A stretch of 64,000 nt of DNA, from the NCBI GenBank assembly GCA_002269645.1, contig NIVC01002305.1, positions 62,001 to 126,000 on the forward strand. The letters are read 5' to 3'. The position numbers and the translations under genes were made by a program. Positions 1 through 64,000 of this stretch are shown here, piece by piece. Origin of the DNA: Macrostomum lignano (taxonomy: Eukaryota). Positions within the stretch are counted from its first letter, which is position 1; every line of letters starts with the position of its first letter. The notes under the pieces were generated by a model. The model was not told where the DNA came from. It saw only the letters and a program-made list of their open reading frames with translations, and did no database searches.

Positions 1-910
1 TTCCGTGTAGTAAATAAAAATAAATTCTTAAATACTGATAGTGATAGGGTGCGCATTGATCTTGTCTATTGCATTTTCATCTGTTAGTACAAAACAACTT
101 TTCTCTGGCATAGCCTATCATTCAGATACATAGGCCTAGGCCTATCCCAATTTTGTGAAATAAATCAAACAAATATAAATATTGGAGTAATTTATTTGTC
201 TAATCTGAATAAGGGGTTTGTATAATTGTATAAGTGGCATGCTATATAAAAATTATAAGTAGGCCCTAGACTTAGACTAGGCCTAGGTTGTGGCACTAAA
301 ATGAATGCCTGCAGCACCAAAATAAGTGCCTGCAACACTAAAATGTGTACTAGCAGCGTCAAAAGTGGCAATGGCATAAGGCATGGCCAGCCAGGCCAAC
401 CCGCCTCCCCCCAATTAAAAATTCCTGGCTATGCCATTGGCAATCTTAGACTTAGAGTTTGGAGAACAAATTTCTGCTTTTCAAGTGTAACCTTAGAATA
501 GGCCTATCCATCCTTGAGAACCAAAAATAGGCTAGCCATTGGCAACAAGATTTTGAGCCCCAAGGGCCAGCTGGCAACTGGATTTCCAACCTTTAAAAAA
601 CCCAGTGTGTATGCCTAACTTTTGGTATGCAAAGCGGCGGCTGCCAAAGCCAATGCATGCCCAAATTTTTGGATATATAGGCGGATAGGCCTATTACATG
701 ATCTAGAATATGGCATGATTCCATAGTTAGGATCATAGCTCACCTGCCTCTAAACAAATCCTAAGCCTATCTATCAAAGAGTTTGCTTGCACTATGTGCC
801 AGAACTATTCTTTTCAATATACTAAAATAGAAATTTTGTCTGTATTTATGTATGTTTGTAACATAACTCTTCCTAGGCTACTTGCAACTAGTGTTCCGCT
901 GTAAGGAAGG

Positions 911-1480
911 TCCATATATTGTAGCCATAGCCATAAGCAAAACTATGGCTTATTCCAATTCTCTATATTCTGTAGCCATAGGGACCCTAATATTAGGGCC
1001 TACCATATTCCCATAGTTCCCACTATGGATAGTTTTAATAAAAGTCTAGAAAACAAAAATTTTGAATCAAGAATATAAAATAGTGCTTAAACAACTTCAA
1101 ATTAAGTTAGAAAATAAAAGAAACACTCAATTGCCTTTGTATGATAATATTTCATCTTTTTTCAAAGCAACAATACTTGATCATTAATTACTAATGCTGA
1201 ACTTTTTCACATTAATAAAAATTAGAGTTTGCTAGTGTTTTATTGTACTTTTTTAGGTATATTTTAAAAGTTTTTAAGTTGATAATACAGTTAATTAAAA
1301 GTATCTTTGTTTTACTTTACCTGTTTCTAATATTTTTCAATTTTTAACATTAATAACTACAGCCATGGGAATCTACGGAATGTGACAACAACTACCATAT
1401 TTCTGTAGTCATAGCCATAGCTGCCATAGGCACCTATTTTACCATATTTGCCATAGGATCCCGTAGTCGTAGCTATGTCT
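911..1480. repeat. Dispersed non-autonomous repeat rich in CCATAG/CTATGG motifs (copy 1; copy 2 at ~62050-62685)
   Basis: Collinear same-orientation similarity with 62050-62685, e.g. agccatagccataagcaaaactatggctta at ~923 and ~62066, and aaaattagagtttgctagtgttttatt in both. Boundaries approximate. Confidence 0.75.
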
Positions 1481-2321
1481 ATGGTGAAACATTACTTGCA
1501 ACTTAGCATTTTAACTTATATAAGAAAATTGCAACTTTTCTAGAATTGGCTTTAGGCTATTTATCAAATAAGTCTACTTGTGCTATGTTCCAAAACTTTT
1601 TACAAAGAAACACAAAAATGGTATTTTTCATTTGAAAAATACTAGTAAAAGTTACATTTGAATCTGTTTCATAAAAATGCAATGTTAACATATTTTAAAT
1701 ATGAGAACCATCAATACACTGGCAAATAAAAAAGTGCTAATAAAAAGAAATTTTTCTGGTATAATTTTCTGTGTGCAAAAATATCATCTTGCTAAAATTT
1801 TTTGTTTTGCAACTTGTACCAATTTTTTTGTGCCATACTGTGATAAATTTTTCTCTTTGCCTGCTATTATGCCAGAATGTGCTTACATGATGCATGTCCA
1901 ACCCCATTTTGTACTAGAATTTTCAGTGAAAAAAGGCTATCTTTTTGACTATGGGCATAATCCAAAGTGAACAATCCACATTGTGAACAATGAACAATGT
2001 GCAAGTTATTTGGCTCTTAATTTTTTATAAGCTACTTTTTATAGGTTTTTCTATATAAAATTTAATTGGATACCTAAGAATAAATTTTATAATTCCTTTC
2101 ATAATGTTGATTTATGGTAGTTCTCTGTGGCTTTGCTTTCAAATGCAATAATTTTGCATTTAGGGTTTTTATGCTTTTTAGTTCCTGACATTTTGGTATC
2201 CCAGATTGCTTTTCAATACCCTAGTTTATGGCATCTCCAAGGGTTGTCCTAGAAATAGCCAGAAAAACCAATACAGAGGCTTGATTATGATATTCAAATT
2301 TGATGCAACTTGTATCATAAG

Positions 2322-3688
2322 TAGAAAAATCCTAGGTACCAAAAAGTATAGATAAGTATATATTAATGACTTAATTGAGTAACTTAAATCTTAAAACTTT
2401 TACTAATAGAAACCTCTGTTTGCCTTCTCCTATTTCCACATTCTCCTCTTTATAGATTATCAAGCTATCTTAAGCAATAAGAAAAGCAATCTCCTACACA
2501 TGTTTCTGACAATAGAAACTTATTGCATATAAGTCATCTGAAAAAATGCCCAAAAAACTAATACATGCAAGTCTGCAATGGAAAAAGCAAGAGAATTATC
2601 TTGAAAGTCTTTATAAAAAGCAATATATTGAAAAAGTAAATGAATTGAAATACCAGAGCATCACTTTTTATCTTATAACCCTTAGATGCCGGGTGGCTAG
2701 CAGAGCTGACCATAGCCATAGAATAGAAGGTGACGAGAAAAAAAAATTAGTAGTCTATGGCCAGTGAGGCGCAGAATTGCAGCTCCTTTCCTGCCGAACA
2801 TGGTCAGCTGAGCTGACCATGGAATAAATAGCGCACTCACTCAGTCTGTAGCACTCTGTAGCAACCACTAGAGCAACTTTCATGTACTAACAATGGCACA
2901 GAAGAAAGATGCAGTTTATTGTTGAATTAATTTCGAACTATAAAGTTAAAGGGAAAGTTAAAGTTAAAGTTCAAGCAAAAGAACTTTAGAAAACTTTAGA
3001 AAAATCTTAGGTCTTTAGAAGAACTTTAGAAAAATCCTAGGTACCAAAAAGTATAGATAAGTATATATTAATGACTTAATTGAGTAACTTAAATCTTAAA
3101 ACTTTTACTAATAGAAACCTCTGTTTGCCTTCTCCTATTTCCACATTCTCCTCTTTATAGATTATCAAGCTATCTTAAGCAATAAGAAAAGCAATCTCCT
3201 ACACATGTTTCTGACAATAGAAACTTATTGCATATAAGTCATCTGAAAAAATGCCCAAAAAACTAATACATGCAAGTCTGCAATGGAAAAAGCAAGAGAA
3301 TTATCTTGAAAGTCTTTATAAAAAGCAATATATTGAAAAAGTAAATGAATTGAAATACCAGAGCATCACTTTTTATCTTATAACCCTTAGATGCCGGGTG
3401 GCTAGCAGAGCTGACCATAGCCATAGAATAGAAGGTGACGAGAAAAAAAAATTAGTAGTCTATGGCCAGTGAGGCGCAGAATTGCAGCTCCTTTCCTGCC
3501 GAACATGGTCAGCTGAGCTGACCATGGAATAAATAGCGCACTCACTCAGTCTGTAGCACTCTGTAGCAACCACTAGAGCAACTTTCATGTACTAACAATG
3601 GCACAGAAGAAAGATGCAGTTTATTGTTGAATTAATTTCGAACTATAAAGTTAAAGGGAAAGTTAAAGTTAAAGTTCAAGCAAAAGAA
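2322..3688. repeat. Tandem duplication of a 662-bp unit (2322-2983 and 3027-3688, period 705) with a 43-bp junction insert
   Basis: Identical ORFs at 2546-2767 and 3251-3472; the copies match from tagaaaaatcctagg to gcaaaagaa. Confidence 0.95.
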
Positions 3689-5841
3689 GATATTTGTCCA
3701 AAAGCAACAAAAAATTTATGATTTTGAGACGCAACTACATGTACGCTTGTATAGTAGCATATAATAATACAGGGAACAATATTGTGGTAGAGTGCCACAG
3801 TTGGACATTTAATTATTTTTGTCTTAACATAAAGGTAAAAAATTAATAGTCAATGCCGAATACAAACGCGAATTATATAGTACGGCTGGTGAAAGGAGTT
3901 CTTTAATTCAGTAATTCACATGCCACCATTCAAAGCAGGGACTTGGGCACAGTCCAGGTGCATTCGGACACGCACTGCAGCAGAACACGGTGCGCTTCGC
4001 AGTGCCGTTGCGGTAGCACACGCGGCATCGCTTCACCGGCCTCAGGCACAATTCCCTCGGAGGCAGCTTTGATGGAAAGTGCTGCTGAGCTGCGGCCGCT
4101 GCTGGTTGCCTAGCTGCCGTTCGCTGTCTTCCTGGTCCCGTGGAGTCAACCAGTAGGGTAATACAGCTCTCCAGGAATTTGAAGAACTGCAGCCGGCCAC
4201 CATGCTTTGAGTATACAACCCATGCATTGTGTACAAGCAGCAGGCAGAGATGAAACCCCAACTTATGAAACCACTTGTAGGTTTTGTGGCAGCTGTCGTA
4301 CGGTTTCAGCATGGCATCGAGTCGGTCAACGCCTCCCATGCAGCGGTTGTACAGCAGGTTCAAGGCGCTTTTCTGCACTTGCACAGCTTCACCATTCTTG
4401 CGAATTCGGTTCGTCGCTACTTTCTGAGCTGAGCCGTGGGTGTCGATCATGAAGAATGTTTTCAAGCCGCTTTCCTTGCGCTCCAGGATTTTCATGGCCA
4501 GCACTGGCAGCTTCCTCATGAAAACTACGTCATTCAATGGCTCCTGCTGACTGCGCAATGCCAATGGCACTCCACGGTCGGCTCGAACAGTTGCTGTCAG
4601 CAGTGTGCTGCATTCGTACAGAAAAGTCGCAAGCCGTACTGAGGCAAACCACTTGTCGACGAAAAGGTGATAGCCGAAACCGAGCAGGTCCTTGCAAAGG
4701 TGCACTACGATTTTCTCGCTTAGAGACAGCTGGTCACAACCGAGGTCGTCGCCAAAATGAGAGTTCTCTTCAGCAGTCGAATGTACTAGAAAGTTTACAG
4801 GTAGCCAGATGCAGACTCACAGGCGCAGTACATTTTAATTCCAACTCTGGCTCTCTTCGATGGGATGTACTGCCTAAACTGAAGGCGCCCCTTGTACAGA
4901 ATCAGGGACTTGTCGACGCTGACCTGCTGCTCTGGCTGGTACACATTCGCGCAGAGCTGCTGAGCCAGACGGAGCAGCGGCCGAATCTTGTGCAGTGGGT
5001 CGTTCGAGGCGGGTGCTCGTGCATCGTAGAAACAAAGGAAGGCCAGCAGCTGCTTGAATCGGTCACAGGTCAAGCCATTGGGCAATTGAAAAAACGGAGT
5101 ACTGTGAATGACACTGGTGCTATCATGCAGTTCCGGCTTCCGTGAGATGCCCATGAACAGGTACATACCCAACAGCTTGGATATCTCACTGCGGTTTGTG
5201 TCCTTCCATGACTTCAGCAAGCTCAAAACATCTTCTCCATCATGTGTCGCCTGCTCATACTCAGCCCAAGCTTTTGCGTTTGTCCACTCCACGATCTTAT
5301 CCAGCAGCTCATCGGTTAAAAACAGTCGTAGAAAATATTGGATGTCTTCACGGTCTTCGGGAAGGACAAGGCTGGGGTTTACACCCAAAATTCCAGTGAA
5401 ACTGGGGCCGTCTTCAACAATGTCTTCGCCTGGCTCCACAAACTGCCAATCGTCTTCTACTTCGCTGATAGTGACCGACTCAGACAACTTGGAGTTCTCC
5501 GCTATTCCAGCGTCACTTTCGGAGTCGGAAGTCAACAGAATATCCATATTTGGATTGATTTGAATTACATGAATAGAATTGTACAGAATTTGGCACAGCC
5601 CTTAATATACTAAAACTGGACTGTCTATGGCCAGTCTTGTACAGTTTTGATAAGCGTGTGTGCAACCCATTCCAAATGTACATTCTCCTTCAACCCTAGA
5701 TTAGACCAGCGATGGCTGGCTTATTGGCAGGAGTGGCAGTGCAATTCAGTTCACTGAAAACTTGAAATAGTCTATGGTCAGCTCTGCTGACCATGCCGGC
5801 AGGAACGGAGCTTTCTATTTAGGAATTCAGGCTTGAAAAGG
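3384..5841 (-). mobile_element. piggyBac DNA transposon, ~2458 bp
   Basis: Contains a piggyBac transposase. Ends CCCTTAGATGCC (3384) and GGCTTGAAAAGG (5841) match 8/12 as inverted repeats, and each is flanked by ATAA (3380-3383, 5842-5845). Subterminal inverted repeat 3486-3526 vs 5774-5812. Confidence 0.75.
3908..5547 (-). pseudogene. piggyBac (PGBD-type DDD) transposase with one apparent -1 frameshift at ~4796
   Basis: Motifs VSVDKSLILYKGR, RQYIPSKRARVGIKMY, HLFVDKWF, YNRCMGGVDRLD and a C-terminal Cys-rich domain CRVC..CSAC..LC..CFEWWH. Adding 1 nt at CTG-TA-AAC joins ORFs 4795-5547 and 3908-4705 into ~545 aa. Confidence 0.9.
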
Positions 5842-5999
5842 ATAACAACTTTAAAATATACATTGCTTTTTAGATCAAACAAGGTCAATTCTGCAATGTT
5901 CTTATCATTGCACAAAGTCAATAACACAATGCTGGATATTATGCTTATTGAAATATTGGTAGACTATTTAATTCTTTAGTCATCTCTAACTATAAAAAT

Positions 6000-6600
6000 G
6001 AAAACTCTGTGTGTCTATGGACAATTTTGATCGCTATGGACTCCCAAACCGCTCAACCAAATTACACCAAACTTTACACCCACCCTAAACTTACTACGGA
6101 GAATGTCTTAGGCTACCTTTTAATTTCCTAGACTCAAGTCTTCCTATCTAAAAGTACAAAAAACTGCTCAAAATGCGTGATTTTTTCACTTAATCCTCCA
6201 TAGCGCCGCTCCACTTCTACCGATTAACTTCAAATTTGACACAGATATTCTTAAACTATTTTGGCACAATCATGTAAAATTTCGAGTCTTAAAGTTAATC
6301 CTGAGCAGTGCTGTGCACTTTTAAAGTTAGGCTGTTTTTTTCAGCGAGGCAGCCACCCCAACCTCCGCCCGCCTGCCTCTCTTTCCCGATCCCGATCTGG
6401 GCCCAGATGTGTAAAAGGTTTCAAAATTGACTAACTTTCAGCTGCCATAAGTTTGCTCCACGTAAAGCGATTGACTTCAAACTTGACACAATTCTTCATT
6501 GACTCATTCTCTGTCTAAATGTAAAGTCTCAACTCTGTATCTCAATCAGGACGGAAACTGTAAGCATGTGAAGTTTGTCTGCTTTTTCTGTTGTTTGTGC
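6000..6600. repeat. Degenerate repeat with three related modules (ctcc..ccgattaacttcaaatttgacaca-like); possibly a Helitron/Helentron-type non-autonomous element
   Basis: Related modules at ~6042-6080, ~6211-6250 and ~6457-6495. Family assignment is by resemblance only. Confidence 0.3.
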
Positions 6601-7129
6601 CACTCACTCACTCATTCCCCCAGAGCCAGACGAATGGTCAGGCGATAGGACTGAATGTACATAGCAAATGTACAGTGTTTTGGAATTCCACCCCAAGAGT
6701 GGAGAGGCTACGATTAGCCATAACAGTTTAGTGAGAAATTCTAACCACTGCCCTCCCCTCTGTATTGGCAAACTCTGCAGCAGTTTAACAGTGGATGGCA
6801 ATTGGCAATTGGCAAATCAAGGGAATCCACTATCCAGCATGGTTTGTAAAAGCGAAAGATTTATGAAAAGGCGATGCCATGCAATGCAATACAACCCTAC
6901 TAAATTAGGCACACCATGGAAATTTTAGGTTTCTTTTAAAGGTACTGTGTAAATATTAAATGGCCTTCTAAGAAATGCGTATTTCCTTGGTTGTTAGACT
7001 GATGCAGACTGCAGTGGAGCTGAAGATACACAAATTCCTTTCAGGGCTGCAAATTGGCAAGAAAGATGACATGATCAAAGCATGAGAACAACCATGAGAG
7101 TACTACGTCCCACAAACTGGCTTTCCAAG

Positions 7130-7878
7130 CAGGGATGGGCAGACTTTACCTCTAAGGCCAGATAAAGAATCCAGCTCATGGCTGAGGGGCAGATGAAAGT
7201 GGAAAGAAGAAGGAATAGACGATTCGAAGAGAGGAGAGGCGACAGAGGGGACAAAAAAAAGATAAAAGATAATAGGAGAGATGAGGGGGTGAGGACGATG
7301 AGAGAGAGGGGAGAAGAGGGGAGAGAGGAAAAGCGAGAGCAGAGAGTAGAGATGAGAGAGCAGAGAGCTGCAGATGAGAGGAGAGAGGAGACAGCAGAGA
7401 GGAAACAGGTGAAAGAAGAGATGAGAGAGTAAAGGGAAGAGAGAAGAGATAAAGATACATCTCTACATCTCTAAGGTAGTAGAGATGAGAGAGGTGGAAG
7501 GAGAGATGAGAAATGAGTGATGAGAGATAAAGGAGAGAGGAGAGTGGAGTGAGAGAAGAGAGGGAGACAGAGTATAGAAAAGGGAAGAGAAAAGAAGAAG
7601 GGAGAAAGGAAAGTGAGGAGTCAAAAGAGAGGAAAGAAAAGAGTACAGAGGAGAGAGGTGAGAGAATATATAAGACAGAGATGCCAGATTAAAGAGGGGG
7701 GTGAGAGAGCAGAGACAAGAGTGAACAGATAAAAGATGGGAGAGTAGAAAGAACAGAGGAGAGGTTACAGAGACGAGAGGAGAGACAAAGGTAGAGAAGT
7801 GAGTGAGGAGAGAGGAGAGGAAAGAGGAGAATGGAGAGGGGAGGGAGTAGAGAGAGGAGGAGAGATAAGAGAGAAGAC

Positions 7879-7952
<74 letters not shown>

Positions 7953-8383
7953 AGCAGAGAGAAATGAGAAGAGATAAGAGAGAAAAGATAAAAGAAGAGA
8001 AAGGAAAGATGAGAGAGCAAAGACGAGAGAGAAAAGAGGTGAGGGAAGAGATGAGAGAAGAGGGGAGAGATGAGAGAGTAGAGGAGAGAGTTAAGAGAAG
8101 AGAGAAAAGAATAGAAAGGAGAAGGAAGATAAGAGAGAAGAGGGGGTGAGAGGAGAGAGGAGAGAGGAGAGGAGAGAGGAGAGGAGAGAGAAAAGAAGAG
8201 ACAAGAGATAAGATAAGAGAGATGAAAGAGAAGAGAGATGAGGGAAGATACGAGAGAAGAGGGGAGAGAGGAGAGAGGAGAGACGAGGGACGAGAGAGAT
8301 GAGAGGAAACAGACGATAGAAGTTTTAAAGGATCCAAGGGACGTAGGGAGAGTCAGGGAGAGACCAGAGTTTAGCAATATATG
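7130..8383 (+). mobile_element. hAT-like non-autonomous element with a large internal purine-rich (GA) tract containing a (GA)n core at ~7884-7949
   Basis: Starts CAGGGATGGGCAGACTTT and ends ccagagtttagcaatatatg. Termini resemble 19729 and 59063. No clean TSD. Confidence 0.45.
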
Positions 8384-10019
8384 TTTTAGAGTCAGACAGA
8401 CATTGCCTGACATTCTGCGCAGTACCCCAGCCAACAATGTCTCAAACCCTAATTTTACACAAATGTGCTCCATTTTATGTCTACCTCTATCCTATTAACT
8501 ATTAACAAGTTTTTGTTTGTGTATGGCCTTAGATTTCAGAATACATGCAAAAGTAGTTCCGGGTATTGGAATTCCCCGGGTTCAAAATCCGCGGGTTTCA
8601 ACAGCTTGTGCCAATTATAAAATAAATTTATTAAATCTAGGAACCTCTAGCAACTTGCACTGATCTTAAGGCCATAAACTAAATTCAAACTAATTTCTAT
8701 AAATACCTCTTTAACCTATCTAAAAACACTTGCTATTCAATTATCCTTGTTGTTTAACATTCCTTTCCCTCAATATTTCCAAAAATTTTCTTAAAATTAA
8801 ACAAAAAATGGAATCGTATTATTATAATATTCAAATTAAACAACTGCTCTAATAACCTCAGGAAAACAGACATCCTTAAAAACACAAAACCTAGGTTTTT
8901 GCATTTGCATATACAAGCATTAGACCCTACAGAGAATTATAACTAAGATGAAGCAACAATGATTAAGCAGTTATATATCTCTTAGGAATGTAAGAAAAAA
9001 AACCAAAAAATTAACCTACATAAAAGTCGAGCATTAATAAAAATTTCTATATTTGCTAAAATATTTAAGGTCTGATTTAAAAAAAACTTTTTTCCAAACA
9101 TATTTAGAAATGAAAATACTTAGAACTTATCGTTAATCTTAAAACTGGGTTCTTACCCAATATACATGCACAAACCCCTTGATTTACATTGGCTATGCAA
9201 CTTAATTTTAGTCAAAAAATGCAACTTACCTATGAATGAAAGTGTAAAGCAAAAAAATAATGCAAAATCAATTTTGGGTAAATGGCAAAATTTTTCCCAT
9301 GATTGTCTTCCTATATACTAAAAATGATAATCTTGCTGGCTTGCTTGTATGCAATTGATTTTCTCCTAAACAGCTGAATTGATTTTTATAAGACTAAAAG
9401 ACTTGCACCATTTGATCAGAATATATCCTATGACAGTACATATGTCTAAGCTAAGAAATTGCTCAATGCTAAAGGGATTAAATAATCAAAAAACATGCTT
9501 TTTTGCAAAGGTCAGGCAGCTCTTTTGACTTGAAATGCATTGTAAGAATGTTAGAAAAAATACTAATTGGTTGAATTCTGATTCTGGAATAGTTTGCATC
9601 ATAACTAAATTGTAACTCTAACTTGAATTGTCACAGTATTAAAAATGCAGTGTAAAAGCATAGCACTAGACTTGATTTAGATTGTGTAATAATATAGTTA
9701 ACTGATATTGACTGACTAAGAAATTTGATTATGTCATAACTGCCTTGTATGATATACTCTATGCTTGGAGTTTTGAAAGTGTTGAATTATATTTTAAGTG
9801 CTAAAATTCATATTATCAAAACAATGCAAGCTAGCCTATAGGTGAACTACTGACTAAACTGCTAAATGCGAAACAATGGTTCAAATTTTTAGAGTAAAGT
9901 TTTTTAAACAAAAACTTGTTTTTTTAGTTTTTTAAGTAAAATTTAAAAGTATTTTTTTGGATTTTAAAAAAACTTTAAAAAGAAGTGTCATGTGAAAAAT
10001 AAAAGAATCGTCATAAAAA

Positions 10020-10620
10020 AACCATAGAAGTGTCATGTAAAAAATCATAGAAGCATCATGCAAAAAAATATAGAAGCCTTATATAAATAACTATAGAAGT
10101 GTTGTGTAAAAATCATAGAAGCATCATGTAAAAATTATAAAAGCATTATGTAAAGGATCATAGAAGCATCATGTAAAAAATTATAGAGATGTCATTTAAA
10201 AATCATAGAAGTGTCATGGAAAAATCATAGAGGCCTCATGTAAAAAATTATAGAAGCATCATATAAACAATTATAGAAGCATAAATTTTTAGTATATAGA
10301 TGTCAAAAATCATATAAGCATCATTTAAACAATCATAGAAAAGTCATGTAAAAACATAAAAGCATCATGTCAACAATAATAGAAGTGTCATCTAAATAAT
10401 CATAGAAATAAATTGTAAAAATGATAGAAGGATCATGTAAAAAATAATAATAAAAGAAGGAATAATAAAAGAAGTGTCACGTCAGACATTAAAAAGTATT
10501 ATATAAAAATCAAAAAGTGTTGCTATGGGGGGAGGCGCTAATAAAAGAAGTGTCATGTCAAAAAGAAAAGAAGCATTATGTAGGCATAAAAGAAGAGTCA
10601 TGTCATAGTTGAAAGATTTA
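10020..10620. repeat. Degenerate AT-rich ~22-23-bp tandem repeat (aaaatcatagaagcatcatgtaa)
   Basis: Repeated atagaag..tcatgtaaaaa units. Confidence 0.75.
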
Positions 10621-11606
10621 TTTGGGAATTGCTATGATGTCAAGGCTTGGAGGGAATCGCTATAGTGCTGTGATGTAAAGATATAAAGGGAGGAATCACT
10701 AAAATGTCAAAGCTTAGGGAAGAAAAATTGCTGCAAATTTAAGGCTTTAGGGCTAGGTTTAGGTTTAGGTCAGGTTTGGATTTATAGTTAAGGTTTAGGG
10801 GGTTTCAACATTGATAGGGATTTTTTAGATTTCAAGGTTTATAAGGGGGCAGCATCGTTGAGATATCAAGGCTTGCAATGGGAATAGCTAAGATGTCAAG
10901 GCTTGCAAGGGGAATAGCTGAGATATCAAGACTTGCAATGGGAATAGCTAAGATGTCAAGGCTTGCAATGGGAATAGCTAAGATATCAAGGCTTGCAATG
11001 GGAATAGCTAAGATGTCAAGGCTTGCTAGGGGAATAGCTGAGAGTTCAAGGCTCACAAAGGATTGCTGAGGTTATTGCAAAGAGAAGCTGTAGTTTAAAC
11101 AGGTAGTATCAACATCTGGTTTATTCCAAATTAGAATAAAGCCTTGACAAAAGAAGTGTCATGTCAGATATGAAGGAAGCATGGTGTCAAAAATATAAGA
11201 AATGTCATGTCAGACATAAAATAAGTGTCATAAAAAATGTGACATGAAACTGTGTGCTGTGACTCTTGGGGAGAATTACTATGATTTCAAATCTTATGAG
11301 GGGAATAGCTGAGATGTCAAGGCTCATAGAGGAATAAATGAGATGTCAAGGCTAAACTCAGAAGCTGTATGTAGTTTATTCAAAACTTTTTGTTACATTT
11401 GTTACAACTTTTTGTCAAGGGGGGAATTTGGTATGTTAAGGCTTGTGGGGGAACTGCTAGTATGTCAAGGCTTACAAGGGACTGCTGAGGTATATAATGC
11501 AAAGGGATGCTATATGTTTATTTGAAAAGTTTTAAAAGTAAAAAGTTTATTAAAAAAACAGTTACTGCATTTTTTTGGCTCCCCAATGGGGGGCACTGAT
11601 TGCTAG
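10620..11606 (+). mobile_element. Helitron-like non-autonomous element, 3' part, carrying a 30-bp minisatellite (10850-11050)
   Basis: Hairpin GCTCCCC-AAT-GGGGGGC (11578-11594), 8-nt spacer, then CTAG|T (11603-11607). Upstream unit agatgtcaaggcttgcaatgggaatagcta and degenerate ttagg runs. 5' limit undefined. Confidence 0.5.
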
Positions 11607-12751
11607 TATATTAAGGCTAAATGCTTCATTGCTATTCTAAATGCTAGTCTTAATATATAAATGCCTAATCTCAAAATTTCACCTGTGTGGTGTCTAGAAT
11701 TACGACTTAGTTCCTCCTGATTGTGACTTGGTTCCTCTCGATTGCAACTTAGTTCCTCCAATTGCAACTTAATTTTCAATTTGTATATGACTTTTCTTGC
11801 CTTTTTCTCCTTTCTTCTCTCTTCTCTTTCCCCTCTCTCTCTCTTCTCCTTCCTTTCTTTTCCTTTTCTCTTCCTCTTATTTCTTTCTCCCAATTTTTCA
11901 TTTTTTTGCATTTTCAATTTTGCAACTTACCTTGGTCAGCAGCCATTTCACCCGTCTGGTTTGGATAGGTTGGACAGGTGTTAGGCATGTAAGTCTAAAT
12001 ACATTAGCCAAAACCAACTGAACACAAGGCAATTCTACAACTTAGGCTATGCTATAAATGAAAACAACAAAAAGACCTATTAGCTATTGAGATGATTTTA
12101 AAACTCTAATAGTCTTTTCTTTAATCAACCTTTTAATCTAGGCAATACCCTATCACCTAGGTGTCTCTTGCTATTGCTATCTGTCTTACACTTTGAATCT
12201 GTAGTGCCTAATCTTCCTGATCTTCCTAGATTATTCTGTCTTCTGCTCTATCCCTCTTTTGCATTGTTTTTGCTTCTTTTCTTTTGCAAATGCAAATGTT
12301 ATTGTTTTTTTACTTCTGGTCTATCCCCATTTTTTCTCATAGCCTCATGCTTACCCATTGTTACTTGATTAGATTTTATTATGTTTCATTTTTCTGCTCT
12401 TCTAAAAAACCAACTATGGTCAAAATACAACATTTTATACCATCAAACAGTCAAACTAAATGATATACTGAACCCATTTTTCTTGCTACTAATTTTCTTA
12501 TTATCACATCTACACACTTTGTTTTCTTTTTGCCCTTTTTGATTGTGCTTTTATATCATGAATATTTTAAATTCATGCAAATTCAAGTTATATCATTTTA
12601 GGTATATTAATATCGACTTTATGCTAAATTCATGTCATAATAGCACAAAATTTACAAAATTTCCTGATGTAATGCAACATGTTTGTCCTTTAGGGTACAT
12701 TACCTAGTCCCAAGTTTCTAATCAGGGCTATACTACAATGAATATATTCCT

Positions 12752-13347
12752 AGCCCAATTCTTCAGTTCAGGCTTCACTTTGCTGGGAAATTAATATATT
12801 CCCAGCCCAATCCTTCAGGGCTTCACTACAGTGACTAAATTCCCAGTCCCAATCCTTCAGAGCTTCACTACAGTGACAAAATCCCAGTCCCAATCCTTCA
12901 GAGCTTCACTACAGTGACAAAATCCCAGTCCCAATCCTTCAGAGCTCACTACAGTGACTAAATTCCCAGTCCTAATCCTTCAGAGCTCACTACAGTGACT
13001 AAATTCCCAGTCCCAATCCTTCAGAGCTTCACTACAGTGACTAAATTCCCAGTCCCAATCTTTCAGAACTTCACTACAGTGACTAAATTCCCAGTCCCAA
13101 TCCTTCAGAGCTCACTACAGTGACTAAATTCCCAGTCCCAATCCTTCAGAGCTCACTACAGTGACTAAATTCCCAGTCCCAATCTTTCAGAGCTTCACTA
13201 CAGCGACTAAATTCCCAGTCCCAATCCTTCAAAGCTTCACTACAGTGACTAAATTCCCAGTCCTTCAGGGCTTCACTACAGTGACTAAATTCCCAATCCT
13301 TCAGAGCTCACTACAGTGACTAAATTCCCAGTCCCAATCCTTCAGGG
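12752..13347. repeat. 41-42-bp minisatellite upstream of the H3 gene (probably in a 5'UTR intron)
   Basis: Unit cccagtcccaatccttcagagcttcactacagtgactaaatt, ~14 copies. Confidence 0.95.
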
Positions 13348-13493
13348 CTACCCCCTCTTCCTGAAGTGAATACTCTCAATATTGTCAAGACCAAATAGCA
13401 CCAATCCAATTAAATACTTCACCTGGCCATGCAATCAATTGCATGCTTTAGCGTTGCTTTTTCATCTACCAACCGAGTTAATTAACACAATAA

Positions 13494-13916
<423 letters not shown>

Positions 13917-16900
13917 TTTTTTAACATAAGCTTAATTGTTTTATTATTGACAACTATAAACTATCTCCCGTGTCCCCAAAATTTGACTTTGACGAACTAA
14001 TATAAAAAATCTCAGTTTTGTCTCTGTTTGTGTTTTTATTGTTTCTTTTTAAAAAACAAGGCAATGCTACTTTTTTAGGGTTCCTTTGATTATAACTATT
14101 AATTCGAGTTGATTAATTCTACTCTTTTTGTGTTAATATACTACTACTACTACTACTACTACTAAGTAGGTCTCGTATCTTCTTTTATAATTCTACTATA
14201 TAATCCCAAAATATTCATATCCGTACATTTATATTTCACCCGTCATAGTTTCTGTGTATATACTTCAAATCTTCATATATCGCTCTTAAATTTAATTGCA
14301 ATTTTTTTTAAATAAAAAGCTCTTAATGTAACTTTTTTCTACATCAGTGAAATACTCGTTTAAATCCAGTGATTGTAACACCTGTTTGTATTGTGACGGA
14401 AAATCTATGTATTACTCATTCTTTGTTTAATAATTATCCAGGTAAATGTGAGACTCTAAAACTTGTGAAATCCAATTGTTAAAGTATTGTTTTAGAAGTA
14501 CATAATGCTATTAAAACTTTAATTTTGTGTGTCTCGGCAACATTTGTCAGTTTTGTTTCAAAATCAATCTAATTGGAAATTTGGGCCATCATTATTGTTC
14601 TAGGAAATAAAAAAATAAACGTAACTAATTGGTCGATTCTTCATTGTTGTGGCATTAATTTCTACTGGTTCTTTGTTTTAATTATTATATATATAGATAA
14701 TAGATTCAAAATTTGTCGTTACTGACATGTAAGTATTAGGCTTCTGCAAGAAAAGCATATTTCGGGTTTCCGTCTGTCTTCCCATCCAATGTTAATTAAA
14801 GGTATGCTTATGCTGCATGCATCAATACCTTAACTCTTATCAACCAGAAGTCACGGACGTGGACTGTGAAAGCGACGGGTTTTTCTTGGACAGTTTTCAT
14901 CACATCCTAATTTTCAACTCCTGTCTAGGTATTTTCTCACTTCCTTTCTTTACCATCTGCAGCTGCAATATGCAATCAACATTCTCCGGTTTCTTTCCGT
15001 CTTTTTGGGCCTTCTGAAACGCCCACGGCCATGGGATCTCCCACTAGTGACGTTGCGATTCCCCTTGCCTTTGTACGTATGCCTGCCTCATTTGCACTTT
15101 AATATTGTGTTATGTATACAGCCTCTAGTCATTGCAACTTTAGGAGATGTCGGGGTGAAGGAAGTGCTGCTGGCTGGCCTGCTTTTATTGGACACTATTT
15201 TTGCCTGTATTGGTCGATTGGGGAAGAGGGAGAGATTTTGGCAATTAGCGCGAGCTTTTTGGGGTTCTCTGTGAACTTTCGCTTGCTTACTAGACTGGCT
15301 TGGTCTGTGCTTTGGATTCTTGTTCGACCTTCTAGCGTCCTCGTATGGCCCCACCCCTCGCTTCCACTCTTCCCTCTCCACCCCCAAGGCCTGGGGCACA
15401 CTGGAACCGTCTCCTCCGCACGTCACTATCTCTAGAGAACTGTATTTTAAGTGGCTAATACAACAAGCCAACCCCTCCGTTAGACCAACCACCCCACCTT
15501 CGGTGTACGTACAGTGCTGTGGGACGCTTTCTCACCCCGTCCAATAGGCAAACTAGTTCTACATTATCTGCTAGCTCCCCTCACCCCCTTCAGCCAACCC
15601 CTCCCCTGCCGCGTCTGCTATTGACGCAAACCCCTCCTCTATATAGTCGCGTGTTGGGCCCGGTCCCTCGTTTTTTATTGTATTATTTACTTAATCATTT
15701 TCTTTCTTTGGATCTTTGGAATTTCCACTATCCAGGCAAAATTTCTCTGCTTAAAGTTTTATCCGTTAAAGTACACTAATAAAACATACCCTTAGCTAAT
15801 TAATCGTGTAATTAATTAAAATTCTTTCTTCAACACTTGTGCTTATAAATAGCTTTCAATTATTCAGCGAGACTTCAATAAATCACCAAAGATAATTAGT
15901 AGCGTCCTGTTTTATTCTGTTTCGGTAAGTTGCATAGCGTAGAGACCAGACCTACTTACCTAAATTATTTTAAATTTATGACTACCACTTTTCAGCGATT
16001 TTTAACGTTCTAATGGCATTTAAATATTTTACAAGCTACACATTATACATTTATTACCTGTTATAGAATGTAAATGACTTAAGAATTTGAATTTCCTTGT
16101 AGTTGTATTAGACTCCATTCGTTAGTTATTGTTATTGATTTTAATTAAAGCGTGGAGGTCTAATTTCATTAGTTTATTATCTCTTATCGTTATCAATTAG
16201 CATATAATTTCAGTGTAATTCAATTGACAAGAATCATATCGATTTGATATCAATCAAAGCATGCACAATATATAGCGTTATCATCTTTCTTCGAAACTTT
16301 AGCCTAAGCTATAGCTAGCTACTAAGAGAGAACGCTATTACACACGTGATTTTGATTTTTATATATTCGTGTATGTATGTGGTAGGCTCGGCTGCTTCTC
16401 AGTAAGATTACGCTTTTGCTTCGGTACAGTGTGTGTGAGTGAGTATATTTATTTAAGCATTGCATTGAGTTAGGGTTTAGCTAGTCGCAATGGTCGGTAG
16501 ATAGTGGCTGCTACTATCTCTTATCTTGACAAAGGTTCGCGAAAGCCAAGCGAACGCATAGTTGATCGAATGGAAAGGCCCTTTTGCTTTAGTGACGTTT
16601 GCCGCCCTGTTTCTGCTCGAAGTGACTCTTCTCTGTTTAACTGGAAATATCGAACAGCTTGGCCCCTGTCGTCATAAATAGTTTGCTGTAAACAAGGTTA
16701 AAGCCGCTTTTAATTTTTATCTATCTTTTATATTTCAATTTAGTATTCTGAGCTGGGATTGGAGGCTTGGAGCATTTCAATAACGTCATGTATGCATCTC
16801 TATACTGCTGCACGTTTGTTCATTAAGAAGCAAAATAACCGTCCTTCATCCATCTCTATTTGGTTTTTAATTGACTCTTGTCGTCCTGAATTATTTTTAT

Positions 16901-19728
16901 GATCTTGCGTCTTTTGACGTGGTCTGTTAATTTTGGTTCGCCTTATGTAAATGAAATAGTATAAACGTTAACGTAAGCGTTTCTTCAGTATTTCGCTGTG
17001 AAGTTTATTTTATTCTGTCTAAAACACCTAACCGTTTAGGGTGCTTCAAAATCTAAATTGTATCTATTCATTCCGGGCAGGGCTTTATTATTTGCTTGGT
17101 GGATAAGAAGATAATTGCTGCTCAATTTGCTCATAACTCGTAGAATTGTTGTTCATAGAGTTTTTAGTGAGATAGCTCAGTGTGCGCAGGAAAGACGAAC
17201 AGGCGTCTGTTTTTTGTCTATTATAACTAGTTAGTATCTAAGGCTCTAACTGAAATGGCTATTGTCTTCTTTCAATCTACACATCGAAGGTGTGCTTGTG
17301 AAGAGTGAACCGTTAAAGTTGTTTTTATTAGCTGTGGGTACTGAGTATAACAGAATTTATAGGATTTTGTTTGATTTTCTTTGTTAAAACGGATCAGTGA
17401 AATCATTTTTTTGGTCGTCTTTACCTTAAATAGTAGTTTGAAACATGCTTACTGAATAATGTGTCTTCTTATGCAGGATGGCTGCTTATAGACTCGGTCT
17501 GGAAAGTCTTCAAATTCTAAAATCTTCCAGTACTATTGTTTAGCTCTTAGCGTGCTTGATTTGATAATAAAGTAATACTGATTAGTGCATGGCCCAACTA
17601 CTTTTCCTAAGCCTCACTCACCTCGCTAATTTGTGCTTTTGTTTGCTATAGCAAGGTAGATATTTATATTATTATTACTCTAATTGAACAGCTGAAGCTT
17701 CAGTTTTTCTTTAAGAAACGGACTAACGGCGATACTGCTTGCATTTAGGGTTCTGTATGAAAATAGGCGGTAGACTAGTAGAGTTACAATTGCATATATT
17801 ACTAGATCTTTCAAAACTTCGTCTCTGTCTGTAGCCCTTTGTGCTACTGATCTAAGGAGCTAATGTTCCGCTTGCGTCAACGCTCGAATGATTAACCCTT
17901 TGCGATTATTGCGTCACACATCGCGTCGATAATGATTCGAAGATGATTGTGTAACAGCTGCAAGCAGCTGCACTCATCCTGCTGCCAAGACATGCGCAGC
18001 ATGTACAGTTGTCTCTTACGTAATCGTCAGGAAGAAGCTATTAATGACGTGGTGTGCCGATCTCGGCGCCTATTCCCTATTTTGTTTTTTTAACCAAATA
18101 GCCTCTGTTTCTTCTCGTTTTGCTTGCTGGCTGACTGACTGTGAGGGTGAAAAGCAAGTAGTACGCATCATATGCCAATGCCTGTCTCGCAGTCTATATA
18201 GGTAAACTGTAGCTGCCTTTTATAAGCAGCGCCTAAAGATTTCCCTTGGAATAGTCTAACCTATGCGTCACGTGTTTCTCTCTGCTCTGCTCCCTTTGTT
18301 GCTGCTGTACAGAGGCTGACTAATATGTCTAAGCATAACAGTCGTTAGCCCCATTGCATTTTCACTCCCCAAAGTGGTAGCTCTTTTTTGTCGGCTTAAA
18401 AATTCTGGAAATTGCCCTCCCTCATTTTAAAAAAATGAGAAAGACCGTGTAGACCTTTTCGCCTCACAAATCTAAGTTACTCAGGAATTGACTATCATAG
18501 ATGGGCAGAAATCCATGCAGTGCTTTCGCGTACAGTGTATCTGCTGCATTGCTGCAGCCTGCAGCAGAGGGTTTGCTTCGTTTCTATCCCCCCGTAATAT
18601 CATGTACAGAATGTGCATACCCGTCATTACGCTCACTACTTGTGTTTGTTACTATGTGTGACCGCATTTTTTTCACCTACATTTACTTTCTTCCCTGTTT
18701 ATCTCCCTCCCTCGCTCGACTGCCATGGTCTGCCTTCCAAAAAGTCAATCTTTGCTATTTATAAACTGTTCATAATACTATTCTTTCCACATTCCCATAT
18801 ACGATGCCCTCTCTTTTTCTCTTTGCTTTATTCCACCGTTTCCCGAACTTTTTTCTGTTCTGTCGGCTGGCTGAAAACTGACTAAATATCTGGGTTTTAA
18901 GAGGTGAAAGAACGTGTCAGACAAAATTTGCTAGAAAAAAGTGAAAAGACGCTGTAGCCTGAAACTAGATAGCGAAATGGCATTTTTATCACATTCCTTT
19001 TTGTATAGGGTACACTGCTAGGTCAGTCAGTATATTATAATGATAGCGATAATGTCAATGGCATTCCTCGCGGACGTCATTTTGCCCATTAGCTCATTCT
19101 TGTTCATAATGCACTAACCAATGCAATTGAAAACCATACAGCTCAGAACGATTGACAGGACGCATCGACATCTCACACAGAATGATTTATTTAGCATTAT
19201 AAAATGTACACAGGTACAGTTACAGTCTAAACCGGTCATGAGTTACACATTTTTAGAATTTCCACCTTTGCCCTTTTGTACTGCAGGATAGAATATACAA
19301 TATATACAGTGGATATATCGCGACAGAGCTCAGTTAGTCCGTTAATTACGTTTGTCCTACGTCTGAAACAGTTGCAAATTACTATAGAAGCTGCGGTCGT
19401 ACAAATTGGATTGCTTCTTAACTTGACTAAGCTAGAGAATTCCAGGGTAAGCGCTAGTTCCAGTCGAAAATCCAAAGGTTTTTCTGTTAGTTGATTAGAT
19501 AAAAACGGTATGACTAGATTAGCTAGCTGGTTAGTTAAATTACTTTGTTTTCAATGACACAAACCTGACCCTGATTCCAGTGCAGTACAGTTCACGTGCA
19601 GTAATGTATTTCTCATTTATTAAGTGTTTTTTCCAGCAAATTTCCATGCTAGCAAGGCTTTCAAATTTTGTTGGTGGGTGTGTGCCTTTACAATACTTCG
19701 GTGTAAAAGTCACGTGGTAATTCTGGGA

Positions 19729-20053
19729 CAGGCTGGGCAAACTTTTCTACTTGAAGGGTCAGATAAGTAATCTATTCTAGCTTATGTCTGCGGGCTAGAT
19801 GAGAGAGAAAAGGAATGGGAAGAGGGGAGAGAGAGGAAAAAGATGAAAGAAGAGTTAAGAGGAAGAATAGAGGAGAGATGGGATGGAGAAGAGAGTAGAG
19901 GAAAGAGCAGAGGAGAGGGGGGAGAGAAAAGAGCTGAGAGCTGAGAAGAGACGTGCTTTTAAGCGGGTCGTGTTGGTATTGTTGAGTATTAAAGGACCCG
20001 AGGGCCGGATAAAGAGGCTTCGCGGGCCGGAGTGGAGTTGGCAAACTGTCTAG
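19729..20053 (+). mobile_element. Short hAT-like MITE with an internal GA-rich tract
   Basis: Starts CAGGCTGGGCAAACTTTT. The 3' part aaaggacccgagggccggat..gcgggccgg is typical of hAT/Charlie-like MITEs and resembles 8330-8350. Confidence 0.5.
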
Positions 20054-20734
20054 TCATGTGATGTGACGCAATGTCGCGGTTTAAATTTGTCTAGGAGAAA
20101 GTATATAAAGATCTGTTTTACTGTAAGAGCCTGCAGTTTACTGTATACTTTCATTGGTTAGTGTCACGCTGCTTCACTGACCGCGATACCTCTTCCCACC
20201 AACCAAGCATGCAGTCATATATAGGGCTCTTAGCTAGCAAATGTTCCTCTGTCTTGCTTTCTCTCTTGACCCCTTGGTGACAACTATTCTGTGCCTTTTT
20301 GTAGGCGTTTTGCATATGACTTTTGGTCCATTCACTTCCTTTTTGGTGGACCGCCCTGTGTTTCTTCTGCATTTCTTTTGGTAGCCGCACAAACTGGTTT
20401 GTTGCAGGCATTGCATTGGGTCCCTTTCTCTCTCTTCCTACCCTTTCTGTTTCTACTGGTCATATTTTTTTCACGCGCTTACCCTTCTTTCAGTTAGGAT
20501 AAAATGCTCGTATCACACATATCGCTTTTTTCATAGTGTAATTTATAAGGTATCTTGCGCCTCATTAAAATATATATGTGTATTTCAAATGTTCACAAAA
20601 TGTAATTTCTTGTCTTTTTTACTTTCAGCTTTAGGAGAGAAACAGACTCTCATAATTTAAATTCAGAGCCATCACTTATCAAAGGGAAGACTCGTATACA
20701 GCATATCAAAAACATATTGGTTTCTAAGTTTGTC

Positions 20735-23700
20735 ATGCCGGAATTTAATGGCGACGGCGTCAACGGTCACGACCAAGAGGAGACAGCAACGGTTGCTAAT
20801 GGCAACGGTGTCAATTTGGAATCGGATTCCACCGCGTCTAAATCCGCTTCATTGAAGTCGGCGGCAGCCGCTATTAATGGCCATTCGGCAACTAGCAACG
20901 GCGGCGACTCGGAAACTGCAGTAGCGGTTGCTAAGGACGCCAATGCGAGGATGAGGACTCGGCGTCCAAGGAGAAGGAGTTTCAATTCTCCGTCAGTTTT
21001 GTACCCCAAGCGGAGAGTCGTTTAGCATGCACGTTAGCTCTCAGGAATTGGTGCAAGAGATTCACCAGATCCTGACAGACCGCGAGGACTGCTGTCACAG
21101 AACCTGCTTCAGCCTGAGTCTGGCTGGCAAGCAGTTGGATAACTTTGTTGAACTGAAAAATGTGCCAGAACTCGCTGAGGGTTGCAGCATTCGAATTGTG
21201 GAAGGTAAGCCTATTAATCTCTTTTTTGCAGTTGAGGCGCTTTAATCCTTTTAGATGATATTTCTGAGACTAAATATGACTATTATTAAGGCTGAATACC
21301 TCGTCATCTAATTAGTACTACGCCTGTATTCTTTCGGGTGGGCATTGTATTTTTGCAACTTGCTTTGGCGTGGGCCCCTCGCCAGTCGCCAGCCAAGTGT
21401 TGTGGATGTATGCTCTATATTATCTATATCCATATAATAAAATGGTTTGTCGGAGGTAGGTATGTGTGTGATCGATTTCAGAAAATATCTAACACTATAC
21501 AGCTTAGTTTTTCGCCAAAAATGCGGGTCCCTGTACCGTAGGCGTTGCCGGAGCTTATTGCCTAATAGCCACAGGCACATAATAAATAGCCCATAAACTA
21601 AAAGCCACAGCCACATAATAGCCCATAGCCTGATAGCTACAGCCACATAATAGCTCATAGCCTAATAGTCACAGCCACATAATAGCTCTTGGCCTAATAA
21701 CCACAGCCACATAATAGCCCAAAAACTAATAGTCATAGCCACATAATAGCTCATAGCCTAATAGCCATAGCCACGTAATAGCTCATAGCCTAATAGCCAT
21801 AGCCAGATAATAGCTCATAGCCTGATAGCCACAGCCACATAATAGCTCATAAACAAATGGCCACAGACACAAATAGCCTATAGCCTAATAGCCACAGCAA
21901 CGTAATAGCCCTTTACCTAATAGTCACTTGGCCACATAATAGCCCATAGTCTAATACCCACAGCCAGTCCCAATAGCTGCAAAGGCTGATACTTATAACC
22001 CCCCCCCCCAAAAATCAATCCAACTCTAGAGATGTACAACGTTAAAGAGGCCAAGAGTCACCTGCGCCACATCCAAGACATTCTACGGTCAACCGAACCA
22101 ATCGACGCCTATCTTGGCCGCGAACAGATGTCGCTAAGCTTTGTTAATGCCGTCACTCAGAACTCTTTGTTGTCGCCGCGACCGCCTGGCTCTGTGACCA
22201 GTATTGGCGGCATCGGCGGCGGCAACGGCTCGGATAAGAGTCGTCAGGATAAAAATGGGGGCGGCAACAGTGGCGGCGCCAATTCTTCAGGCGCCAACTC
22301 GTCATCAGGCGGCGGCGCCAATTCCGGCGCCAGCGGTGGGGGTGCCAAATCGCCATTCGAACCTCCAGATTACGCTTTGCCTGGCTCGCACGACCTGCCT
22401 GTAATGCCGCTACATCCGCTGAGTCTCACTGGCAAGCCGCCAATCTGCGTCTCAAATGGCGGACTGTCTTTTAGTCAGTGGCATCCGCCGCCCCCCAATA
22501 GAAAATTGCATGGCGATTTTATCTACGTCTGCTTTCTCTCCCTGGAGGATAAGGTGTGCTTGCGAATTTTTCTTTTCCCCTGCTTAATATTGTCTAAATA
22601 ATGTAAATTCTGTCTAAGATAGCAGCCCTAAAGATCTCTCCTCAACATTCCTAAAGGTTTCCTCTAAACAGCCCTGAAGATTTTCCCTGAACAGCCCTGA
22701 AGATTTCCCCTGAACAGCCCTGAAGATTCCCCTAAACTGCTCCGAAGATTTCCACTTAACAGCCCTGAAAATTTCCCCTAAACAGCCCCAAAGATTCCCC
22801 TGAACAGCCCTGAAGATTTCCTCTGAACAGCCCTGAAGGATACCCCTTTCGGCTCGCCTGTAAAGTGGCTTATAATAAAACTGGAATAATCCCTTCCTTT
22901 ACTAAACCCTCTTTATCGCAGGTGTTCCATATCACGGGCTCGCCGCGCGGTTTCTACCTGAACCGGTGCACAGAGACCGTGTTCGATCCCAGGCCTAGCC
23001 AACCTCTGCTGCTATTCCACTCGCTAGTGGATCTTTGCCGTCATCTGTCCAACGGTTTCAAGCGCAACTGGGATCTACTATTGAAAGTGCGCGCTGCCAA
23101 GCATCCGATTGAGCGCGCGCCGGCTCCCTATCAGGTTTATTCTTGGCTTAGCCCGATACTCGAGCAGACTAGAGACTCGCTGGCTAAAGAGGAATGGGCT
23201 GGCGGCCGGCTTGGATGGGAGGAAGCGCTGCCTGGTGAGTTCCACTGTTTCAGTGCGTCACTGACCGCTTTTTAGGGATTGTTGAACAGGTTCTGGGAAT
23301 TTCTGGGGAAGCCTTAAAAACAGGGAAGTAGCTTCAAACCGACCTCAAGTATGCTTTCATATTCAACGTTAACGCCGTGTGGCTTTGAGATAGAGATTTT
23401 TAGTCTGTTCAAGTTTGCTATATTCCCATCTACATGTAAGAATATGGGATTTTTATTTGTACCCCAAAGTCTATGGGGATATGGGATTTTTATTTGTACC
23501 TGAGTCTATGGGAATATGGGATTTTTATTTGTACCTGAGTCTGGGAATATGGGATTTTTATTTGTACCTGAGTCTATGGGAATATGGGATTTTTATTTGT
23601 ACCTGAGTCTATGGGAATATGAGTTTTTTATTTGTACCTGAGTCTATGGGAATATGGGATTTTTATTTGTACCTGAGTCCATGGGAATATGGGTTTTTTG

Positions 23701-26700
23701 TTTGTACCTGAGTCTATGGGAATATGGGATTTTTATTTGTACCTAAGTCTATGGGAATGTGGGATTTTTATTTGTACCTGAGTCATGGGGAATATGGGTT
23801 TTTTATTTGTACCTGAGTCTATGGGAATATGGGATTTTTATTTGTACCTTTTTTGTACCTGAGTCTATGGGAATATGGGATTTTTATTTGTACCTGAGTC
23901 CATGGGAATATGAGCAAGCAATTATTTACAAGCAATGAAAACCGTGAGGATTCCTGGAAAGAGGGTAAATTTCGCATTCCTACTTGGTTAGCGGTAAGGC
24001 CAGGTTTATCACTGTCCCATCTGGCAAATTTGTTATTTGCTTGCTTTCATTTCAAAAATCAGTCCCCAGGTGTTTGCGGGCTTTCTCCAGCTCTGTAGCA
24101 ACTTAATCACATTTTTGTTGCATATATCTCTTAGTGCAATTTTGGAGAGAAATAAAGATTCTAATTTGTTCGCTTTCCCTCTCTTGAGACGCGGGCAGTA
24201 GAAAGAAAAATATAATTATTCTTCTGGGAAGCTCTGCTTTCTCGGACTTAAGATGTTTATCTTGATGCGAAATTATTTTAGTTAGATGAGCCTTTGTATA
24301 CTGTTTCTCATATACAATACAATATAGGGCTGAACTATATAATCCTCGCTTAGTGTGGACACTGGGCACTTTTTCTTTTTCTGCTGAAAATCTGCTGTGA
24401 AATACGAAATATCTAAAAATAGATATTAATTAAGCCTGATTGCGGATATTTCTTGTTCTTATTCGTACGAGCGTGCTTTTATTAATTAGAATAATATATC
24501 AATTTTCTTAATAGAAAAATAATTACATTTCACCGTATTTCTACTGAATTAGTAGCAAGTAGCAAATCAATCGTTTTATTGATTTATCAACAGGGCAAAC
24601 TCGCGAATGGAACGAAGAGCTGCAGTGCACAAAAGAGTTGCCAGCTAAACTACTGGCTAATCGAGTTATTCGCGAACGGGCCAGCTTTAAAGCTAACTCG
24701 GATTTAGTTGCCGCTGCTTCTCGGGCCGCCGTTGCTGTGCTTGACGGTCACGTGCCCGCCATTAATCCCGTTGATCCGCCTACTCAGCGAATGTACATCT
24801 GGAACAACCTGTTCCTCAGCTTAGGCTACGATGTGAAAGGACATTACGCCGATATTGGCGGCGATTCCGCTGCTCTTGCTGCCACCTCCGCCGATTTGCG
24901 AGGCGTTCGAGCGGTGCGCAATCTTGATCACAATCAGCTGCACTGCCTTGGCACCGTGCTAGTTGATTATCGCGGAGTTCGCGTCACCGTGCAGAGCATT
25001 GTACCCGGATTGTTGGACAAAGATCAGGAGCAGGCGGTTATTCACGGCTCCGTTGATTTTGGAAAAACTATAGTTACGGATGAGAAGTGAGTTAGTCGGC
25101 CACTTTTTACACTCCCTTTCTCCCTCAGGTGTAAGAGTGCCTTTTTCAACGAGGTGTGATTGCCCTTCTCCCCACAGGCGTAAGAGTGCCCTTCCCCAGG
25201 TGTAAGAGTGCCCTTCTCCCCCAGGCCAGGTGTAAGAGTGCCCTTCTCCTCCAGGTGTAAGAGTGCCCTTCTCCTCCAGGTGTAAGAGTGCCCTTCTCCC
25301 CCAGGTGTAAGAGTGCCCTTCTCCCCCAGGTGTAAGAGTGCCCTTCTCCCCCAGGTGTAAGAGTGCCTTTTTCATCCAGGTGTAAGAGTGCCCTTCTCCC
25401 CCAGGTGTAAGAGTGCTATTCTCCCCACAGGTGTAAAAGTGCCCTTCCCCAGGTGTAAGAGTGCCCTTCTCCCCCAGGTGTAAGAGTGCCCTTCTCCCCC
25501 AGGTGTAAGAGTGCCTTTTTCATCCAGGTGTAAGAGTGCCCTTCTCCCCCAAGTGTAAGAGTGCCCTTCTCCCCCAGGTGTAAGAGTGCCTTTTTCATCC
25601 AGGTGTAAGAGTGCCCTTCTCCCCCAAGTGTAAGAGTGCGGGTGCCCTTCCATTCCAGGTGTAAGAGTGCCCTTCTCATCCAGGTGTAAGAGTGCCCTTC
25701 CCCATGTGTAAGAGTGCCCTTCTCCCCCAAGTGTAAGAGTGCCCTTCTCATCCAGGTGTGAGAGTGCCCTTCTCATCCAAGTGTAAGAGTGCCCTTTTCA
25801 TCCAGGCATAATCGAGTGGTAATCTTCACAGTTGGACACAGTTGGATATAACAGCGTTAACCTTTTTCATCCCCTTGAAATTGTCATCCGGCAGGTTCAG
25901 CGAGCTGCTGCAGTCCCTGCACCGGGTCCTGATGTCCAAGCCGCACTCGGTCCTGGACGAGTCCGACAAGCCGCGCTTATTCCACACCAGTGTCGAGTGC
26001 AAAGGCATCCGCGGCTCCGACGGTCGCCTGTACTTTCTCGACCTGTTGCGCCTGTTTCCGCCAGACGTCGCTTTCCTGGCCGATTCCAAAGATTTGCCGT
26101 TGACGCCAAGCAATGAGGAGCTGCGTCTGCCAGCCCCGTTTCCGCTACAGCATCCGCACAGGCTGGCCACCCTACGGCCCGAGTTGTTGCAGGCTTTCGC
26201 TGAAGCCAGGGGACAATTGCCGCTATTTAATACTGACGTCACTTTGACTAGGTAGGATTTTATTGTCTGAATCATATCTTATGTACTTTACCGTAGTCTT
26301 CGGCGAAATGTTTATGAGCCAACCTTCCTAAATGCAGGCCACCGATATACAACCACCTTTGTTTACTCTCTTCCCCAATGTACAAGTTTAGAAAGAAACC
26401 CCTTGCTACAATGTACACAGGCTCTGAGCCAACCTCTACCCCCAATGTACACAGGCTCTTAACCAACTTCTACCCCTAATGTTCACAGGCTGAGAACAAA
26501 CCTCTACCCCCAATGTACACAGGCTCTTAACCAACCTTTAATGTACACAGGCTGCGAACAAGCCTCTACCCCCAATGTACGCATTCTCCAAACAAACACT
26601 CGTGGTTATGCACGCTCTCACACTAACAATGCGCACACATAACCAATTTCACAACTCTCATTCCAGACTCTCAGTCCGTTTCTCATCGGACTACTCAAGC

Positions 26701-29700
26701 ACGGAGCTGCAGTCTGATGTCGACCTGCTGTACGAAGCCTCCAACTTTCTGTTGGCCCATCAGATTCCGCTGCTAATTCACGAGCTGGCCACCCACTCCA
26801 CCGCCCCAGCTGACGGGCCGGCCCTAGCTCGGGCCTTCCACTCTCACGGCGTCAACCTGCGCTACCTGGGCTTTTTCATCAACCGTTTACAAACCGATCT
26901 GTCCGCCCAGAAGCAGCAGCAGACTCCTAATAGTCCAGCTGAGTCCGCTGCCGAACGGGCCAGCGTCTATCTGTTCCCGTTGGCTATTCAACAGCTGCTG
27001 GTCAGGTCTATTAAACACATCTGGCGCCGCCTAATGGCCGGTGTTGAAGCCACCAATCTGGCTACCGCGGTGTGTCACCTGCTCAATTGTATGTTTAGTC
27101 AGGCTCCTGTGCCGCAGCCGGCCTTGTTCTCCGATGAATTGTCCAGGGTGAGGCGCAAATCTAAGAAGAAGGCCTCCCCGTCTGCTAGTAGTCACGGAAA
27201 TGCCTATCTGTTTGATCAGGTAAAGTACATTAAGTAAAAGTACATGTAAATATACCCTTCTCAGCAAATCTACATTGGTTAATGGTCACCCCAATGTACA
27301 CTGGCTATTGGCCAGCCCTCTCCTCCCCCCTCCCACCCCAATGTACACTGACTATCGGCCTGCTCTCTCCTCCCCCCTCTCACCGCAATGTACACTGACT
27401 ATCGGCCTCTTCTTCCCCCTCTCCCCCAATGTAAACTGACTATCGGACAAGCTTCCTTCATAAAACCACCAATTTTTCTCTGACTGAACCATTTCAGGGC
27501 CTGGCATTCGTTCAACACAACAGCACCAGCTTCTGGGGCTGCATCATTGAGGAGCTCACTAACTACTATCACGTGTCCTCAAACTTTGAATTCGTCAATA
27601 AATCCATTGGCAGCTTGGAAGAATTCGAGACGGCTTGTTCTCGCAGTCTGGCCAGGCTGTACGGACTCAATGCTGACGAGCAGAAGCTGGCCTCTCTATC
27701 CAAGTATTCTCTGCTGCGCTCCGTGTGCGTAACCCTTGGAATTCAGCTGGCTTTGCGCGAGTATTCGTTCGATTCTACCAAGCATTTGACCTTTCGCGAG
27801 GACGACATTGTCTCGCTGTTCCCAGTGGTAAGCGTTTTGTACTGACAGATTAGGCTTTGTTGTTAAATTCAGATACTATAATTTTGGGATTAGTGCAGTC
27901 TTTGTGATGTAACACTGGGCAGATTAACAATTGAATCAGTCTTTGTTAATCCATCTCAAACTGGTAGATTAACAATTGAATCAGTCTTTGTTAATCCATC
28001 TCAAACTGGTAGATTAACAATTTAATCAGTCTTTGTTAATCCATCTCAAACTGGTAGATTAACAATTTAATCAGTCTTAATTAATCTATCTCAAACTGGT
28101 AGATTAACAATTGAATCTGTCTTTGTTAGTCCAACTCACACTGGTCGATTGACAATTAAATCAGTCTGTTAATCCATCTCAAACTGGCAGATTAACAATT
28201 GAATCAGTCTGTTAATCCATCTCAAACTGACAGATTAACAATTGAATCAGTCTTTGTTAGTCCATCTCATTCTGCTCGATTGACAATTAAATCAGTCTGT
28301 TAATCCATCTCAAACTGACAGATTAACAATTGAATCAGTCTGTTAATCCATCTCAAACTGGTAGATTAACAATTAAATCAGTCTGTTAATCCATCTCAAA
28401 CTGACAGATTAACAATTGAATCAGTCTGTTAATCCATCTCAAACTGGTAGATTAACAATTTAATCAGTCTTGGTTAATCCATCTCAAACTGGTAGATTAA
28501 CAATTGAATCAGTCTGTTAATGCATCTTAAACTGGCAGATTAACAATTGAATCAGTCTGTTAATCCATCTCAAACTGGTAGATTAACAATTGAATCAGTC
28601 TGTTAATCCATCTTAAACTGACAGATTAACAATTTAATCAGTCTGTTAATCCATCTCAAACTGACAGATTAACAATTTAATCAGTCTGTTAATCCATCTC
28701 AAACTGACAGATTAACAATTGAATCAGTCTGTTAATCCATCTCAAACTGACAGATTAACAATTGAATCAGTCTGTTAATCCATCTCAAACTGGTAGATTA
28801 ACAATTGAATCAGTCTGTTAATCCATCTCAAACTGGTAGATTAACAATTGAATCAGTCTGTTAATCCATCTCAAACTGGTAGATTAACAATTGAATCAGT
28901 CTGTTAATCCATCTCAAACTGGTAGATTAACAATTTAATCAGTCTGTTAATCCATCTCAAACTGACAGATTAACAATTTAATCAGTCTGTTAATCCATCT
29001 TAAACTGACAGATTAACAATTGAATCAGTCTGTTAATCCATCTCAAACTGACAGATTAACAATTGAATCAGTCTGTTAATCCATCTCAAACTTGCAGATT
29101 AACAATTGAATCAGTCTTTGTTAATCCATCTCAAACTGACAGGTTAACAATCGAATCAGTCTTTGTTAATCCATCTCAAACTGACAGATTAAAAATTGAA
29201 TCAGTCTTTGTTAATCCATCTCAAAGTGACAGATTAACAATTGAATCAGTCTTTGTTAATCCATCTCAAAGTGACAGATTAACAATTGAATCAGTCTTTG
29301 TTAATCCATCTCAAACTGACAGATTAACAATTGAATCTGTTTGTCAATCCATCTCAAACTGGCAGATTAACAATTGAATCAGTCTGTTAATCCATCTCAA
29401 ACTGGCAGATTAACAATTGAATCAGTCTGTTAATCCATCTCAAACTGACAGATTAACAATTGAATCAGTCTGTTAATCCATCTCAAACTGACAGATTAAC
29501 AATTGAATCCGTCTTTGTTAATTCATCCAACCGGTGGATCAATGATTTGTGTTGCTAATACAAATACAGATACCATACAGACACTGGTACATGCATGTGC
29601 AGAAACTAATTAGTAGTCCTTGTCAATCCGACTACTTGTGATGCTAAAAGATCTCTTTGCCATTGCCGCACCATTACCTAAAAGAAGCCGAACCGCATCC

Positions 29701-32235
29701 GCAGGTGAAATGTGTCCATCCCAAAGCCTCAGACGCCTACCAGCTGTTCCACATTGGCCAGCAGAGAATCAGCGCCGGCCAATTAACCGAAGGCCAGGAG
29801 CTCATCTGCGAGAGCTTAAACCTGTTGACCTCGGTGTACGGCCCCGTTCACAGCGACACGGCCAGCTGTCAGCGCCTGCTTGGCCGGCTATCCTACCTAT
29901 TAGGCGACTACGGCATGGCTCTGCAGCAGCAACAGAAAGCCGTCATTATCAGCGAGAAAGTGTTCGGCATCGATTCCGCCCAGGCGGCTGCCGACTACGC
30001 TCACCTGGGCTTGTACGCCTTCGCCCTTGGCCAGTTTGACAATGCGCTGGCTTTGATGTATCGCTGCCGCTACCTGTCAGTACTGTGCCACGGCGAGCTG
30101 CACCCGGAGACGCCAACTATCGATTCTAATATCGGCCTGATGCTGCACGCTGTGGAAGATTTAGATCGCTCGTTGCAGTATCTAACTAGCGCCCTGCGTA
30201 TTAATACTCTTTTATACGGTCCGAGGAGTCTGAAATCGGCGCTTAGTCATCATCTGATTGCTCGCACGCACAGCTGCAAAGCCGATTTCAGGGCCGCTCT
30301 GCAGGCCGAGAAGGTTAGATCGATTGATAATTTTTTTGAGTAGAGGGGAAGATAGGCAATAGGGAAGTGGGGAAGATAGAGAATCAGTGGTGGGGAAGAT
30401 AGAGGATCAGAGAAGTGGGGAAGATAGAGGATCACAGAAGTGGGGAAGATAGAGGATCAGAGCAGTGGGGAAGATAGAGGATCAGAGCAGTGGGGAAGAT
30501 AGAGGATCACAGAAGTGGGGAAGATAGAGGATCAGAGCAGTGGGGAAGATAGAGGATCAGAGCAGTGGGGAAGATAGAGGATCACAGAAGTGGGGAAGAT
30601 AGAGGATCAGAGCAGTGGGGAAGATAGAGGATCAGAGCAGTGGGGAAGATAGAGGATCAGAGCAGTGGGGATGATAGAGGATCACAGAAGTGGGGAAGAT
30701 AGAGGATCAGAGAAGTGGGGATGATAGAGGATCAGAGCAGTGGGGATGATAGAGGATCAGAGCAGTGGGGAAGATAGAGGATCAGAGTGGTGGGGAAGAT
30801 AGAGGATCACAGAAGTGGGGAAGATAGAGGATCAGAGCAGTGGGGAAGATAGAGGATCACAGAAGTGGGGATGATAGAGGATCAGAGCAGTGGGGAAGAT
30901 AGACGATCAGAGTGGTGGGGAAGATAGAGGATCACAGAAGTGGGGAAGATAGAGGATCAGAGCAGTGGGGAAGATAGAGGATCAGAGCAGTGGGGAAGAT
31001 AGAGGATCAGAGAAGTGGGGAAGATAGAGGATCAGAGCAGTGGGGAAGATAGAGGATCAGAGAAGTGGGGAAGATAGACGATCAGAGAAGTGGGGAAGAT
31101 AGAGGATCAGAGAAGTGGGGAAGATAGAGGATCACAGAAGTGGGGAAGATAGAGGATCACAGAAGTGGGGAAGATAGAGGATCAGAGCAGTGGGGAAGAT
31201 AGAGGATCAGAGCAGTGGGGAAGATAGAGGATCAGAGAAGTGGGGAAGATAGAGGATCAGAGCAGTGGGGAAGATAGAGGATCAGAGAAGTGGGGAAGAT
31301 AGACGATCAGAGAAGTGGGGAAGATAGAGGATCAGAGAAGTGGGGAAGATAGAGGATCACAGAAGTGGGGAAGATAGAGGATCAGAGCAGTGGGGAAGAT
31401 AGAGGATCAGAGAAGTGGGGAAGATAGACGATCAGAGAAGTGGGGAAGATAGAGGATCAGAGAAGTGGGGAAGATAGAGGATCAGAGCAGTGGGGATGAT
31501 AGACGATCAGAGAAGTGGGGAAGATAGAGGATCACAGAAGTGGGGAAGATAGAGGATCACAGAAGTGGGGAAGATAGAGGATCAGAGAAGTGGGGAAGAT
31601 AGAGGATCAGAGAAGTGGGAGAAAATAGAATCAAAACAGAAACGACAATGTAGGGGAGAGAAGGGAAGATAGGGTATCAGATGCAAAGATTCATGTAAAA
31701 AAACAGCATATATCAGTGAGTGTTTCTTATGCCTTAGAGACTATTAGTATTATCTGTGTGCATACGTTGCAAAAGCGCTGTCGCCCCCCTCCAAACACCC
31801 GCTGAGCAGGAGTGCTACACAATCTATCGCGAGCGCCTTGGCGAGGAGAACGAGCGCACCAAAGAATCGTTCGACTGCATCACCCACCTGACCCGGCAGG
31901 CTGTCGTGTTTGAGAAGCGCGTCCGCGATTTGCAAGCCGGCAAAAAGGCCGGCGGCCTCTGCCCGTTGCAGATCCAGACGCCAAATCTGAGCAATTTATT
32001 GGAGACTCTTAACCTAGTTAATGGCATATTCTTCATCCAGTTGAGCTCGTGCGATCTGGAAAAAATCCGCGCCCACTTGGCCTCCATCGCCGATTTGCAG
32101 CAGCCCGAAGGTCAGGCGGCTGTGACTGCCGCTGCTGACGATTCGTCTGCCACCGCTGCCGCCGCCTCCGCCGCTGCCGTTGAAGGTGAAGGTGAAGACA
32201 ATTCAGCGGCTCTTAAACAGGAGGTTCTGGACTGA
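20735..32235 (+). CDS. CLUH: Clustered mitochondria protein / clueless (CLU domain + TPR), 9 coding exons, ~1358 aa after correcting two -1 frameshifts in exon 1
   Basis: Exons 20735-21204, 22030-22553, 22922-23234, 24594-25086, 25895-26251, 26667-27219, 27498-27827, 29705-30313, 31810-32235; all GT-AG and phase-compatible. Motifs [70 protein letters not shown] and C-terminal TPRs. Confidence 0.93.
21545..21975. repeat. 32-bp minisatellite, CLUH intron 1
   Basis: Unit cagccacataatagctcatagcctaatagtca; starts at 21608, 21640, 21672. Confidence 0.9.
22620..22845. repeat. 22-23-bp minisatellite, CLUH intron 2
   Basis: Unit aacagccctgaagatttcccctg. Confidence 0.9.
23440..23912. repeat. 35-bp minisatellite, CLUH intron 3
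   Basis: Unit gtacctgagtctatgggaatatgggatttttattt. Confidence 0.92.
25125..25806. repeat. 25-bp minisatellite, CLUH intron 4
   Basis: Unit caggtgtaagagtgcccttctcccc, ~27 copies. Confidence 0.95.
26370..26585. repeat. Degenerate 33-34-bp minisatellite, CLUH intron 5
   Basis: aatgtacacaggctct...ctacccc at ~26377, 26410, 26444, 26478, 26512. Confidence 0.8.
27285..27445. repeat. Degenerate ~42-48-bp repeat, CLUH intron 6
   Basis: Four copies of (ccc)aatgtacactgactatcggcc followed by C-rich tracts. Confidence 0.7.
27915..29522. repeat. 43/45-bp minisatellite, CLUH intron 7
   Basis: Unit aatccatctcaaactggtagattaacaattgaatcagtctgtt, ~37 copies. Confidence 0.95.
30345..31625. repeat. 25-bp purine-rich minisatellite, CLUH intron 8
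   Basis: Unit aagatagaggatcagagcagtgggg, ~50 copies. Confidence 0.95.
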
Positions 32236-34941
32236 TTTCAAAATCAGCCCTCCTGGCCTGTCTGTTTCGGCTGGACTTTTTTCGTAGCAAATTTATTGTA
32301 TTAGAACTCCATACCAGTTTGCTAGAGGTTTAGTTTTGTTAATATAGTATGCTTGTCTATAGTAATAGAATGACACGAACTTTGCTCAAACCGTGTCTCT
32401 AGCTTGTTTTTGCGGAAATTTAGCCCAGTGCTGCACACTTTTTTGCCACACCTTAGCGAGGTAAAATAATTCTATTTTTTCCTTTATTACCAACCTACAT
32501 TTACTATTCATAGTAGTTTTTTGTCTGCCTTAAAGAAGCAAACACTTGCCGTTAAATTAGTTACTTTTAGTTTCTCGGCTACCGGGATCCTGTGCCCCAG
32601 GTGTAGCCAGAAATATGATCGCTAGTTTCCTGTACACCTTGAACTTTGAAATATTTCAATTTCTACCTATCTTTCATTATTTAATAAGCTCTTTCCCATA
32701 TAATAGTTTGGCCTAGTAACTATTTTGTAGTGAGAATTCATTTTGCCCCATCAGCTTTCAGCCAATCGAATACTTGTTCGTTGTTGTTTAGCTTCAATCA
32801 GTATCTCTAATAATAATAAATCATTTTAGTTGAAATCTATCCAGCCTTAGGAAGACATTTTATTATTCATGCATCAGTTACATATTTTGGCTATCTCGCT
32901 AAAACTGCAATATAAGATGTATATCTACGTATATACATTTGCATTGTCAACTTTAGATTTAGAAAAAATATTAATAATCAACCACTTTATTTTCTTACAT
33001 AAAAATTTGCGCATATTCTTCTATTTACAATGTCTCTCTTCTTCAAACTTATAAGAACTGGGAAAAATAATCCAAAGACTCGAATTGGCTTATTTTTTAT
33101 TGTTTCTTCTGTTTTTTATTAAATTGTTCTCAATACAATCAAATTTTTGCAGTTAGACAGGATTAGCCGTATAAATAATCAACATCATTTGAATATTTTC
33201 TTAATGCCAATTGCCTACCAAAGTTTCATACTGGCGAATTATTTTCGTCTTTCTCTTTATTTTGGTTAATTTTCACAATTAGCCCAGGTGTCTGTCACAT
33301 ATTCATATCAAACAGCATATTTTATTTTTCCCAGACTAACTTAATCCATCGTCTTGACTTTTTCTGTTTTCCTAAAAGTCGACCATCTTTTTGAGCAAAA
33401 GAAAGATGACAAAGTTTCAACAAAAAAATCGAAAAATACTATTAAAAACTATGGTACGGATATATTAGTACTTGTAGCGTACACCTGTTCTGCAACATGC
33501 TGCCCTGTAATTTTCTAATATTACTTACATAATTGGTATGCATTTTTGCTTATTATCATAATTGAATTGACCCATAATCCTGAGCCGACACCTACATCTT
33601 GCTGTCAGCTGATGCCCATTTTACATGTCTCCCTGGTGGTTTCGCTTGAAGACCGAACTCTCAAGTGCTTGAGCAGTAGTTATAGACTATTGAACCATCT
33701 TTTAACTAGGCCAATAAGAAGGCTAACTTCAGTTTTTGTTTGTTTGTTTTTTCATTCATTTCTCCCTGTCATCTTTTTGCGCGAATTTAATTTTTTTCTC
33801 TTTTGAATAACTCCAACTCGATCTGTGTTGTAGGTAGCGACTTTATTAGAATAATAAAAAGTAGTGTACATTACATAATAAGGAGTTCGTTACTATGAGT
33901 AGGATAGTACAAAAGTTATTTAATGTGTTGTTAAATTATTTTATTTGTCGCTCTACCCTTAGCTCTACGCGAATTGATCAATTTATTGCATCTGTTTATA
34001 AGACAATAATTTTCGATTGAATTAATTAGCACACTCACGCACTCTTATAGTTATAGTACAGTCTCCGACTCACTTGCTCACGTTGCTCACTCCATCGTAT
34101 TTACACCTTTATAATGTCTACAGTATGGCCGCCTTTGAAACGTATTTTTTAGCAACTGGCAAAGCCACACATCGTCCTTAATAGCGCAACTACTACTGAC
34201 ACCAATTAGTAGTATGTCTAGACACTTTCAGCATTATTTGTCATGGCGTGTTAAAATAATAAGAAAGCAGAACTCCAGCGCAGAGATAAACAGGTGTGAT
34301 TAGATTGGATCAACTTTGATCAATTCATGATGAATGGTATATATTTGCTTTTGTGTTCGTGCTAATCCAATTATTTACGGTAATCTGGTCTGGTCAAGTA
34401 CAGGTAAAATCAGATTTGCACAATGGAATAATCAAAATGCCGCACGTTGATTGTCATTCGCAAATTATCTCGGAGTTGGATCATTAAAATGAATCGGCTA
34501 ATTTTGGCAATTCATTGTACTCTTATATATCGAATCTTGCACATATTGCCGCAAAAAAGGAAGCAAGAAGAAAAGGCACTTGCGGAAGCAAAAAAGCAGA
34601 AAAAAGAACACGAAAGAAAAAATCAATTCCGCCATTCTTGTTAAATGGTCTCTGTAAATACTTGCAAGGCAGAGGAAATACTGCATAAATGGAAGATTGA
34701 ATTTAAAAAATCTAAAAGAATACAATTTTTGATAGAGATTTGCTGAAAATATAGCTCGCATAAATTCTGGAAAAAAAAACAAAAAGTTCATAGAATTCTC
34801 ATAACATGGGAAGTATAATTCTTGATATTGGATCACAAAGAAGTTCTGCTTTAATAAAATCAACAAATTTGGTCTACATGAGCAACATAGGAACACAACA
34901 ATATATTCTACAGCTTGATCAAGGCTGATTGACAGATAGTC

Positions 34942-35533
34942 AGTGGGGCTGTTCGAGAGCTTTAGTGTATATTGGGGCAGAGAGAGTGGGGCTGTTCGAG
35001 AGCTGTAGTGTACATTGGGGCAGATAGAGTGGGGCTGTTCGAGAGCTGTAGTGTACATTGGGGCAGAGAGTGGGTCTGGTCGAAAGCTGTAGTGTACATT
35101 GGGGCAGAGAGAGTGGGGCTGGTCGAAAGCTAGTGTACATGGGGCAGAGAGAGTGGGGCTGGTCGAAAGCTAGTGTACATGGGGCAGAGAGAGTGGGGCT
35201 GGTCGAGAGCTAGTGTACATTGGCAGAGAGAGTGGGGCTGGTCGAGAGATAGTGTACATGGACAGAGAGAGTGGGGCTGGTCGAGAGCTAGTGTACATGG
35301 GCAGAGAGAGTGGGGCTGGTCGAGAGCTAGTGTACATGGACAGAGAGAGTGGGGCTGGTCGAGAGCTAGTGTACATGGGCAGAGAGAGTGGGGCTGGTCG
35401 AGAGCTAGTGTACATGGGCAGAGAGAGTGGGGCTGGTCGAGAGCTAGTGTACATGGGCAGAGACAGTGGGGCTGGTCGAGAGCTAGTGTACATGGGCAGA
35501 GACAGTGGGGCTGGTCGAGAGCTAGTGTACATG
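34942..35533. repeat. 39-bp minisatellite downstream of (or in a last intron of) the kinase gene
   Basis: Unit gggcagagagagtggggctggtcgagagctagtgtacat. Confidence 0.93.
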
Positions 35534-35635
35534 GAAGAAAGTGACGGAAATATAAAAAATTAACAAGTGACCTTAAAGGAGGATCAAGTAGTTGACAGTA
35601 AGAACTTCGTGTGAGTTGCTTAATTCTAGTAAAAA

Positions 35636-38600
35636 TTAGTAAGCTGCAGTTGAACTCACAGCCGGGCTCGTTGATGAAGCTAACTTAAAAAGTTTATCGA
35701 TTTGATCGAACAGCTGACCAGCCGAGGGTCTGTCCGAGCTCCAGCAGCGGTTGCGCAATTCCTGCCTGAAATATATTTCAGATTAGTATTTACGCTGGTA
35801 AGTTATTTGAGACGATTCTCCATGTATTAAGGATTTGAGTATCAATGTGCTTAGAGGCGTGTTTATGAAGATGATTGAAGGCGATTATCAAAGTAACTAG
35901 GGGTGCATGGTTATGATTATTAACGTAATTAGATGTCATTAAATGTGATTGGCAATGTTATTTGGGTTGATTACTTCAACCGAGGTAGTTATCAAAGTAA
36001 TTATAGATGATGATCAAGGCAATTACTAAAGTGATTAGAGGAAATTGTTGATAGAAAATTACATTACCATCAGGAGCCACCGGGGGGGGGGGCAGGGGGG
36101 ACATGCCAATGCTTTTTCTCCTCCACCCCACCTTGTGACCCGTTGTGGTATCAAAATTATTTCTTCAGGCGCCAAAATATAGCGCCGCCGTCGGCGCTAA
36201 AATGAGTGCCTGCGGCTCCAAAATGAGTGCCTGCGGCGCTAAATGAGTGCCTGCGGCGCTAAAATGAGTGCCTGCGGCGCTAAATGAGTGCCTGCGGCGC
36301 TAAATGAGTGTATGCGGCGCTAAAATGAGTGTATGCGGCGCTAAATGAGTGCCTGCGGCGCTAAAATGAGTGCCTGCGGCGCTAAATGAGTGTATGCGGC
36401 GCTAAAATGAGTGTATGCGGCGCTAAAATGAGTGCCTGCGCCGCTAAAATGAGTGCCTGCGCCGCTAAAATGAGTGTCTGCGGCGCTAAATGAGTGCCTG
36501 CGCCGCTAAAATGAGTGCCTGCGCCGCTAAAATGAGTGTCTGCGGCGCTAAATGAGTGCCTGCGCCGCTAAAATGAATGCCTGCAGCGCCAAAATAAGCG
36601 CTGACAACACCGATTCTCAAATACTGGCATGTAGGAATTTAGTCATGTACGTGTTAAATTCTCGGCTTTGTCCCCCCACCATAAAATCCATGGCGACGCC
36701 CCTTATTACTATTAGAACAAAAACTTTCACACGCACAACAGTCACTTACAGCTGCCACAGCTGACTAGTTGACTTGTACTGACAGGCAAACTTTTCCGAA
36801 TCTGCGGTCAGTGCGCTAACAAGAAACGACTGGAGCTCGGCGGCAGATTTAGAAGCTGTTAAGCTGGTTAAATGATTCACCAACTGTTCGTCTGTGTAGC
36901 CTGACAGCGGCTGGCTGGCCATGGTGAACACTTCAAGGAGTACTACGCCCATGGACCTTTGTGGATGGCGGGTGAACGGCGGTTACAATGCGATTCTGTG
37001 CAATGAGAGGGCGATTCTGTGTAATTTGAGGGCGATTCTCTGTGGAATTAGAGAGCGATTCTCTGTGTAATGAGAGGGCGATTTTAGACGACAGCAAGAG
37101 CGAATTTTCAGACGACTCTTTAGGCTCCTATTGTAATGTAATGTAAGTATTGCACTCACTCACCACACATTAGTCTCGAGTGAGTGATCTTTAACTTTTA
37201 GACTGCCGTTGGACTCCTCTGTGTTGAAATTGAAATTCTCTGGAGCCAGCCAGCGCAACGGAATCAGCTGACCTTCCAGCAATACGTAATCATCCTGAGT
37301 GCGGATGGAAACTTTGCATTATTTTGTAGCCTTCAATCAATTACAGGTGGGAGATGGGACTGATGGACAGGTGGGAGATGGAACTGATGGACAGGTGGGA
37401 GATGGGACTGATGGACAGGTGGGAGATGGAACTGATGGACAGGTGGGAGATGGGACTGATGGACAGGTGGGAGATGGGACTGATGGACAGGTGGGAGATG
37501 GGACTGATGGACAGGTGGGAGATGGGACTGATGGACAGGTGGGAGATGGGACTGATGGATAGGTGGGAGATGGGACTGATGGACAGGTGGGAGATGGAAC
37601 TGATGGACAGGTGGGAGATGGGACTGATGGACAGGTGGGAGATGGAACTGATGGACAGGTGGGAGATGGGACTGATGGACAGGTGGGAGATGGGACTGAT
37701 GGACAGGTGGGAGATGGAACTGATGGACAGGTGGGAGATGGGACTGATGGACAGGTGGGAGATGGGACTGATGGAGAGGTGGGAGATGGAACAGATAGAC
37801 AGGTAGGAGATGGAACTGATGGACAGGTGGGAGATGGGACTGATGGACAGGTGGGAGATGGAACAGATAGACAGGTAGGAGATGGAACTGATGGACAGGT
37901 AGGAGACGAAACTGATAGACAGGTAGGATATGGAACTGATGGACAGGTGGGAGATGGAACTGATAGACAGGTAGGAGATGGAACAGATAGACAGGTGGGA
38001 GATGGGACTGATGGACAGGTGGGAGATGGGACAGATAGACAGGTGGGAGATGGAACAGATAGACAGGTGGGAGATGGGACTGATGGACAGGTGGGAGATG
38101 AAACTGATGGACAGGTGGGAGATGGAACTGATGGACAGGTGGGAGATGGAACTGATAGACAGGTGGGAGATGGAACAGATAGACAGGTAGGAGATGGAAC
38201 TGATGGACAGGTAGGAGACGAAACTGATAGACAGGTAGGATATGGAACTGATGGACAGGTGGGAGATGGAACTGATAGACAGGTAGGATATGGAACTGAT
38301 GGACAGGTGGGAGATGGAACTGATAGACAGGTAGGATATGGAACTGATGGACAGGTAGGAGATGGAACTGATAGACAGGTAGGATATGGAACTGATGGAC
38401 AGGTAGGAGATGGAACTGATAGACAGGTAGGATATGGAACTGATGGACAGGTAGGAGATGGAACTGATAGACAGGTAGGATATGGAACTGATGGACAGGT
38501 AGGAGATGGAACTGATAGACAGGTAGGATATGGAACTGATGGACAGGTAGGAGATGGAACAGATAGACAGGTAGGATATGGAACTGATGGACAGGTAGGA

Positions 38601-41600
38601 GATGGAACAGATAGACAGGTGGGAGATGGGACTGATGGACAGGTGGGAGATGGAACTGATGGACAGGTAGGAGATGGAACAGATAGACAGGTAGGATATG
38701 GAACTGATGGACAGGTAGGAGACGAAACTGATAGACAGGTAGGAGATGGAACAGATAGACAGGTAGGATATGGAACTGATGGACAGGTAGGAGATGGAAC
38801 AGATAGACAGGTAGGATATGGAACTGATGGACAGGTAAGGAGATGGAACTGATAGACAGGTGGGAGATGGAACTGATGGACAGGTAGGAGATGGAATAGA
38901 TAGACAGGTGGGAGATGGGACTGATGGACAGATGGGAGATGGAACTGATGGACAGGTGGGAGATGGAATAGATAGACAGGTGGGAGATGGAACAGATAGA
39001 CAGGTGGGAGATGGGACTGATGGTCAGGTGGGAGATGGGACTGATGGACAGGTGGGAGATGGGACTGATAGACAGGTGGGAGACGGGACTAATAAACAGG
39101 TGACCACATAGACCAGCACTCACCCTGTGCTCCACCTCTGTACAACCGTAGTCGCCAATCTTCACAACCAGATTGTCAGTCAATCGACAGTTCCTGGCGC
39201 CAATATCCTGATAGATGAATCCTTTCTCGTTGAGAACTGCCAGGCCTCGGCAGGCTTGGGAAGCAAATCGGAGAGCGAGCGAGTCCTCCAAACACCTGTG
39301 ACCGCCGTCCGTGATGAGCGAGCGGAGGTACGACTTCAGGTCCGTCTGGAAATGGTAGATGGAACAAATTGTTCATCAGCGAATAGTTTTCTCTACTTAC
39401 TACTAACGAGTGAGTTATAAGTAGCAGGCTTGCAAATAGTAAGTAAATTAGTTTGAAAATGTTATTTCAACTCGATGAAATTCACTCCCCTGTGAGACAG
39501 TTGGATAAGTGGGAGATAGGACTGATGAATATACAGGTAGGAGATGAGACTGATGGACAGGTAGGGGATCGGAGATGGGACTGATGGACCTGTGGCAGAT
39601 GGGACTGTTGAACAGGTAGGAGATGGGACTGATGAATAGATATAAGATGGGACTGATGGACATGTAGGAGATGAGACTGATGGACAGGTAGGAGATGGGA
39701 CTGATGGATAGATATAAGATGGGACTGATGGATAGATATAAGATGGGACTGATGGATAGATATAAGATGGGACTGATGGACATGTAGGAGATGGGACTGA
39801 TGGACATGTAGGAGATGGGACTGATGGACAGGTGGGAGATGGAACTGTAGAATCGATAAAAATGTGGATCATGCCATCATCATGGTGATAAGATTGACAT
39901 TTCTCACCAGGGTAGTCTCCATGACAGCCAGGTAGGGCTCCGCTGTGGTGCACAGGCCCATCAGTTTTAGCACGCACGGATCAACGCACTCTTTATAAGC
40001 TTGAATATCCGCCAGGAAGTGCAGCCGGTCTTTCTCGGCCAGTTCAACCGAGGCTTCGTTGGACAGCAGGCGAACGATCACTCGCGATCGGAGAGTTTCG
40101 CCGTACCGGTTGCACTCGGCATCGATGACGGGGCCGAACCAGGCCTGGCCCAGTTCGCTTAGGAAGAAAAGGTGCTTCCGATCCATGTGGAGCAGGTTCG
40201 GGACTGCTTGGGGACAAGGGTGATGGACACGACTGTCTGACAACTGATGGACACGACTGTCTAACAAGTGATGGACACGACTGTGACAGATGATGGACAA
40301 GACTGTCTAACAGATGATGGACAAGACTGTCTGACAGGTGATCGACACGACTGTCTAACAGATTATGGACACGACTGTCTGGCAAATGCTGGACACGACT
40401 GTCTGACAGCTGATGGACAAGATTGTCGACTGATGGACAAACAAGTGATGGACACGACTGTCTAACAGGTGATGGACACGACTGTCTAACAGGTGATGGA
40501 CACGACTGTCTAATAGATGATGGACACGACTGTCTAACAGGTGATGGACACGACTGTCTAACAGGTGATGGACACGACTGTCTAATAGATGATGGACACG
40601 ACTGTCTAACAGGTGATGGACACGACTGTCTGACAGGTGATGGACACGACTGTCTAACAGGTGATGGATACGACTGTCTAACAGGTGATGGACACGACTG
40701 TCTGACAGATGATGGACACGACTGTCTGACAGATGATGGACACGACTGTCTGACAGATGATCGACACGACTGTCTAACAGATTATGGACACGACTGTCTG
40801 GCAAATGCTGGACACGACTGTCTGACAGCTGATGGACACGATTGTCGACTGATGGACAAACAAGTGATGGACACGACTGTCTAACAGGTGATGGACACGA
40901 CTGTCTAACAGGTGATGGACACGACTGTCTAATAGATGATGGACACGACTGTCTAACAGGTGATGGACACGACTGTCTGACAGGTGATGGACACGACTGT
41001 CTAACAGGTGATGGATACGACTGTCTAACAGGTGATGGACACGACTGTCTGACAGATGATGGACACGACTGTCTGACAGATGATGGACACGACTGTCTGA
41101 CAGATGATCGACACGACTGTCTAACAGATTATGGACACGACTGTCTGGCAAATGCTGGACACGACTGTCTGACAGCTGATGGACACGATTGTCGACTGAT
41201 GGACAAACAAGTGATGGACACGACTGTCTAACAGGTGATGGACACGACTGTCTAATAGATGATGGACACGACTGTCTAACAGGTGATGGACACGACTGTC
41301 TAACAGGTGATGGACACGACTGTCTAATAGATGATGGACACGACTGTCTGACAGGTGATGGACACGACTGTCTAACAGGTGATGGACACGACTGTCTAAC
41401 AAGTGATGGACACGACTGTCTAACAGGTGATGGACACGACTGTCTAACAGGTGATGGACACGACTGTCTAATAGGTGATGGACACGACTGTCTAACAGCT
41501 GATGGACACGACTGTCTGACAGGTGATCGACACGACTGTCTAACAGGTGATGGACACGACTGTCTAACAAGTGATGGACACGACTGTCTAACAGGTGATG

Positions 41601-42352
41601 GACACGACTGTCTAACAGGTGATGGACACGACTGTCTAACAGGTGATGGACACGACTGTCTAACAGGTGATGGACACGACTGTCTAATAGGTGATGGACA
41701 CGACTGACTGACAGCTGATGGACACGACTGTCTAACAGGTGATGGACACGACTGTCTGACAAAGACGATGGATAAGACTATCTAAAGGGTGTGGACAAAT
41801 GTTACAAAAATCTAACAGGCCCATTGCTAGAAGCCATGAACCATAAAGAACTCACGCAGAATAACACCAGCAGACTTTGGCACCAATTCGAAACTCAATC
41901 GCATTCTTGGTCGCAGGAAATTCTTCGGCTTCTGTTGTACAATCGCGGCCAGATCATGGGAAGAACCAGCAGTTGATCGAATTCCAGTCGCCTCATTGTT
42001 CATCGATATTGAAGCATCATTTGGCGGTGGCAGCATGCCAAATTCAGTCATTGTGCGATTGTCAGCCTGTGAAGCTGTGATATTTGCTGTAGACTGCGAC
42101 TCTGTGATGCTCTGATTCCAATCTCCATCTAGCACAAAGTTCTGTGAAATTGAAAAACAAGTTATAGAACTTGAGCTATGCTCTGAAACATAAATTATTT
42201 AAATAGAATCTGCTTACCTTATATAAGTCAATATTTTTACAGCAAGATGTGCATTGAAACACCAGGACTCCAATTGCAAAAAAACAGGCAGTAGCCAAAA
42301 TTGCAAATAAAATGGTGGATGACAATGGTAGGCTAGAAATATCTTGTAGCAT
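35636..42352 (-). CDS. Lemur tyrosine kinase / AATK (LMTK)-like single-pass membrane kinase, ~469 aa, possible pseudokinase
   Basis: Exons 42352-42218 (TM followed by CC), 42141-41856, 40206-39908, 39345-39124, 37294-37164, 36956-36750, 35765-35636; GT-AG and phase-compatible. LMTK hallmarks ELGQAWFG, YQDIGARNC, KIGDYG, IPLRWLAPE, NVWSMGV. Confidence 0.85.
36071..36704. mobile_element. hAT-type MITE in kinase intron 6 containing a 21-22-bp minisatellite (36200-36590)
   Basis: Ends CAGGAGCCACCGGGG... and ...CATGGCGACGCCCCTT. 8-bp TSD ATTACCAT (36063-36070) / ATTACTAT (36705-36712). Internal unit aaatgagtgcctgcggcgcta; a relic of the same unit lies at ~298-345. Confidence 0.75.
37330..39105. 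repeat. 24-bp minisatellite, kinase intron 4
   Basis: Unit gatggacaggtgggagatgg(g/a)act, ~73 copies. Confidence 0.97.
39500..39845. repeat. 24-bp minisatellite of the same family, kinase intron 3
   Basis: Unit gatggacaggtaggagatgggact with variants. Confidence 0.9.
40215..41765. repeat. 24-bp minisatellite with higher-order structure, kinase intron 2
   Basis: Unit gatggacacgactgtctaacaggt; a variant block recurs at offsets of 419 and 347 bp. Confidence 0.95.
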
Positions 42353-43614
42353 TTTGTAGCAATTGATTTTACTAAGTCTGGAACTAATAATATAGTGGTA
42401 CAAATATCTATGCAAATATATTTCTTAGTTTTAGATGTGATATTTATTTAGAATATTATTGATAAAAAATTAAGGCATTGTTAGTAAAAAAAGTGTCTAA
42501 TTAAGTGATATAATTTCTTTTTATCTAATATTTTTAACCAATTATATTATATTATTATAAAACAATTTTCTTAGAATATTAAGATAGGCCTAATTAATTT
42601 TTAAAAACAATTATCCTTAACTATATATACTAGCTAACTTTCAGTTTGAGTCTTGCGTAATTCTTAATTTTTAGTCATTCTTGTCCCAACCTTTCAAAGA
42701 ATAAAGATAAAACATATTGATTATTTAAATTATAATAATACTTTTTTAAAATACTCAAAAACAAAAAAGCTTAAAATAAAAAAATAGACATTTATATAAT
42801 TGTAACAAGGTATTAAAAAACTAAAAAACCAACACTTTCTATTATTCTAGAAAATACTGTGTCAGTTCATTCATAGTTCAGCTTAGCATTAGTTAGTTTG
42901 GTAACTAAAAAGATGTAAATCTAAATTTTGTAACTGGAAGAACAATCGCATACTAAAATAGCTAATTTAAATAATGAGATACTGGCACTCGGATTTTACA
43001 GTAAAATTAGATTAAAGTACTAATGCAAACAATGCCCTGACTACATATTTCAAGAAATGTAAAATGCAGTCTTTGAATCCTTGAAATTTATTAAATTGCA
43101 TTCGATAAAAGCAGAAATATTCGTGAAAACACACTGAACTCACTAGACAAAGAAAGAACGAAAAATAAGGAAAAGAATTGATTTGAAAAGGGTGAATGTA
43201 TATCCACATGTACTAATACTTAGGTTGCATTCCTAGAACTTCGTAAAATCGAATCTTATAAGATTTAGTCTACAGAGTGAAACAAACTATGATCAATAAT
43301 ATCATCAAAAGCCAAGAAAATAATCAAAAAAGTCATAGAAATAAAAAGCCACTTAGCAGCATGCTTTTAATTATAAGTAATCCATTACCTATTTTCATTT
43401 TGGCTTCATTATTGCGCCACTATCACTGCGAGCTTCGAGCTATATATTTTACTTTTACGCCTGAATTGCAGCTCTGTCAGTGTCAAAATTGCATCGAAAA
43501 CAATTTAAAAAGTACATTTTGACTTTCTCATTGTCCATCATTGAAAAATTCGCGTGCTACGTGCATTGAGAGAATTACATACTATATAATTCTGCAGAGC
43601 AATGGATAAATAAT

Positions 43615-43732
43615 CAGCGGTCGCAGTGCGTGACAACGATTGTCTATGGCTCGCGCCTACCGGCGCTCTGCCGGCGTTCTCCTGCTCTACCGGCGCTCGC
43701 CAGACAATCGTTGTCACGCACTGGGACCACTG
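43615..43732. mobile_element. 118-bp foldback/MITE with ~30-bp terminal inverted repeats
   Basis: cagcggtcgcagtgcgtgacaacgattgtct vs agacaatcgttgtcacgcactgggaccactg: 22-bp perfect core and 2 mismatches overall. Internal ctaccggcgctc occurs twice. No TSD found. Confidence 0.8.
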
Positions 43733-44765
43733 ATTCTTTGCATTGTTTTTCTGTTTGACGATCCTACAGCTAGACAATACATAATATGGTTTGTAGTAAA
43801 GTTCTGCATTAAAATGTGAATAATGATCGTCTAATTGCTAAACAATGTCTAGACCATTACAAACCAGACTCTATTTTTACGCGTATTAATGTACCAAGCA
43901 ACTTCAGTTATACTGTACATGTACAGTGTATATTACATGTACAGTAAAACTGATGATCGTTTCAGAAAAACTCCTATTATGTAACACGCCGAATCGATCT
44001 GGTTTTCTAGGCACATGAATCAAATCATTTATTTATTTATCATGCAAGGGCAGAAAGTCAAATAAAGAAAATTGTTTAGTGTTGGATAAAACTTCCAGAA
44101 ATGATGAGAAATCCCGGCCTCCTGGCTCCTATTATTTCTCTCCTGCTCTTCCGATAACATGTACTTTGTGATCAAATACTTTGTGATCGAAAATCATGTA
44201 CAGAAATAAATTCTTGTTTCAAAAATGCACATGCAGTTTATGCAAATGTTTGCAGTCATTATAAAAACCTTAACTAATGCAGAGCTTGCTCATAAAAATT
44301 GAAGGGGCGCCATAGTGCATTAATTTCTCACCCAATCCCGACCATATCTCAGCGGTTGAACTGTCTACGAGTATAAAAACCACACGAAACCATTTTGTGT
44401 GCATGAACTTTTAGAGGGACGAGTTGTAGTCGAAATTTGCACATTTACGAGCAACATTTAAACGTTTCTTTCCGCTAATCACACCAGAATGTGCATGAAG
44501 CGCGCCAACGCGTACTCCTACGCCAGAGAACTCAGCTTGACTCAGATCTTCGGGGCAGTATCCGCTTTGCTCAGACTTTTAGCTCGTATTAATACTTCAA
44601 GCCACAACTCAGAACACTGCAGCTATAGCTGATCGGTTGTACAGATAAAGTATACAAACAGCTACATTTACATACATAGAAGCTGTCCACCACAACACAA
44701 AATAAATACTGAGTGCTAAATTGAAAAGATATCGAAACCTAGCCACTGAAAAATCCATTCAGATC

Positions 44766-47700
44766 ATGTTTTCCAATCTACTGTCAGCATTTTTCCAATC
44801 AATCGCTGTTGTCTTCATGCAGGCTTCTTCAATTCAGCAGTCAACTGATGAACCGACTGACCAAGAGTTCATGACGGCGATAGCCGCTGGTAATCTGGCC
44901 TTAATTCGCCACTGTTTGAAAAAGCGATCAATGAGTAGTTTTGATAGATTGATCAGTTTCCATGGAAATCAGTTGTCGCCACTACATTTGGCGTGCGCCA
45001 CTGAAAACAGCAAAGTTGTTGATCAGTTGACTAGTCTCGGCTTTGACGGGAACATTCAGGATCGAAGCAATGGCGCCGCGCCGCTGCACATCGCCTGTCA
45101 GTCCGGTCGGCCGGCTTCCGTTGAGCCACTCATCAAAGCGCAGGCCGATGTCAATCTGACTGACAGACACGGCGCCTCGCCTCTGTTCATCGCTGCCCAG
45201 GATGGTCATCATCAGATTGTCAGCCTGCTGATCCGGGCCAAAGCTGACGTGAATTTGGCCGCTAAGAATGGCATGACATCGCTGCATATTGCGTCTCAAG
45301 AAGGCAATTATCAGGTTGTCGAGCTGCTTATTCAAGCCTTGGCCAATGTTAATATTCGAGATAGAGAAGGTGCCACACCTCTATACCTTGCTTCGCAGAA
45401 TGATCACATAAAGGTAGTTCGTCTGTTAATTAAAGCTGGAGCAATGCTGAACAGCCAGACTAACAAGAAGATGTCGCCATTGCACGTTGCATCGCAGAAT
45501 GGTCACCAGAGAATTGTGCAGGCCCTTGTTAATGCCGGTGCCAATGTCAACAGCCAGCAATCTGACGGTGCGACGCCTCTGTACTTCGCATCGCAGAAAG
45601 GTCACTATGCTGTGGCTCTAATCCTTGTCAAAGCTCATGCAGATGTAAATCTTCCAATTCATTATGGTGCCATTCCGCTTCACGTAGCCCTAGTCCAAGG
45701 TCACAATGACGTCATCAAGTTGCTAATCGAAGCTCGCTCTGATGTTGACTATCCTATGACGAACGGACAAACCCCGCTGTACATCTCAGCCGATCATGGC
45801 AATCGACAGACTGTTCAGTGCCTCATCAACGCCCAGGCCGACGTGAATTGTCGGCGAAGGGACGGAGCCACGCCGCTGTGCATCGCTGCTCAGAACGGTC
45901 ACAGTGCGGTCGTGCAGTCCTTAATCGGAGCTCAAGCCGATGTTGACATTCGAGGATTGAATGAAATGTCGCCTTTGTACCTCGCGGCGCAAGCTGGTCG
46001 GGATCAGGTGGTCAAGCTGCTTGTCGATGCTGGAGCAGCAGTCAATCTGCAGCAGAAGGATGGCGCTACGCCGATGTACATAGCCAGTCAGCAAGGTCAT
46101 CACCGAGTAGTTGAGCTGCTCATCCGAGCTCAAGCCGACGTTAATCTGTCGCGAATCGATGGAGCAACTCCAGTGTGCATTGCTGCTCACTTTGGTCGGG
46201 ATAAAGTGATGGAGTTGCTTATTGAGGCTGGAGCTAACGTAGCAGATGCTGTTTATGATGGTAAGACACCAATACAGATTGCTGCCGAAGAAGGACATTC
46301 GAGGGTGTACGCGGTGTTAAAGAGTGCAGTGCTGAAGATGGACTTGTCGATGGAAGAGGACGATACGATGAACAACTGTCAAGATCCTGGAGCACCTGAA
46401 GACAATGAAAATTGGGATTATGATGAGTGCGTACATTTACAACTGAGTATTTTGTCACTTAGTCCCTGACTCTTTCATTAATTAGTTACCGGACTCGACT
46501 CCCGGTGCAGCTTTATTAACCTGTACATGTAGTTCACTGTGGAATGTTGACCCAGGGCTTCGAGCTCACAATTGCCAACCCCAAGGCACAGATAGTTCCT
46601 TGATAGTTATTTAGTTAGTTAGTTAGCTATTTATACAGTTAGTTAGGTTATATGTAGTTAGTAAGTTGAGTTTAACTTATCCTATTCAGACACGAACTGA
46701 GCCAGCAGCTGCATCAGGCTCTGACTCGATCCGGCTTCACGGACTCCCGGGCCGCTATGCAAAGCTCACTGGCCGACGCCCTGCAGAGAATTCTCCGTCT
46801 GAGATTGAATCACAATGAAATCCACGTAGTTGGCAGCTACTCAGAGGGTTGGGGCAACAATTTGACAACGTTGGACGGCAGGACAGATTTCGAGTCGGAC
46901 ATTGACGTGATGCGGCTGCTGCACGGCAGACTGTATCACCTGAGAAGTGCGTGCCAGTGCGTAGGCAAGGACGTCGAGACTGTGGACTATGACAATGGAC
47001 ACATAGCGTGCAAAGGATTTGGTAATTTGGCTTGGGCTTGAGGAAATGTCTGCATTCTTTTGCATTCTTGTACGTTTAAAATTGGCTGTAGGCCTGATCC
47101 TTACATTGATGAAACTCTGAATCTGAAGCAGTTAGAAGCAGAATTTACAAAAACCATTTAATTTGCACGCAAGACAACGATGGGAAAACGCCCAGTAATC
47201 TTTCTGATAATTCGATTTCTGAATGCCACTTAATTCTCACCACAATCAACCGCATGTCCCGGCAGCGTCAACTCCGGCCAGCGCGTCTGACGGCTCACAC
47301 GCGAAGCCGGCTGTCGATCTGGTGGACGCCTGTCGTCTCTGCTGCTACCCTCCCATCGCCCCGCTACAGCCAGACAGAATCGCCAAGTCCAACATTACCC
47401 AGTCGGTGCTTCGGTCGCTCAATCGCGAATTGACGTCGCCTTCGTCGCCCTGTCACGTGGTGCACGCAGCTCCTCCCGGACAGGGGGGAGAACAACTCAG
47501 AGTGAGCACAACCTTCTTGGAGAGGCGTCTTTTGCGGAGCCTTAGCACCCTTCAGGGCCAGCTGTTCGTTGCATTGAAGTACCTAGTTAAGAAGGTCATC
47601 TGTCACGACGACGGCTTCAAAGTGAAAGGTTTAAAAGCCTATCATGCCAAGACGATCACGTTCCAGATGCTGGAAGCGACTCCCGCTGATCAATGGAAGC

Positions 47701-48713
47701 CGGAAAACCTGGTAGGCCTCATCAGGCAGTCGCTGCAGAGGCTGCTGGACAACTTGGAGAGCGCCTGCAACTCGGACAGCGCTGAGGGGCCAATCATGAG
47801 TCACTTCTTTCTGTGCGACACGGCCCTCTATCTGAAAGGCGTGGACCGCAGTTCGTCTGAGAAAATGAAGCTGGTCCTAACAAACGCTGCTACTGGGTTG
47901 AGAAAGACCATCGATCAGCTTCCTAGGCTACTGTTGAAGTTCAAAGCCAATCTGAGAGAGGTTACAAACTCTGGCAGGTTCTACTTTCATCCGTTTCTCA
48001 TCCTGCCGAATTTGCAAGCTAATCCGGTTAGCAGCACAGCTGCAAGTCTCGAATATCACGAGATCTTTGATGTAGTGAGGGAGTCTCTGGTTCAACTGGC
48101 TGAAGAAGATTGCAGCGCTACTGCGCAGGAGAATCTGGCTAAGCTCATTGCCAGATTGCCTGATTGTGCTCTGACTGCTCGAGAGTCGCTAAAGGTGCTG
48201 GCTTGTCTTAAGTTTAGCTATCGAGATGCCGCTGTCAGGACGCTGGCCTATTGTGACAGGCACGAGGTGAGCCGGGGAATTCCCTGGTCAGCTAATCAAT
48301 CCAGGGCAGAGGCTACTGCCGAACTTGTGATGCAATTTATGAAGGCCAACGACTCCGCCTGGAAGTTTTGCTTTAAGTTTGCCAAGCGTCCAGAATTGAG
48401 ATTTCTATCGCCGACTCTGGTGCACTGTTTCCCGCAAGTTCTGGAGAATGACGCCAGCTGGTACTTTGTCAATTTTGACGCTCTAATGCAGTGTCTGCGG
48501 CTTGAAATTACGCCTAACGACCTGAGGGCTCAACTTTGGGTTTGGGACGTCGCTAAACGAGAGGATGCCGACGTGCTTGAGCTGATGACGGCCGCTTCTT
48601 ACTGCAACGACAAGAAGCTGATAGACAGATTTATTGAGCGAATTCGCCGGATCAGCTTCATTCCCGACTGGCTGAGAGAAAATCTGAAGTTGAAGCTTCG
48701 AGATGCCTGGTGA
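44766..48713 (+). CDS. Ankyrin-repeat / Mab-21 (cGAS-like receptor, cGLR) fusion protein, ~1146 aa, 3 exons
   Basis: Exons 44766-46426 (14 TPLH-type ANK repeats plus one partial), 46690-47021 (GSYSEG...SDIDVM) and 47266-48713 (VDLV; LRVSTTFLERRLL; LKYLVK; LKAYHAKTITF; W..ENL; SHFFL). Introns GA|gtgcgt..ttcag|A (phase 2) and G|gtaatt..ggcag|CG (phase 1) keep the frame; total 3441 nt. Confidence 0.8.
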
Positions 48714-48775
48714 TAGGGGGTGGGTGGATGCAACACTTCACTTTTTTATTTCCTTTGAGGGCATTAGTAGCTTTA

Positions 48776-51360
48776 CTAGCCATTTAGCCCCCCGCTGGGG
48801 GGCATTAAAATAACACCGAGTGGTTTTTATTTTGGCCCAACAGTAAACCATTAATTTCCCTTTCTATTAATCAAAAATAACTTTTTCTCATTTTGAAAAA
48901 ATAAATTGCCATGAATCAAAACTTTCACCAGCAAAAAAGTTTCCTTCATCAGCCCAAAACCCTTTTTCAATCAGCAAATAGCTAGTGCTTATCCTTTCAA
49001 GCACAAACTCTTAGAGCATATCGTCATTGGCCTGGGCATATTCTGGTCCGCAGCAGGAGCTCAATATGCCAATCCCTGACGGCCTTTGACACCCCTCTTT
49101 ATTAGCCTAACTCAAAGAATCAAACCTTAAATAAAAACGCTGGTAGTTCCTATCAGCAGAATTCAGCATCACTTGTGTGTACTATTTCATTATCTGAATT
49201 AAATGAGCTACTTGAGCTGTACTACTTGACGATCTGACAATCGCTTAACAACCTAACCCCCTCCCCCCAAAAATTCAGCCATCCCCCATGAGCCTTGACA
49301 TCTCAGCAATTCCCCCAGTAGGCCTTGACATCTCAGAAATTCCCTCAGTAAGCATCGACATCGCAGCAATTAAACTCGAGCCTTGACATCTACGCAATTC
49401 TCTCAGGCCAGTAAGCCTTGACATCTACGCAATTCTCTCAGGCCAGTAAGCCTTGACATCTACGCAATTCTCTCAGGCCAGTAAGCCTTGACATCTACGC
49501 AATTCTCTCAGGCCAGTAAGCCTTGACATCTACGCAATTCTCCCAGGCCAGTAGGCCTTGACATCTCAGCAATTCCCCGAGTAGGCCTTGACATCTCAGC
49601 AATTCCCCGAGTAGGCCTTGACATCTCAGCAATTCCCCGAGTAAGCCTTGAAATGTCAGTAATTCCCACAGTAAGCCTTGAAATCTGAGAAATTCCCACA
49701 GTAAGCCTTGAAATCTCAGCAATTCCCCCAGTAAGCCTTGACATCTCAGCAATTACCCCAGTAAGCCTTGACATCTCAGCAATCCCCCGGTAAACCTTGA
49801 CATCTCAGCAATTCCTCTAAGAAGCCTTGACATCTCAAGAATTTTCCCAGTAAGCCTTGACATCTGAGCAATTCCCATGAGCCTTGAAATATCAGAAATT
49901 ACCCCAAAAAAGCCATGACATCTCAGCAATTCAACCAATAAGCCTTGAAATCTCAGCAATTCCTGAGATGTCTCCATAACAACCTGAAATTATCCCTTCC
50001 AATCCCAAAAACAGACTGCAGTCATACTCTAGCGGCCTAGAATTGTCCCGACAGCAAACAATAATTTACTCAGCAGTCCACAGTAGTCCACAGTTATCAC
50101 CTCAGCAGTTTGCAGCTATACGCTCATAAGTCTGGAGCAAAGATAAAAAGAGCAAAGAATATGGTCTGGAAAAGCTCCGTCTGCACATCTCACATCTTTA
50201 AATCTATGAAGTGATCCTCCAGACCAGACAATATGATCTATATGTCTGGAGGAACTACCTTAGCAGTTTGCAGTCTGTCCCCTTTGCAGTCTGCAATGAT
50301 TCTTTTGACAATCTGCAGTTCTTCTGTCGGCCGGCTCCTCAGTCTCCTGCTTAGCAAACTGCAATGATATTTTCAACAATAAAAATTTGCTAACAGTTTA
50401 GTACGACTCATTAATCAATTTTCGATACATATCGGCAGTTTTTTGCACAAATCAGCATTAAGCAATACCTTCATTCCTAAATAGCAAGCATCCCCCAAAA
50501 GAAAGCAATCGCAGCATCTCCCCCGTCAACCTTGTAATCTCAGCACTTCCCCCCATAAGCCTTTGAAACCTCAATTCGAGCGATTCTTCTAGTAAGCCAT
50601 GGCATATCGGCAATTCCCCATGGGCTTAAATTTCCCAGAAATTGCCCCAAAAAGCCATGACATCTCAGCAATTCCTGAGATATCCCCACAAAAACCTGAA
50701 ATTATCCCTTCTAATCCCACAAAACAGACTGCAGTCATTATCTTAGCAGCCTGGAGTTATCCCCTTGCAGTCTATAACTTTCATTAACATTAAGCACTTA
50801 TCCCCTCAGCAGCCTAGAACTGTCCCGTCAGCAAACCACAATAATCCACTCAGCAGTCCACAGTAATCCCCTAAACAACCTGCACTTAATTACTTAAACT
50901 GTACAGTTTTGAAACTGATGTCTTGTAGCTTTATAAGCATATTTCAAAAAATTTGATCTGTCTTAGTTGCTGGTTCATTGGGGACTATTATTCGCGCGAC
51001 TGAATACGTTTACACCAGCATTAAATATATACTCTTACCTCAACCTGTCTAAAATCTTAAATATGGGTTGCTTTGAAAGTTGTTAATTCAGCTATGCATC
51101 AGATATTATTTTATTGATTTTTTAATTTTTAGTACTCAACTTTAACGTCGCTATTGGTACCTAAAAATCCCGAATCCCGAATCCCTAATCTTAATTAATC
51201 CCTAATTCTTTAATCCCTATTTAAGAGTAAACAAATGTCTTTATTTTACCTGAACTACCTGATGTCTTTAAACTCCCCTTGAGCCACAGTATTTTAGCAA
51301 TTTCTCAATGACTCCTGACATATCTCAGCAATTCTTCCCGAAAGCCTTGACATCTCAACC
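48776..51360 (-). mobile_element. Helitron-like non-autonomous element (3' end at 48776) with the 30-bp minisatellite family (49280-49980; also ~50500-50690 and ~51300-51360)
   Basis: Perfect hairpin GCCCCCC-GCT-GGGGGGC (48787-48803), 7-nt spacer, then CTAG|T on the minus strand. The unit agccttgacatctcagcaattcccccagta resembles the reverse complement of the 10850-11050 unit. Internal duplication ~49890-50090 / ~50635-50870. 5' limit uncertain. Confidence 0.55.
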
Positions 51361-51579
51361 AGAAAAAGGATAAAATTTTCCAACATTTTTCGAACGCTCA
51401 CTATTGAAACCTACGACGTAAATTCGTGTTTACGTTACTGCTACTTGATACGGTTGTTAGTCGTTTGAAGTCTCGTGTTCCAACCACGTCAACTTGCTGC
51501 TCTAGTGAGGCCATCAGGTTTTGGCATTGTGAGATAATACGAGCGTAATTTGGTTTTGACCACCGCCAAGAACAACATC

Positions 51580-53435
51580 TTCCTCAGTCAGACAGGTCCT
51601 CTAAATCCAGCATCCTCGCGGACACCTCGCAGCATCCTCGCGTACATCAAGAACCAGCTATAGACCGCATCAGCAACTGCTGACGTTGCGGGATGGCCAC
51701 GCAGTCGGGCGGCTGCCATGATGCGTTGTCGGCGTCGGCAGGAAAGCTTGGACTGCACCGCGGAGCTGGGCGAGGAACTTGTCGTGGCCGTCGACAGGCT
51801 GGCCAGGCTGCAGGCACTCGCCAGGCACACAGAGGGGCGCTCCGTAGACCACAGCCTGGGCCGCATTCTTAAGCCCAAACTGCATTCGCAGGAACTCGAA
51901 GAGGCCGAACTGGGTGATGACGGCTGTCTTGGGCACATCGGCGGCGGCCATCGGCACCTGGTGGTAGCCACGCACCAGGTCGATCTTCGAGAAAACCGAG
52001 CACCCGGCCAGGCGCGCCGAGAAATCTTGGATGTGCGGCACCATGTAGCGGTCGGGGCACGGTGGCGTCGTTGAGTCGCTGAAAGTCGCCACCCGCCAGA
52101 GGCCTTGGGCACCATGTGCAGCGGCGAGGACCACGGGCTGTGGGAGCGGCGCACAATGCCGAGCTGTTCCAAGAGCCGGAACTCCTCCTTGGCCACCGCC
52201 AGCTTGTCCGGTGGCAGGCGGCGGGGGCGGGCGTGAACCGGCGGGCCGTTGGTCGGGATGTGGTGTTCCACACCGTGGCGAGGCTCTGCTATCTGAAAAC
52301 TGGGCTCAGTGAGGGTCGGGAATTCTGCCAGCAGCTGTCTGTACGGATCCGCAGCGGCGGCTGCGGTGAGCTGCAGTCCGGGCCCCGTGCTGCCTAGCAG
52401 ATGCACGCTGGCAAGCGATCGAGCGTCCATGAAGCCGCTGGTGCGGCAGGTCCACAAGCAGACCGTGGTAGCCAAGGAAGTCAGCGCCGATGAGCGGGCG
52501 GGAGACCTCGGCTAGGATGAACGGCCAGGAGCAGCGCCGGATTCCCAGGTCGAGCGTGAGCTGTCGCGTGCCGAAGGTGCGGATGGCGCTGCCGCTGCCG
52601 TTAGCCGCGTAGAGCGGCGGACCAGTGAGTGCAGGCGAGCATCGGTGCCGGTGACGGGTAAAATGCTCACCTCGGCGCCAGTGTCGACCAGGAAACGCCG
52701 GCCCGACTGGACGTCCGAAAAGAGGAGCAGGCTACTGTTGCTGCCGGCCGTCGAGCCGTTCACCGACGGCCGGCCTGGCCGTTTCCCTGGAAACTGCACG
52801 GAGGCTCACAGCGACGGGCCTTCGCCCCGAAACGGCGGTGGAAATGGCAGAGGCCGTCTTCCGAGCGTTGCCGCGGCTGCCGGTCCTGGTAGGGCTTGCG
52901 GTTGCTCTCGCTGAGGCCCGCGGTGGCCACCGACTGGGCATGCTGCTGGGCTGCGGGAACCACCGGCAGCTGCGCTGCTGCGCGTGGCTCGCTGAAGTCA
53001 GCGGTCGCCATGGCCATCCGGACATCGGCAGGCAGTTGCTGGCGGAACAACTCCTCGAAGATGAGGCAAGGCCGATGGTCTCCTAGCAAGGCCAGCATCT
53101 CATCCATTTAGTTCCGAAGGCAGTCGATCACCAAGTCCGGAGAGATTGAGCAGACGGCTGGCCCTCTGTTGCCCGGGTCTGGCCGAAAGTGCCGAGCAAC
53201 CATGTTTTCAGCGCGTTATACTTCTCTTATGTCGGCGGTGCCTCTGGTACGTCGAGAAGCCGTTCGGCTGTCTGCTGATCGAGCGCGGTGATAACACATG
53301 GCAATACTTGGTGTTATACAGACTTCGGCCTGTATAAACCAGGCCCTTAGGCTGGGAAGCCCAAAAGGTTGGCAGTTTAAGTGCGACGGCGGCTACGGCT
53401 GGGGCAGTCGGGCTCACCAATTTAGCGTCTCGCAA
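51580..53435 (-). mobile_element. Ty3/Gypsy LTR retrotransposon remnant, CsRn1/Kabuki-like clade, frameshifted and internally deleted
   Basis: PBS-like TGGTGAGCCCGA (53419-53408, near tRNA-Trp type). Gag LKLPTFW and CHCC knuckle CHFHRRFGAKARRCEPPC; protease FLVDTGAEVS; RT SPWSSPLHMVPK, FSKIDLVRGYHQ, FGLKNAAQ joined directly to the integrase-tail motif VYGAPLCVPGE. Matching LTR pair not found. Confidence 0.88.
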
Positions 53436-55329
53436 AATGAAAATGCGGCGAGAAGAACAGTGACAACAATTTCAAGGCCATTTTCATAAGGATCTTTTAT
53501 ACAGAGCGTGCATGGCGGAGGTGCGCGAGTGGCATGAGTCAACCCCCCGGCTTAGCGAGCCGGCGGGCGGTGCACCCACTCCCGGCTAGGCGGCCGAAGG
53601 TTAATTTAATTGAGTGCGAATGTACCGCAACGGCGCTGCGTCCCGGCCTGGCCGCCACAAGTCTTTATATACATGTACATGTATGGGCAAACAAACTCAG
53701 ACTGTTCACCAGACTCATTCAACATGCTAGATTGATGTTAAGCTGCAGTTGTTTTCTGATCACTCTGCTTTCAAACGATGTACATGTATTTACATGTAAT
53801 CTTTAGATGTCAAGTAATAATTGCGATCGGCTTCAGTGGTTCCAAATATTATATTTCGTTGTCAGTAATTCGAAGTCGCCGCAGCGACTGCGCGCATGCA
53901 GCGAGTTGACGCTATTCAGCGGGCTCGCCAAACTGCATAGACTTGTACAGGACATATAGTAGCAGCGCCTGTTGCACGGATCATCCGATCTGCAGCAGTG
54001 CAAGGTGGACGGCATGCCGCCAAAATGAGCCGAATACTCTTAGATGACTGCAGCATATGGCTGGCGGGCACCTGCTCCTTCATTATGTTGTAACTCATGC
54101 CGCACGGGCAGCGATCGTTCAGAATGCATGGCCTGAACACCATTTCAAACTGCCTCATATTCATTTCTCGTTGGTCGCTCTGCACTGGTAAGGAAATTAT
54201 ATTAGAAAGATTATCAGATCTGGCTAAGGAAACTGTACCAAAGTTTGGCGCTTTCAAAACTTAATTTCTAGGCCAGCTATATATAAGAATCGCCAAAGTT
54301 GCTAATTGGTTACCGCAGTCTCTGCCCCTGTCTCTGGTTGGTGCTCCTGTACTCCAAATGCAACAATCAACAAAGCGTACCTGAGAGTAGACGGTCACAA
54401 GAAGCATCGCAATGGCAAAACACGACCAAGCTGAGGTCGCATTTTCGGTTTCAAATTCAAAGTTTTCTTCAGCCAAGGGAGATGCTTAAATTCTTCAATG
54501 CTATAAAATTCCACATCTGAGCACACATCATTTCTATTTATGCTTTTTTGAGCACTACTATGAATGTTTGAAGAGAAAATTTCTGACGACCGATTTTTAC
54601 ACATCTGGGACGAGAATTGCTTCTAGAACGTTTTGATTATTGTGCACAGTTGAACTTAGAAAATTAGCCGATAGCCGCTAGACTGCAAGTCTGCGAAATT
54701 TGAACTGATCAGACATTTAAGCTATGGCAGTTAAAAGGCAGGAAGAACTTTGTTTTATAGCAAAATTGCCCGACCATTTGAAAGTGCAATCAATCTACAT
54801 GTACTTCAAGTAGCTCTCAAGTAACTCCTTCAAGTAGCTTCGTATATGCATTCAAATGTCAAATTTTTGCTTATGACGTCCAGTCGTACAATGATGCATT
54901 AACTGTGTTTCATCAGAATCTATAGCTATAAAATTTGCTCGAGCGTTAAGTAGACCAATTAGACAATTTAATTTCTATCTATCCATATATCTACATGTAC
55001 ATGTATACTTTAGATTAGTAGACAGCCGTTAGGGCCAATGAATTCTCTGCCTTACGGGTTCGTCGCTTGTTCAAACCTAACATTGTAGCGGTAGCCTCTT
55101 CAGCTTAGCTCTGATTGTAGGGCTGCCCTACAGTCGGTCGCAAGCAGTAGGCAGTAGCAGGATTGGGCCTGTTACTTCAGCGGCTCGACTGCACACACCC
55201 ACGTACTATTCGGCACCTCAACGCCGTAATGAAGCCGCTGGCAAGTCGGCGGTAAATATTTGCGTCTCATAGCAAACGATAGGACGATAGGGCGTTATGA
55301 GAATTTGCAACATGTTTTCCTTATCACCC

Positions 55330-55960
55330 TTGAGTGGCTATGTCAGTTTCAAGCAAAGTTTCTGAGGCGAAGGTGGCTTCGAAGACAAACCTCACAGTTC
55401 GGTGGACTCAGGACCACCACTAGCAGAGTGTCATCGATAACGTCTAGAGCCTCCTTGACGAGGACAGGTGAGTAACTGTTGCTGAAAAACATGTAGCAGA
55501 GGCCAGTGGTACCATGCAGTTATGTCAGCGCGCAGTCCATCCTGACAGCTCAGCTCGGAATGTTGAAAGTTTGTGCCAGATAGGTGCCAAAACTTTTGAC
55601 TGTAGAGATGCAGCACAATCGGATGCTGGCTTGTCAGCACCTGCTGCACCTGTTGTACATGTAGTAGTATCGCAAAGAGGAGTTTCTCGACTCAATCGTG
55701 ACGGGGGATGAGGAGGCGATGTTTTATTCACTGTAGGAGCCGGAGACCAAAGTTCGAATCATGCAGTTGAAAGCGTCCCGATGAGCCCACTCCGTGAATC
55801 GACGGTGTCTTTGAGGAAGAAGCGGACAGGCCACCATCTTGTGGGATAAGGGTGCTGTTGATCGAGTGGCTGCCTGAAGAGCGGACGTTAACGATTGACT
55901 CCTATTTTGTCACAATGCGCCAGCTGAAGGAGGTAATCGAGCTGGAGAAGATCGCGTATG
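55330..55960 (+). pseudogene. Degenerate mariner (Tc1/mariner) transposase fragment
   Basis: SAQSILTAQLGMLKVCAR*VPKLLT (WVPxxL motif with TAG at 55581), FLDSIVTGDE (55683-55712), ATILWD / LLIEWLP..T..SY..T.RQLKE; multiple stops and frameshifts. Confidence 0.85.
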
Positions 55961-56916
55961 TCACAACGTCACCAACGTCACAACGTCTTGACGTCACAAT
56001 TGTTATGAGGTCACAACGTCAAGTAATTTCGAAACACTTGCTTGCACAAAATGATTTCGCTATTCTCGCTCATTCGGTGTAATACGAGCTACTCGTATAT
56101 TGATAGAACTATCCCGCTGGAAAATATTTAGCAGCGACGACAGGTTGATGACGAAAAGATGACAAGTCTTCGCTGTCCGTCATCCTGCCATCGCTCGTCA
56201 CACTGTCGTTATCATTTGCCGTCTGGACCAATCAGAGGCCGCCAAGAAGCAGGCAGCATTGCGCCATACTTTGTTGACTTTAAGCAAGTAGCGCCGTGAG
56301 AGAATTTAGCACTTTTTAACGGACAGCATGTAAAACTTTGGTATTTTAAGAATGCTAGATAAATTTGGATACAAATTAGACAGATATTATCATAATATTT
56401 ACGGTTTAAACAGTAGAAACAGTCCGTTAACAAAATACATGTATTTCAGCCAGTATTGTAGCTAAAGCAGCCTAATGAATGATTCATGAAATACAGTAGA
56501 AAAGAGCAAAAAAACGACCAACAGCAAGCAGGATATATAAGTCGAAATTCGGGAAGCAATTAATATTTGTTTAATAACTTAACAGCCAGGCGGAAAAATT
56601 AACAATGCAATGAGCGTCAACAAACGACTTAACTTTTAAATGACGACTTGTAAGATTGACAATGAATTTTTCCCTGTCTATCTCTACCCAGAGACAAATT
56701 TTAAGAGCATGAAATCTTGCCGGGATGTTCAGTTAGTAACGTTTGCCAGGAGAAAATTGTCTCCCTGCAATAAGCATTTGGCACCGGTGCTTTGCAGTTG
56801 GCACCGGGCAACGTCGCAGAGAAGAGAAAGACTGGGGGAGAGGGAGAGAGGTAGAGAGAGAGAGAGGGGGGAAGAGAAGGGGAAGATGAGAGGTTATCTA
56901 ATTATCCAGAGCTTCC

Positions 56917-58110
56917 TTACTTCTGGGCGGACTGCGCTGCTTGCTCCTTGACTCCCTCCAGGTTGCCCTCCGTTCTCGGAACTTTCGGCTTCCTTGGGTA
57001 GCTCCTGCGTCTCCTAGCCATCTTGTCACGGTATGCTCGCAACGCTTTTCCCATTTTCTTAATGACATCCTCCTGGGTCAACGGCAGCCTCGATATGTGA
57101 ATCAGATAATTAACCAGCGTAAGCGCTCGCCTGCATGGCTTTGTTGAAAAGTCTTTATTCTGTTGAAGAATGGAAGATGTTGCGGCCGGCTCCAGCATCT
57201 CCTCATTGCTGAAGACAGCTGGGAGCGCAATCTTCAAAGCTTCTTGCAGCTTGCCGTCAACTAGCAGCTGAGCACACGATCGAAGCCGCAATATTGCCGG
57301 GAATGATGATATCGGCCGAAGCATCAGTTGGGACTGTCACACTGGTATTTGCACCCTGAGTCACAGGTACTCCGTCGGAACTCAGTTCGATGACCTGCAA
57401 CTGGGTTGAGTTCAGTAGATCTTCGTGATACACTGATACGAGCATCAATTCAGTGTCTTTAGGCTGATGCCGATCAGAACCAGCTGTTGAATGCAGCGAG
57501 TCTGTACCAACAGGAGCCGCCTGGGATGCATCGGAGATGCTCACGTTTGGTTGGAAGGTGTTGCTAGCAACCACTGTCTTAGCCTGCTCCCTCAGCTGCT
57601 TCATCAAGTCTGATCTCAACTTGTCGATGTCACCTCGAAGGGCAAGACGGTCCCCTCTCTCAGTTGCTTCGCATACACCAAATGCCCCACTTCCTTCTCC
57701 AACTGCTCAACTCTTTTCTGACTGTCAGCCAAAGCCTCTTCGAGGAGCAGGACTTGCTCCTGTGACTTACGAAGTTGACAACGCAGCTGCTTCGACTCCG
57801 TTTGTAAAGCAGCCAGCTTTCCAGCTTCCTTGGCATCCGCCACTTCTTCTAACAGCAACCGGATGGCAACCTCTACCCTGCAGGCAGTTCTCCGATCAAT
57901 TGGACCACACAGCACGCGTGCCGACATGTCCGGCTTAAATGTACCAAATGGTGCAGCTTTGATATAGGTGCCAAACCCCAATAAAATCGAGGTTGAATGT
58001 GCACCTGGCATGACAGTACTCTGCTGAGGCTGCACCTCTTGAATGCTGATGGCATCCACAACAGTTATCTTTTGTGACTTATAGTCTTGTACAACATAGT
58101 AGTTTGCCAT
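56917..58110 (-). pseudogene. Intronless coiled-coil + BEN-domain-like gene with two apparent frameshifts
   Basis: Overlapping ORFs 57616-58110, 57257-57619 and 56917-57324. Coiled coil LQTESKQLRCQL..VEQLEKEV; C-terminal ALPAVFSNEEML...RRALTLVNYL...VIKKMGKALRAYR resembles the BEN consensus. Confidence 0.5.
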
Positions 58111-59062
58111 GTTTCTGGAATGAAGCAGAATATACCAACCTCTGATTTTCTATAGTCAACCAATAAGGCCAAAAGTACAAATGCAAAAATAGAGCCCCAA
58201 TTTGAGTAGCTAGCTATTTATGAGTGCTATTCATATATAAGAATAATATGCAAAAAGAAATATAACAAAAGAAAAAATTGTATAAAATGACATTGAAAAG
58301 CAACTAATAACAAAAGCTAATAAAAATATGGAAGAGCATAAAAGCCTTAGGCATAATATTAAACATGTTTACTTTGTCTGTTTTCTACTTTGTCATTTTC
58401 TATAACCCCTACCTTGCTCCCAGCCAGCTACCAGCTATGCCTATGGCCATTTTGCTACCTTGGTATTATTCTTTAAGCTTATCTATTAGGATTATTGTCA
58501 TACATGCGCAACCTCTAAAATTCGGTCGTCCGTGAGACTTAGTTTTAACAAAAATGTGACATAGTTTTGGGCCAAATATGCGACTTACATGTAAAAGAAA
58601 CCTTACAGCAAAAAACGCAACTTTGGGTAAACGGCACGAGTAACTATAACTGTTTTATTAAGGCAAAATGTCTCGTTATCTACTTAGGGTATTTATTTGG
58701 TTGGGCATTTTTGCAACTTACCTTGGTTGGCTACCAAATTGGTTGGCCAGATTTGCCCACTCAGCCGACTGTTTTGCATGTATGATTATTGTCTTTTTAG
58801 AAATTTTAGGTAGGTTAATTTTTTTTTCAAATTGTCTCCTCAAATAGTAATATATTTTCTATATAATATACATTCTTTATTTACCTATTCCTATTACCTA
58901 TGGTAAGGTTGACAGTGGAGAGGCTGAGAATAGAGGTTGAGAGTAGATAGAGGCTGAGAGTAGAGAGGTTCAGAGTAGAGAGGCTAGTTCACGTTGTTCT
59001 CAATCCCATTCCACGATACATGTAGTTTTTATCTAATGTGACTAAGCCAAGTGCTTTTAGTG

Positions 59063-59826
59063 CAGGGGTTGGCAAACTTTTTACCTCGATTGAGAACCCA
59101 GCTCATGACTGCCCTTCTAGTCCGCTTCGCTGGCCCCCAAAGCGAAGCGAGGAGTCCTGATGACAGCGGGCCAGAGGTGAGGAGAGAGGGTAAGGAATAG
59201 AGAAGAGAAATACAAGCATAGGATAAAGGAGAGGCGAAGGAATAAAGGAGAAGAGAGTTGATGAGAGGAGAGATTAAATACGAGCGGAGAGAGAGAAGAA
59301 GGGAGATTAATGGAGAGGAGAAAGGAGGAAAGGGAGAAGAGAATGAAGAGGAAAAGGGAGATGAGAGCAAAGAGGTGAGAAGAGTGGAGAGGATAGAGAT
59401 GACGAGAGAGGAGAGGAGAGAGGTGAGGGCAGAGATGAGAGAGGAGAGGGCAAAGATGAGAGAAAGAAAAGATATGAGGAGAGGGCAGACATGAGAAAGA
59501 AAAGATGAGAGAAGAGGGCAGACATGAGAGAGAGAATAGATGAGAGAGAGGGCAAGAGATGAGAGGAGAGGGCAGAGATGAGAGAGAGAAAGATGATACA
59601 GGAGAGGGCAGAGATGAGAGAGAAAAGAGAGAAGAGGGCAGACATGAGAGAGAATAGATGAGAGAGAAGAGGGCAAGACATGAGAGAGGAGAGGGCAGAG
59701 ATGAGAGAGAGAAAGAAAAGATTAGAGACGAGAGGGCGGAGATGACAGAGAAAAGATAAGAGACGAGAGTGCAGATGAGAGAAAAGATCAGAGATAAGAG
59801 GGCACTCCAATTTTGCTTACTTCTAT
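59063..59826 (+). mobile_element. hAT-like non-autonomous element with an internal GA-rich tract
   Basis: Starts CAGGGGTTGGCAAACTTTTT; gagaacccagctcatg matches aagaatccagctcatgg at ~7166; ends ccaattttgcttacttcta. Confidence 0.5.
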
Positions 59827-60757
59827 CATAACTAATACCTTTAACCTCTACCTTTAACTTTTAACATATACAAACAACACGTCAGTTTTAGTATATTGAA
59901 AAATTGGTGAAGAATTGCAATCTCTAGAGCGTTATGGACATTCAAGCATACAAACCTTAGAGATTTAGTATATTTAGAAGATAGGTTTGAAACTATTATC
60001 CATGATACAAAAATCAAATGTCTTGTGCTAGTAGTGCTACTAGCTTTAGTACCTGCTGTAAAGGGAAGTGTTTTTGTTTTACTTAGTCTAATTTCACTAA
60101 CGAAATCTGTCTTCTCCGAGACTTGAAGCTAGGTCATACCCCACCCCAATCACAGCCAATAGGAAATGAGGAAATATATAGACCTATTCCTATCCAAGCA
60201 GCCATTCAGAGCTGTGGCCATCTTAGTGTGTGGCCATCTTGGTCATGCGCCGTTGCCAATTGTTTTAAGATAGTCCTAGTAGGCCCTAATCATCATGAAG
60301 ATAAAGCCTAGTATATAGTAGCTATACACCACGCGAGTGCCGAGTAGTATGGATAATCATGGATGCATTATAGCAGCAAAAGCAATACTATGATTGTGGA
60401 TGTAAAGCTCAACGTGAATGATCATGAAAGACATGGATAGCTGTGAATATTCTAGGTGAAATATGCCTGGGAATATATATAAACCATGGATTTTCAGGGA
60501 TAAATCATGCATGGGACTGGGAGATTTCAAGGATTCATAGATGATTCGTCCATCCATTACAGTCACATATAGCAGGTACAGCCCTGAAAGAGAACTGATA
60601 GTAGTAGTAGTAAGAATTAGGATTGCAATTAGCCTGTTTGGCCAATATAGGGCAATGTATTTAGAAAAATTTTCGAAATAAAAGTTTGTTAATACGATTT
60701 GGTTATTGTAAAAGATCAATGGGTCTATAGGCCAAATGATTATCTTGATCAGATCAC

Positions 60758-61046
60758 CTAGAGGCTCTTCATATTGCTTGTTCTGTTTCTAGAACCAGAA
60801 CCAATTTGTAAAGTATAACTTTTTGTCTCCTAAACTAGAGCAGAGGGATATTAGTGCTTTAAAATTGTGATTATTGAATGGCAATAGCCAATAAGAAAGT
60901 GAAAATTTGTGCAAATTGAGGCTGTTAAGGCAGTCAAACATTCAACAAAGTTAAGAAGAAAAAAGCAAGAAAGCTTTTTTTCTTGGCAATCCGAACCGAT
61001 TCTGGTTCTGGAATCGACTGCTGCACCTGTATGAAGAGGCTCCTAT
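60758..61046. mobile_element. Putative ~290-bp MITE with imperfect TIRs
   Basis: Left gaggctcttcata...agaaccagaa vs right ttctggttctgg...tatgaagaggctcc (inverted). Confidence 0.4.
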
Positions 61047-62049
61047 AGTAATTTTTAATCTTCCATTTTGAGCCATATTTTCGATATCGTAAAACCACTG
61101 TAGGGAAATTCAGATTTTTAAACTAACCTTGTTTTCTGCTTTTGAAGCAAAAATCCTTTTCTTACTTTTTTCACATATTTAAATACAAGTTTTGTTTTTA
61201 ATTCAAAGTAAACGATGTTTCAATTTCTTAGAAAGAAAGAAATCCAAATACGTCATCAAATACTTGAGACCTGTTTTGATTTGGAATGCCTGACTGACTT
61301 GAGTTTAAGCTGAGACGAAGTAAGCGTTGATAGGTTTCTTTGTTTCTTTCTGAAATTTTCGTGCCTGAAAATCTAAAATCTATTTCCTCGATTTTCACGA
61401 AATTTTGTTGGTGTTAGGCCTACAACTGTGTCTGCTTTGGAAATCGAAGGAATCTGAATTTTATTTTTACAGTAACTGAGTTAGATTCAATACATATTTT
61501 CTTATCGTAAAAACCGTCGGACTATAGGCCCTAGCTATGGGAAATGAAAATACCAAACTAAACTATCGGAAAGCTGTTATTCAGCTTACCACTAGGACTC
61601 AGGTAAGCAGGTTGTTTCTTCAATTGGCAATACCATACTCGTACGGCGCGCCACTCGTACATGCATAGTCGTAGAAAAGAGTATTTATAGTATTGATATT
61701 TATTCCCTTATAAAAAGTGATGTATCTTTAAAAATAATTAAATTAGTTTATATGTAGTTTAGAACTCTCCAAAAGATTTTTAAATTGATCAATATATATA
61801 GTATTAATGTATTATTATATTACAAAAATTCAAAATAAAGCTATTTGTAGATTATTTATACTAATAGTTGATTTATTTTGTTGAGTTAAATTGAGTTGTT
61901 TTGGTAACAAGACATTTCAGTTGCACTCATTTTGGTGACAAGCAAAAGTCATTTTGGTTGCAAGAAAAATACCTTTTGGTGGTGATAGCCATTTGTTTTT
62001 AAATAGTAAATTACTTTGCTAATTTTTAGTGTTCTGCTAGGGTCCATGG

Positions 62050-62685
62050 AGGGTCCATGTACCATAGCCATAGCCATAAGCAAAACTATGGCTTACTCCA
62101 ATTCTCTGTATTCCATAGCCATAGGAACCATAAAATTGCTATATTCCTGTAGTTCCCATAGCCATAGCTGTAGTTTTAACAAAAAGTCTAAAAACAAAAT
62201 ATTTTGAATCAAGAAGATAACCTAGTGCTTAAACAACTGCAAATTAAATTAGAAAATAAAACAAACACTTAATATAATTGTCTTTGTAAGATTATATTTC
62301 GTCTTTTTTAGAGCAACAATACTTAATCATTATTGAAAGTACTAATGCTAAAGTTTTTCACATTAATAAAAATTAGAGTTTGCTAGTGTTTTATTTTACT
62401 TTTTTAGGTATATTTTATAAGTTTTTAAGTTGATATTTAGGTTGATAATACAGTTTACTAAAAGTATCTTTGTTTTACTCTACCTGTTTCTAATATTTTT
62501 TCAATTTTTAACATTAATAACTATGGTTATGGGAATCTATGGAATGTGACAGCAACTACCATATTTCCGTAGTTGTAGCCATAAGAGCAGCTAGCTACCA
62601 TAGGCGTATCTGTAGCTGCTGTAGGCACCTATTTTACCATATTTGCTCTAGGATTCCGTAGCCCTAGTTACGGCTATGGCCTGGC
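62050..62685. repeat. Second copy of the CCATAG-rich dispersed repeat (see 911-1480)
   Basis: Collinear similarity to 911-1480; inward-facing ccatagccatag / ctacggctatgg motifs at the ends. Confidence 0.75.
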
Positions 62686-64000
62686 CTAGTATGGCCTGAT
62701 AAGGATATCAAACCTTAACTTATAATATTTTTTTGCAATGATTAAGTATTGCTTTTTTGAATTTTGTTTATTTAACATACTAGAATTGCAATCTTTTGAA
62801 TTTATTATATTTTTTTCTAATCCAATTCCAATTGTATCTAGACTAGTGAATATCTTTGCTTTTCTCATAGTCAATATTTCATAAGGATTCTCTATAGGTT
62901 TATGGTTTATATGTCTGAATATACAGGGACAATTCAAAACAATCTGCACAGAAAGAAAACCATATAATTAGTTTGATTTCTCTTCATATATATATTAAAT
63001 TTTTCAATAAAAATTTTCAAAATTGCAGTGATAGGCACTAGTGCCACTAAATTTGAATTCTGCTAAAGTGCCACTGATGTCTTATTAGCGGCGCGCCTTA
63101 TTAGCACCGCTAATTCTGCTAAATTGAAATTCCAATTAGTATACATTATCAATGTGCTACAAATAGTTTTTTAAAAATTGATAATCGTGCAAAATTCAAT
63201 TTTTTGCTTTAAAACTAGATAGTTAATTACTGTTTAATACTTAAATTGAGACTCTACTTGAGTAATAAGTTTAAAATTATGTAAATATGATTCTATTTTT
63301 CTTAAAAATACAAAACAAAATTTGATTATCTTTTTTTCCTTTTTATTATCAACAATTAATATATAAGGGTTTCACTACAGATATTCAAACAGACATTCAA
63401 AACGATTGTCTGTAACTTTAAACAAAATTGACCCGCTTCAACCATCTTTTTGGCAAATATTTACGCAAGTGTTGGGTGTAGAATAAGCTTTCATTTATTA
63501 ACTGAAGTAAAAATCCTTCTGACATACATTGATTTAAAAATTGCTTAGCAACACTTTGATTAGACATTGCTTTACCGTTGACTGAAATTGTTTTGATTGT
63601 AGCAACCTAAAAACAGATACTCAATTAAAAAATGCTTCGATTTACTCTTTACGCATGTCTCAGCTTTAAAATGACACCTCAGGCATTGCAAAAGACAGCT
63701 TTGATGCTGAGATATTTGACACTAAACATTGCTTTGCACAAACTCACATTCAGAAATTTCACAGATTTTTTATCGATATTTGTGCAGCTGCTGTGTCCTT
63801 ATTATTCATCAGAATCTCGTCAATTCTAGTCATGTCCAGTTTAAACCTGGACTTCTCTTAAACTGTCTTTAGTATTTGATTTTTAAAGATTCCTGCCTTT
63901 ATCTTGCATAGATTATACCTAAGTCAGTGAGTCAGTGAGTGTATAGTTGTATAAATGGCAACCAATCATGACTTTTTCACCACTGCAGTTCAAATAAATA

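Follow-up and report, generated by a model that had tools for sequence, protein, structure and literature searches.

A Macrostomum lignano gene joining an ankyrin array to a cGAS/Mab-21-fold nucleotidyltransferase with a complete predicted active site

Main

Three open reading frames lie on the forward strand of the 64-kb window of Macrostomum lignano DNA analysed here, at 44721–46469, 46757–47041 and 47223–48713 (positions are those of the window). Do they belong to one gene, and what might its product do? A sequence-only reading had joined them through two phase-matched GT–AG introns into a protein of about 1146 aa, described as an ankyrin array fused to a cGAS-like (Mab-21/cGLR) nucleotidyltransferase (NTase) and labelled a candidate innate-immune sensor of an architecture that was possibly undescribed.

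Results

Joining exons 44766–46426, 46690–47021 and 47266–48713 yields an open coding sequence of 3441 nt, encoding 1146 aa. Its product matches, with 100% identity, GenBank PAA59037.1 (BOX15_Mlig021960g3, Macrostomum lignano), located at NIVC01002305.1:106766–110713 in assembly GCA_002269645.1. The exon and intron coordinates first proposed were thus all correct. Exon 1 (44766–46426, forward strand, as are all features below) comprises codons 1–553 and 2 nt of codon 554; it carries the start codon, a short hydrophobic N-terminal leader, the ankyrin array and an acidic linker, and the N-terminus is the same in PAA59037.1. Intron 1 (46427–46689; 263 nt, GTGCGT...TTCAG, phase 2) contains, at 46467–46469, the stop codon in frame with the ankyrin reading frame. 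Exon 2 (46690–47021) encodes the NTase spine helices and the N-lobe, which carries GS on a loop and D-x-D on a strand, and is followed by intron 2 (47022–47265; 244 nt, GTAATT...GGCAG, phase 1). Exon 3 (47266–48713) supplies the third catalytic Asp, the remaining NTase core, the Mab-21 C-lobe and a C-terminal domain, ending with a TGA stop codon at 48711–48713. Both introns are bounded by GT...AG, and the phases match at each (2+1 at intron 1, 1+2 at intron 2). Homologue alignments run unbroken over both exon junctions, the second of which joins ...GHIACKGF to ASTPA.... As the product is identical to PAA59037.1 and homologues align across both junctions, the arrangement did not arise by chance. 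The locus is a real, previously annotated three-exon gene. No tandem paralogue of it was found within the 64-kb window.

In the encoded protein, an N-terminal cap leads into 14 ankyrin repeats; after these come an acidic linker, the cGAS/Mab-21-fold NTase and a C-terminal domain. The ankyrin array (44964–46361; residues 67–532) contains 14 canonical 33-residue repeats, which a regular-expression scan recovered at strict 33-residue spacing, and is preceded by a cap-like helix pair (residues ~33–66); the solenoid had been estimated at 14–15 repeats. Pfam matched the array strongly (Ank, E 8.3e-93 with 13 stretches; Ank_2, E 3e-90). An array of 14 repeats is longer than those of many paralogues.

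The C-terminal alpha/beta domain (47970–48710; ~250 aa, residues ~900–1146) had been overlooked, although both the ankyrin and the cGAS-like parts of the proposed architecture were correct. It is predicted with a pLDDT mostly above 90, has no Pfam match and gave no PDB match by fold (Foldseek) or by sequence profile. Bivalve matches in the profile search stop near profile position 330, and by sequence comparison the domain appears only in this Macrostomum family, where it is conserved. Given this conserved domain, the protein is more than an ankyrin array and an NTase.

Assignment of the NTase fold required profiles, because single-sequence searches with the 592-aa C-terminal part returned only a sub-threshold match to Mab-21_C (PF20266; E 2.7e-4, 21.4 bits against a gathering cut-off of 24.1) and no PDB sequence match; Mab-21 (PF03281) was not matched in the single-sequence scan of the protein. 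The HMMER check suggested with the sequence-only reading was accordingly clear for the ankyrin repeats and fell short for the two Mab-21 models. Several paralogues carry a precomputed PF20266 annotation, and a profile search ties the Macrostomum family to bivalve proteins with Mab-21 and Mab-21_C, distant relatives that exceed the thresholds of both. Profile A2 matched the PDB entries 8gjy (E 4.6e-31) and 8gjw (E 1.3e-24), in part by construction because A2 includes bivalve Mab-21 proteins; profile positions 26–318 align with residues 31–352 of 8gjw_A. The Macrostomum-only profile A1, which is an independent test since it is free of the bivalve sequences present in A2, matched cGAS with E 2.4e-5 over the C-lobe only. 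Profile alignment (hhalign) to human cGAS reached 98.8% probability over the strand of the third Asp and the C-lobe, whose helix bundle lies at 47574–47828 (residues 768–852).

Structure prediction gave the same picture. AlphaFold2 left the N-lobe unresolved with a 9-sequence alignment (pLDDT <50 for residues 41–144) and modelled it once 43 sequences, bivalve relatives among them, were aligned (pLDDT 92.9, pTM 0.93). Foldseek against the PDB returned first the Crassostrea virginica enzyme Cv-cGLR1 (8gjw; E 2e-7, target-normalised TM 0.55), with about 30 cGAS chains next and MAB21L1 and MiD51 behind them; the best 29 matches, all Cv-cGLR1 or cGAS, had a probability of 1.00. The NTase fold foreseen for exons 2 and 3 was thus recovered, as was the AlphaFold2-based homology to known cGLR/CD-NTase enzymes that is among the criteria of Li et al. 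for cGLRs.

All active-site positions named at the outset proved right. G602 and S603 (46832–46837), in the activation loop VVGSYSEGWG, are each present in 67/68 family domains, and remotely related Mab-21 proteins of bivalves keep the GS pair as well. The first and second acidic residues of the catalytic triad lie in D624-I-D626 (46898–46906; D624 codon at 46898, D626 codon at 46904) and are conserved in 67/68 and 65/68 domains. The third, D682 in AVDLV (47316–47318), is found in 64/68 domains and in 41/43 sequences of alignment A2, bivalve proteins included. The spacing, VVGS-X20-DIDV-X53-VDL, falls within the ranges of the cGLR motif of Li et al. 2023, GS-X8-20-[DE]h[DE]h-X50-90-h[DE]h (PMC9980059). 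The residue directly before GS is Val, where these authors specify Q or T (h[QT]GS); the M. lignano paralogues that they accepted have M, L, F or T there (PMC9980059), so this part of the motif was evidently not strictly applied. Together, these comparisons indicate a complete and conserved GS/D-x-D/D active site. Two pocket motifs of cGAS also have counterparts in the hhalign alignment, RVSTT (cGAS RLSFS) and YHAKT (YHVKT), both near the C-lobe bundle.

The zinc thumb of cGAS, H(X5)CC(X6)C, is absent, as the sequence-only reading had noted: aligned by profile to human cGAS, the query shows a 12-residue gap precisely at the thumb position, and the stretch separating LERRLL from LKYL contains neither Cys nor His. 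A different His/Cys cluster occurs in an N-lobe hairpin (46937–47002), formed by H637 (63/68 domains), C642 (56/68), C644 (63/68) and H658 (62/68). Its conservation makes it a possible metal site.

Sequence comparison places the gene in an extensive family of paralogues, so far seen in Macrostomum only. The M. lignano ANK–cGLR set falls into 85 clusters at 50% identity (E<=1e-30), and ankyrin Pfam domains were found in 26/39 first-round homologues. Identity to paralogues is 31–64% in the NTase core, 28–54% in the C-terminal domain and 23–44% in the ankyrin array; the core is the best-conserved part, with the array and the C-terminal domain diverging faster.

The domain combination itself is already catalogued. 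ANK–cGLR fusions are a named architecture in Li et al. 2023 (Cell; Fig 1C/S2A; preprint PMC9980059), and the gene is a further member, not a new kind; the thought that the architecture might be undescribed does not hold. Their Table S2 contains ANK-containing cGLRs of M. lignano (PMC9980059), the catalogued fusions including PAA86972.1, PAA45980.1, PAA57558.1, PAA93208.1 and PAA68676.1 together with Stylophora pistillata members (PMC9980059). PAA59037.1 was not found among the table entries examined, which cover part of Table S1 (PMC9980059). The catalogued M. lignano proteins are same-species paralogues in which ankyrin repeats at the N-terminus precede a cGLR NTase, and they share with the present protein the pattern GFxxSRA...VxGSxxEGWGNxL...SDxDV...GH...CCYP...CHxV...RVSTxxLER...LKTYHxKT. 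The coral (Stylophora pistillata) ANK–cGLRs may be independent fusions. A literature search with the gene identifier, and with Macrostomum combined with Mab-21, cGAS or STING, returned nothing specific.

Among characterized proteins, Cv-cGLR1 is the closest structural match, and it and other bivalve cGLRs are the best profile matches once bivalve sequences are in the profile. Both Cv-cGLR1 and the Macrostomum protein lack the zinc thumb and sit within lineage-specific expansions; at ~17% identity, they differ in that Cv-cGLR1 is a stand-alone NTase of ~350 aa, without an ankyrin array or a Macrostomum-type C-terminal domain. Cv-cGLR1 responds to nucleic-acid ligands, according to Li et al. (PMC9980059). 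Vertebrate cGAS shares the fold, the GS loop, the acidic triad and the RxSxS and YHxKT pocket motifs, but its zinc thumb and disordered basic N-terminus are both absent here; identity is ~15%, and the protein is not an orthologue of vertebrate cGAS.

Discussion

We consider it probable that the gene encodes a cytosolic multidomain cGLR, a ligand-triggered, cyclic-nucleotide-producing candidate immune sensor. The enzyme would be inactive at rest, and ligand binding would reorder the GS activation loop. The ankyrin solenoid, the C-terminal domain or both could read a protein or other non-nucleic-acid ligand; alternatively, the ligand could be a nucleic acid bound on the NTase core, whose moderately basic pI of 8.8 leaves such binding possible. 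The sequence-only reading had suggested that the ankyrin array might supply either ligand input or autoinhibition, with protein as the possible cue in place of nucleic acid. The Asp triad, with two Mg2+/Mn2+ ions, would then link NTPs to form a cyclic di- or oligonucleotide, which would activate a downstream receptor, STING or another. Family membership and paralogue expansion suggest the immune role, and the label of candidate innate-immune sensor agrees with how the family is classified by Li et al. 2023. As for the receptor, querying with the cyclic-dinucleotide-binding domain of human STING, too insensitive for a distant flatworm STING, retrieved vertebrate sequences only among 174 candidates, and M. 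lignano does not appear in Table S5 of Li et al. (PMC9980059). Older literature reports the loss of both cGAS and STING in flatworms (PMC4117786).

The published biochemistry of the family bears on this proposal. Five M. lignano paralogues (NTase part) were cloned for the screen of Li et al. (PMC9980059); 0/5 are among the 15 selected active enzymes (PMC9980059), and 0/5 carry an 'active' note in Table S3, where poly I:C and dsDNA were supplied (PMC9980059). The family may therefore need another ligand or the ankyrin or C-terminal parts, or may make no detectable product.

Ankyrin arrays are typical docking modules for substrates and partners. The protein could accordingly be an active NTase in a non-immune process, with the array recruiting a protein or RNA substrate or localizing the enzyme, and with linear oligonucleotides or transfer of an NMP to a macromolecule as its chemistry. 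Enzymes of many chemistries carry a GS/DxD/D signature and a Pol-beta-type palm, the Pfam scan gave a weak match to an MTPAP-like palm domain (E 0.023), and the cloned paralogues are not among the active cyclic-dinucleotide producers in the published screen. We regard this explanation as unlikely, however: the significant structural and profile matches are all to cGLR, cGAS, MB21D2 and MAB21L1, with no poly(A)/TUTase or other NTase among them, the RxSxS/T and YHxKT pocket motifs of cGAS are kept, and a big lineage-specific expansion with divergent repeat arrays fits immune receptors better.

A more specific version of the sensor proposal is that Macrostomum holds its own strongly expanded ANK–cGLR repertoire in which the fast-diverging ankyrin array and the C-terminal domain set ligand specificity, sensing protein or other non-nucleic-acid cues, and the product signals through a non-STING receptor, within a phylum otherwise reported to be without cGAS–STING. 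We hold this to be distinctly unlikely as a whole.

The fold alone would also suit a non-enzymatic scaffold or adaptor, binding nucleotides or partners and assembling through the ankyrin repeats in the manner of MiD49/MiD51 or MAB21L1. MAB21L1/2 and MiD49/MiD51 share the overall fold (E 4e-5 to 1e-2), with significant matches to MAB21L1 and MiD51 (E 4e-5 to 1e-3), and the paralogues have no activity reported in the published screen. Mab21L1/2/3 are described by Li et al. as having no predicted functional active site (PMC9980059), whereas that of the present protein is complete, and its five catalytic positions are kept in 64–67/68 paralogous domains, which would be unexpected if catalysis were dispensable. 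With cGLRs and cGAS also outscoring MAB21L1 and MiD51 in fold and profile searches alike, a scaffold role seems improbable.

The gene is present in three genomic copies, all with identical splice sites, a full reading frame and exons free of indels; the only indels among them, of 21 and 39 nt, lie in intron 1, and dN/dS values of 0.22–0.34 point to purifying selection on all three. That the model instead reflects a pseudogene or a fault of annotation or assembly, in which an ankyrin gene was wrongly linked to a Mab-21 gene of its own or decayed remnants were put together, is extremely improbable and was dropped on the strength of these copies: retention of intron 1 would give an ankyrin-only protein ending at 46469, and WormBase-derived M. 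lignano models of the ANK–cGLR family are often fragmentary or over-fused, but the GenBank annotation of GCA_002269645.1, built on a genome-guided RNA-seq transcriptome (PMC5730564), arrived at the same model as the sequence-only reading, and the ANK–NTase order is repeated in dozens of paralogues with alignments continuous across the junctions.

The preferred reading, a ligand-triggered cGLR, thus concerns one member of a recognized class of innate-immune candidates, well formed, transcribed and maintained by selection, and not a new kind of system. Two of its features are not mentioned in the consulted text of the published catalogue: the C-terminal domain without a fold match among solved structures, and the N-lobe His/Cys cluster. 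For ANK–cGLR fusions, no ligand is reported in the literature found. Most flatworms are reported to be without cGLRs; M. lignano, unlike them, carries dozens. Because M. lignano is used as a laboratory model and can be made transgenic by an established method (PMC5730564), its ANK–cGLR family is a practical one in which to ask what a repeat-coupled cGLR senses and signals through.

A two-intron ankyrin–cGLR gene already in GenBank

The three ORFs that the sequence-only reading had joined at 44766–48713 (+) are all present in the window, and splicing 44766–46426, 46690–47021 and 47266–48713 yields an open coding sequence of 3441 nt, giving the predicted fusion at 1146 aa. Both proposed introns (46427–46689, GTGCGT...TTCAG, 263 nt; 47022–47265, GTAATT...GGCAG, 244 nt) have GT–AG ends and complementary phases, and the stop codon at 46467–46469 lies inside intron 1. 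Searched by profile, a set of 1.84 billion representative proteins yielded a 1146-aa match whose cluster includes three GenBank entries from Macrostomum lignano. Among these, PAA59037.1 (hypothetical protein BOX15_Mlig021960g3) agrees with the spliced product at 1146/1146 residues, and its coding span (NIVC01002305.1:106766–110713, GCA_002269645.1) covers exactly the same 3948 nt; this ankyrin–cGAS-like receptor (ANK-cGLR) gene was thus already annotated. Since the GenBank annotation rests on RNA-seq transcripts assembled with genome guidance (StringTie/TACO) and de novo, with ORFs from TransDecoder (PMC5730564), both introns have indirect transcript support. Paralogous proteins align unbroken across junction 1 (...D(N)DLSQQLHSALTRSGF...) and junction 2 (...NGH(I/V)xxxG(F/Y)ASxPA...).

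At the 5′ end, an AG acceptor (44755–44768, ttcag/ATCATG) lies 3 nt upstream of the start codon and could be a putative spliced-leader trans-splice site; spliced-leader trans-splicing is common in M. lignano. The hexamers ATTAAA and AATAAA occur 92 and 187 nt past the stop codon (48805–48905).

Fold of the nucleotidyltransferase part

As a single sequence, the C-terminal 592 residues gave only a sub-threshold Pfam match to Mab-21_C (E 2.7e-4; 21.4 bits, where the cut-off is 24.1) and matched none of the PDB sequences. The family profile extends to bivalve and annelid proteins (E 1e-10 to 1e-14); of ten that were checked, nine are not among the named M. lignano proteins and pass the threshold for Pfam Mab-21 and/or Mab-21_C. 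Against solved structures, a Macrostomum-only profile matched cGAS chains in the C-lobe (E 2.4e-5), and a wider profile aligned to human cGAS with an hhalign probability of 98.8%. An AlphaFold2 model from a 43-sequence alignment (pLDDT 92.9, pTM 0.93) returned Cv-cGLR1 as the first-ranked Foldseek match (8gjw, E 2e-7, TM 0.55 on target), together with about 30 cGAS chains (E 4e-7 to 1.5e-4), MAB21L1 (E about 4e-5) and MiD51/MiD49 (E 1e-3 to 1e-2); OASL (E 0.26) was not significant. Through transitive homology, structure-profile searches and structure prediction, the fold is settled as the cGAS-like (Mab-21) fold that had been read from the sequence.

Domains flanking the catalytic core

The ankyrin array comprises 14 canonical repeats spaced strictly 33 residues apart (residues 67–532) plus a cap-like segment, in agreement with the 14–15 repeats put forward earlier. 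Downstream of the Mab-21 C-lobe lies an alpha/beta domain of about 250 aa that the sequence-only reading did not describe (residues ~900–1146, 47970–48710). It is modelled by AlphaFold2 with high confidence and conserved across the Macrostomum family; searches of Pfam, of PDB sequences and of PDB folds by Foldseek gave it no match, and the bivalve hits of the profile search stop upstream of it, at about profile position 330. This domain may serve as an additional module for regulation or ligand binding.

Paralogues share most identity with PAA59037.1 in the NTase core (31–64%), against 23–44% in the ankyrin array and 28–54% in the C-terminal domain, and repeat number differs among paralogues. 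A conserved core with more divergent flanks is what one would expect of flanking domains that determine specificity, for which these identities are only suggestive. Charge varies along the protein, from a moderately basic NTase core (pI 8.8) to a strongly acidic linker, with pI 6.5 overall, and so favours neither a nucleic-acid nor a protein ligand.

Residues 1–22 (44766–44830) form a short hydrophobic leader (MFSNLLSAFFQSIAVVFMQA, Kyte–Doolittle up to 1.6). Paralogues P0016 and P0033 have a similar ...AV(L/F)MQA... motif, and P0005 and P0007 start instead with MG...CC, resembling a lipidation site. Judged from these N termini, one subfamily may associate with membranes.

Family distribution and prior description

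Profile searching gave 738 proteins at E<=1e-3, while 85 cluster representatives reached E<=1e-30; 26/39 first-round homologues had ankyrin Pfam domains. Strong matches looked up with an organism name were M. lignano in almost every case, the ones without being a metagenome fragment (P0030) and a MetaClust entry (P0111). M. lignano is the exception among flatworms, most of which are reported without cGLRs. The animal-wide catalogue of Li et al. 2023 (PMC9980059), which defines cGLRs, states that some carry ankyrin or TPR modules (Fig 1C, S2A), and PAA accessions of M. lignano that have Ank_2 domains appear in its Table S2. The combination of ankyrin repeats and a cGLR, whose novelty had been left open, is therefore already described there as an architecture. 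Our literature search found no later paper on a characterised ANK-cGLR or BOX15_Mlig021960g3.

Neighbouring features

The window holds a single ANK-cGLR copy. Its upstream neighbour (~35600–42400, −) is a protein kinase gene (Pkinase/PK_Tyr_Ser-Thr, annotated product 473 aa) whose introns contain long tandem-repeat arrays with strong GC and AT skew, the source of artefactual repeat ORFs, as long as 652 aa, at 37.3–41.8 kb. Short-period tandem repeats at 49495–49977 (−), 7463–8473 and 59029–59810 (−) likewise give spurious low-complexity ORFs in several frames, one array beginning about 0.8 kb past the cGLR stop codon. Overlapping ORFs at 51588–52475 (−), in a GC-rich stretch (GC 0.60 at 52–54 kb), look by eye like a retroelement pol fragment and had no Pfam match at E<=1e-3. 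Elsewhere are an intact single-exon histone H3 gene (13506–13916, +; 136 aa, Pfam Histone E 1e-48), a multi-exon clustered-mitochondria (CLU/CLUH) homologue (~22000–32300, +) with CLU, eIF3_p135 and TPR_12 in successive ORFs, and a piggyBac-type transposase (3908–5547, −; DDE_Tnp_1_7 and a zf-Tnp_2 zinc finger) spread over two ORFs, frameshifted or interrupted and so probably a decayed or domesticated element.

Active site, maintenance and proposed mechanism

The best-supported reading, which we consider somewhat probable, is that PAA59037.1 is a ligand-gated cGLR. Membership of the cGLR family is supported; in the hypothetical mechanism, the acidic triad would catalyse synthesis of a cyclic nucleotide as signal, regulation of the enzyme or capture of its ligand would fall to the ankyrin solenoid and/or the C-terminal domain, and the product would act through a downstream receptor in an immune role. 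It is rather unlikely that the protein is an NTase whose chemistry differs or whose role is not immune. A STING search with the human cyclic-dinucleotide-binding domain, an insensitive query, returned vertebrate sequences only. The 140-enzyme screen of Li et al. included five M. lignano clones (numbers 89–93: PAA86972.1, PAA45980.1, PAA57558.1, PAA93208.1 and PAA68676.1), whose constructs share the motifs of PAA59037.1 and begin at the NTase part or close to it; for 5/5 the 'Note' column, which flags 15 selected active enzymes, is blank. Many cGLRs were seemingly inactive in vitro there, with unknown ligands as the probable cause (PMC9980059).

That the protein is a non-catalytic Mab-21 scaffold appears improbable beside its active site. 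GS (46832), D-x-D (46898/46904) and the third Asp (47316) lie exactly where the sequence-only reading put them. The signature VVGS-X20-DIDV-X53-VDL has spacing inside the ranges of the cGLR motif (GS X8-20 [DE]h[DE]h X50-90 h[DE]h; PMC9980059) and departs from it solely in Val, rather than Q/T, before GS. Among 68 family NTase domains, G602, S603 and D624 are each kept in 67, D626 in 65 and D682 in 64, and these columns are likewise kept in distant bivalve proteins. Profile alignment with cGAS pairs RVSTT with RLSFS and YHAKT with YHVKT. A 12-residue gap falls exactly at the cGAS H(X5)CC(X6)C position, so the reported lack of a Zn thumb is correct. Conserved across the same 68 domains are H637/C642/C644/H658 (46937–47002), clustered in an N-lobe hairpin between the D-x-D and third-Asp strands, and C690 (47340–47342) and C727–H728 (47451–47456). 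By conservation, the N-lobe His/Cys residues could be a candidate metal site distinct from the cGAS zinc thumb.

An artefact or pseudogene is scarcely credible: the gene is intact and evolves under purifying selection, with pairwise dN/dS of 0.22–0.34 in ankyrin and NTase parts alike (small counts). Two more full-length copies, g2 (NIVC01002078.1) and g1 (NIVC01001208.1), carry 10 and 20 amino-acid differences and fit the duplicated genome of the sequenced DV1 line (PMC5730564). Their splice sites are identical, exons have 0 indels and all indels are confined to intron 1; mismatch rates between copies are 2.5–2.7% in intron 1, 1.2–2.1% in intron 2 and 0.3–1.5% in exons. With its fold, conserved triad, domain order and selective maintenance established, BOX15_Mlig021960g3 is a well-formed member of the published ANK-cGLR kind.
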